DNA from: Thermofilum pendens Hrk 5
GTDB lineage: Archaea; Thermoproteota; Thermoprotei; Thermofilales; Thermofilaceae
NCBI RefSeq assembly: GCF_000015225.1
Contig: NC_008698.1
Coordinates: 630,001-662,000 of the forward strand
Direction of reading: 5' to 3'
Length of the DNA stretch: 32,000 nucleotides
The notes beneath the pieces were generated by a model that was not told the DNA's origin, did no database searches, and saw only the letters and a list, made by a program, of their open reading frames with translations. Shown here piece by piece: positions 1 to 32,000 of the stretch (its first letter is position 1; the number at the start of each line of letters is the position of its first letter). Both the position numbers and the translations under genes were made by a program.

Positions 1-50
1 AGGATATCCGAGGAGTTTAGGAGGATGCTTAGCTGAGAGACTTCTCCAAA

Positions 51-109
51 GGTCAGCTGAGAATTCACAGCTCATTGCATACGCTCGGCTTTGATACCCG
101 TCATCATCC
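51..109 (-). ncRNA. C/D box sRNA (putative 2'-O-methylation guide)
   Basis: Minus strand 109->51 reads GG | AUGAUGA (C box, 107-101) | CGGGUAUCAAAG (12 nt) | CCGA (D', 88-85) | 9-nt spacer | AUGAGCU (degenerate C', 75-69) | GUGAAUUCUCAG (12 nt) | CUGA (D, 56-53) | CC. Both guides have the canonical archaeal 12-nt spacing and there is a GG/CC terminal clamp. An ATTTTTAG box (140-133, minus strand) lies about 28 nt upstream. Confidence 0.7.
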
Positions 110-149
110 AAAGTAATTCTTTACCTACTAAGCTAAAAATCATTCTGCG

Positions 150-1061
150 TCAAACTACTAGCTCCGCAAAGCTCTCGATTACTCCTACTATCGGCTTCGC
201 GGAATCCTGATCCACGATAAACGTGTCTTCGAACTGCGACACAAGCCCACCACCAGCCTCTACCAATCGTGGGTAGTGGTACACCCTTTTACTCTCCACG
301 AGACCTCGTAGCTCCTTCTCGCTGAACCCCATTCTCGAAACCCACCTCTCTGCGAACGGGAGGCCCTTGAACTCCTTCCAAAGCGCCTCTAGCACGTCGT
401 TTAGGTCTTTCTCCCTGGAAATCCTCCTAACGGAGACCACCCTGTAGATATTGCTCCACCCACTGTCGATAACCTGTCCCACGCCGTTCGTCGCGAACGG
501 CTCTACCGCGTAAACCTCGCCGATGTTTATGCCCACGAGCCTGTACTCATATCTGGCAACGTTGGGTATACTCTTCCCAGCGTGGAGATTGTACCTTTCA
601 ATCTTATGCCCGGTGAGATTCTCTATAGGCTTGTAGCCGTACTTGCGTATCGCGCCTTCAACAACCTTGCCGACGTCGTACGCGGTACTCCTAGGCTTCA
701 GCGCCAAGGCAGCACTTTTGAGGGCCTCGAACGCCGCTAATGCTAGCCGCCGGTACTCCCCGCTTTGGACGACGGTCACGGCGCAGTCAGCTATGTAGCC
801 ATCGACGTGTACGCCTACGTCTATTTTAAGCACGGAGCCTTTAGGCACTCTCAGTTCGTCGTTACTCGAGGGAGTATAGTGAGCCGCCACCTGGTTTATG
901 GAAAGGTTTACTGGAAACGCCGGGAGAGCTCCCCGAGACCTTATGAACTCTTCAACTCTCTCCGCTATTTCGATTAGTGGGACTCCTTCATGCGATATAT
1001 CAACCGCTAATTTTAACGCCTCTCTAGCCACATCCCCTGCGCGCTTCAACTGCTCTGCCAT
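150..1061 (-). CDS. map: Methionine aminopeptidase, type 2 (archaeal)
   Basis: 303-aa ORF with an ATG start. The N-terminal helical region, the AAHYTP motif and the overall pita-bread-fold pattern are typical of archaeal MetAP2. Confidence 0.93.
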   Translation of the reverse strand: MAEQLKRAGDVAREALKLAVDISHEGVPLIEIAERVEEFIRSRGALPAFPVNLSINQVAAHYTPSSNDELRVPKGSVLKIDVGVHVDGYIADCAVTVVQSGEYRRLALAAFEALKSAALALKPRSTAYDVGKVVEGAIRKYGYKPIENLTGHKIERYNLHAGKSIPNVARYEYRLVGINIGEVYAVEPFATNGVGQVIDSGWSNIYRVVSVRRISREKDLNDVLEALWKEFKGLPFAERWVSRMGFSEKELRGLVESKRVYHYPRLVEAGGGLVSQFEDTFIVDQDSAKPIVGVIESFAELVV

Positions 1062-1126
1062 TCAGAGTCAACCTTACGTAGCGCGCGACGCTATATTTTT
1101 GTAACTTATGCGAGTTTAAGGTTACC

Positions 1127-1774
1127 GTGGAGGAGTATTCCGAGAAAATGAAGGCTGAGCTTGCGCTGATCGCAAAGGAGCTGGACGAGCTCGACGCTCA
1201 AAGGGAGAAGATGTTGGTAGTCACTCGGGAGATTACCCGTAGAGCTCGAGAAGCTATCTTTGCGCTTCACCACGGGGATCTGGGAAAAGCCGGCACTGAG
1301 CTGGAGAGGGCGAGGGAGCTTATCAAGGAGCTCTATGAGCTTAAACAGACACACCCCCAGCTCTACTACTCGGGCGGCGTACTGAACGCGCAAACGGAGT
1401 ACGTCGAAGCGTCTCTACTGGCGTCCCTGCTCGCCGGCGAAGGTCTACCCGGTTTCGAAGAGCTACTCGTAGAGCCTCAGGCCTACCTAGCCGGCCTTGG
1501 GGACCTCGTGGGAGAGCTCCGCAGGTACGTGTTGAACATTCTACGCGAAGGAATGGTGGATAAAGCCTGGAGCATACTCGAGTTCATGGAGGAGATCTAC
1601 GTAGAGCTCGGGAAATTCTCCTACCCGGAGGCCCTCGTTCCCGGGTTACGGCACAAGGTAGACGTTGCGCGCGTGATACTAGAAAACACGAGGAACGACG
1701 TACTCTTCTTCGAGCGTAGCAGGGACCTGGCGCAGCGAATAGAGAGGTTGCTGGAAGCGATGAAGGGAAGATGA
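1127..1774 (+). CDS. Translin-family protein (archaeal translin-like)
   Basis: 215-aa helical ORF with a GTG start about 30 nt downstream of a TATATTTTT box (1092-1100). The motifs AIFALHHGD, HPQLYYSG, LNAQTEYVEA and GDLVGELRR match my recollection of the archaeal translin family. Its stop overlaps the nfi start (ATGA at 1771-1774). Confidence 0.75.
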   Translation: MEEYSEKMKAELALIAKELDELDAQREKMLVVTREITRRAREAIFALHHGDLGKAGTELERARELIKELYELKQTHPQLYYSGGVLNAQTEYVEASLLASLLAGEGLPGFEELLVEPQAYLAGLGDLVGELRRYVLNILREGMVDKAWSILEFMEEIYVELGKFSYPEALVPGLRHKVDVARVILENTRNDVLFFERSRDLAQRIERLLEAMKGR

Positions 1775-2469
1775 GGGTCCATAGACTACCCGAGAACTTC
1801 TCCTTGGAGAGGGCTAGGCGTGCGCAGCTAGCTATAGCTAGGATGGTCTTAGAGGAGGACTCTCTCCCGGAGAGCGTTCGCAGAGCCGCGGGCGTGGATG
1901 TAGCCTTTAAGGGAGACTACGCATTTGCGGCGGCCGTAGTCGTCGAGTATCCCTCTTTCTCTGTCGTCGACTACTCTGTTACACGTACAGAGGTCAGGTT
2001 CCCCTACGTGCCTACGCTGCTAGCTTTCAGGGAGGTTTGGCCGGCGTACACGGCGCTGAAAAGGTTAAAGTCCGAGCCCGACGTGTTGCTTGTCGACGGA
2101 AACGGGAGGCTCCACCCATTCAAGGCGGGCTTCGCGTGTCACCTCGGAGTGCTCGTGGACAAGCCAACGATCGGCGTAGCGAAGAAGCTTCTAGTCGGAG
2201 AAGTGGGGAGCTGGAAGAGCGGCGTAGCGCCCGTGCTCTATCGCGGAGAGGTTCTCGGAATGGCTGTCAAAACCTCCGAGCGTTCAAAGCCGGTCTTTGT
2301 CAGCATAGGTCACAAAATCAGCCTAAACACAGCAGTGTGGATAGTTAGAATGTTTACAAAGAGAGGGTTAAGGTTGCCTGAACCTCTGAGACTCGCACAC
2401 CTCTACGCTACAGCATACGCACGCGGAAACATGGAAGAAAAAGATTTCTATCTAGACGAGCCCAGTTAA
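1771..2469 (+). CDS. nfi: Endonuclease V
   Basis: 232-aa ORF. Diagnostic EndoV motifs are present: AGVDVAF, PYVPTLLAFRE, LVDGNGRLHP and PTIGVAKK. Confidence 0.93.
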   Translation: MRVHRLPENFSLERARRAQLAIARMVLEEDSLPESVRRAAGVDVAFKGDYAFAAAVVVEYPSFSVVDYSVTRTEVRFPYVPTLLAFREVWPAYTALKRLKSEPDVLLVDGNGRLHPFKAGFACHLGVLVDKPTIGVAKKLLVGEVGSWKSGVAPVLYRGEVLGMAVKTSERSKPVFVSIGHKISLNTAVWIVRMFTKRGLRLPEPLRLAHLYATAYARGNMEEKDFYLDEPS

Positions 2470-2486
2470 AGATGGAGGAGAGGGGT

Positions 2487-2978
2487 ATGGAGCTGAAATT
2501 CGAGGTTGTAGATGTGAAGCTCCCGTCCAAGTCGAACGTGATTATCGGCCAAACGCACTTCATTAAGAGCGTGGAGGACATAGCTGAGGCTGTATCTACG
2601 AGCGTGCCCGGAGTAAAGTTTGGGCTGGCCTTCAACGAAGCTTCGGGTGACAGGCTGGTACGCTACGACGGGAATGACCCCGAGCTCATCGAGGCAGCTA
2701 TAGATGCGGCGAAGCGTATAGGCGCCGGGCATGTTTTCGTTTTGTTTATCCGGGACGCTTGGCCGATAAACGTCTTGAACCAGCTCAAAAACGTCCAGGA
2801 AGTAGCCAGTATCTTTTGTGCAACAGCTAATCCCGTTCAAGTAATCGTGGCGGAGACCCAGCAAGGGAGGGGGGTTATGGGAGTAATCGACGGCTTCACA
2901 GTTGTCGGCGTCGAGTCCGAGGAAGACAAGAAGAAGAGAGTAGAGTTCTTGAGGAAGATAGGCTACAAGAGGGCCTAG
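2487..2978 (+). CDS. Adenosine-specific kinase family protein (PF04008/DUF355-like)
   Basis: The ORF is open from 2472, but the ATG at 2487 is preceded by GGAGGAGAGGGG (a Shine-Dalgarno (SD)-like element) and gives the family-typical N-terminus MELKF.. The motifs IIGQTHFIKSVEDI, VPGVKFGLAFNEASG and VFVLFIRDAWPINVLN support the family call. Confidence 0.75.
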   Translation: MELKFEVVDVKLPSKSNVIIGQTHFIKSVEDIAEAVSTSVPGVKFGLAFNEASGDRLVRYDGNDPELIEAAIDAAKRIGAGHVFVLFIRDAWPINVLNQLKNVQEVASIFCATANPVQVIVAETQQGRGVMGVIDGFTVVGVESEEDKKKRVEFLRKIGYKRA

Positions 2979-3019
2979 CATAAGAGTGCTTAAAAACACC
3001 TTTTTCTTTTAAGGTACGT

Positions 3020-3376
3020 ATGGGATCTCTCAAGCAGGTCATAGTGCTGAGACGCGACCTTGATATGGGGAAGGGAAAGATGGTCGCTCAGGGGTGCCAT
3101 GCATCAGTCTCGGCTGTGCTTGAGACCCTTAAGAGGAATAGGGAAATCGTGGAGAGGTGGGTCGAGGAGGGGCAGAGGAAGATCGTCGTTAGAGTTGACA
3201 GCGAGGAGGAACTACTAAGCGTGTATAGAAAAGCATTGGAGCTCGGGCTCGTAGCCGTCCTAGTAGAGGATAAAGGGTTAACTCAGCTTCCTCCAGGCAC
3301 GCCCACGGCCGTGGGAATAGGACCCGCAGACGAAGAAATCATCGACAAGGTAACTGGGCACCTGAAGTTGCTATAG
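3020..3376 (+). CDS. pth2: Peptidyl-tRNA hydrolase, archaeal type (Pth2)
   Basis: 118 aa. The pattern KQVIVLRRDLDMGKGKMVAQGCHAS ... TQLPPGTPTAVGIGP is classic Pth2. A CTTAAAAAC box centred about 27 nt upstream gives leaderless geometry. Confidence 0.93.
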   Translation: MGSLKQVIVLRRDLDMGKGKMVAQGCHASVSAVLETLKRNREIVERWVEEGQRKIVVRVDSEEELLSVYRKALELGLVAVLVEDKGLTQLPPGTPTAVGIGPADEEIIDKVTGHLKLL

Positions 3377-3451
3377 TGAATCTGCGCGTTTTCCTCCTAA
3401 GGACACGCGACACGCGAGAAAAGACTATAATGCCCCGAGCTTCTTAATCGC

Positions 3452-4786
3452 GTGGCGCGTCGCGCGGATAGCCAGCTCGACAGGCTGCTAGGCCTGGAGT
3501 ACTACGGTTTAGACGGTGCTGGTACAGGTGGGAAGCTTAGAAGCTCGCTCGACGACTTCATCGTAAGGGAGATATCTATCGACGGGGAAGTAGCTTCTCC
3601 AGAGTGTAAGTACGCGGAGGGAGCCGGCGAGTTCACCTGGTTGGTGCTCGAGAAGAGGAAAATAGACACTGTGAGTGCAGCGAGAGCTGTTGCCAGGTTT
3701 TTTGGGCTAAAGTTGCGGGATGTAGGTATCGCGGGTCTCAAGGATACGTCGGCAGTTACGTACCAGTTCATCTCCATACCCGGAGAGGTCAAAATGGAAT
3801 CAATAGAGGAGTTCAACCTGTCGCACAAGCGCGTTAAGCTACACTGCCCCTTCAGGAGGCCCTTCGCGTTGAAGCCCGGCATGCTCTACGGCAACTTCTT
3901 TAACGTGAAAGTGCGGGGTGCAGAGTGCCTGGAGTGTTTAGAGGCCTTGCTGCGCGAGTTGAAGGAGAAGAAGGCTGTACCCAACTACTACGGCTACCAA
4001 AGATTCGGCACCGTAAGGCCGGTCACGCACGTAGTCGGCAGGATGATACTCTTAGGAGAGTTTAAGGAGGCGGTCGAAGAGCTGATATACAAGGTCTTCC
4101 CGGGGGAGTCTCAAGTGTCAAGGAGGGCCCGCCTTTTCCTCTCAGAGAGCGGCGACCCCCTCAAGGCGTTGGAGCTCTTCCCCAAGTCTCTGAAGAGCGA
4201 GAGAGCTGTTCTGAGGCACTTGGCCAGGCATCCGGGCGACTACGTGGGGGCTTTGCGCGCGGTTTCGCCCTACGTGAAGAAACTCTTCATCGGGGCTTAC
4301 CAGGCCTACCTTTTCAACAAGTTGCTCAGCAAGAGGATAGAGAGGGGTCTTTCCTACTACTACCCCGTTCCCGGCGACACGGTTGGGATATTCAGAGAAA
4401 AGAGAGGAGGCGAAGTCACAGGGGTGTTGAAGGTAAACGACGCCAACGTGGAGAAGGTGAAACGGTGGATAGACGAGGGCTTTGCAGTACTCCTACTCCC
4501 CGTGTTCGGGTACAACAGCAACCTTTCGCACGGAGTCGTCGGCGAGATAGAGCGCGAGTTACTGAGAGAAGAGGGAATCGACGTCTCTATGTTCAGGGTG
4601 AAGCAAATCCCCGAAGCATCATCCGCGGGGACCTATAGGTACGCCTCCCTAGTGCCCCATGCTCTGAATGTCCGGGTCTTCGGAAACGACTACGAGCTTA
4701 CATTCGTACTAAACAAGGGAGCCTATGCTACCACCCTTCTACGAGAGCTGGTAAAACCCGTAGAGCCGGCGAGACAAGGCTTCTGA
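3452..4786 (+). CDS. truD: tRNA pseudouridine synthase D (TruD/Pus7 family)
   Basis: 444 aa with a GTG start 25 nt downstream of an ACTATAATG box. Motifs GLKDTSAVTYQ and PNYYGYQRFG are present. Confidence 0.92.
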   Translation: MARRADSQLDRLLGLEYYGLDGAGTGGKLRSSLDDFIVREISIDGEVASPECKYAEGAGEFTWLVLEKRKIDTVSAARAVARFFGLKLRDVGIAGLKDTSAVTYQFISIPGEVKMESIEEFNLSHKRVKLHCPFRRPFALKPGMLYGNFFNVKVRGAECLECLEALLRELKEKKAVPNYYGYQRFGTVRPVTHVVGRMILLGEFKEAVEELIYKVFPGESQVSRRARLFLSESGDPLKALELFPKSLKSERAVLRHLARHPGDYVGALRAVSPYVKKLFIGAYQAYLFNKLLSKRIERGLSYYYPVPGDTVGIFREKRGGEVTGVLKVNDANVEKVKRWIDEGFAVLLLPVFGYNSNLSHGVVGEIERELLREEGIDVSMFRVKQIPEASSAGTYRYASLVPHALNVRVFGNDYELTFVLNKGAYATTLLRELVKPVEPARQGF

Positions 4787-4858
4787 GTCGCGCGCCCGCG
4801 GCGCGCGAGCGCGTACACGCTTATAAGCCAAGCATGCTCTTTTATCGGGGGTTCTGGT

Positions 4859-7264
4859 ATGCCGTTAGTCCCCTTGGAGCACCTAGACGAGGTGCGCGAA
4901 GAGCTAGTCAAGGCTAGGAAGAGTAGGCATAGAAGGCTCTTAGTGATAACCGGGGACGACGACTCGAGGCTCGTCACCACAGCTCTGGACTTCATATACA
5001 ATGTTAAAGACCTGTTGTCAGGAGAGAAGGTGCTGTACACCTACCACGCCTTCTACTCGGACGGCGCTATGCGCAAAGAACTTTTTGAGAAAGGTGTTCC
5101 TCGCGAGCTTTCCGTGGACTACGTGTCGTACCACAAGTTGGACGAGGTTCTAGGGAGGACTTACGCCGCCGCTGTGGCGGACCTCGTGAACAACCTTGAG
5201 CCGAACGACCTTGGCAGGGTAATGGGGGTCGTTGAAGGAGGCGGGCTTTACATCTTCCTGCTTCCATCCTTTACGCGTCTCTTAGAAACGGTCACAAGGT
5301 TTCAGAGCAACCTGATAGTTCCTGGCTACACGGATAAGGATCTTAAGAGGTACTTCGAGAAGCGCTTCATAAAAAAGGTGATGGAACACCAGGGAGTAGC
5401 CGTCTACGACGCGGATAACAGGTACTGGGTCAAGAAGTTCGGGAAGACCCCCTCCACACCGTACGCTAGACCTAAGCCAGTACTACCGCAGAAGAGCAAA
5501 ATACCGGTGAAGGTCTTCAACCTTGCTCTAACGCAGGACCAGGTAGAGGTACTTAAGATCTTCGAACACTTCTACGCAAAGGCGGAGAAGGAGAAGCTCG
5601 TATTCGTTCTAACGGCGGATAGGGGCAGGGGGAAGTCCTCAGCCGTGGGTCTAGGGGTTGGCTGGCTGGCCCACAGGCTTAGAAGGGCGAAGGGTAAATG
5701 CAAGGTTGTCGTAACGGCGCCCGCGGTGACGAACGTCCAGGAAGTGTTCCGCTTCTCGGCAGCCGTCCTGGACCTCTTCAAGCACAAGGTGGAGGTGCTA
5801 GAGGACGAGTCCGGTATGATAACCAAGTTGTTGTCTAAAGGCATCGAAATAGAGTACGTGACGCCCCTAGACGTTTTGAAGGCTAAGGGCGACTTGCTCG
5901 TAGTGGACGAAGCCGCCTCGATACCCGTACCTCTCCTCTTCAAAATGCTGAAGCGGTTCAACAAGGTTGTCTACTCCTCTACGATACACGGCTACGAGGG
6001 AGCCGGCAGGGGTTTCTCGCTGAGATTCCTCAAGCGCTTGAAGAACGAGGAAGGTGTAAAGCTTTACGAGTACGAAATGTCGGAGCCCATACGCTACGCT
6101 CCGGAGGACCCAATAGAGAAGTGGACTTTCGACTTACTGTTGCTGGACGCGGAACCGTGCGAGATAACGGAGGACGATCTCTCACTGGTAAGCGCCGGAG
6201 AAGTTTACTACGACGCGCCAAACGAGGAGGAGCTTTTCCTAAAGAACGAGGAGGAGCTTAGGCAGTTCTTCGGGATATACATCATGGCGCACTACAGGAA
6301 CAACCCCAACGACCTAGGCATAATGATGGACGCACCGCACCACTTCCTGCGCATGGTTAGGCTGAAGAACGGTAAGATTGTAGTCTCGTTGGAGCTGGCG
6401 TCCGAAGGGAACCTCGGAGAAGACCTCTCCAAGGAGTCGGCGAAGGGGGCGTGGCTAATGGGTAACATCATACCCGACCGGCTCATAAAACACTACAAGA
6501 TACTCGACTTCGGCAATCTAAGAGGGATACGCGTCGTGAGGATAGCGACGCACCCCTCCGTTATGGGGAAAGGTCTCGGTAGCTTTGCCCTTAGCAGGCT
6601 AGAGGAGGAGGCACGCAGAAACGGTTACGACTGGGTAGGCGCGGGCTTCGGGGTTACCTACGAGCTCCTTAAGTTCTGGCTTAAGAACGGCTATATACCA
6701 GTTCACATGAGCCCTGAAAAGAACCCTGTAAGCGGAGAATATACGGTCATAGTTGTAAAGCCTTTAAGCGAGAAGGCTAAAAGAATAGTCGACGTGATAG
6801 CCAAAGAGTTCAAGCAAAAGCTTCTAGGCTCGCTGGCATCGCCTTACTTCGACTTAGAACCTGAGGTAGCGCTTCTTCTTCTAAAGTCTACCCCGAGTTT
6901 CGAGGTAAAAGTCAACCTAACCAAGCTACAGCTTGCACGCTTCCTGACGTATGCGTGGAGCGACATGACGCTTGAGAACTGCATCGACGTGGTAGGTATA
7001 ATGACGCGCCTATACTTCCTATCCAAGAAAAAGCCCTCTCTAAGCGAGCTACAGGAGCTTCTACTGGTCTCCAAGATCTTGCAGGCGAAGAGCTGGCATC
7101 TGACGTGCCAAGAGCTAAATCTCAGCCTCGCAGAGGCGACGAGCAACATGAAACAGATTGCGCAAATATTTTCGAAGGAGTTTCTGGGAGTGAACAGCGA
7201 GGAGGAGGCTCTAAGGTACTTTTTCCTCAGAATGGACGACCTCAACGAGGGGGTTAGTGCCTGA
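4859..7264 (+). CDS. tmcA: tRNA cytidine N4-acetyltransferase (TmcA/Nat10 homologue)
   Basis: 801 aa. The architecture is helicase-like P-loop (ADRGRGKSSAVG, DEAASIP), then a GNAT domain (RIATHPSVMGKGLGS), then a tRNA-binding tail. This matches the archaeal TmcA/Nat10 layout. Confidence 0.9.
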   Translation: MPLVPLEHLDEVREELVKARKSRHRRLLVITGDDDSRLVTTALDFIYNVKDLLSGEKVLYTYHAFYSDGAMRKELFEKGVPRELSVDYVSYHKLDEVLGRTYAAAVADLVNNLEPNDLGRVMGVVEGGGLYIFLLPSFTRLLETVTRFQSNLIVPGYTDKDLKRYFEKRFIKKVMEHQGVAVYDADNRYWVKKFGKTPSTPYARPKPVLPQKSKIPVKVFNLALTQDQVEVLKIFEHFYAKAEKEKLVFVLTADRGRGKSSAVGLGVGWLAHRLRRAKGKCKVVVTAPAVTNVQEVFRFSAAVLDLFKHKVEVLEDESGMITKLLSKGIEIEYVTPLDVLKAKGDLLVVDEAASIPVPLLFKMLKRFNKVVYSSTIHGYEGAGRGFSLRFLKRLKNEEGVKLYEYEMSEPIRYAPEDPIEKWTFDLLLLDAEPCEITEDDLSLVSAGEVYYDAPNEEELFLKNEEELRQFFGIYIMAHYRNNPNDLGIMMDAPHHFLRMVRLKNGKIVVSLELASEGNLGEDLSKESAKGAWLMGNIIPDRLIKHYKILDFGNLRGIRVVRIATHPSVMGKGLGSFALSRLEEEARRNGYDWVGAGFGVTYELLKFWLKNGYIPVHMSPEKNPVSGEYTVIVVKPLSEKAKRIVDVIAKEFKQKLLGSLASPYFDLEPEVALLLLKSTPSFEVKVNLTKLQLARFLTYAWSDMTLENCIDVVGIMTRLYFLSKKKPSLSELQELLLVSKILQAKSWHLTCQELNLSLAEATSNMKQIAQIFSKEFLGVNSEEEALRYFFLRMDDLNEGVSA

Positions 7265-7305
7265 TACAAGAATAGTGGTAAAAGCCTTCGGGCTGGAAGC
7301 GCAAG

Positions 7306-8364
7306 CTACTCTGGAGAGAGAACCCGCACGAGCCTCGCTGTTCTACACAGAGATAGACAGAGTCCGCAGAAGTCGCACCTACTGTCCGCTACGGCGTCTG
7401 TTGTTTCCCCCGCACTCAACGGGTTTAAGGCGCCGTAGGGACATACGTCCGCGCAAACCTCCTCCTCGGATAGAGTGACGGAGGGGAGGAGCCCTGTAGC
7501 TATACTACGCCAGTTCAATGGGAGGTCGTTCTCCACCGTGCCTGCTATCTTCAAGTGCTTAAACATGAGCGCGGTATCAAATAACACAATGTCGAACGCC
7601 GTTATAGGGTCATGCTCCTTTATCTCCTCCAACGGCTTATCGCTTACAATCGCCGTTGAAACGTTTAGCTCTGTGATTAGGCGCGCCCATATCAGGGAGT
7701 ACACTTCCGAGAGAAGAGGCGAGTGCACTCGAAACAAACTCTTACCCACGGCGTACACCGGGTGGGGAGAGAAGACTATTCCTCCTACACCGGCATCGAC
7801 CAGGAGTTTGAGGAACGCGTCGGATAGGGGTACGCCGGGGGAGACCTTCACGACGACTGGACTAGGTGCCGCCGATACGAACTCCTCCACTATGTCGAGG
7901 GCGAACGCCTCGAAACTTTTCCGCTGGCCGTACAGAATGCCGAGAACTCCGAGGTCTACTTCGAAGGCGTCAACAGCCTTGGAGAAGCTTGAAGCCAGCG
8001 CTCGTAACTCTGAGAGCTTCGGCGTAGCAATAGAGGCAACTATCTTCGTTGAAGGTAAACGTGCCCGTATACTTTCAGCCAGCCTGAATGCCGTGTCGGC
8101 ATCGAGATAAAGCGGTCTTGTTAACGCCAAGTAATCACCAGGCGAGCGGTACCTAGCGATGTAAACCCTCGTTGTCCGCTCACCCCCAACGTTGCCCACG
8201 CCGTATGTTACCGTGGGAAGAAAGAGTATAGGCGGTGCCTCGTAGCTTCCCAGCCCCTCGCCGAGGGCCCTTGCGAGAAGCACGTCGTCGCTGCTTACAC
8301 CCCACCTACCCTGCAGTTGAAGCCCGGCAAAGTAGGCGTGCGCCAATACATTCCCCTTTTTCAA
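7306..8364 (-). CDS. DHOD/dihydropyrimidine-dehydrogenase (PreA)-like TIM-barrel protein with C-terminal 4Fe-4S ferredoxin-like domain
   Basis: 352 aa with a TTG start. The barrel-like core includes VVVKVSPG and GVGGIVFS. The C-terminus has one complete CxxCxxCxxxC (CDFCGLCLSLC) plus a truncated CxxxCP (CADVCP). Product specificity is unknown. Confidence 0.5.
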   Translation of the reverse strand: MKKGNVLAHAYFAGLQLQGRWGVSSDDVLLARALGEGLGSYEAPPILFLPTVTYGVGNVGGERTTRVYIARYRSPGDYLALTRPLYLDADTAFRLAESIRARLPSTKIVASIATPKLSELRALASSFSKAVDAFEVDLGVLGILYGQRKSFEAFALDIVEEFVSAAPSPVVVKVSPGVPLSDAFLKLLVDAGVGGIVFSPHPVYAVGKSLFRVHSPLLSEVYSLIWARLITELNVSTAIVSDKPLEEIKEHDPITAFDIVLFDTALMFKHLKIAGTVENDLPLNWRSIATGLLPSVTLSEEEVCADVCPYGALNPLSAGETTDAVADSRCDFCGLCLSLCRTARLVRVLSPE

Positions 8365-8427
8365 CAGTGTTGCCGGTATTCAAAAGGGTAACTGTGTGCT
8401 ACGAGGATGCCGGTACCTCTCCGCGCG

Positions 8428-9105
8428 CTACAGCAGTAGTGACTTGTACTTTGTCGACGAGTAGTCATTCAGTCTTTTGTCTAGCACTTTTATCTCTACG
8501 TTTAGCCCGGCTTCCTGAACAGCCTTCTCAACGATAGGTAGAAGCCCTCCCTGATCTGCACCCAGGAACACTATGTCCGGTTTAACCCTTCTAAGAGCGT
8601 TTGCGAAGTTCGGGGGATAGTCTCCCAGAAACGCATCGGAGACAAACTTGAGCGCTTTAAGCATTTCTAATCGTTCTTCCTCCGAAAACAAGGGTTGCCT
8701 ACCTTTTGTGTCGATAACCGTCTTGTCGCGTGCTACCACCACGTATACGTTGCCCAGCTCGCTGGCCCTCCTAAGAAAGTAAATGTGTCCTGGGTGTAGC
8801 AGGTCGAAGACTCCTCCTACCAGAACTCTTTTCCGGCGAGAAGGCACTGAGGGCCATTCGAACGTAACCCTCCCAAGGAATCTTAGAGCGTCGAGCAACC
8901 CTTCGGCGTAGGAGGAACAGGCAATCGATGTTTCACAGTCACCCTTTTCCAAGTAGAACCTTGCGTCACTGACATAGCCTCTTACAAGTCGCAGTGTTTC
9001 CTCGACCCCACCTTCTGGAAGAACCACCTTCAGGCTCTCTAAGGCTCTCTCCACGTTGGCGATGTACCGCTCTGCTTTTTCTTCGCATTTACCTTCGCGT
9101 TCCAC
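8428..9105 (-). CDS. ribL: FAD synthase RibL-type nucleotidyltransferase with N-terminal DUF357-like domain
   Basis: 225 aa. The C-terminal half (GGVFDLLHPGHIYFLRRA..VVVARDKTV..KGRQPLFSEEERLEML) resembles archaeal RibL in the cytidylyltransferase family. The N-terminal ~90 aa helical domain resembles DUF357. The first 67 nt overlap the 3' end of dph5. Confidence 0.75.
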   Translation of the reverse strand: MEREGKCEEKAERYIANVERALESLKVVLPEGGVEETLRLVRGYVSDARFYLEKGDCETSIACSSYAEGLLDALRFLGRVTFEWPSVPSRRKRVLVGGVFDLLHPGHIYFLRRASELGNVYVVVARDKTVIDTKGRQPLFSEEERLEMLKALKFVSDAFLGDYPPNFANALRRVKPDIVFLGADQGGLLPIVEKAVQEAGLNVEIKVLDKRLNDYSSTKYKSLLL

Positions 9106-9902
9106 GACTTAAACACCTCGACAGGTCTTCCAGTCTTGTAGTGTAAGAAATCTATTTCGGAGTCGTGAAGCTCGCCCGGCACGATCAAGGTGTGAGGAGC
9201 GTTTCCCAGGTCTGCGTTAATGGCCTCAGAGATCCTTCCCGCGAATACCTTCTCGTCCTCGGCAGTCGCCCTAGCAACGCCTATAACGAGAGTATTCTCG
9301 TCTACGACGTTTTCCTGAAACCTCTCCTCTAACCTCAGTAACAGTTCGCTAGCTTCGCGGAAAAGCATGTACCTCCCCTCGTCAGCCCTTATGTCCAATA
9401 GAAAGATCGTATGGAGTCCTCTTGAAACATTGTCCTTTAGAACGCTGTACGGTGTATACGGGTAGTTCTTCAGAGATGGGTCCTCCGGAAACACCAAGCT
9501 CACCACACGCCCGAACTTGTACACGTGCAGCCCCGTAGAGGCTATGATACCGTCGATAATTGAGGGAGCCGGTAGCACCCTAACCTTGATGCCTCTTTTC
9601 GCAGCCTCCACGACTATTGAGGAATGCGTCGTCGCGATTAGTGGATTCCCGATGGTTAACAGCAAAGCTTTACCTCGTGCGGCTACCTCCAGTACAGTCC
9701 TAGCGCTTTCATCCTCTAAGTCTTTCCTAGTTACCAGCTTGACCCCCCGCCCCAGCACGCTGACAAGGTCCTCTACACGGAGCCCCGGTGACACACTCGT
9801 ATAGGTTTCGAGAAAAATCTCGTCAGCATCCTCAGCTTCTCTTAAAAGCCCTACAGAAATATCTCGCGTACCGCAGAGCCCAAGCCCAGCAACTACGAGC
9901 AT
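9039..9902 (-). CDS. dph5: Diphthine synthase
   Basis: 287 aa. It starts MLVVAGLGL... and shows the tetrapyrrole-methylase fold pattern (LLTIGNPLIATTH, HTLIVPG). The C-terminal tail is longer than usual and overlaps ribL. Confidence 0.92.
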   Translation of the reverse strand: MLVVAGLGLCGTRDISVGLLREAEDADEIFLETYTSVSPGLRVEDLVSVLGRGVKLVTRKDLEDESARTVLEVAARGKALLLTIGNPLIATTHSSIVVEAAKRGIKVRVLPAPSIIDGIIASTGLHVYKFGRVVSLVFPEDPSLKNYPYTPYSVLKDNVSRGLHTIFLLDIRADEGRYMLFREASELLLRLEERFQENVVDENTLVIGVARATAEDEKVFAGRISEAINADLGNAPHTLIVPGELHDSEIDFLHYKTGRPVEVFKSWNAKVNAKKKQSGTSPTWREP

Positions 9903-10038
9903 ATACTTCTCCCCCTCTTTTTCACGATTTCTTCTATTGATAGCTTGCTGAACTGTAATATCTTGCGACTGTTAAGTCTTCTGGCAACAATGCTAACTGT
10001 CACGAGTCTCTGTGAAGAAAAACCGAGTCACGATATTC

Positions 10039-11022
10039 CTACTTCTTAGATACGGGGAGCTTTATGTCGAGTTTTTTAACTAGCTCCTTGTACCTATTCC
10101 TCACGGTGACCTCAGTGACCTTGGCTGCCCTCGCAACCTCCTTTTGTGTCCGCATCTCTCCGTTCTGAAGCGCCGCGATATATATCGCGGCGGCCGCCAG
10201 CCCGGCGGGGTCCTTACCAGCGGTTAGACCAGCGTTTCTGGCCTGGTCGATTATCTCCATTGCTCTCTTGATCGTAGCTCCGGAGAGGCGTAGCAGGGAA
10301 CCTATTCTCGGCACGAAGTCGGCGGCGTTGGGTAGGGGCACCTTTAAGGATGCCTCTCTCAAGAGCAACCTATAGCACCGAGCGACGTCCTTCCTGCCTG
10401 CTCTGGTGTAGAGCGCTATCTCGTCAAGCGTCCTCGGAAGCCGCATCTCTCTGCATGCTGCATAGACCGCTGCTGCCATCACGGACTCGATCGATCTTCC
10501 GCGTACCAGGTTACTGTCCAGTGCGCTCTTGTATATGTCGAGAGCCCTGTCCAGGACTGCTTTGGGAAGACCCAGCTGTGCTCCCAGCCTCTCAAGCTCT
10601 ATCACTGCCTGGGCGAGGTTTCTCTCCATTGAGCTCTGAGCTCTGGCGCGTACCTGCCACTTCCTAAGCCGTAGCATCTCGATTCTCTTCCTAAGGCTTA
10701 TCTCCCGGCCCGCAGCGTCCCGTCCACCCCAGTCTATATCTGTGACAAGGCTTTCAACACCATACCTGGAGATCGGGGCTCCTACCCTGCTTCTCTTCTC
10801 CCTCTCCTCTGGAGTGAATGCCCTCCACTCCGCTCCTTGGTCAATCTCCCTTTCGCTCATCACGTAGCCGCAATTCGCGCATATAATCTCCCCTCTCGTA
10901 GCATCGTAGATTAGCCTGGTGCTCCCGCAGTTAGGGCATCGTAGCTCTCTTTCTTCCTCAGAATCCTCCGGATTAACGTTCTCTTTTCTTTCCTCAACCA
11001 TACTCTCACGCCCGAAACCCAT
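10039..11022 (-). CDS. tfb: Transcription initiation factor IIB (TFB)
   Basis: A zinc ribbon ([26 protein letters not shown]), the B-reader/linker and two cyclin folds are present. An alternative leaderless start is the ATG at 11001, 24 nt downstream of a GGTTTAAAT box at 11029-11021 (minus strand). Confidence 0.96.
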
Positions 11023-11132
11023 TTAAACCTTTCCAATTAGTCTTCGCCGAAGCAGTATTTAAATATTTCGCTAACTTTAAGTTTCACCATGAAGCCTCAC
11101 CAACACTGTCTACGTACGCGCGGTGAAAAGCG

Positions 11133-11534
11133 TCAGGACAGCCTGCCGGTCGATCGCCTTAAGAAGAGCACCTCAACCCCAGCTTGCAAAGCGTTTTTCT
11201 TAAGATTTCTATCGGCCGTGGCGAGTATGTAACCTTCCTTAAAGGCTAGGTTCACCAGGGATTTATCGACGTCTTTTCCGACCTCACAGTCAAGAACTTC
11301 GAAGAGCTTTGGATGCCTTTTCAAAACCTCTTCCAGAAGTTTCAGTGCTAGCTTGGCTCTTCTTGCCTTCGCCCCACGCGAGCTAAGCGAGAGATGTTTG
11401 AGCTCGCTTAGCACCGCGCTCGGAACAACCACGCGGCACACGTCTTCTCTCTCGAAAAGTACGTCCAGCAGGTCTAAGCCTTTCTCTGCAAGATACATGA
11501 ACACGCTTGTATCTACTAGTACTTTTTTACACAT
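11133..11534 (-). CDS. PIN-domain nuclease, Fcf1/Utp24-like (COG1412-type)
   Basis: 133 aa. Acidic PIN residues are in context (VLVDTSVF, VPSAVLSELK, ILATADRNL), and the single-domain size is typical of the conserved archaeal Fcf1-like family. Confidence 0.75.
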   Translation of the reverse strand: MCKKVLVDTSVFMYLAEKGLDLLDVLFEREDVCRVVVPSAVLSELKHLSLSSRGAKARRAKLALKLLEEVLKRHPKLFEVLDCEVGKDVDKSLVNLAFKEGYILATADRNLKKNALQAGVEVLFLRRSTGRLS

Positions 11535-11792
11535 TGCGCGCGGCTGTAACTACGACTAGGTGCGGATATAAGGCTTGCCCACGCGTGAGCATTTGCCTAA
11601 CGCGCTGTGACATCGCTCAACCTGTGAGGATAAAAAGGGTTTTTTCGGCTCCAAATCCTCGCCTCCATCAGTTTCGAAGCCTCCCCGACCTATCTCATCG
11701 CGGTTCTCTTTGCCCTTGCTTTCGCCTGCGCAGCACTCAGCGCGCACTCCCCGTCCTCCCCGACTTGTGCGCGTGGAGAAACGGGCTTCCGC

Positions 11793-11840
11793 GTTTACAA
11801 ACTTGGGAGAAAGAAGAAGGGAAAAAGAAGGTTTTTAAGG
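11793..11840. repeat. 48-nt GTTTACAAAC/purine-rich motif (copy 1)
   Basis: The first 21 nt of GTTTACAAACTTGGGAGAAAGAAGAAGGGAAAAAGAAGGTTTTTAAGG match 17950-17970 at 20/21. The last ~20 nt match 18009-18029 (GGAGAAAAAGGGGTTTTTA). Confidence 0.7.
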
Positions 11841-12044
11841 TTACTTCGCGCACGAGCGTTAAGGGCATGCTTCTGGGTAATAACTTGAATTTATAACGTA
11901 TACTAGGATCCCCGCGCGCCTTAATAACGTTGCTATTTTACAAATATGTCCAGCGTGTTTTTTACTAAGGTCATTGGCTACCTCTGAAGCATATTCGCGG
12001 TAATTAATTTATTTAAGTATTAAGGATTTTCCTAGGCGCCGCAA

Positions 12045-13403
12045 ATGACTCTCAGAGGTAAACGTGTCAAAGCGATTATAATGGGGGCGGCGGGCCGGGA
12101 CTTCCACAACTTTAACGTTCTCTTCCGGAATAACCCCGAGTACGAAATTGTAGCATTTACAGCGGCACAAATACCTTTTATTGACAACAGAGTATACCCG
12201 CCGGAGCTTGCCGGCGAGCTGTATCCTAACGGTATACCCATATACCCGGAAAGCATGCTAGAGGAACTCATAAAGAAATTCGGCGTTGAAAAAGTTTTCC
12301 TGTCCTACAGCGACCTGACGGCAGAGGAGGTCGCTGAGAAGGCTGGGCGCGTAGTAGCGGCGGGCGCCGAGTTTGTTCTGCCCGGAGTCTACGAGACGAT
12401 GATCTCTTCTCGGAAGCCGGTCATAGCTGTTACAGCTTCTAGAACAGGCGCCGGGAAGAGCACTGTTAGCAGGAGGGTAGCGAGAGTACTAAGAGAGCTG
12501 GGCGTAAGGTTCGTCGTAGTGAGGCACCCGATGCCTTACGGGGACTTGTTAAAGTCTGCTGTACAGCGTTTTGCCTCCTTGGAGGATCTCGAGAGGTACA
12601 ACTGCACGATAGAAGAGAGGGAGGAGTACGAGCCTCACATAGAGTCTGGCAACGTCGTCTATGCGGGCGTCGACTACGAAGCTATACTTCGAAGGGCGGA
12701 GGAGGAGGCCGACCTGGTGCTGTGGGACGGGGGGAACAACGACTGGCCCTTCTATAAACCGGATCTCTACATCACAGTTGTTGACCCGACTAGACCGAAG
12801 GACGTCGTGTCTTCGTACCCGGGCTATGTAAACGTCAGGCTCGCAGACGTGATAGTGGTTAACAAGGTTAACGTGGTAAGCCCGGAGAGCGTAGACCTTG
12901 TTGAGAAGAGTGTCCGAAGGATAAACGAGCGGGCAGTGATAGTAAGAGCGAAGTCGGAGCTCTACGTGGATAAACCGGAGCTTATCCGTGGTAAACGCGT
13001 GCTTGTAGTAGAGGACGGACCCACCGTTACGCACGGAGGTTTAAGCGTAGCGGCAGGCTACTATGCCGCCGTGAAGTACGGAGCACGAGAGGTAGTCGAT
13101 CCGAGGCCCTACGCTGTAGGCACCATTAAAGATGCCTACGAGAAATACACGCACATCGGACCCGTACTCCCAGCGCTGGGGTACAGCCAGCAGCAGTTAA
13201 GGGACTTAGAGAAAACGATAAACTCCGTGCAAGCTGATACAATAGTTTTAGGAACTCCGAGCAACCTCTTGCTCTACCTCAACGTGAATAAGCCCGCAGT
13301 GAGAGTAAGGTACGAATTGGAGGAAATCTCCAAACCGGACCTCCGCGACATATTGGTGAATTTCGTCGAGAAGAAAATCCCGTCGGCACGCGCGAGAGCT
13401 TAA
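12045..13403 (+). CDS. COG2403-family P-loop protein (annotated in databases as predicted GTPase or cyclic 2,3-diphosphoglycerate synthase-like)
   Basis: 452 aa. The N-terminus IMGAAGRDFHNFNVLFRNNPEYEIVAFTAAQIP, the P-loop SRTGAGKST and the motif RHPMPYGD fit this family as I recall it. An AT-rich TATA region lies about 29 nt upstream. Confidence 0.7.
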   Translation: MTLRGKRVKAIIMGAAGRDFHNFNVLFRNNPEYEIVAFTAAQIPFIDNRVYPPELAGELYPNGIPIYPESMLEELIKKFGVEKVFLSYSDLTAEEVAEKAGRVVAAGAEFVLPGVYETMISSRKPVIAVTASRTGAGKSTVSRRVARVLRELGVRFVVVRHPMPYGDLLKSAVQRFASLEDLERYNCTIEEREEYEPHIESGNVVYAGVDYEAILRRAEEEADLVLWDGGNNDWPFYKPDLYITVVDPTRPKDVVSSYPGYVNVRLADVIVVNKVNVVSPESVDLVEKSVRRINERAVIVRAKSELYVDKPELIRGKRVLVVEDGPTVTHGGLSVAAGYYAAVKYGAREVVDPRPYAVGTIKDAYEKYTHIGPVLPALGYSQQQLRDLEKTINSVQADTIVLGTPSNLLLYLNVNKPAVRVRYELEEISKPDLRDILVNFVEKKIPSARARA

Positions 13404-13461
13404 TCCTCCGTGTGAGAGTGTGAACAGAAGGGCGTCCTGGATCGATTTTTCTTCGCCTTAA

Positions 13462-13610
13462 CTGCTTTGCACGCCCGCACGCCTCCTGGAACGCTTGAAG
13501 AAAGCACGAGACAAAGTACTCAAAAAAACTGGAGTCAGAAGGTTAAGGAAATAGGCCAACAGGAAACAGGTGTCCGGCCTCCTTCCCCCCAGCCTCCTTG
13601 TCAAGCACGG
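13462..13610 (+). pseudogene. Start-less relic of the 3' end (31 codons plus 3' flank) of a paralogue of ORF 18295-19722
   Basis: The frame is open only over 13462-13554. It reads ..TPAR-LLERLKKARDKVLKKTGVRRLRK*, against ..HPARPSVERLLERLKKARERALRKLGDQDAKE* at 19627-19722. The downstream CCGGCCTCCTTCCCCCC..CCTCCTTGT block parallels 19741-19760. Confidence 0.6.
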
Positions 13611-13629
13611 CACGGGTTGCGCATAAAAG

Positions 13630-13639
13630 CTTATAAATA
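13630..13639 (+). promoter_or_regulatory. TATA box for tRNA-Pro
   Basis: CTTATAAATA, preceded by a purine-rich BRE-like GCATAAAAG, is centred about 32 nt upstream of tRNA position 1. Confidence 0.5.
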
Positions 13640-13666
13640 CGCGAAAAGTGTAATGAGCATACGTCC

Positions 13667-13802
13667 GGGGCCGTAGTCTAGCTTGGTAGGATAGGCTTCC
13701 CTAAAGCCAGCCTGGGGGTGTACCCCGTGACCGGACCGCTGGAGCGCGCGGTTCGCCGCGCGTAGCGAGTGGTCCCGGGTTCAAATCCCGGCGGCCCCAC
13801 CA
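13667..13802 (+). tRNA. tRNA-Pro(GGG) with three putative introns (25/26, 37/38, 43/44); CCA encoded
   Basis: Hand fold: acceptor GGGGCCG/CGGCCCC, D arm GTCT-AGCTTGGTA-GGAT, anticodon arm CCAGC-CUGGGGC-GCUGG, variable loop TGGTC, T arm CCGGG-TTCAAAT-CCCGG. The inserts are 13693-13705 (13 nt), 13718-13736 (19 nt) and 13743-13769 (27 nt). Each is bounded by 3-nt bulges flanking a 4-bp helix. The mature length is 77 nt. Confidence 0.8.
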
Positions 13803-13895
13803 CGTTACATAAATTCTTCGGCGTGTTTACACGTAAAGGAAAAACTGAACTCGAAAAAAATTCATAAGGGTGGAGGCTGAGTTAACTACCGGAAA

Positions 13896-13983
13896 GCGGG
13901 GGTGCCCGAGCTAGGACAAAGGGGGCGGACTTAGGCTCCGCTGGCGAAGGCCTGCCCGGGTTCGAATCCCGGCCCCCGCACCA
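13896..13983 (+). tRNA. tRNA-Leu(TAG), class II, no intron; CCA encoded
   Basis: Acceptor GCGGGGG/CCCCCGC, anticodon arm GCGGA-CTTAGGC-TCCGC, a long variable arm, and T arm CCGGG-TTCGAAT-CCCGG. Confidence 0.95.
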
Positions 13984-14039
13984 CTTCTTTGGTTTAGCAT
14001 ATGTTCCTTGGAACTCGGAACCGCTTCTTGCGCGAAAAG

Positions 14040-14049
14040 TTTTTATAGA
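14040..14049 (+). promoter_or_regulatory. TATA box of the thermosome gene
   Basis: TTTTTATAGA follows AAAAG. The predicted transcription start site (TSS) is near 14071, giving a ~37-nt leader that contains GGAGGTG (14096-14102) 5 nt before the ATG at 14108. Confidence 0.5.
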
Positions 14050-14107
14050 AGCGATAATTAAAGCCTTGAAGGCGAAAGAAGGTATGGCATCTATAGGAGG
14101 TGGTGGT

Positions 14108-15769
14108 ATGGCATCGGTGGCACAACTAGGAGGAGTTCCAGTGTTGATCCTGAAAGAGGGTACTTCGCGCCAGGCCGGGCGCGAAGCGCTTCACCTCAAC
14201 ATAATGATCGCGAAAGCAGTCGCGGAGACCGTCAAGACTACGCTAGGTCCTAAAGGCATGGATAAGATGCTTATCGACACTCTCGGAGACATAACGGTCT
14301 CCAACGACGGTGCAACAATCCTAGACGAGATGGACGTACAGCACCCGATCGCTAAGCTGATGGTCGAGGTAGCAAAAGCACAGGACAAAGAAGTCGGAGA
14401 CGGCACTACGACCGCTGTTGTGCTGACAGGAGAACTTCTAAAGGAGGCCGAGAAGCTCCTCGAAAAGAACATACACCCAACAATAATCGTCAGCGGCTAC
14501 AAGAAGGCTGCGGAGAAGGCCCGCGAAATTCTGGCCTCCAAGGCGATAAAGGTAGACCTTAACGACACGGAGACCTTGAAGAAAGTAGCAGCGACGTCCA
14601 TGCGGAGTAAGGCGGTAGCCGCCCTAAGGGACTACTTCGCAGACATAGCGGTTAAAGCCGTTAAACAGGTAGCCGAGGTAGTTAACGGCAAGTATGTCGT
14701 TGATATCGACAACATTCAGATAATCAAGAAGAAGGGAGGAGCATTCCTGGATACACAGCTCATATACGGCATAGTCGTCGACAAGGAGGTTGTGCACCCG
14801 GGTATGCCTAAGAGGGTTACGAACGCGAAGATAGCCCTTCTAGACGCCCCGCTGGAAGTAGAGAAGACGGAGATAGACGCGGAGATTAGGATCTCCTCGC
14901 CGGACCAGATGCACCAGTTCCTCGAGGAGGAGGAGAAGATACTCAGAGACATGGTCGAGAAGATTAAGGAGAGTGGTGCTAATGTTGTTTTCTGTCAGAA
15001 GGGTATTGATGATGTTGCTCAGTACTACTTGGCTAAGGCTGGTATTCTTGCTGTTAGGCGTGTGAAGAAGAGTGATATGGAGAAGCTTGCTAGGGCTACT
15101 GGTGCTAGGATTCTTACTAGGGTTGAGGATATTACGCCTGAGGCTCTCGGTAGGGCTGAGCTTGTGGAGGAGAGGAAGGTTGCAGACGAGAAGATGGTAT
15201 TCGTCGAGGGATGCCCCAACCCCAAGAGCGTAACAATACTAGTAAGAGGAGGCTTTGAGAGGGCTGTCGACGAGGCCGAGAGATCCATAAAGGATGCGCT
15301 CTACGCGGTGGCAGACGTGCTGAAGCATCCCTACATAGTGCCTGGAGGCGGAGCGATCGAGGCTGAGCTCGCGAGGGAGCTTCGAAAGTACGCTCCGGAG
15401 GTCGGAGGAAAGGAGCAGCTCGCGATAGAAGCATTTGCGAACGCCCTGGAAAGCATACCAAGGACTCTCGCCGAGAACTCCGGCCTAGACCCCATAGACA
15501 TAATTGCGGACCTGAGAGCGGCGCACGAGGATCCCTCGAAGTGGAGCTACGGTGTTGACGTCGTAAACGGTGGAGTAACCGACATGATCGCACTCGGAGT
15601 CTTCGAGCCGGCAACCGTCAAGGACCATGCAATAAAGGTAGCGACGGAGGCTGCAGCAATGATACTGAGGATCGACGACATAATCTCCGCGTCTAAACTG
15701 GAAGAGAAGAAGGGCGAAAAGGAAAAGAAGGAGGAGAAGGAGGAAGAAAAGTCCTCTGAGTTCGACTAA
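14108..15769 (+). CDS. ths: Thermosome subunit (group II chaperonin)
   Basis: Motifs [19 protein letters not shown] and VPGGGA are present, with a K/E-rich C-terminal tail. The ORF is open from TTG 14066, but the SD-preceded ATG at 14108 gives the family-typical N-terminus [19 protein letters not shown]. Confidence 0.96.
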
Positions 15770-15770
15770 A

Positions 15771-15790
15771 TTTTTCCTCTCTTTTCTTCT
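15771..15790 (+). terminator. Oligo-T/pyrimidine tract after the thermosome gene
   Basis: TTTTTCCTCTCTTTTCTTCT begins immediately after the TAA stop. This is the archaeal intrinsic terminator type. Confidence 0.5.
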
Positions 15791-15831
15791 ACTCGTAAAA
15801 GCAAGTTTTTTAAGGGTTTAGGCTTTCTCTC

Positions 15832-16422
15832 ATGATGCAAAGTAGCGGTGTACGGTCGAAGTTCCTTATACTAGTCACCGGTATGCCGGGAGCTGGTAAA
15901 ACAGTGTTCTCGCGCGTAGCCTCCTCAATGGGCGTACCGGTGCTAAGCATGGGAGACGTTGTTCGAAGCTACGCTGCTGAACGAGGTCTCCCCATGAACG
16001 ATGCGAGTCTTGGCAAGATCTCTCTGGAGCTTCGGGAAAAGTTCGGGCGAGCGGTAATAGCCGAGAGAACATTTGAGAGATTAGCTTCCATAGATCAAGG
16101 CGTAGTCGTGATTGAAGGGTTGAGGAACTTGGAGGAGCTGTTCTACTTTAGGGAAAGGGCTTCCGAGGCGTACTTGGTCGCTATTCACGCTTCCCAGAAG
16201 ACGAGGTACGAGAGGCTGAGAAAAAGAGGGAGAAAGGACGATCCGCTTAAATGGGAAGAGTTCTTGGAGAGGGATCTTAGAGAGCTCAGCGTGGGTCTCG
16301 GGTCTGTTATAGCTCTTGCCGACATAATGCTGGTAAACGAGGGAAAAACCGAGGAGGAGTTCGAGGAGGAATGCAGGGAAGCTTTGCAGAAATTGCTAGC
16401 GCGCGCAGAGGGGTTGCGATGA
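15832..16422 (+). CDS. P-loop nucleotide kinase-like protein (UPF0200/dephospho-CoA-kinase-like family)
   Basis: 196 aa with Walker A GMPGAGKT near the N-terminus and an adenylate-kinase-like size. The stop overlaps the next start (ATGA at 16419-16422). Confidence 0.65.
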
Positions 16423-16883
16423 AGGTAGTGGTAAGGGCACCCTTCTACCCCACGGAGTCCCTTGAAAAGGTTCTATCGAGTATATTCAACCTCTTCGATG
16501 CGCCTAAGGAGTCATGCGCAGTCGTGGGTGAAGGCAAAGGTAGGTATATCGAGTGCGTTTTCCACAACCATAAACCTCTCGAAAAGTTTAGGAGGCTTTT
16601 AAGGCAACAGAGAATACTGGACGCCGCGAGGTCGTACGTGGAGCGAGGGTTGCGGGAAGGCGAGGTAAAGTTCTACTTGAACAAGCAGGCAGCGTTCGCC
16701 GGGAAGGTAAGCTTCTGCACGTACGAAGCCGGGGAAAGCCCGCTAGGCTCAATAATAGTAGTCATAGAGCTTGGAAAGTGCTCCCCAGATGAGTTCCTCA
16801 ACTGGTTAGCTCCTAGAACGGTCAACGGAAAGCCTGTCGGAGAGGTATCCGAGCTGAAGTGCCTAGAACAAGGCTCAGGGTAG
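16419..16883 (+). CDS. UPF0201 (PF01877-like, predicted RNA-binding) protein
   Basis: The start [13 protein letters not shown] and the motifs [22 protein letters not shown] and ESPLGSI match my recollection of the family that usually sits next to UPF0200. The ORF-track start at 16371 lies inside the upstream gene. Confidence 0.6.
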
Positions 16884-16890
16884 GTTCGCA

Positions 16891-17841
16891 TTAGATGCAA
16901 TCGGTATTAATGCGCACGCTGAAAACGCGTGGCTCGGTGAATGCTACGTCTATAGTTAGCCCCTTCTCGGCTATTAGTACCCTCGGGTATTCGCCCACAG
17001 CCTCTGAAAGGTCGACTGCCGGGTTTCTGTACATCGCGCTGAAATGCGTCAAGACGAGAAGCCTCGACCGCGTCGCCTTAAACACCGCAACCGCGTCCTC
17101 GACAGTCGAGTGCGCCATGTAAGGCTTCCTGTACCAGTCTCTCTTAAGGAGCGTTGAATCATGTATAAGGACATCCGACTCCATAGCTTTAGACGCGAAC
17201 CTGTGGCTAGGAAGCGAGTCTCCCGTGTACGAGATCTTTACGCCGCGGACCACTTGCTTAACGAAGCTGTTGAGACTGTACTCCTTAGAGCCTACCCTCA
17301 CTTTTCCCTTTTCGAGAAGCTCCTTGCGTAGCGCAGGAGGAATCTTCTCTTGTTCCAGCTTCTCCTCGTCTAGCTTCACTTTATCTTCAACCCTGATAAT
17401 GTAGGACAAAGCCCCGTAGCTGTGCGGCGCCGCCACGTAGCTTACTGTAAGCGGCAGGCCCGGAAAACGAAGGATTCCTTCCCACCCGTAGAGCTCCGTC
17501 AGGCTTACCGGGTAGCCTGTAGTCCTCCTACCGGTAACCACCGAGCCAAGACCCGGGGGTCCGTAAACGCTAAGAGCCCTCTCTCTTCCGAGCAAGGACA
17601 GCGTCTCTAGGAGAGGGATTAACCCACTGTAGTGGTCGCTGTGAAGGTGAGTCACGAAAATGTAAAGGGGCGAGTTTACTCCTAGGTGGAAGCACTCCAA
17701 GGCCTTCTGGCAACGCTCTCCCACGTCTAACAGGAAGACTGTGTCGGCCATCTTCACCGCTATGCATGGTTGCTCGGCACTCTTCGGGGTCACCGCTCCT
17801 CCGGTTCCCCAGAACATAATGCGAATGCTCGAGATATTCAT
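16891..17841 (-). CDS. rnz: Ribonuclease Z (tRNA 3' endonuclease)
   Basis: Metallo-beta-lactamase signature THLHSDHYSG and the N-terminus MFWGTGGA. The ORF is open to GTG 17862, but the GTATATTAAG box (17880-17871, minus strand) is centred 34 nt upstream of ATG 17841 and only 13 nt from the GTG. Confidence 0.88.
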   Translation of the reverse strand: MNISSIRIMFWGTGGAVTPKSAEQPCIAVKMADTVFLLDVGERCQKALECFHLGVNSPLYIFVTHLHSDHYSGLIPLLETLSLLGRERALSVYGPPGLGSVVTGRRTTGYPVSLTELYGWEGILRFPGLPLTVSYVAAPHSYGALSYIIRVEDKVKLDEEKLEQEKIPPALRKELLEKGKVRVGSKEYSLNSFVKQVVRGVKISYTGDSLPSHRFASKAMESDVLIHDSTLLKRDWYRKPYMAHSTVEDAVAVFKATRSRLLVLTHFSAMYRNPAVDLSEAVGEYPRVLIAEKGLTIDVAFTEPRVFSVRINTDCI

Positions 17842-17949
17842 CGTGGAACCCTGTGTGTACACTACGTAGGCTTAATATACTACAACCCAAAGAAAGTTTT
17901 GGTTGTGCTCTATAACGCGTAGGTTCCGAAAAGGTTTTCTCGTTCCTTG

Positions 17950-18029
17950 GTTTACAAACATGGGAGAAAGCTGAAACCGAGTATCTCCCCAGTTTACAAA
18001 CCAGGAAAAAGGAGAAAAAGGGGTTTTTA
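17950..18029. repeat. GTTTACAAAC/purine-rich motif (copy 2, with internal 42-nt tandem duplication)
   Basis: GTTTACAAAC occurs at 17950 and again at 17992. The segment is related to 11793-11840. On the minus strand it reads UAAAAACCCCUUUUUCUCCUUUUUCC, an oligo-T terminator-like tract directly after the stop of the small (-) ORF. Confidence 0.7.
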
Positions 18030-18233
18030 CGCTAGCCCTAGCCCCCTGAGCTCTTCGACGTCCTTCTCTAGCTCTCTTGCTAGCTCTTCGTCTTCCTCGA
18101 CGCGCGGGGCGCTTTTCACGGAGGCTAGGAACTCCTCTACCGCGTCTAATGCTTCGGCGAGGCGCGCCTCGTAGAGCTCGTCGCGCCTAAGAGTGCTCGC
18201 CAGGATACGCGAGGGAGCGCCGACAGTCCGCAC
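18027..18233 (-). CDS. Hypothetical small acidic coiled protein (~68 aa from GTG 18233)
   Basis: The C-terminal 55 aa (LRRDELYEARLAEALDAVEEFLASVKSAPRVEEDEELARELEKDVEELRGLGLA) look protein-like and a T-rich tract follows. The start is uncertain: the ORF-track ATG at 18374 would overlap the opposite gene. Confidence 0.3.
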   Translation of the reverse strand: MRTVGAPSRILASTLRRDELYEARLAEALDAVEEFLASVKSAPRVEEDEELARELEKDVEELRGLGLA

Positions 18234-18294
18234 GGTAATCCCTGGAGCACGCCCCTCGCAGGGTGCCTGTCCACCATTTAAGGAAGGGTTAAGT

Positions 18295-19722
18295 ATGGGT
18301 AGGGAAATGATGGGGTGTGAGAAAAACGTGGCGGCTGAGGAGGCAGGGTTCGAAGAGTTCGACGAGTGGTTCATTCGCAGGAAGATCGAGGAGCTCCTGA
18401 GGAAGGCGCTGTTTCCGAGCGACGGCTATAGGGGGCTCGAGGCTACTCGCAACGAGGTTGCGCGGGAGCTTGCGGAAATAAGGGGCAACTATGCTCGGTA
18501 CGGCGAGGCCTACGTAGAATACGTTGGCAGGCTCGGGGAAGGCGAGGAGAAGGCGATCAAAGAGGCTGAGAAAGCGATGAGGGAAGCCCTGGAGCACGTA
18601 GACGAGCTCGAAATCAGGAGGACAGGCAGAGCGCACTGGAAGGCTAAGCTTCCAGGCAGGAGTTGGAGGCTATACGTACACTTGAAGCCTAGCGGGTACT
18701 GGGAGGTCGAGATCCGTTTACATCTCAGAGTCGTCAAGCTCAGGCTACCCGATACCCTGAGGCTCCCACCTGAGCTACTTAGAGCCGCCCAAGAGGGCTG
18801 GATCATGGGAGACGCATCGTACCGCGCGGACCGCGAAGAAGTCACGATGACTACAGCGCAGACATGGCAAGTAGCCTCCTTCCCTGGCTTCTGGCCGGGG
18901 AAGGAGGTGGCTGTCTACGTTGATAGAATCGAGATCCACGAGACGAGAGTCAGCGTTAAGTGGTACGTGGTTGTTAAGGGTGTTCGCGACGCGCCTCGCT
19001 GGTGGAGTCTCTCCAAAAAGGAGAAGCAGGGTATTATCTTGGCGGAGATCGAGGCGGCGAACAGAGGAGAAATCGACATTTTCAGGGCGCTAAAGCTCGC
19101 ATTGCTATACGTTACGGATGGAATGTATCCAGGGTCAAGCAACACAGCTAGACATGTGCTGGATTTCGCGGTCGGTCAAAATTCTCGCCGAGTTAGAACC
19201 GAGGGTGCGGTGAAGGTTGCGAGGCTTCTCTACGAGAAAGTACCGCAACTCTTAGCGTACATGGTTGCGTCAGGCTGCCAGAAAGCAGAGTTCTTAGCGA
19301 GCCTGGCATCCGTGAAGCCGCGACACTACGCACCTCGCTACCTAGAGGTTGCGGGTGTCAAAATGACCTTGCTACTCGTAGGCGCTTCACGCGCGCTTGC
19401 GGCAGTGGTGTACGTAACCGAGGATAACGAGGAGACGCTTAGGGGTTTCCCTGAGAGGGCGAGGCGGGAGGGCTTAGAAGTCAGGAAGGTGAAGGTGAGC
19501 AAGGGGCGCTGGGGTTATCGCGCCGGGCAAAAGGAGTTGCTAAGGTATGCCGATAAGCGCCCAATAGTTTACGACACACTCATAGCGTTCGTGGAGGAGA
19601 GACTCGGAGCAATGCCTCTCAATCACCCAGCAAGGCCGAGTGTGGAGCGCCTCCTGGAACGCCTAAAAAAGGCGCGCGAAAGAGCGCTTAGAAAGCTGGG
19701 GGACCAAGACGCTAAAGAGTAA
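18295..19722 (+). CDS. Hypothetical protein of a multi-copy family with two LAGLIDADG-like motifs
   Basis: Long ORF, open from GTG 18193, with ATG codons at 18295, 18307 and 18310. A TTTAAG box at 18275-18284 lies 27 nt from 18307. I recognise no family. The motifs are EGWIMGDAS (18793-18819) and LALLYVTDGMY (19096-19128). Truncated paralogous 3' ends lie at 13462-13610 and 30614-30751. Confidence 0.75.
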   Translation: MGREMMGCEKNVAAEEAGFEEFDEWFIRRKIEELLRKALFPSDGYRGLEATRNEVARELAEIRGNYARYGEAYVEYVGRLGEGEEKAIKEAEKAMREALEHVDELEIRRTGRAHWKAKLPGRSWRLYVHLKPSGYWEVEIRLHLRVVKLRLPDTLRLPPELLRAAQEGWIMGDASYRADREEVTMTTAQTWQVASFPGFWPGKEVAVYVDRIEIHETRVSVKWYVVVKGVRDAPRWWSLSKKEKQGIILAEIEAANRGEIDIFRALKLALLYVTDGMYPGSSNTARHVLDFAVGQNSRRVRTEGAVKVARLLYEKVPQLLAYMVASGCQKAEFLASLASVKPRHYAPRYLEVAGVKMTLLLVGASRALAAVVYVTEDNEETLRGFPERARREGLEVRKVKVSKGRWGYRAGQKELLRYADKRPIVYDTLIAFVEERLGAMPLNHPARPSVERLLERLKKARERALRKLGDQDAKE

Positions 19723-19770
19723 GACCACCATGGAAAGGCGCCCGGCCCCCCTCCTCTTGTGCGAGTTGTA
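19648..19770 (+). repeat. Conserved 3' module of the family (last ~25 codons plus ~48-nt 3' flank), reference copy
   Basis: Compared with the reverse complement of 30614-30712: the 27-nt block at 19724-19750 matches at 26/27, and the first 50 nt from 19651 show about 6 mismatches. The match to 13481-13600 is looser. Confidence 0.75.
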
Positions 19771-19808
19771 GAGGTGAGGTTTTAAGGGGGTTAAACGTTA
19801 TACTAGGC

Positions 19809-20894
19809 GTGCGTGCGATGGCGGCTACGGGTAGGCGGCTCCTAGTGCTATGTGTGGATAGGGATAACGACGTCGGTACAGTTCTCAATGTAAAGACACC
19901 ACTTGTAGGCGAGGAGGCTGTGCTCAATGCGGCTGTCGAGTATAGCCTTGCACGCCCAGACGACTCCGACTCGAACGCTATGTTCGCGGCCGTCCAGACG
20001 TACCGCGAGCTTAGAAAGACGTACGGCGACGGCGTCGAGGTCGCGCTTGTAGCGGGGCTGGAAAGGGAGGGCGTGGAGGGGGATATGAAAATTCTCCAAG
20101 AGCTCGACCAAGTACTCTCGCAGGGCCGCTTTGACGGTGTCGTCTTGGTGTCCGACGGTCCCACGGATGAGGCAGTGGCGCCGCTGATACAGTCGAAGCT
20201 TCCAATAGTGTCCATCAGGCGTGTTATAGTACAGCAGGAAAGGGGGGTAGAGGAGACCTTCGTGTTGCTCGTGAACTACGTGAAAAAGGCCTTTACGGAA
20301 GAAAACTACAAGAGGTACTCGCTGGGGCTTACGGGGCTCTTCCTGGTAATCTACAGTTTACTCTCATACTTCCTACCGCAGTTCGTATGGCCTATACTCA
20401 TAACCGCCCTCGGGGGATTCATGTTCTTCAAGGGCTACGACCTGGGCGAATACTTCTCAAGCATCTACAAGACAAAGCCCATAACGTTCGCGTCAATCCT
20501 CCTCTCGATCATATTATCGCTTCTCGCATTGATACAGGGGATCTACGCTGTGCTTAAAACGCCTTACATCGACTTCTTCGGAGCCATCGGGAGGCTCCTG
20601 TTGGCGCCTGTAGGTGCCCAGTTGTTAGCCGTGGATCTACTAGTCCTTGGAGCGGTTCTACCGTTTCTAGGAAGCCTTATAGACGCCGCGATAGCGGGTA
20701 AGGAGACTAGGTACAGCGATGCACTAGTCATAGCCGTTATACTCATGGCGAGGCAGCTCGCCGTCGAGACGGCGCGCTTCCTCAGTGGCGGTGGAGACAT
20801 ACGGGGTGTCCTCACGTGGTCCTTTGTAGTGCTAAGCAGCGTGGTCGTAATGGTAGTAGCGTTCACGCTTGAGAGAGGCGCCAGAAGGCAGTGA
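19809..20894 (+). CDS. DUF373-family archaeal membrane protein
   Basis: 361 aa. A soluble N-terminal domain (LVLCVDRDNDVG..VLVSDGPTDE..VSIRRV) is followed by about 6 TM helices. The start is either GTG 19809 or ATG 19818. Confidence 0.7.
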   Translation: MRAMAATGRRLLVLCVDRDNDVGTVLNVKTPLVGEEAVLNAAVEYSLARPDDSDSNAMFAAVQTYRELRKTYGDGVEVALVAGLEREGVEGDMKILQELDQVLSQGRFDGVVLVSDGPTDEAVAPLIQSKLPIVSIRRVIVQQERGVEETFVLLVNYVKKAFTEENYKRYSLGLTGLFLVIYSLLSYFLPQFVWPILITALGGFMFFKGYDLGEYFSSIYKTKPITFASILLSIILSLLALIQGIYAVLKTPYIDFFGAIGRLLLAPVGAQLLAVDLLVLGAVLPFLGSLIDAAIAGKETRYSDALVIAVILMARQLAVETARFLSGGGDIRGVLTWSFVVLSSVVVMVVAFTLERGARRQ

Positions 20895-20969
20895 GAATAC
20901 GCTGGAAAGAGCCGTTGCGCCACCCTTGCTCCGTAATCCTTGAGGCGTTACTTCGTGAAGGGTGGGACC

Positions 20970-22094
20970 ATGTTCTTGGAGAAGTTCAACGTTAGTTATC
21001 CGAACGAACCGCGAGTCTTCGCTGTATATACGACGTGGTGTGTTTCCCGGTGCAATTTTTACGAGACGCTGGAAGCGCTGGAAAGTACCGGAGAAGCTCG
21101 AGTGCTAGGCTCTCTCGGCGACCGCCTCGTGTTTCTAGCCGCGAGAAGCCTCGAGGGCATAGTAGAGAGGCTCTACAGCGTCGCGTGCGTAGAGGAGCTG
21201 TACTTCGTCCTGGGAGAGGCGAGGCTGGGAGAGAGACCCCTCCTAGAGGGAGACATGCTGTCCAGAGTCTCACACCTCCTTCTCCACGCTACGACTTTCA
21301 ACGTGAAAATTCTCGATTGCGAAAAAATGCTGGGTGTAGAGGAAAAGGCGAAGCTTAGAGAAGATTTTTCGAAGATTCTGAAAGAGCTACGCGAAGGGCT
21401 CAGAGCATCCAGAACCGGGCCGGACTTGGAGTTCGTTGTCATAGTGCTTAGCCGTGACAGAGCTCTCCTGTCTTTAACCGTCAAGAGATACAGGAAGGAT
21501 AGGTTCGCTTTTCGAAGTCCTGAGCGAAGGGCTTACTCGCAGCCGAGCGCGCTAACACCTTGGCTTTCCCTCACAATCCTCAACCTGGCCTTGGCAACCC
21601 AGCCAGCGGGCGGAGAAGGGGGTTTTGACGTAGCTTTCCTGGACCCGTTCTGCGGCACGGGAGGAGTTCTGATAGAGGCAGCTCTTCAGGGGATGTACTC
21701 CGTTGGCGTCGATGTAAACTATAGGCAAGTGAGAGGATCGAAAAAGAACCTAAGCGTCTTAGGGCTAAGGGCGGTAGCAGACCTTGTCCTCTGCGACTCT
21801 ACAAAGCTCCCCTTTAGAGCCGAGGCGTTCAATGCCGCAGCCTTCGATCCCCCATACGGGAGGCTCGCACCGACTCATGGGAGAGACCCCGGAGAGATTC
21901 TTCGAGGAGCCTTGAGAAACGTAGTTGAGTCCGTTAAGCCTCGGGGAAGAATAGCTTTCTTCGCCTCCGACATGCTCCTTCAAAACGTAGACGCACCAGC
22001 GCTTTGCGATGTATACGAGCACAGCTCCCTAACGAGACATGTGATCGTAGTTCGCAGAACTAACCACGCGGCTGGCGGGCCCGCCGGGACTTGA
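20970..22094 (+). CDS. Trm11/Trm-G10-like tRNA (guanine-N2) methyltransferase (predicted)
   Basis: The C-terminal class I SAM-dependent methyltransferase carries FLDPFCGTGG and DPPYG motifs, behind an N-terminal THUMP-like region. ATG 20970 is preferred over TTG 20940. The last 22 nt run antisense into tRNA-Arg. Confidence 0.7.
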   Translation: MFLEKFNVSYPNEPRVFAVYTTWCVSRCNFYETLEALESTGEARVLGSLGDRLVFLAARSLEGIVERLYSVACVEELYFVLGEARLGERPLLEGDMLSRVSHLLLHATTFNVKILDCEKMLGVEEKAKLREDFSKILKELREGLRASRTGPDLEFVVIVLSRDRALLSLTVKRYRKDRFAFRSPERRAYSQPSALTPWLSLTILNLALATQPAGGEGGFDVAFLDPFCGTGGVLIEAALQGMYSVGVDVNYRQVRGSKKNLSVLGLRAVADLVLCDSTKLPFRAEAFNAAAFDPPYGRLAPTHGRDPGEILRGALRNVVESVKPRGRIAFFASDMLLQNVDAPALCDVYEHSSLTRHVIVVRRTNHAAGGPAGT

Positions 22095-22168
22095 ACCCGG
22101 GACGTCCGCGCGCACCAGCGCTCAACGGCTCCGCAGGCCGCCACGCTTCCTAGCTACGCCACGGGCCC
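22073..22168 (-). tRNA. tRNA-Arg(GCG) with a 19-nt variable-loop intron (45/46); CCA encoded
   Basis: Reverse complement: GGGCCCG TG GCGT AGCTAGGAA GCGT G GCGGC CTGCGGA GCCGT TG[AGCGCTGGTGCGCGCGGAC]GTC CCGGG TTCAAGT CCCGG CGGGCCC G CCA. The intron at 22104-22122 forms a BHB: central helix CCGU/GCGG, bulges UGA and ACG, inner hairpin GCGC-UGGU-GCGC. Confidence 0.85.
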
Positions 22169-22254
22169 TTTACCCAGCAGATGTTAAAGTTTCCACGATA
22201 TAGACTTTTCGCACACGACCCCTGCGCGCGACGCCACGTGCGGTAGATCTAAGG

Positions 22255-22824
22255 CTATCCGAATATCTTCTCGAGCTCTCTTAAGGGTATAGCTGGTAGC
22301 GAGAGTGAAAGCACATCCATTATCTCGTATATTCTCCTTTCCTCTTCCTTATTTAGCGTAACTTCCCCGCTCTGCACCATGTGGTTCAGAGCGTCTAAGA
22401 GTGTGGAGGCCTCCATGCGCAGGTGTACTTTCTTCCTCTCTATCCTACTCCTCGCAACATTGTACTCCTCGCGGGGGATCTCGCCGCTTATCAGTTTTTC
22501 ATCGAGAACGAGAAGCTCGTCGCGTAGCTTCCTCAGCTCTTCCGCGATGTCGGAGAGCCTCCCGATTATCGAGAGAATAGCCTCCTGGGAGTGGTCCAGG
22601 AGAATAATCCTGTTGTTCTCTACCCTGATCCTTTCCGGTGGAACAACGATCTTCCCGTTGGAGTCTGTCTTTAGTACAACCTTTATCGGCTGTTTCTCGC
22701 GCTTAGACACGTAAATCTTCCATATCTTGCCTACTTTCTCCCCGCTCCTTCTGTAAACGACCTTACCGACTATCTTTTCAAGTAGCTTTCTATCCGTTAT
22801 CTCGCTTAGAACTATGCCCCTCAT
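22255..22824 (-). CDS. PRC-barrel plus coiled-coil protein, CdvA-like
   Basis: A PRC-barrel-like segment (IVGKVVYRRSGEKVGKIWKIYV...VVPPERIRVENNRIILLD) is followed by a long coiled coil and a hydrophobic/proline C-terminal tail (LSLPAIPLRELEKIFG). The ORF is open to 22920, but the CTTTAAAG box (22846-22855) is centred 26 nt upstream of ATG 22824. Confidence 0.5.
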   Translation of the reverse strand: MRGIVLSEITDRKLLEKIVGKVVYRRSGEKVGKIWKIYVSKREKQPIKVVLKTDSNGKIVVPPERIRVENNRIILLDHSQEAILSIIGRLSDIAEELRKLRDELLVLDEKLISGEIPREEYNVARSRIERKKVHLRMEASTLLDALNHMVQSGEVTLNKEEERRIYEIMDVLSLSLPAIPLRELEKIFG

Positions 22825-23015
22825 AACCTCCTCAAACGTCATGTGCTTTAAAGGGCTTTTCAAGACGTACTCTCGCGGGAGATTATTCGCAAAGGGGAAA
22901 GACGTACATATTACGTTCATTATCCGCGCACTTTGCTAAACGGACTTTTCGCGCATACGAAGCTTTAAAAGCAGGAAGTTCGGCTCATTGCAGTGTAAGG
23001 CTGGGTGTCGGTGTC

Positions 23016-24107
23016 ATGGATGGAGACACTCTGAGCTTTATAATGTGGCTCGTAGCACTCGCGATTTTCTCGTACATAACGCAGGAGATGCAGATTCTAA
23101 AGGCTATAAGCGAGGTTGAAGGCTACGTCGCTCTCTTCAGGGGTATACGGGACAAGGCTGTGAAAGTGCTTGTAGACCAGTTTTCAAAGTACACGGCCAG
23201 CTCTGAGGGGGCTTCTAGGGACGTGTTGGAGCAGAGGATTCTCTCGCTCATCGAGACACGCATCATACTCCCAGTAGACCTGGATCCCTACGGCATAGTG
23301 AGGAAGATAAAGCACGTGCTTAGAACTAGCGAAGTAGAACTCGAGAAGGAGGTTTCCCGCATCGCGAAAGGCGCCTCGAGGACGGAGGTGCAGAGGCTGT
23401 CAAGCCTGGTGGAGGTTGCGCGTGAGCTAAACCTTGTGTACAAGCTTGTTAACCACTACTACCTTATCGCGCGGAAATTTAAGAGCCTCTGGCTCGTGCT
23501 ACAGCTGAACGCGCAGATGCCCTTCGTACTCGAAGAGGTGAAGGCGATAGAGGGGGCCCTGGAGTCGTTCTCGAAGGGTATTCCTGTAGGCGACTCCGCC
23601 GGGCCACTGGTTGCTGCTTTGCTGGCTAGGAAGTATAAGGGTAGCTTTGTTGAACCCGTGAAGGACACTGAAATCTCGCAGGTAACGGTCGACGGAAAGA
23701 AGGTATTCATAGTGAAGGCAAAGGGCCCTGGGAGCACGACGGGACACCTTGAGGAAGCTCTATCCTGGATATTCTCGAGGGAGAAAGTCTCGCTCATAGT
23801 ATCCGTGGATGCTGCGTTGAAGCTAGAAGGGGAAGAGTCGGGGTCCGTAGCGAGCGGGTACGGTGTCGCGATGGGTGGCATAGGCGTTGAGAGATTCGAG
23901 ATAGAGGAGCTCTCGACGAAGCATGGAGTGCCGCTGTTCGCAGTACTCATAAAGATGTCGGAGGCAGAGGCTCTCTCGGTTATGACGGAGAAGGTTTACC
24001 AAGGGGTTCAGCAAGCGGTGAGGATAGTAGAGGATATCATCTCAAGGGCACCGGAGGGTTCGTCCATTGTAGTTCTAGGAGTTGGAAACAGCCTAGGAGT
24101 ACCGTGA
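23016..24107 (+). CDS. Membrane-anchored conserved archaeal protein (DUF1512-like)
   Basis: 363 aa. It has an N-terminal TM helix, a helical middle region and a C-terminal alpha/beta domain (GDSAGPLVAA..KGPGSTTGH..GYGVAMGGIG). The family assignment is from memory only. Confidence 0.45.
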   Translation: MDGDTLSFIMWLVALAIFSYITQEMQILKAISEVEGYVALFRGIRDKAVKVLVDQFSKYTASSEGASRDVLEQRILSLIETRIILPVDLDPYGIVRKIKHVLRTSEVELEKEVSRIAKGASRTEVQRLSSLVEVARELNLVYKLVNHYYLIARKFKSLWLVLQLNAQMPFVLEEVKAIEGALESFSKGIPVGDSAGPLVAALLARKYKGSFVEPVKDTEISQVTVDGKKVFIVKAKGPGSTTGHLEEALSWIFSREKVSLIVSVDAALKLEGEESGSVASGYGVAMGGIGVERFEIEELSTKHGVPLFAVLIKMSEAEALSVMTEKVYQGVQQAVRIVEDIISRAPEGSSIVVLGVGNSLGVP

Positions 24108-24233
24108 CGCTCCTAGAACCTCCTTAGATGGAACCGGGGAACGTTTCTACGCTATGTCTGTGTCATACCAGTAAGAAATATAAGCCTTTTGTTTCCAGAA
24201 TAATCGCAATTTGGTGTATCGGAGGGTGAGTGT

Positions 24234-26063
24234 ATGACGCGCCAGGAGGCTTTACGCGCGGAGGAGTTTCGCTTGGATTATTCTCAGCTTGCTGGTCTCT
24301 CTTACGAGGATATAGCTAAGGTTGCAGCGTCTGTACGCGAAAAGCTGATGCCGAGGTTGGGGGTAGACTACAAGCTTTACCTGTCGAAGAGGCCTCCCAT
24401 CAAGGAAGGCGAGGAGCTGATCGCGTATACCCAGTCGGCGTGCCCGGAGTGCAACTCGTTGCTGACGGCGGTTATATTTAAGCGCGAGGGGAAGGTGTTC
24501 ATACGCAAGGTTTGCCCAGAACACGGAGAATTCGAAGAGCTTTACTTCGGCGACGCTGAGATGTACGAGCGTTTCCGGAGGTACCAGAGGGATGGGAAGG
24601 GGAACGTAATCTCGCACCTACCGGTGACAGCCCCGTGTCCCTATAATTGCGGCGTATGCACTAGGCATAGATCCCACGCGGCTTTGATAAACATCGTGTT
24701 GACAAACCGGTGTGATCTTAGCTGCTTCTACTGCTTCTTCTTCGCCTCCAAGTCCGGCTACATATACGAGCCTTCTCTCGAGCACATAAGGTACATGCTG
24801 AGGCAGGCTAGGCTCACAGAGCCTGTGAAGCCCCCGGCTATACAGCTTACGGGCGGCGAGCCCACGCTTAGGGACGACCTCTTAGAGATTATAAAGATGG
24901 CGCGTGAAGAGGGCTTCACGCATATTCAGCTAAACACGAACGGTATCAGGCTGGCGTTCGACCCGGAGCTTGCAGTCAAGGTGAGGCAGGCCGGTGTTAA
25001 CACGGTCTATATGAGCTTCGATGGGGTGTCGCCGTTCTCCAACCCGAAGAACCACTGGGAGGTTCCATACGCCTTGGACAACTTGAGGAAAGCGGGTCTA
25101 GGAGTGGTTCTCGTTCCGACCGTTATAAAGCACTACAACCTCTCGGAGGTAGGCAAGATAATCCAGTTCGGGCTCCAGAACAACGACATAGTAAGGGGGG
25201 TGAACTTCCAGCCCGTATCTATCGTCGGCAGGATGCCGAGAAAGGAGAGGGACAAGGAGAGGGTTACGATACCCGATGTTATAAAGGCTATAGAGGAGCA
25301 GACGGGAGGGCAAATAAAAGCTGAGGACTGGTACCCCGTACCGAGCGTGGTCCCGATATCGAGGTTCGTCGAGGCATTGACGGGTAAGCCCCAGCTAGCC
25401 TTCACGACGCACTTTGCATGCGGAGCCGCTACCTACGTTTGGCAGGAGGACGGAGAAATAATACCCATAACCCGCTTCGTCCACGTAGACGAGTTCTTCC
25501 GGTTCCTGGACGCGAAGGCAGATGAGCTCGAGAAAGGGAAGAACAAGTACCTAGTCATGCTGGAGCTTATGTGGAACCTCAGGAAGTTCGTCGATGCGTC
25601 TAAGGCTCCCCGCAGGCTCCGGGAAGGCAACCGCCTGCTCAAGATACTCTACAGGGTTTTCGTAAAACACGACTACGAGAGCCTAGGAGAATTCCACTAC
25701 AACACACTGTTCCTCGGAATGATGCACTTCCAGGATCTGTACAACCACGACGTCGCGAGGGTTATGAGGTGCGATATACACTACGTAATGCCTGACGGCA
25801 GACAGGTCCCCTTCTGCTCTTTCAACGTCCTCCCAGACCTCTACAGGGATCGTGCTCAGAGAGTGTTCTCGTACTCGATAAAGGACTGGGAGAAACTAAC
25901 AGGGAAGAGGTTGGTAGAGGACCACTACAAGAGAAACATCAAGAAGCTGATCTCCGGGGAGCCCTACAGAAGGCACTACTCGAAGATAATAGACATAGAC
26001 TCTATACCCTACGAGCAACACGTACTAGCCTCGAAGAGATTCGGCATCCCTGTCATCGAATAA
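24234..26063 (+). CDS. tes: Radical SAM enzyme, tetraether lipid synthase (Tes/GDGT-MAS)-like
   Basis: 609 aa. SD GGAGGGTGAG lies 5 nt upstream. There is an N-terminal Cys knuckle pair (CPEC...CPEH), a CPYNCGVC motif, the radical SAM motif CDLSCFYC, and a large C-terminal domain. This architecture fits the Tes family as I recall it. Confidence 0.55.
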   Translation: MTRQEALRAEEFRLDYSQLAGLSYEDIAKVAASVREKLMPRLGVDYKLYLSKRPPIKEGEELIAYTQSACPECNSLLTAVIFKREGKVFIRKVCPEHGEFEELYFGDAEMYERFRRYQRDGKGNVISHLPVTAPCPYNCGVCTRHRSHAALINIVLTNRCDLSCFYCFFFASKSGYIYEPSLEHIRYMLRQARLTEPVKPPAIQLTGGEPTLRDDLLEIIKMAREEGFTHIQLNTNGIRLAFDPELAVKVRQAGVNTVYMSFDGVSPFSNPKNHWEVPYALDNLRKAGLGVVLVPTVIKHYNLSEVGKIIQFGLQNNDIVRGVNFQPVSIVGRMPRKERDKERVTIPDVIKAIEEQTGGQIKAEDWYPVPSVVPISRFVEALTGKPQLAFTTHFACGAATYVWQEDGEIIPITRFVHVDEFFRFLDAKADELEKGKNKYLVMLELMWNLRKFVDASKAPRRLREGNRLLKILYRVFVKHDYESLGEFHYNTLFLGMMHFQDLYNHDVARVMRCDIHYVMPDGRQVPFCSFNVLPDLYRDRAQRVFSYSIKDWEKLTGKRLVEDHYKRNIKKLISGEPYRRHYSKIIDIDSIPYEQHVLASKRFGIPVIE

Positions 26064-26082
26064 CGCGCAGAGGCGCTTGCAG

Positions 26083-26559
26083 ATGAAGGCATTCGCGTTT
26101 GAGCTAAAGGCGGTAGACCCTAAACCCTTAGACCTAGCGGTAAAGCCGTACCTACTCACTGTTTGCTCGGGCAAGGCTACGGTTCTTTCACCGGTCAGGA
26201 GGAGGCAGTTTTTAGAGGAGGACCTGGTGGGCTTTGACGAAGAGATAGGTTTCCTAATCGGTATTGTTTACAACGATTTCTTTCACGGGGAGGGTAACGT
26301 AGAGGTCTTCGAGTATGATGTCTCCTCTAGTTGCGAGATGGTAGCGAAAATATACGAAGTGAGGGACTCAGGTTTCCTTTACTACAGGGCACGCGTCTAT
26401 AAGCGCTCAGAGGGCGTTGAGGGCTGGACGGTAATTTTCAGCGATCACTTTTCGAAGCCGGGGAGGCCGAAGCACAAGCTCGAAGAGCTTTCGGCGATAA
26501 TCGGGGTACGCTTAGAGGAACTCGCGGAAGCTTTAAAGGAGGAGCACGCGGCGAAGTAA
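26083..26559 (+). CDS. Hypothetical protein (no family recognised)
   Basis: 158 aa from ATG 26083 (TTG 26077 in the ORF track). It starts 20 nt after the tes-like stop on the same strand, and its composition is typical of genuine coding sequence. Confidence 0.55.
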   Translation: MKAFAFELKAVDPKPLDLAVKPYLLTVCSGKATVLSPVRRRQFLEEDLVGFDEEIGFLIGIVYNDFFHGEGNVEVFEYDVSSSCEMVAKIYEVRDSGFLYYRARVYKRSEGVEGWTVIFSDHFSKPGRPKHKLEELSAIIGVRLEELAEALKEEHAAK

Positions 26560-26707
26560 GTTTGCACGTTTTCGTAAAAGTTCATTGTAAGCTGGGAAGA
26601 GTCTGCGACAGTAGGATACTGGCGTATCGTCGTTTGTCGATAAAAAATTGTTTATCAGCGAAAGACATAAAAACCTTTCCACGTTATATGGTTAAGCATA
26701 TAAACCA

Positions 26708-27061
26708 ATGGTGGACATTGCTATGCAGTCTTCCCGTACGATCGAGGAGAAACAAAAACTTCTCGAACACCTTGCGTCGGTAGTCGAAGAACTCTTGAGA
26801 AACACGAAGTCTTCCCAGATATCCATAAAGCTTAGAACCCTTTTAAGGTACGCGTACGTGTCCTACGTAAAGAAAACATCCGATATAAACGTTATACGGG
26901 GGCTTGTCCCCCGTGTTAGGCCTCCCGCGTGGCTTACCAACCAGTACTACTACAGAGAGATAGAATTGATGCTTAAAACGCGCTTTAACGCCAGGATTGA
27001 GAATAGGAGGCAGTTTAGGTACGTCGTCCTGTACAAGAATCCATCGAACTTCAGGCGCTAG
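26708..27061 (+). CDS. Hypothetical basic protein in an AT-richer islet
   Basis: 117 aa, K/R/Y-rich. An ATATAAA box at 26694-26700 lies 26 nt upstream of the internal ATG 26723, so a leaderless start at MQSSRT is possible. A T-rich tract follows the stop. Confidence 0.5.
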   Translation: MVDIAMQSSRTIEEKQKLLEHLASVVEELLRNTKSSQISIKLRTLLRYAYVSYVKKTSDINVIRGLVPRVRPPAWLTNQYYYREIELMLKTRFNARIENRRQFRYVVLYKNPSNFRR

Positions 27062-27080
27062 CCGCTTACCCTTTAAACTA

Positions 27081-27096
27081 TCTTTCTTTCTTTTTT
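27081..27096 (+). terminator. Oligo-T tract in a convergent gap
   Basis: TCTTTCTTTCTTTTTT lies 20 nt after the 27061 stop and abuts the stop of the minus-strand PUA gene. Confidence 0.45.
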
Positions 27097-27580
27097 ACTC
27101 AGATTCTCCTGCACCCGTACGTGTCTTGATAGCTTTCCCTCTACGTATAACCCCCATAGAGTCTCCAGGCAACATGGCTTTGCCCGAGCCACTTACGCGA
27201 GCCTCTTCTCCAGAAATCACGGCCACCTCGTCTCCGGGGAGAATCTCTCGATCGGCTTCAATCACGTGTTTAGAGAAGACCGTCCTTCCCTGAGAAACGT
27301 ACCGAGCGACGTCTTCGGGGACCTCTACGAAGTAACAGCGCCTAACAGAGAGCAGTAGCCTCCACCCCTCCGGCGTGGGTACGATGAAGCCGTCCGACAG
27401 CCTTACGGACGCGAAAAGAGTGTCCCCTACGAAGATTTTCCTTATACGTCCCGTCCTACGCGACCTCTCAACGGATAGCTTGTCCCCGAGTCTCTCCAAG
27501 TCGAAGTCCACTCCAAACTGGTAAAGTAGTAGCCTTTGAAGCGCCTTGCGCTCCCAGGGTGAAGGCTTCTCTCTCTCCAT
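27095..27580 (-). CDS. Stand-alone PUA-domain RNA-binding protein (pre-PUA plus PUA, ArcTGT C-terminal-like)
   Basis: 161 aa. The C-terminal PUA pattern is VFSKHVIEADREILPGDEVAVISGEEARVSGSGKAMLPGDSM. Confidence 0.65.
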   Translation of the reverse strand: MEREKPSPWERKALQRLLLYQFGVDFDLERLGDKLSVERSRRTGRIRKIFVGDTLFASVRLSDGFIVPTPEGWRLLLSVRRCYFVEVPEDVARYVSQGRTVFSKHVIEADREILPGDEVAVISGEEARVSGSGKAMLPGDSMGVIRRGKAIKTRTGAGESE

Positions 27581-27668
27581 AAAGCCTCAAACGGGGAACT
27601 TGCACAACATTGATAAATATTCACTGCAGGGGGCTTGACACCCGCTCTTCTACATGTTTGGGAGCATG

Positions 27669-27750
27669 GGCTAGGCACATTCCCAGAGGCTACGCGACGC
27701 GCTCGTCGCACGCGAGCCGCGAAAGATACATAAGACTCGTGTGCCTAGTC
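27669..27750. promoter_or_regulatory. Inverted repeat bracketing the mbf1 TATA box
   Basis: GGCTAGGCACA (27669-27679) and TGTGCCTAGTC (27740-27750) are complementary at 10/11. They enclose a GCGACG-CGCT-CGTCGC hairpin (27694-27709) and the ATACATAAGA box (27726-27735). Confidence 0.4.
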
Positions 27751-27760
27751 TTACCCTTAG

Positions 27761-28243
27761 ATGGTGCGCTGCGAGATCTGCGGAAGAGAGATACGGGGAC
27801 CGGCTTACAGGGTACGAGTCGAGGGGGCTGAACTCATAGTGTGTTCGCAGTGTGCAAAAGGTAAGACTGTAATAGGTGTGTTAACCTTCTCCCAGGGAGC
27901 ACCTTCTAAGCCGAGAACCGCGGTAACGAGGCGGAGGCGCGGTGGAGAAGTGGAGGAGATAATAGTCGAGAACTACGGGGAGATCATAAGGAGTGCTCGT
28001 GAGCGCATGGGATGGACTAGGGATGTCTTAGCGGCCATGGTGGGAGAGAAGGAGTCGACCATTAGGAGGATAGAGGCTGGGCAACTGGAGCCAACGATAG
28101 ACCTGGCGAGAAAGCTTGAAAAGGTGTTAAAGGTGAAGTTGATAGAAGAGCTCACGGACTACGGTGACTACTCGGAGGACTACGGCTACGAGGGCGTTAC
28201 ATTAGGGGACATAGCCGAGTTTAGGGATAGAGGGGATATATGA
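27761..28243 (+). CDS. mbf1: Archaeal multiprotein bridging factor 1 (zinc ribbon plus XRE-type HTH)
   Basis: The pattern CEICGREI...CSQCAK is followed by an HTH (IRSARERMGWTRDVLAAMVGEKESTIRRIEAG). Confidence 0.92.
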   Translation: MVRCEICGREIRGPAYRVRVEGAELIVCSQCAKGKTVIGVLTFSQGAPSKPRTAVTRRRRGGEVEEIIVENYGEIIRSARERMGWTRDVLAAMVGEKESTIRRIEAGQLEPTIDLARKLEKVLKVKLIEELTDYGDYSEDYGYEGVTLGDIAEFRDRGDI

Positions 28244-29514
28244 GCGTCGACGGGAGACAAGCAGTAATAGTAGTTGCTAGGCTCTCCGGGAAGGGAGATC
28301 TGGCGCTACTCGACGAGCTCCGAAAGTTGGTGGAAGCCGCCGGCTACGCTGTTGCCGGTGAACTTCTCCAGAAGTCCAGGTACGAGGACCCGAAGTACAA
28401 CATAGGTAGGGGGAAGGTTCTAGAGCTGAAGAGGCTCGTAGAGGAGAAGAAGCCCCTCAAGGTAGTCTTTTTGAACGATCTTAAGCCGAACCAGGCGTAC
28501 AACTTGTCGAAGGAGACAGGCGTGGAGGTGATTGATAGGTACGAGCTGATCCTGGAGATATTCGCGAAGCGAGCCGGAAGCCGTGAATCAAAGCTTCAAA
28601 TCGAGCTTGCGAAGCTAAAGAGGGAGCTGAGCTTCGCCAAGGAGTACATTAACCTGGCGAAGAGAGGCGAGCTTCACGGCTTTCTCGGTGGAGGAAAGTA
28701 CGCCGTAGACGCCTACTACGCATACGTCTCTATGCGCATATCGAAGATAGAGGAAGAATTGAGGAAGATTAGAAAAATGAAGGAGGAAAGGATAGCCAGG
28801 AGGGTGGAGGCGGGTCTCTATACGGTGGCCCTGACCGGGTATACGGGCGCTGGGAAAACGACTCTTTTCAACGTTCTGACGGGCGAGAACGGCTATATTG
28901 ATGGTAAACCCTTCGCCACTCTTTCCACGCTTTCTCGTAGAACGTACTTCCACGGCTTCCCAGTACTTGTGACCGACACTATAGGCTTTATTGACGATCT
29001 ACCGGATGCCCTGGTCGACGCCTTCTATACCACCCTGAGAGAAACTCTCGCAGCCGATGTTATCCTGCTAGTACTGGACGTGTCCGATACTCCAGCAGAG
29101 ATCAGGCGGAAATTAACGGCTAGCATGGAAGTCCTCTTGAACCTCGGCGTTCCCCCGACGCGCATACTTCTCGTTGGGAACAAGATCGACAAAGTCTCCT
29201 CCGCCGAGCTTGAAGAAAGGGAGCGGCTCCTCGAGGATAGCGGGCTACGCTACACGCTAATATCTGCTGCGAGGCGTATAGGCATACATGAATTGACGCA
29301 AGCCGTTGTAGAGATGCTTCCCGAAAAGGTCTCTGCAACCCTAGCGCTAACGCGGGAGGCCCTAGCCGAGGATCTGAGGGAGCTTCTCGACAGGTGCAGG
29401 GTGAGGGAGGTCGTTCAGGGTTCCGATGGAAAGTTGCTCGTAGTCGTCGAGGGTAGAAGAGACATTGTAGCCAGACTTCAGGCACGCGCGGGGATGGGGC
29501 TTGTCGACGGGTAG
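28240..29514 (+). CDS. hflX: GTPase HflX
   Basis: An HflX N-terminal domain is followed by G motifs GYTGAGKTTL, DTIGF and NKID. The start overlaps the mbf1 stop (ATGA). Confidence 0.94.
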   Translation: MSVDGRQAVIVVARLSGKGDLALLDELRKLVEAAGYAVAGELLQKSRYEDPKYNIGRGKVLELKRLVEEKKPLKVVFLNDLKPNQAYNLSKETGVEVIDRYELILEIFAKRAGSRESKLQIELAKLKRELSFAKEYINLAKRGELHGFLGGGKYAVDAYYAYVSMRISKIEEELRKIRKMKEERIARRVEAGLYTVALTGYTGAGKTTLFNVLTGENGYIDGKPFATLSTLSRRTYFHGFPVLVTDTIGFIDDLPDALVDAFYTTLRETLAADVILLVLDVSDTPAEIRRKLTASMEVLLNLGVPPTRILLVGNKIDKVSSAELEERERLLEDSGLRYTLISAARRIGIHELTQAVVEMLPEKVSATLALTREALAEDLRELLDRCRVREVVQGSDGKLLVVVEGRRDIVARLQARAGMGLVDG

Positions 29515-30046
29515 ACGAGTATTCGTTCTAAGAATAGGGCACAGGCCCGTCAGAGATCACCGTGTAACCACGCACGTAGGGCTCGTGGCGCGAGCTTTCG
29601 GTGCCGACGGGATATTTCTCGAGGAGAGCGTCGAGGAAAGCGTGATAAGGACGCTGAGGAACGTTGTGGAGAATTGGGGTGGCGACTTCAAAGTGCTGAC
29701 AACGAGGGATCCACGGGAAACCGTGGCTAACTGGAAGAAGAACGGCGGGATAGTCGTACACCTGACCATGTACGGAGAGAATATCTCCGAGGAATTAATA
29801 AATCTTATATCCGGGCAGGGCAAAGATATACTGGTAGTCGTGGGCGGTGAAAAAGTTCCTCGATGGCTCTTTGAAGAAGCCGACTTTAATGTGGCTATAG
29901 GCAACCAACCGCACAGCGAAGTCGCCGCACTAGCGGTATTTCTCGACAGGCTCTTCAAAGGAGAGGAGCTCCGCAGAGAGTTTCCCGGGGCTAAATTATC
30001 CATTATCCCGTCTAAGAGAGGGAAGATCGTGGTGAGAAGGGAATGA
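29501..30046 (+). CDS. trm56: tRNA (cytidine56-2'-O)-methyltransferase aTrm56 (SPOUT)
   Basis: The motifs VLRIGHRPVRDHRVTTHVGLVARAFGADG and GGEKVP are present. The TTG start overlaps hflX by 14 nt. Confidence 0.88.
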   Translation: MSTGRRVFVLRIGHRPVRDHRVTTHVGLVARAFGADGIFLEESVEESVIRTLRNVVENWGGDFKVLTTRDPRETVANWKKNGGIVVHLTMYGENISEELINLISGQGKDILVVVGGEKVPRWLFEEADFNVAIGNQPHSEVAALAVFLDRLFKGEELRREFPGAKLSIIPSKRGKIVVRRE

Positions 30047-30579
30047 ATGCACACGAAGCCTTGGCAGAGATTGCCGGAAAGATGTTCGGGGATAATGCCA
30101 AGAAGGTGATGATGGTTCTCGCCAGTAACGTTGAGGTCTCCGACGAAGACCTGGCGAAGGACCTGAAAATGGATCCGCCCGAGCTTAGGAAGTTGCTCAA
30201 TGATCTCTTCGAAGCGAGGCTCGTTAAGTACCGGAGAGCGCGCGACGAGAACATAGGTTGGTACAAGTACTACTGGCGTATAACCGATGAGCCGATCCAG
30301 CAAATACTCAGTGATAGGAAGAGGCTTACGCTAAGTATTCTAGAAAAAGTGCTTTCGCTGGAGGAGAACTCCGAGACATACGTATGCCCTAAGTGCGGCA
30401 CACGGTACACTGTGGATGAGGCGGAGAACAACAACTACACGTGCGAGGTATGCGGCGAGGTCCTCGAACCTTTCGACAACACGCACCGAGTCGAGAAACT
30501 TAAGAGGGCGATCGAACTACTAGGAAACTGGGACCCCTCTCCAAAACAACAAGCATCGCGCGCCATCCCTCATGCATGA
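30043..30579 (+). CDS. tfe: Transcription factor E (TFE alpha)
   Basis: A winged helix (SDEDLAKDLKMDPPELRKLLNDLFEARLVKY..GWYKYYW) is followed by a zinc ribbon (CPKCGTRY...CEVCGEVL). The start overlaps the trm56 stop (ATGA). Confidence 0.92.
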   Translation: MNAHEALAEIAGKMFGDNAKKVMMVLASNVEVSDEDLAKDLKMDPPELRKLLNDLFEARLVKYRRARDENIGWYKYYWRITDEPIQQILSDRKRLTLSILEKVLSLEENSETYVCPKCGTRYTVDEAENNNYTCEVCGEVLEPFDNTHRVEKLKRAIELLGNWDPSPKQQASRAIPHA

Positions 30580-30613
30580 ATGCGTCCGCGCGCGTCGATG
30601 CCGTGTATAAAAT

Positions 30614-30751
30614 GGGGGCCGGGCGCCTTTCCCTGGTGGTTTACCCTTATTCCTGCCCTGTCCTCAGCTTTCTAAACGCTCTTTCTCGCGCCTTCCTTAG
30701 GCGTTCCAAGAGACGTTCTACATTTCGGCGGGCGCGCGCGAGTAAAGTTAT
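30614..30751 (-). pseudogene. Start-less relic of the 3' end of a paralogue of ORF 18295-19722 (inverted orientation)
   Basis: The minus strand reads ..RRAARNVERLLERLRKARERAFRKLRTGQE*, with the stop at 30649-30647. It is followed by ACCACCAGGGAAAGGCGCCCGGCCCCC, which matches 19724-19750 at 26/27. An in-frame stop at 30754-30752 closes the frame upstream. Confidence 0.65.
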
Positions 30752-30839
30752 CTAGCCTTGGAAAAGTTATCCTAGTGCGCTTTTACTTTCGCCGAACATG
30801 AAAGGTAATTTAACCCGGGTAATACGAAGGTAGTACGCT

Positions 30840-31481
30840 ATGTCTGATGAGCTGAGGAACGTACTGTCGAACCTTACGGATACCGAAAGAAGGATAGTAG
30901 AGGTATACATGCAGAGGGGAGGCTCCGCGAAGGAAATTGCTAGTCTTCTGAATGTCTCCGAGAGAACAGTCTACAAGGCTCTCTACAAGTACAGGAAACT
31001 GGCGCTCGAGCAGGGAATAGACCCCTCCAACTTTTACCTCAGGAAGACAATTGCCGGCACGGCTGCTAAACCTGTACAGCAAGGCGTGCCCAGCGAACTC
31101 TTAGAGAGCATCAAGCAAGAGCTTGTCAGCGAGTTGGCAAAGATAGTCGAAGAAAGTGTACAGAGAGCTTTGAAGAGCATGCTCGAAGACCTAGTTGTTC
31201 CAAGGCAGGATCAACGGGCACCGGTGGAACCTGTTAAACCCGCCGTGCTGGAACCCCACTACGATCAAGTGCTGTACAGGCTGTCTGATGTGCTCGAAAA
31301 GCTCAACTACAACATTGAGAGGCTGGCGGAGAAAATAGACAGGCTGGACAGTTCGGGCACCGCTAAGGCGATAGCCCACGAACCCTACTCGTGGCAGGCT
31401 AAGCCTATAACCACCGAGGTCAGCATGCCCAGTTACGTGCAAGGAAACCCGTGGCTAGAAATACTGTCGAGGAGACAATGA
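30840..31481 (+). CDS. HTH (sigma-70 region 4/LuxR-like) domain protein with coiled-coil C-terminal half
   Basis: 213 aa. The N-terminus LTDTERRIVEVYMQRGGSAKEIASLLNVSERTVYKALYKYRK is a clear HTH. A TAATTTAAC box lies about 30 nt upstream. The C-terminus ends ..SYVQGNPWLEILSRRQ. Confidence 0.65.
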   Translation: MSDELRNVLSNLTDTERRIVEVYMQRGGSAKEIASLLNVSERTVYKALYKYRKLALEQGIDPSNFYLRKTIAGTAAKPVQQGVPSELLESIKQELVSELAKIVEESVQRALKSMLEDLVVPRQDQRAPVEPVKPAVLEPHYDQVLYRLSDVLEKLNYNIERLAEKIDRLDSSGTAKAIAHEPYSWQAKPITTEVSMPSYVQGNPWLEILSRRQ

Positions 31482-31520
31482 AGGGTCTTTTTCCTTGGCT
31501 TTGTGTTCGGCGCTCTGGCA

Positions 31521-32000
31521 CTAGACCAGACCGGCGATCCTAAGCATCGCCACGAAGAACATTAGTACGGTTAACGCCAGGAGATCCAGGTAGGAGAACC
31601 TGAGCCTAACTAAACGCGTAGGCTTCACCCCGGAACCGTACCCGCGCGCTTCTAGCGCCTCTGCTATCATCATGCTCCTCCTAACTTCAAACACTATTAG
31701 AGGTACAAGTAGGTAGACGTAGTTCTTTATCCTCACGCGCAGTTTCCCCCTCTCTAGCTCTAGCCCCCTACTCCTCAAGGCGTCCATTACCAGTTGCACG
31801 TCTGTAGCTAGCGTTGGCACAAACCTGAACGACATTGTAATGAGCAGGGAGTAGTCCCTCGGCACGCCTATTTCTTCCAGCGAGAGAGCTAGCTCCTCGG
31901 GAGGCGTGGTCATGAAGAAGACGGAGAATGCCGACATGAGCGCTAGGAAGCGTAGCGCCATGGCGAACGAAGTTAAAGCACCTTGCGGTGTGGGTGCGAA
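31521..32000 (-). CDS. cbiQ: ECF/cobalt transporter transmembrane component (EcfT/CbiQ family), 5'-truncated by the window edge
   Basis: The hydrophobic ORF continues past 32000. The motifs FRFVPTL, ALRSRG and AEALEARGY are typical of the CbiQ/EcfT C-terminal half. Confidence 0.8.
   Translation of the reverse strand, partial: FAPTPQGALTSFAMALRFLALMSAFSVFFMTTPPEELALSLEEIGVPRDYSLLITMSFRFVPTLATDVQLVMDALRSRGLELERGKLRVRIKNYVYLLVPLIVFEVRRSMMIAEALEARGYGSGVKPTRLVRLRFSYLDLLALTVLMFFVAMLRIAGLV

What the first reader, a model, noticed from the sequence alone, without database searches (positions are those of the whole stretch)
17950..19770. Orphan divergent gene pair whose large protein carries two LAGLIDADG-like helices
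A divergent pair that I cannot assign to any family is wedged between two housekeeping genes, RNase Z and DUF373. A single TTTAAG/CTTAAA box (18275-18284) could serve both genes.

The (+) protein has a charged helical N-terminus and then two motifs 102 residues apart: EGWIMGDAS (nt 18793-18819) and LALLYVTDGMY (nt 19096-19128). Each is a hydrophobic helix end terminating in G/T-D-A/G, followed by a beta-like stretch (EEVTMTTAQTWQ...). That is the arrangement of the two catalytic helices in monomeric double-motif LAGLIDADG homing endonucleases. This reading rests on motif shape and spacing only.

Separately, truncated copies of this gene's 3' end occur twice more in the window, and its left-flank motif occurs once more. 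That pattern is what a selfish or proliferating gene would leave behind.
Basis: partly seen in the sequence, partly recalled or inferred. Interest (0 to 1): 0.8.

Follow-up and report, generated by a model that had tools for sequence, protein, structure and literature searches.

The report
Multicopy LAGLIDADG-like endonuclease gene in Thermofilum
The large gene belongs to an unannotated, many-copy family of hot-spring archaea that is predicted to fold like a two-domain LAGLIDADG homing endonuclease and leaves broken copies at genome rearrangement points, so it is probably a selfish DNA-cutting gene, not a housekeeping gene.

Summary
Window 18295-19722(+) encodes a 475-aa protein of Thermofilum pendens Hrk5, between an RNase Z-like gene and DUF373. 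No Pfam, NCBIfam, PHROG, PADLOC or PDB sequence match exists.

It is not an orphan. T. pendens has at least 9 full-length paralogues (22-77% identity), a pseudogene and several 5'-truncated remnants. Hot-spring metagenomes hold at least 545 relatives.

[quoted passage not shown] Each opens with a helix ending in one of the aspartates. Foldseek's top hits in PDB (I-Tsp061I, prob 0.96) and BFVD (homing endonucleases, inteins) are LAGLIDADG proteins, but no E-value is below 2e-3. All sequence and profile tests against LAGLIDADG proteins were negative, so the fold call rests on predicted structure only.

The "divergent pair" is not a module. The repeat unit starts 38 nt upstream of the ATG, includes the TTTAAG box, and excludes the small ORF.

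The gene and one remnant lie exactly at synteny breakpoints relative to three Thermofilaceae MAGs.

Verdict: probably a new, very divergent, free-standing LAGLIDADG-type selfish gene family. Nuclease activity and mobility are untested.

The parts
18295..19722 (+). Large gene, 475 aa (ABL78100 / WP_011752365, 'hypothetical protein', Thermofilum pendens Hrk5). It belongs to a multicopy family predicted to have a double LAGLIDADG-like fold. The only Met conserved among paralogues is M5 (ATG 18307), which may be the true start.
18257..18294 (+). Upstream edge of the repeated unit. It is conserved with the pseudogene copy in L010 and contains the TATA-like TTTAAG box at 18277-18282. The box lies 25-30 nt before ATG 18307, which fits a leaderless transcript (inference).
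18793..18819 (+). Motif 1, EGWIMGDAS. It is the end of predicted helix 159-171. G168, W169 and D173 are invariant, and a beta hairpin follows (174-177, 182-187).
19096..19128 (+). Motif 2, LALLYVTDGMY (in distant members LLTxYLGDG). It is the end of predicted helix 262-275. D275 and G276 are invariant.
19723..19754 (+). Conserved non-coding motif directly after the stop codon: GACCACCATGGAAAGGCGCCCGGCCCCCCTCC. It is kept in all five 3' ends that could be read. No RNA structure was found and its function is unknown.
   Evidence: (I4)
30614..30757 (-). 5'-truncated remnant of a paralogue: the last ~28-31 codons, the stop codon and the downstream motif. It is intergenic.
13393..13590 (+). More decayed 3' remnant (up to ~60 codons plus a degenerate downstream motif). 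It lies between the 452-aa gene and the tRNA genes, at a synteny breakpoint.
18027..18233 (-). Small divergent ORF, 68 aa (ABL78099). Its codon usage is gene-like, but no homologue was found in any fetched locus. It lies outside the repeated unit and its function is unknown.
17950..18031 (+). Left-flank module: GTTTACAAAC twice (17950 and 17992), then an A/G-rich stretch ending GGTTTTTA. It lies downstream of the small ORF and upstream of the RNase Z-like gene.
11793..11840 (+). Second copy of the left-flank module. It lies in the PIN / 452-aa intergenic region, which is 510 bp here against 143 bp in the closest MAG.

Best explanation
Window 18295-19722 is one copy of a free-standing, multicopy gene family of Thermoproteota. 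Its product is most likely a monomeric, two-domain LAGLIDADG-type endonuclease with an extra N-terminal domain (a helical hairpin plus a four-stranded sheet, residues 24-150) and a C-terminal helical tail.

Proposed mechanism (inferred, by analogy with I-DmoI and I-SceI):
- The two motif helices (159-171 and 262-275) pack against each other.
- D173 and D275 at their ends bind Mg2+.
- The two beta sheets read a long asymmetric DNA site, and both strands are cut.
- Repair of the break from a gene-carrying copy spreads the gene, together with its own promoter and about 30 nt of downstream sequence, into intergenic sites.
- Aborted or later-decayed copies leave the 5'-truncated remnants, which all keep the 3' end and the downstream motif.
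- The repeats, or the breaks, then favour rearrangements such as the one at this locus.

Shown: multicopy status; invariant motif residues; predicted topology; best fold matches; the extent of the repeat unit; remnants; absence from the syntenic site in relatives; position at synteny breakpoints.

Inferred: that the predicted fold is right, catalysis, the target site, homing, and any causal role in the rearrangement.
For: Family size
- 7 close paralogues in T. pendens, 49-77% identity.
- Distant full-length paralogues P0008 and P0009, the truncated P0013, and the P0010 pseudogene.
- At least 545 relatives in hot-spring metagenomes.

Conservation
- D173 and D275 are each present in 80 of 80 distinct members.
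- G168, W169, T187, Q192 and G276 are invariant; K330 is present in 79 of 80.

Structure
- AlphaFold2 on 15 sequences gives pLDDT 87.6 and pTM 0.67.
- First unit: H159-171, E174-177, E182-187, H190-199, E204-215, E218-228, H241-256.
- Second unit: H262-275, E289-293, E296-300, helices 302-337, E349-362, E367-373, H385-391.

Fold search
- PDB: rank 1 is I-Tsp061I (prob 0.96, E 0.025). I-OnuI, I-GzeII, I-DmoI (three times) and I-TnaI are also in the top 50.
- The earlier, poorer model also had a LAGLIDADG enzyme as top hit.
- BFVD: rank 1 is 'Homing endonuclease' (E 2e-3). Rank 5 is 'Endonuclease' (prob 0.99, TM 0.41, 7.8 A over 227 columns). Rank 9 is 'LAGLIDADG DNA endonuclease family'. Several Hint or intein-named proteins also appear.

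Motif spacing
- 102 residues here, against 101 in I-SceI (D44 to D145) and 96 in I-DmoI (D21 to E117). Positions come from sequences verified against 1r7m and 1b24 and from PMC3384342.

Selfish behaviour
- The repeat unit is the gene plus 38 nt upstream and about 30 nt downstream.
- Remnants with variable 5' truncation: aa ~294, ~412, ~443, ~460.
- Among the 80 metagenomic loci, 6 carry copies split by a stop codon or frameshift, and 3 carry extra fragments beside a full copy.
- The gene is absent from the equivalent position in three Thermofilaceae MAGs. The gene and one remnant sit at two of the three breakpoints of the local rearrangement.
- Codon usage is native, so this is a long-resident family.
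Against: - No sequence-level link to LAGLIDADG proteins. There was no Pfam hit at E<=10 for 25 members scanned.
- Profile searches of the PDB found no LAGLIDADG protein.
- hhalign against I-SceI and I-DmoI gave P = 0.04-0.44.
- An HMM of the core scored I-SceI and I-DmoI inside the shuffled distribution.
- The two halves show no detectable internal repeat.
- The lysines next to the active site of LAGLIDADG enzymes have no clear counterpart. Position 189 is mostly Q, and K330 lies in a predicted helix.
- Paralogues are old (<=77% identity), so there is no sign of recent transposition in T. pendens.
- No empty versus filled site pair between close strains was available.
- Invariance of G168, W169, D173, W191 and Q192 in the metagenomic set is partly by construction, because these residues were in the search patterns. 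D275, G276, T187 and K330 are free of that bias.
Confidence: 0.6

Rival explanations
1. The fold is LAGLIDADG-like, but the proteins are domesticated host factors: sequence-specific DNA binders or regulators, as WhiA is in bacteria. They would have expanded by ordinary gene duplication and would neither cut DNA nor move.
For: - The paralogues are old and divergent, with native codon usage.
- Extra N- and C-terminal domains surround the core, as WhiA carries an added HTH domain (PMC3384342).
- Copies sit next to highly expressed housekeeping genes.
- The 8dy9/8dy7 complexes, which contain WhiA, appear in the Foldseek list.
- The flanking lysines of active enzymes are not evident.
Against: - WhiA-type domesticated proteins have lost the acidic residues at the helix ends (PMC3384342). 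Here both are invariant in 80 members.
- Frequent pseudogenes, truncated remnants and patchy presence are not expected of a needed host regulator.
- The unit that is copied is the gene with its own promoter and a conserved 3' motif.
Confidence: 0.2
2. The LAGLIDADG resemblance is a prediction artefact. The family would then be an unrelated repeated gene of the 'paREP2'-type elements of Thermoproteales, for example an unrecognised transposase or an element-encoded protein with another fold and chemistry.
For: - UniProt calls paralogue P0002 'PaREP2b'.
- The P. oguniense genome paper calls PaREP2b 'putative transposons' (PMC3558965).
- One metagenomic relative has a sub-threshold PF07775 hit: 17.5 bits against a cut-off of 20.4.
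- All sequence-level tests against LAGLIDADG failed.
- Foldseek E-values are weak.
Against: - Two independent structure libraries, and two models of different quality, all put LAGLIDADG endonucleases on top.
- The order of secondary-structure elements and the placement of the invariant Asp/Gly residues match the defining description of the fold.
- No T. pendens member hits PF07775, even at E<=10.
- No terminal inverted repeats appear at the unit edges.
Confidence: 0.15
3. This is an ordinary lineage-specific paralogous family of unknown function. The short repeats are chance matches or shared regulatory sequence (terminators, promoters), not gene remnants.
For: - The second 3' copy (13480-13526) and the 21-nt left-flank match are short and only marginally significant on their own.
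- The left-flank module lies outside the repeat unit.
Against: - The 30614-30757 copy keeps reading frame, stop codon and downstream motif (blastn E 1.5e-21).
- L009 holds a 165-codon remnant and L010 a stop-interrupted copy.
- Disrupted copies recur in metagenomes.
Confidence: 0.05

Closest known systems
Monomeric double-motif LAGLIDADG homing endonucleases (I-DmoI, I-Tsp061I, I-SceI; Pfam LAGLIDADG_1/2/3)
   Same: [quoted passage not shown]
- Motif 1 (G-W-x-x-[GST]-D-[AE]) has the pattern of I-SceI GLILGDA. Motif 2 ([FYW]-L-G-D-G) resembles I-SceI WFMDDG.
- Motif spacing is 102 residues, against 101 in I-SceI and 96 in I-DmoI.
- These proteins are the best fold matches in PDB and BFVD.
- The family shows a selfish-gene signature of pseudogenes and remnants.
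   Different: - No detectable sequence or profile similarity.
- About 475 aa against 180-300 aa, with an extra 150-residue N-terminal domain and an 80-residue C-terminal extension.
- Insertions in the second unit.
- No clear counterpart of the active-site lysines.
- Free-standing in intergenic DNA, not inside an intron or intein.
- 9 or more diverged copies in one chromosome.
WhiA / DUF199 (domesticated LAGLIDADG regulator)
   Same: - A LAGLIDADG-type core fused to extra domains.
- A chromosomal, free-standing gene.
- Entries containing WhiA appear among the fold matches.
   Different: - WhiA has lost the acidic residues and is a single-copy conserved gene (PMC3384342).
- Here the acidic residues are invariant.
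- Here the family is multicopy, patchy and decaying.
PaREP2b (Pfam PF07775), a repeated gene of Pyrobaculum genomes
   Same: - A repeated, unannotated gene of roughly 450-500 aa in Thermoproteales.
- One T. pendens paralogue carries this name in UniProt.
- PaREP2 elements are associated with indels between Pyrobaculum genomes (PMC3558965).
   Different: - The Pfam model does not match any T. pendens member.
- Only one metagenomic relative matches, below threshold, over 55 C-terminal residues.
- At most a shared C-terminal module.
Free-standing homing endonuclease genes of phages (e.g. T4 seg and mob genes; from general knowledge)
   Same: - An intergenic, promoter-carrying endonuclease gene, with many diverged copies per genome.
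- The gene itself, with minimal flanks, is the unit that spreads.
   Different: - The phage genes are GIY-YIG or HNH enzymes in phage genomes.
- No relative of this family was found in IMG/VR viral contigs or in PHROGs.

Membership tests
LAGLIDADG homing endonucleases (Pfam LAGLIDADG_1/2/3, Hom_end) | Significant sequence or profile match to a LAGLIDADG family model or to a solved LAGLIDADG protein | tested here: not met
   - Pfam hmmscan of 25 members gave none, even at E<=10.
- PDB profile searches with 15 and 60 sequences gave none.
- hhalign against I-SceI and I-DmoI gave P 0.04-0.44.
- An HMM against 3000 shuffles showed no signal.
LAGLIDADG homing endonucleases | [quoted passage not shown] | tested here: met
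   DSSP on the AlphaFold model (pLDDT 87.6) gives H159-171/E/E/H/E/E/H241-256 and H262-275/E/E/H/E/E/H385-391. This is a predicted structure only, and the second unit has insertions.
LAGLIDADG homing endonucleases | Statistically significant 3-D similarity to solved LAGLIDADG enzymes, with the two motif helices packed at the domain interface | tested here: inconclusive
   - Foldseek top hits are LAGLIDADG enzymes in PDB (I-Tsp061I, prob 0.96, E 0.025, TM 0.34) and BFVD (E 2e-3; prob up to 0.99, TM 0.41).
- No E-value is <=1e-3.
LAGLIDADG homing endonucleases | Acidic metal-binding residue at the penultimate position of each motif | tested here: met
   D173 and D275 are each invariant in 80 distinct members and in the 60-sequence alignment A6. 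D173 was part of a search pattern for the metagenomic set; D275 was not.
LAGLIDADG homing endonucleases | Conserved basic residue (usually Lys) next to each active site, on a DNA-binding loop | tested here: inconclusive
   K330 is present in 79 of 80 members but lies in a predicted helix. Position 189, after strand 2, is Q in 69, K in 6 and R in 4. Equivalence cannot be judged without a superposition.
LAGLIDADG homing endonucleases | Mg2+-dependent site-specific double-strand cleavage of a long (14-40 bp) target | not testable with these tools
   Needs biochemistry. A candidate target or anchor is the conserved 32-nt motif 19723-19754.
LAGLIDADG homing endonucleases | Mobility: presence/absence at a defined site, and copying into empty sites | tested here: inconclusive
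   The gene is absent at the corresponding position of three Thermofilaceae MAGs. These are distant (44-58% identity of the neighbouring DUF373 gene) and the locus is rearranged. No close-strain pair was available.
PaREP2b (Pfam PF07775) | Match to PF07775 at or above the gathering score (20.4 bits) | tested here: not met
   No hit for any T. pendens member. One metagenomic relative scored 17.5 bits over 55 residues.
IS-type transposon | Terminal inverted repeats at the unit edges and a recognisable transposase domain | tested here: not met
   No inverted repeat pairs 18257 with 19754. No transposase family was found in Pfam or NCBIfam. An imperfect 9-nt direct repeat G(T/A)CCACCAT at both edges (18269-18277 and 19723-19731) was seen by eye only.

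The most novel reading that the evidence does not exclude
The family is an autonomous 'gene-sized' mobile element of hyperthermophilic archaea. It would be a free-standing LAGLIDADG endonuclease gene that homes ectopically within one chromosome.
- It would recognise or use the conserved ~32-nt motif that follows every copy.
- Break repair would copy the gene from its 3' end inward, giving the 5'-truncated remnants.
- Its breaks or repeats would drive inversions between housekeeping operons.

It would also be a large untapped source (at least 545 environmental members) of thermostable, long-site nucleases with an unusual added N-terminal domain.
Probability: 0.3. Interest if true: 0.8.

Novelty: new variant of a known kind. 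Interest (0 to 1): 0.6.

Why it matters
If the prediction holds, a family with hundreds of members in hot-spring archaea, annotated everywhere as 'hypothetical', is a very divergent branch of the LAGLIDADG endonucleases.

- It lies beyond the reach of Pfam and of profile searches.
- It is free-standing and multicopy in cellular chromosomes, whereas archaeal LAGLIDADG genes are usually described inside introns or inteins.
- It would explain part of the repeat content and synteny breaks of Thermoproteales genomes, the old 'paREP' problem.
- It would give a testable case of intragenomic homing.
- It would offer new thermostable long-site nucleases for engineering.

If the proteins prove non-catalytic, they would be a second, archaeal example of LAGLIDADG domestication, unlike WhiA in keeping the acidic residues.

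Tried and rejected
- Pfam, NCBIfam, PHROGs and PADLOC scans of the window protein and of distant members: nothing relevant.
- PDB sequence and profile searches (single sequence, 15-sequence and 60-sequence profiles): no LAGLIDADG hit. The only matches were spurious ones to designed repeat or helical proteins, plus a weak one to PH1819 (2een, E 0.019).
- hhalign of the family profiles against verified I-SceI and I-DmoI sequences: not significant. The only stretches aligned were motif 2 against the LAGLIDADG motif, and residues 371-420 against the I-DmoI second-domain beta-alpha-beta-beta-alpha (P 0.04).
- Core HMM against I-SceI and I-DmoI, compared with 3000 shuffles each: no signal.
- Domain 1 against domain 2 by hhalign: no internal repeat signal.
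- Test of whether the 452-aa gene (12045-13403), which is bracketed by the left-flank motif and a 3' remnant, is a hidden family member: rejected (hhalign prob 0.4%). It is conserved and syntenic in the MAGs.
- Test of whether the small ORF is a PaREP1 fragment: rejected (blastp E 0.044, no Pfam hit).
- Search for the small ORF next to other copies or in 90 loci: none found.
- RNA explanations for the conserved 3' motif and flanks: Rfam found nothing there, and the consensus fold is only -3.9 kcal/mol.
- Viral origin: no relatives in IMG/VR.
- Reading the genomic context of the other T. pendens paralogues: look-ups failed for P0002-P0008, and T. pendens is absent from the genome collection. 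Only two other T. pendens loci (L004; L009/L010) could be examined.
- My earlier impression that both window remnants start at the same codon was wrong. With the L009 remnants included, the truncation points differ.
Full report
**1. What is there**

The window is part of the Thermofilum pendens Hrk5 chromosome. The protein matches ABL78100 / WP_011752365 at 100%, and the window corresponds to about 1.65-1.68 Mb of a 1,815,852-bp record.

The large gene runs from ATG 18295 to the stop at 19720-19722 (475 aa). Its left neighbour, 16891-17862(-), is a metallo-beta-lactamase / RNase Z-like gene. Its right neighbour, 19809-20894(+), is DUF373.

- The strong 3' copy (19641-19750 against 30722-30614) has blastn E 1.5e-21.
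- Its 19-nt stretch after the stop codon is identical in both copies.
- The copy at 13480 is marginal alone but is supported by protein-level and downstream-motif alignment.
- The 21-nt left-flank match is 20/21 identical and stands well above shuffles.

**2. It is not an orphan**

No curated library recognises the protein. Even so, T. pendens itself has six close paralogues of 458-474 aa at 49-77% identity.

An exhaustive HMMER scan and a cluster look-up add more from the same genome:
- two distant full-length paralogues, P0008 and P0009 (22-24% identity in the alignment);
- a 244-aa truncated copy, P0013;
- a 60-aa N-terminal fragment, P0010.

Relatives also occur in Pyrobaculum, Vulcanisaeta and Infirmifilum MAGs. 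They are mostly on short hot-spring contigs.

By accession order, eight of the nine full-length T. pendens copies lie within about 270 genes of each other.

UniProt calls one paralogue 'PaREP2b'. The Pfam PaRep2b model (PF07775) matches none of the T. pendens proteins. It matches one metagenomic relative, and only below threshold.

**3. The motifs**

In 80 distinct full-length members (down to about 17-20% identity to the window protein):
- D173 and D275 are invariant.
- G168, W169, T187, Q192 and G276 are also invariant.
- K330, Q166 and W191 are each present in 79 of 80.

Caveat: the metagenomic members were found with patterns containing GWRASD or WQ. Invariance of G168, W169, D173, W191 and Q192 in that subset is therefore partly by construction. 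D275, G276, T187 and K330 are unbiased. All of these residues also hold among the independently found T. pendens and MAG proteins. The one exception is P0013, the truncated copy, which has lost both aspartates.

That test is passed.

**4. Fold**

AlphaFold2 with only the 7 close paralogues gave a mediocre model (pLDDT 71). With 15 diverse sequences it gave pLDDT 87.6 and pTM 0.67.

The order of elements is as follows:
- N-terminal helical hairpin (24-100).
- A four-stranded sheet (106-150).
- First unit: helix 159-171 (ends in motif 1), strands 174-177 and 182-187, helix 190-199, strands 204-215 and 218-228, helix 241-256.
- Second unit: helix 262-275 (ends in motif 2), strands 289-293 and 296-300, helices 302-337, strands 349-362 and 367-373, helix 385-391.
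- A further beta-beta-alpha and a long C-terminal helix.

[quoted passage not shown] In those enzymes the metal-binding acid sits at the end of the first helix of each unit (PMC3384342).

Foldseek against the PDB put I-Tsp061I first. It is an intron-encoded LAGLIDADG enzyme of a related crenarchaeon (prob 0.96, E 0.025). I-OnuI, I-GzeII, I-DmoI (three entries) and I-TnaI are also in the top 50. The poorer first model also had a LAGLIDADG enzyme on top.

Against BFVD, the top hits were:
- 'Homing endonuclease' (E 2e-3);
- a Hint protein;
- 'Endonuclease' (prob 0.99, TM 0.41, 7.8 A over 227 columns);
- 'LAGLIDADG DNA endonuclease family';
- several other Hint or intein-named proteins.

**5. Sequence-level tests all failed**

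I verified I-SceI and I-DmoI sequences against 1r7m and 1b24. By eye, motif 1 (GWIMGDASY) resembles I-SceI GLILGDAYI, and motif 2 of distant members (LTWFLGDG) resembles I-SceI AYWFMDDG. The spacing is 102 here against 101.

The statistics do not back this up:
- hhalign gives P = 0.04-0.44.
- A core HMM scores the real enzymes inside the shuffled distribution.
- Profile searches of the PDB find no LAGLIDADG protein.
- The two halves are not detectably similar to each other.

The LAGLIDADG assignment is therefore a structural prediction supported by motif placement and conservation. It is not a demonstrated homology. I put the fold at about 0.75.

**6. The 'divergent pair' is not a unit**

PGAP and GenBank call a 68-aa gene at 18027-18233(-). 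Its codon usage is gene-like, whereas the upstream extension of the 115-aa ORF is not.

In the other T. pendens copy whose upstream DNA is readable (L009/L010), the copy is stop-interrupted and lies just after the RNase P p29 gene. There, similarity to the window begins at 18257, 38 nt before the ATG and including the TTTAAG box. No small ORF is present.

The small protein has no homologue in any of the 90 loci fetched and no family hit. The box therefore belongs to the large gene.

The box lies 25-30 nt upstream of ATG 18307. This is the only N-terminal Met conserved in all paralogues and the first residue of P0006. That fits a leaderless mRNA starting at 18307 (inference).

**7. The unit that is copied, and its remnants**

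The shared unit is the promoter, the gene and about 32 nt after the stop codon (GACCACCATGGAAAGGCGCCCGGCCCCCCTCC, 19723-19754).

That downstream motif is kept in all five readable 3' ends:
- the window gene;
- 30614-30645(-);
- 13556-13590, degenerate;
- L009 2340-2385;
- L009 1719-1752(-).

It shows no RNA structure and no Rfam hit.

The remnants are 5'-truncated at different points (about aa 294, 412, 443 and 460), but all keep the 3' end. They lie in intergenic DNA beside ribosomal-protein, tRNA and other housekeeping genes.

Metagenomic loci show the same pattern:
- six copies split by a stop codon or frameshift;
- three extra fragments beside full copies;
- one contig with two full copies 4.8 kb apart at 78% nt identity.

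DNA similarity between loci is mostly confined to the gene plus roughly 50-100 nt of flank, though about 1 kb upstream is shared in some lineages. No terminal inverted repeats bound the unit.

**8. Synteny**

Three Thermofilaceae MAGs were compared (44-58% identity of DUF373). In the closest MAG (L006) the 452-aa gene lies directly upstream of DUF373. All three share the order DUF373 -> methyltransferase -> RNase Z-like(+), and in the other two (L007, L008) the RNA-binding gene(-) follows. None has a family member there.

T. pendens instead has this order:
- the 452-aa gene;
- [3' remnant];
- tRNAs, thermosome, AAA18, RNA-binding(+), RNase Z-like(-);
- [small ORF + large gene];
- DUF373, methyltransferase;
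- tRNA-Arg(-).

The full gene and one remnant occupy two of the three breakpoints.

The third breakpoint and the first are marked by two tRNA 3' ends that are 90% complementary over 31 nt (13772-13802 and 22073-22103). Undoing an inversion between them would place the remnant and the gene in inverted orientation around the DUF373-methyltransferase block. That block is itself inverted relative to the MAGs. The geometry is what recombination between two inverted copies would leave, but this is a reconstruction, not a demonstration.

**9. Interpretation**

The best reading (0.6) is a free-standing, multicopy, very divergent LAGLIDADG-type endonuclease gene family behaving as a selfish element. 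It is long resident: codon usage is native and paralogues are at most 77% identical.

Rival readings:
- A domesticated, non-cutting DNA-binding family (0.2). The invariant acidic residues argue against it, since WhiA has lost them. So does the decay pattern.
- A non-LAGLIDADG 'paREP2'-type element protein, with the fold call an artefact (0.15).
- An ordinary family with chance repeats (0.05).

**10. Novelty**

The searchable literature holds no paper that mentions LAGLIDADG together with paREP or Thermofilum. The only statement found on PaREP2b is 'putative transposons' (PMC3558965).

I rate this a new variant of a known kind: a known fold and chemistry, if confirmed, in an unrecognised family with added domains, an unusual genomic lifestyle and a large environmental distribution.

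Noticed in passing
window 13665-13802 (+) and 22073-22168 (-): A probable intron-containing tRNA gene at about 13665-13802 is called neither by ARAGORN nor by Rfam at gathering score. Its last 31 nt are 90% complementary to the 3' end of tRNA-Arg(GCG) at 22073-22103. The two bracket the segment that is rearranged relative to related MAGs.
   Followed up: partly
window 12045-22168 compared with L006-L008: Gene order differs from three Thermofilaceae MAGs by what looks like two nested inversions. One is the block from the tRNAs to the methyltransferase. The other is the DUF373-methyltransferase block.
   Followed up: partly
window 11535-12044: The intergenic region between the PIN gene and the 452-aa gene is 510 bp here, against 143 bp in the closest MAG (L006 5388-5530). 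The extra DNA holds the second copy of the GTTTACAAAC... module. Its function is unknown.
   Followed up: partly
L004 6350-7230, 8001-8735 and 10317-10904 (T. pendens genome 450-467 kb): The truncated family member P0013 (which has lost both aspartates) lies next to a stretch whose six-frame ORFs repeat the peptide FQCFHSCF / MLSQLL. This looks like a CRISPR-type array. It is also close to a PaREP1 (PF05942) gene. Tandem Repeats Finder did not report the array.
   Followed up: no
L004 7429-7583: A perfect tandem duplication of a 77-nt unit (2.0 copies, 100% identity), just upstream of the truncated family member.
   Followed up: no
L009 1671-2465: Two family remnants lie between the ribosomal protein genes L37ae and L22. 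One is a short 3' end plus downstream motif on the minus strand (~1719-1800). The other is a 165-codon C-terminal remnant on the plus strand (1819-2335), closest to P0006/P0007.
   Followed up: partly
alignment A6 profile positions 276-358: A weak sequence match (E 0.019) to PDB 2een, hypothetical protein PH1819 of Pyrococcus horikoshii. It covers the helical insertion of the second unit. Its meaning is unknown.
   Followed up: no
L040, L044, L045, L051, L072, L085 (300-600 nt upstream of the family gene): In about 8 metagenomic loci a small same-strand ORF precedes the family gene. It reads ...PYKTRTAFTN...IYLNEHLIDDEEV.EYL..ELIHI.LH, which looks like a small metallopeptidase-like motif. Several hundred nt of upstream DNA are also conserved among subsets of loci.
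   Followed up: no
window 18269-18277 and 19723-19731: An imperfect 9-nt direct repeat G(T/A)CCACCAT sits at both edges of the repeated unit. GGCGCC-containing stretches lie outside it on both sides. This was seen by eye and only one complete copy was available, so it is not tested.
   Followed up: no

What the first reader, a model, noticed from the sequence alone, without database searches (positions are those of the whole stretch)
30614..30751. Inverted, near-identical copy of the family 3' module directly after tfe
The reverse complement of 30614-30640 is ACCACCAGGGAAAGGCGCCCGGCCCCC, against ACCACCATGGAAAGGCGCCCGGCCCCC at 19724-19750 (26/27). The homology continues into the coding relic (..VERLLERLRKARERAFRKLRTGQE*), with about 6 mismatches in the first 50 nt from 19651. 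It decays with a 1-nt indel near 30722 and ends at an in-frame stop.

The copy is truncated on its upstream side, where the promoter of the HTH gene at 30840 begins. On the other side it stops about 35 nt after the tfe stop.

The 27-nt post-stop block is conserved better than the coding part. That suggests a functional site such as a recombination or cleavage target, a transcript 3' end, or a protein-binding site.
Basis: seen in the sequence. Interest (0 to 1): 0.65.

Follow-up and report, generated by a model that had tools for sequence, protein, structure and literature searches.

The report
Leftover tail of a repeated gene
Behind the tfe gene of the archaeon Thermofilum pendens lies an upside-down, roughly 120-140-base leftover of the tail of a multi-copy gene; it is most likely dead debris, but it shows that this uncharacterised gene family, whose predicted fold resembles homing endonucleases, ends in a well-kept 27-base non-coding block.

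Summary
Window 30614-30729 (minus strand) aligns with 19635-19750 at 81.5% over 119 nt (E 9e-22), and the post-stop 27-mer matches 26/27. It is a 5'-truncated pseudogene fragment: the last ~30 codons, the stop and 27 nt. The parent is a family found so far almost only in Thermofilum pendens (8 close paralogs of ~470 aa, no Pfam or NCBIfam hit). The intact copy in this window is 18295-19722. A second, older relic lies at 13467-13588. All three copies lose homology at or within a few bases after CCGGCC(C/T)CC, and both relics start within about 20 nt of each other.

The family's central domain models confidently (pLDDT 93.6). Its best structural matches are LAGLIDADG proteins: WhiA, I-Tsp061I, bI3 maturase and viral homing endonucleases. 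Distant paralogs and N- and C-terminal fragments also exist, so this looks like a decaying, selfish-type repeat family.

The 27-mer is better conserved between copies A and B than synonymous sites are (P about 1e-3). The older relic does not show this. I could not show that the 27-mer is a cleavage, binding or RNA 3'-end site, because the DNA of the other paralogs was unreachable. Verdict: an ordinary gene relic of modest interest. The LAGLIDADG-like nature of the family is the more useful by-product.

The parts
30614..30640 (-). Copy B of the 27-nt post-stop block (ACCACCAGGGAAAGGCGCCCGGCCCCC on the minus strand). It is the 3' terminus of the repeated unit.
   Evidence: 26/27 to 19724-19750. 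Homology to copy A ends exactly here.
30641..30757 (-). Copy B, coding relic: the last ~30 codons of a type-A family gene (..VERLLERLRKARERAFRKLRTGQE*), with an extra premature TAA. It has no start codon. An in-frame TAG lies upstream. DNA homology fades at about 30729-30735; weak protein-level similarity runs to 30757.
   Evidence: Translation; tblastn 30757-30665, 68% over 31 aa; blastn; nhmmer 30734-30612, E 2e-32.
18295..19722 (+). Intact family gene (P0001, 475 aa from ATG 18295; the ORF is open from 18193). It has an N-terminal helical/beta region, a central double LAGLIDADG-like domain and a C-terminal domain ending in a long helix.
   Evidence: ORF list; 8 paralogs, all T. pendens; gene call in the source assembly; structure models.
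18742..19329 (+). Region encoding the LAGLIDADG-like double domain (aa 150-345). The two motif helices end in GWIMGD(173)ASY and LLYVTD(275)G.
   Evidence: AlphaFold model pLDDT 93.6, pTM 0.88. Foldseek top hits are WhiA, I-Tsp061I and bI3 maturase, and viral LAGLIDADG or intein endonucleases. D173, D275 and G276 are invariant in the 8 paralogs; D173 and G276 are nearly invariant in the 19-sequence alignment.
19628..19723 (+). Copy A, coding part of the 3' module (..ARPSVERLLERLKKARERALRKLGDQDAKE*). It is the most conserved stretch among the type-A paralogs.
   Evidence: Sliding-window identity is 0.86 here against 0.675 overall; alignment with B and C.
19724..19750 (+). Copy A of the 27-nt post-stop block, about 30 nt upstream of the TATA-like box of the next gene (DUF373, 19809).
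13467..13588 (+). Copy C, an older relic of the same module (..ARLLERLKKARDKVLKKTGVRRLRK* then GGCCAACAGGAAACAGGTGTCCGGCCTCC). It lies between a P-loop gene and an intron-bearing tRNA gene.
   Evidence: the repeat finder D6; tblastn 13480-13533; nhmmer 13467-13584, E 4e-28; segment identities to A: core 40/58, 27-mer 20/27.

Best explanation
30614-30757 is a dead, 5'-truncated remnant of a former copy of a multi-copy gene family that is strongly expanded in Thermofilum pendens. The family proteins (~470 aa) carry a divergent double LAGLIDADG (homing-endonuclease-type) domain.

The family behaves like a selfish or repeat element. The genome holds many paralogs, plus distant paralogs and fragments of both ends. 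The family is otherwise patchily distributed in Thermoproteales.

The repeated DNA unit ends, on its 3' side, with the 27-nt block right after the stop codon. When a copy decays by deletion, the last ~120 nt (about 30 codons plus the 27-mer) can be left behind in an intergenic spacer. Relic B (after tfe) and relic C (before a tRNA gene) are two such leftovers, derived from two different parent paralogs.

Shown:
- the homology and the truncation
- the common 3' boundary
- the nearly common 5' boundary
- substitutions in the coding part that are mostly synonymous, so the copies diverged while still coding
- the LAGLIDADG-like predicted fold

Inferred:
- The copies spread as cassettes by a recombination or repair-type (homing-like) process.
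- The 27-mer is kept in live copies because it belongs to the functional end of the cassette or its mRNA.
- The relics themselves no longer do anything.
For: - A/B homology has E 9e-22. Only three module copies are found in the window by a profile search.
- The relic has no start codon, an upstream in-frame stop and a premature TAA.
- 6 of 9 core mismatches between A and B are at third codon positions. The B tail (..LRTGQE*) resembles P0002/P0004 (..LGARQE*) rather than A. So B descends from another functional paralog. The same holds for C.
- All 8 close homologs among 5.8 billion proteins are from T. pendens. A profile search of 1.84 billion representatives finds only 13 hits. These include three more distant T. 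pendens paralogs and a 60-aa N-terminal fragment; P0008 lacks its N-terminus.
- The central domain model has pLDDT 93.6. The top PDB and BFVD matches are all LAGLIDADG proteins, with probabilities 0.9-1.0. Asp173 and Asp275-Gly276 are invariant in the 8 paralogs.
- The 3' module is the best-conserved part of type-A paralogs.
- In relic C the 27-mer (20/27) is no better kept than the coding part (40/58).
- A Logan contig of an independent run starts inside relic B (30686). This is expected if a stretch of it recurs exactly elsewhere in the genome.
- A remote homolog in a Vulcanisaeta MAG sits at a contig end.
Against: - Two independent random deletions would rarely leave fragments that start within about 20 nt of each other (roughly 3% by chance). 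This hints at a defined breakpoint or at selection for the module.
- The 27-mer is more conserved in A/B than neutral expectation (P about 1e-3). So 'pure debris' does not explain everything.
- LAGLIDADG membership rests on predicted structure and motifs only. TM-scores are modest (0.38-0.50), the second half-domain has only one beta-hairpin, and no sequence profile (Pfam, PHROGs, PDB hmmsearch) detects it.
- No mobility, target site, terminal repeat or empty site was demonstrated.
- The DNA of the other paralogs was not seen.
Confidence: 0.6

Rival explanations
1. The 27-mer, or the whole ~120-nt module, is the recognition, cleavage or binding site of the family's own LAGLIDADG-like protein. 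Module-only copies in intergenic spacers would then be homing footprints or landing pads, into which full genes are copied by double-strand-break repair.
For: - The family protein has a LAGLIDADG-type predicted fold with both motif aspartates kept.
- The 27-mer is an island of conservation (26/27) between a variable tail (58%) and unrelated flank.
- It marks the common 3' boundary of three copies.
- Both relics begin at nearly the same position.
- 27 nt is in the size range of homing-endonuclease sites (my own background knowledge; not checked in the papers read here).
Against: - No cleavage or binding data.
- Flanks beyond the 27-mer differ at all three loci, so there is no conserved split target.
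- No matching block at the 5' side of the full gene: no other match to the 27-mer with <=7 errors in the window.
- Relic C has lost 7 of 27 positions plus an indel.
- Homing needs homology on both sides, and only one side is present.
Confidence: 0.15
2. The 27-mer is an RNA-level element of the family mRNAs, such as a 3'-end formation or stability signal, or the seed of an antisense RNA. It survives in relic B only because the relic is young.
For: - It sits directly after the stop codon in a non-conserved reading frame, so it is non-coding.
- The antisense strand of copy A folds better than shuffles (z = -2.2, 4/200).
- The consensus fold pairs the 27-mer with the ERLLE-coding stretch.
Against: - It has no T-rich tract of the kind usually linked to archaeal transcription termination (my own background knowledge, not checked here).
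- Sense folds are no better than shuffles (z +0.4 to +1.2), and the antisense folds of B and C are not significant.
- With three sequences the covariation term is tiny (-1 to -2.3 kcal/mol).
- No Rfam family matches.
- I saw no C/D-box motifs when reading the sequence by eye.
Confidence: 0.1
3. Nothing about the 27-mer is functional. Its 26/27 identity reflects chance, a local mutational cold spot or a short recent gene-conversion patch, and the similar 5' ends of the two relics are coincidence.
For: - There is only one informative pair (A/B).
- The excess conservation is not replicated in A/C (20/27 versus 40/58).
- The P value of about 1e-3 was computed after the block had been noticed.
- The G+C-rich block includes a GGGCGCCC palindrome, which could favour short conversion tracts.
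Against: - A 27-nt conversion tract separated from the conserved core by a 58%-identical tail would be unusually short.
- The block coincides exactly with the end of homology in three loci.
Confidence: 0.2
4. The inverted module copies A and B are the ends of an invertible 10.9-kb segment (19751-30613). Recombination between them would flip the segment and swap the 3' end of the family gene, as seen for repeat-bounded inversions in Pyrobaculum.
For: - The copies are inverted and 10.9 kb apart.
- Gene order next to tfe differs between T. pendens and Infirmifilum, so relic B lies at a synteny breakpoint.
- paREP-bounded inversions are reported in P. oguniense (PMC3558965).
Against: - The repeat is short and only 81% identical, with a longest exact run of 19 nt.
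- The segment holds core genes.
- Synteny between these genera is broken in many places, so a breakpoint here is weak evidence.
- No read-level evidence is available.
Confidence: 0.05

Closest known systems
LAGLIDADG homing endonucleases and their domesticated relatives (archaeal intron-encoded I-Tsp061I, PDB 2dch; fungal bI3 maturase, 2ab5; bacterial WhiA, 3hyi)
   Same: - The predicted central domain has two LAGLIDADG-type helices, each ending in a conserved Asp (GD173AS, TD275G).
- The first half has alpha-beta-beta-alpha-beta-beta-alpha topology.
- Top Foldseek hits in PDB and BFVD are all of this fold.
- The family also shows the selfish-gene hallmarks of many paralogs, fragments and patchy phylogenetic spread.
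   Different: - It lies in neither an intron nor an intein.
- It is about 470 aa, with extra N- and C-terminal domains.
- The second half-domain is reduced to one beta-hairpin in T. pendens.
- No Pfam LAGLIDADG model hits it.
- TM-scores are only 0.38-0.50.
- No target site or nuclease activity is known.
PaREP2b repeat genes of Pyrobaculum (called 'putative transposons' in PMC3558965)
   Same: Both are lineage-specific, multi-copy genes of unknown function in Thermoproteales, associated with variable regions. UniRef labels one paralog (P0002) 'PaREP2b'.
   Different: No Pfam family of any kind, and so no PaRep2b model, matches any of the 8 paralogs or the distant homologs even at E<=10 or E<=1. 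No homology to Pyrobaculum proteins was recovered.
Degenerate remnants in the homing-endonuclease-gene life cycle (invasion, fixation, decay, loss), and pseudogene fragments of IS or repeat genes generally
   Same: The fragment is truncated, has no start codon and is interrupted by stops. It lies in an intergenic spacer, alongside intact and partly truncated paralogs.
   Different: The two relics keep the same ~120-nt 3' piece with nearly the same 5' limit. The non-coding terminal 27-mer is unusually well kept in one of them.
Partitioned SSV-type integrase genes and att-site remnants of crenarchaeal integrated elements
   Same: Both involve a 5'-truncated gene end left in the chromosome. One relic (C) lies next to a tRNA gene.
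   Different: - The protein is not an integrase.
- No tRNA overlap: C lies about 75 nt upstream of the tRNA, not in its 3' half.
- There is no matching N-terminal gene part or element between repeats.
- The DNA between the copies holds core genes such as the thermosome, Trm56 and TFE.
MITE-like non-autonomous derivatives of transposons
   Same: Both are short (~120-140 nt) intergenic copies that share an end with a longer, protein-coding repeat.
   Different: - No terminal inverted repeats and no target-site duplication.
- The sequences upstream of relics B and C are unrelated to each other and to the 5' flank of the full gene. Local alignment scores are at or below shuffles.

Membership tests
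Pseudogene fragment (relic) of the T. pendens 470-aa family | Significant nucleotide and protein homology to part of an intact family gene | tested here: met
   blastn E 9e-22, 81.5% over 119 nt; tblastn 68% over 31 aa; nhmmer E 2e-32.
Pseudogene fragment (relic) of the T. pendens 470-aa family | Not a complete gene: truncated, no start codon, disabling mutations | tested here: met
   Only the last ~30 of 475 codons are present. There is an in-frame TAG upstream and a premature TAA, and no ATG or GTG in frame. No gene is called there in an independent assembly.
LAGLIDADG homing endonuclease superfamily (for the parent family) | Two LAGLIDADG helices packed at a pseudo-two-fold interface, with the alpha-beta-beta-alpha-beta-beta-alpha core fold | tested here: met
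   The model (pLDDT 93.6) has H10-22 and H113-126 as motif helices. The first half has the full topology; the second half has one hairpin only. Foldseek top hits are all LAGLIDADG proteins, prob 0.93-1.00 in PDB and 0.97-1.00 for named LAGLIDADG or intein proteins in BFVD. TM-scores are only 0.38-0.50.
LAGLIDADG homing endonuclease superfamily (for the parent family) | Conserved acidic residue at the C-terminal end of each LAGLIDADG helix (metal-binding catalytic residues) | tested here: met
   D173 and D275(-G276) are invariant in the 8 paralogs. D173 and G276 are >=90% conserved in the 19-sequence alignment. Whether they are catalytic was not testable.
LAGLIDADG homing endonuclease superfamily (for the parent family) | Detectable by curated sequence profiles (Pfam LAGLIDADG_1/2/3, Hom_end) | tested here: not met
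   No Pfam hit at E<=10 for the 8 paralogs or at E<=1 for 10 remote homologs. No LAGLIDADG chain appears in PDB hmmsearch. PHROGs gives nothing.
LAGLIDADG homing endonuclease superfamily (for the parent family) | Site-specific DNA cleavage and homing into a cognate empty site; location in an intron or intein, or free-standing next to its target | not testable with these tools
   Needs biochemistry or comparison of filled and empty alleles. The nearest genomes available (Infirmifilum, about 60% aa identity) are too rearranged for this.
PaREP2b (Pfam PaRep2b) | Match to the Pfam PaRep2b model, or homology to Pyrobaculum PaREP2b proteins | tested here: not met
   No Pfam family matches. No Pyrobaculum protein is among the hits. 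The label comes from one UniRef name only.
IS element or MITE | Terminal inverted repeats, target-site duplication and a transposase | tested here: not met
   No second copy of the 27-mer, in either orientation, lies near the gene's 5' end: <=7 errors finds only the two known copies. The relic upstream flanks are unrelated. No transposase family hits.
Integrated-element att remnant (SSV-type partitioned integrase) | Integrase homology, att overlapping a tRNA gene, and direct repeats flanking foreign DNA | tested here: not met
   No integrase domain. The relics do not overlap tRNA genes. The DNA between copies encodes core genes.
Known structured RNA (Rfam) | Covariance-model match, or a fold better than shuffles with covariation | tested here: not met
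   No Rfam match on any of the three copies at E<=1. z-scores are +0.4 to +1.2 (sense) and -0.6 to -2.2 (antisense). Covariation is negligible with three sequences.

The most novel reading that the evidence does not exclude
The family is a previously unrecognised class of free-standing, multi-copy LAGLIDADG-type mobile genes in Thermoproteales. Its cassette ends in a 27-nt site that the encoded protein recognises. The ~120-nt module-only copies scattered in intergenic spacers would be homing footprints or landing pads, and occasional substrates for rearrangement, rather than random debris.
Probability: 0.15. Interest if true: 0.65.

Novelty: new member of a known kind. Interest (0 to 1): 0.3.

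Why it matters
By itself the feature is a gene relic and changes little. Its value is indirect, in three ways.

- It defines the 3' end of a repeated DNA unit in a genome otherwise described as poor in mobile elements.
- It led to a structural assignment for an unannotated family. These 'hypothetical' or 'PaREP2b' proteins have a LAGLIDADG-like double domain and are nearly confined to one species, with thin scatter in Vulcanisaeta, Infirmifilum and Thermoproteaceae.
- Free-standing, multi-copy LAGLIDADG genes with extra domains are, to my knowledge, not a described feature of archaeal chromosomes (two literature searches here found none).

If the 27-mer turned out to be the protein's site, the family would offer thermostable, long-site DNA-binding or DNA-cutting proteins. 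It would also give an example of how such genes spread without introns or inteins. For annotation, such relics explain assembly breaks and should not be called as genes.

Tried and rejected
**Paralog DNA.**
- The look-up of encoding contigs found no record for P0002-P0008.
- The search for related loci on genome contigs found no relative. The T. pendens genome is evidently not in that collection.
- Viral contigs hold no relative and no 27-mer.
- Plasmid and phage collections gave no protein or DNA match.
- As a result, the key test, the 27-mer after every paralog, could not be done.

**27-mer scans.** Scans of genome contigs and metagenome contigs returned 3 and 6 loci. All are 21-23-nt chance matches that do not extend; most of the loci are G+C-rich (56-72% G+C) and the three named genome hits are bacterial.

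**MITE idea.** I asked whether the relics consist of a 5' end plus a 3' end of the unit. The sequences upstream of B and C are not similar to each other or to the 5' flank of the full gene, beyond shuffles. Rejected.

**Integrase or att idea.** No integrase, no tRNA overlap, and core genes lie between the copies. Rejected.

**RNA gene idea.** No Rfam match, folds are not significant, and I saw no C/D-box motifs when reading the sequence by eye. Not supported.

**Structure of the full-length protein.** The model with 8 sequences was poor in the central part (pLDDT 69). Its Foldseek search was uninformative, with I-OnuI and WhiA only at rank 8-48. It was replaced by the domain model.

**Empty-site comparison.** I tried this through DUF1512 orthologs. 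The nearest genomes with long contigs are Infirmifilum (about 60% aa identity), which are too rearranged.

**Extending the window.** Going about 9.5 kb to the right found no further module copy.

**Literature.** The T. pendens genome paper (PMC2293246) is not held.

Full report
**Source.** The proteins of the window identify the organism as Thermofilum pendens. The window lies at about 1.649-1.681 Mb of assembly GCA_054696865.1, contig CM138769.1. G+C content is 53%.

**1. The observation**

The two 27-mers are as quoted and differ at one position ([I4], 5). Computed properly, the similarity extends well beyond them. blastn of 30501-30900 against the whole window gives a single non-self hit, 30614-30729 (minus) against 19635-19750 (plus), at 81.5% over 119 columns and E 9e-22.

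The minus-strand reading frame gives ..RRNVERLLERLRKARERAFRKLRTGQE*. The intact gene ends ..PSVERLLERLKKARERALRKLGDQDAKE*.

A third, weaker copy lies on the plus strand at 13467-13588. It reads ..ARLLERLKKARDKVLKKTGVRRLRK* and is followed by a diverged 27-mer counterpart ([D6], 12). A profile built from the three copies finds no others in the window. It also finds none in about 9.5 kb to the right of the window, and none in loci from Infirmifilum or Vulcanisaeta.

**2. Anatomy**

A and B compare as follows:
- The core coding stretch (VERLL..RKL) is 85% identical, and 6 of its 9 mismatches fall at third codon positions.
- The last codons plus the stop are 58% identical.
- The 27-mer is 26/27.
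- The sequence after the 27-mer is unrelated: A has CTCCTCTTG, B has ATTTTATAC.

Copy C stops matching at the same place, give or take a few pyrimidine-rich bases. So the 27-mer is the 3' terminus of the repeated unit.

On the 5' side, B stops matching at about A position 19628-19635. C stops at about 19640-19648, or near 19628 if a 7-nt gap is allowed. Both relics are therefore the same ~120-nt 3' module.

The 27-mer is read in different frames in A and B relative to the stop, so it is non-coding. Relic B has no start codon, an in-frame TAG about 10 codons upstream of VERLL, and a premature TAA (AAA to TAA relative to A). It lies 34 nt after the tfe stop. About 50-70 nt separate it from the TATA-like box of the sigma-70-region-4-type HTH gene at 30840.

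**3. The parent family**

The intact gene is 18295-19722 (475 aa, P0001). It has no Pfam or NCBIfam match.

A search of 5.8 billion proteins found eight relatives, all from T. pendens, at 50-100% identity. Five have the C-terminus seen in the relics (type A). Three have a different C-terminal third (type B). Among type-A paralogs the last ~25 residues are the best conserved stretch, at 0.86 mean pairwise identity against 0.675 overall.

An exhaustive profile search of 1.84 billion representatives found only 13 hits. Among them:
- three more distant T. pendens paralogs (P0009, P0010, P0012)
- a 60-aa N-terminal fragment (P0011)
- members from Vulcanisaeta, Infirmifilum and Thermoproteaceae MAGs and from hot-spring metagenomes

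P0008 lacks about 95 N-terminal residues. One Vulcanisaeta homolog sits at a contig end.

I noticed two LAGLIDADG-like motifs about 100 residues apart: GWIMGD173ASY and LLYVTD275G. A full-length model from 8 sequences was poor in this region. A model of residues 150-345 using a 19-sequence alignment reached pLDDT 93.6 and pTM 0.88.

Foldseek results for that domain model:
- Against the PDB, the top five are WhiA (E 5.6e-4, prob 1.00), the archaeal intron-encoded homing endonuclease I-Tsp061I (prob 0.97), the WhiA LAGLIDADG domain and two chains of the bI3 LAGLIDADG maturase.
- Against BFVD, the top matches are dominated by I-SceI-like and 'LAGLIDADG DNA endonuclease' proteins, Hint/intein-annotated proteins and large enzymes of the kind that often host inteins, most with prob >=0.9.

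TM-scores are modest (0.38-0.50). The second half-domain of the T. pendens proteins has only one beta-hairpin. Sequence profiles do not see the relationship.

I therefore call the family LAGLIDADG-like with fair confidence. Whether it cuts DNA is open. One paralog carries the UniRef label 'PaREP2b'. No Pfam family of any kind, and so no PaRep2b model, matches it. PaREP2b genes of Pyrobaculum have been called putative transposons (PMC3558965).

**4. What the relic is**

The mostly synonymous or conservative differences in the coding core show that A and the parents of B and C diverged while all were still coding. B's tail (..LRTGQE*) resembles P0002/P0004 (..LGARQE*) more than it resembles A. 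So B is the remnant of a different paralog that once lay between tfe and the HTH gene, or a fragment brought there by recombination. C is the remnant of a more distant paralog.

A contig from an independent sequencing run (SRR9438660) is identical to the window but begins at 30686, inside relic B. An assembly graph would break there if an exact stretch of the relic recurs elsewhere in the genome.

Together with the N-terminal fragment and the truncated paralog, this describes a repeat family in decay, as is typical of selfish genes.

**5. Is the 27-mer functional?**

For:
- It is an island of near-identity between a variable tail and unrelated flank.
- P(>=26/27) is about 1.6e-3 given the 72% identity of the rest of the block. 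It is about 8e-4 (my hand calculation) against the 70% identity of third codon positions.
- It is the unit's terminus.

Against:
- There is only one informative pair.
- In A versus C the block (20/27) is no better kept than the core (40/58).
- There is no significant RNA structure. Sense z-scores are +0.4 to +1.2. The antisense fold of A has z = -2.2, but those of B and C do not. Covariation with three sequences is negligible.
- There is no Rfam match. It has no T-tract, which would be expected at an archaeal terminator (my own background knowledge).
- No second copy lies near the gene's 5' end.

It is not a widespread motif. Viral contigs hold none. Genome and metagenome collections hold only 21-23-nt chance hits in G+C-rich bacterial DNA, and these do not extend.

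**6. Mechanism, with the steps marked**

Shown:
- a repeated unit that ends at the 27-mer
- two 5'-truncated leftovers of the same module from different parents
- a LAGLIDADG-like fold for the encoded protein
- multi-copy, patchy, decaying family behaviour

Inferred:
- The genes multiply as cassettes by a break-repair or recombination route, as free-standing homing-endonuclease genes do.
- Copies are lost by deletion that tends to spare the last ~120 nt.
- The 27-mer is kept in live copies as part of the cassette end or its mRNA.

The near-coincident 5' ends of the relics (about 3% by chance) and the well-kept 27-mer leave room for a more active role. They could be the protein's binding or cleavage site, with the relics as footprints or landing pads. 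I give this about 15%.

Relic B also lies at a point where gene order differs from Infirmifilum: there TFE is followed by a PUA gene, and the HTH gene is elsewhere. It is inverted relative to A, 10.9 kb away. However, the two genera differ by many rearrangements, and the repeat is short, with a longest exact run of 19 nt. An inversion role is therefore only a remote possibility.

**7. Comparison and novelty**

The feature at 30614-30757 is a gene relic, which is a known kind of thing. The parent family is a divergent, unannotated branch of the LAGLIDADG fold with extra domains. It is free-standing and multi-copy. This differs from the intron- and intein-borne archaeal enzymes and from single-copy WhiA.

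It fails the tests for IS/MITE, for integrase/att remnants, for Pfam PaRep2b and for known RNA families (see the membership table).

Interest is modest (0.3). The finding is real and tidy, but mostly ordinary. The LAGLIDADG assignment and the defined unit terminus are the parts worth following up with the whole genome in hand.

Noticed in passing
window 13664-13802 (+): A 139-nt tRNA-like gene with tRNA-type ends (GGGGCCG...CGGCCCCACCA) and a ~60-nt insertion after the anticodon arm, probably a non-canonical intron. ARAGORN misses it. Rfam gives only a sub-threshold tmRNA hit. Its 3' end is 90% complementary to that of tRNA-Arg at 22073-22168, which itself is 96 nt ([I3], 6, 10, 79).
   Followed up: partly
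window 11793-11840, 17950-17975, 17992-18030 (+): Three copies of a motif, GTTTACAAAC-NN-GG(G)A(G)AAAG. Two of them are followed by GGTTTTTA(A/C)G, which looks like a TATA box. With <=1 mismatch there are 5 hits in the window against 1.3 expected; 0 of 100 shuffles reach this. The copies lie 200-350 nt upstream of the P-loop gene (12045) and of the family gene (18295). They could be an operator/promoter pair or a small repeat ([D4], 53-55, 87).
   Followed up: partly
window 18295-19722 (+), and proteins P0001-P0020: The ~470-aa family has no Pfam or NCBIfam annotation. Its centre is predicted to be a double LAGLIDADG-like domain. T. pendens holds 8 close paralogs, at least 3 distant ones and fragments. 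Two C-terminal types (A and B) replace each other from about residue 345.
   Followed up: yes
window 30586-30595 and 30729-30741: Relic B is bracketed by (CG)n tracts: CGCGCGCG on the tfe side and GGGCGCGCGCGAG at its 5' junction. GCGCGCG occurs 23 times in the window against 7.7 expected and clusters here. This may be microhomology used in the deletion or insertion that made the relic.
   Followed up: no
L014 1-154 = window 30686-30839: A contig assembled from run SRR9438660 is 100% identical to the window over the 1,315 nt they share, but it starts at 30686, inside relic B. This suggests that an exact stretch of the relic recurs elsewhere in that genome and breaks the assembly graph.
   Followed up: partly
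window 27095-30579 versus L012 (Infirmifilum uzonense) and L011: The block HTH_3 - HflX-type GTPase - Trm56 - TFE is conserved in I. uzonense (L012), but its neighbours are not. In I. uzonense TFE is followed by the PUA gene, and the radical-SAM block is inverted relative to T. pendens. L011 (Infirmifilum sp.) is rearranged as well. Several rearrangements therefore separate the genera around the relic.
   Followed up: partly
window 18027-18233 (-): A 68-aa acidic, helical ORF is called as a gene in the source assembly. It lies between the GTTTACAAAC motifs and the family gene, on the opposite strand, and has no family match. It is unclear whether it is real or belongs to the repeat unit.
   Followed up: no
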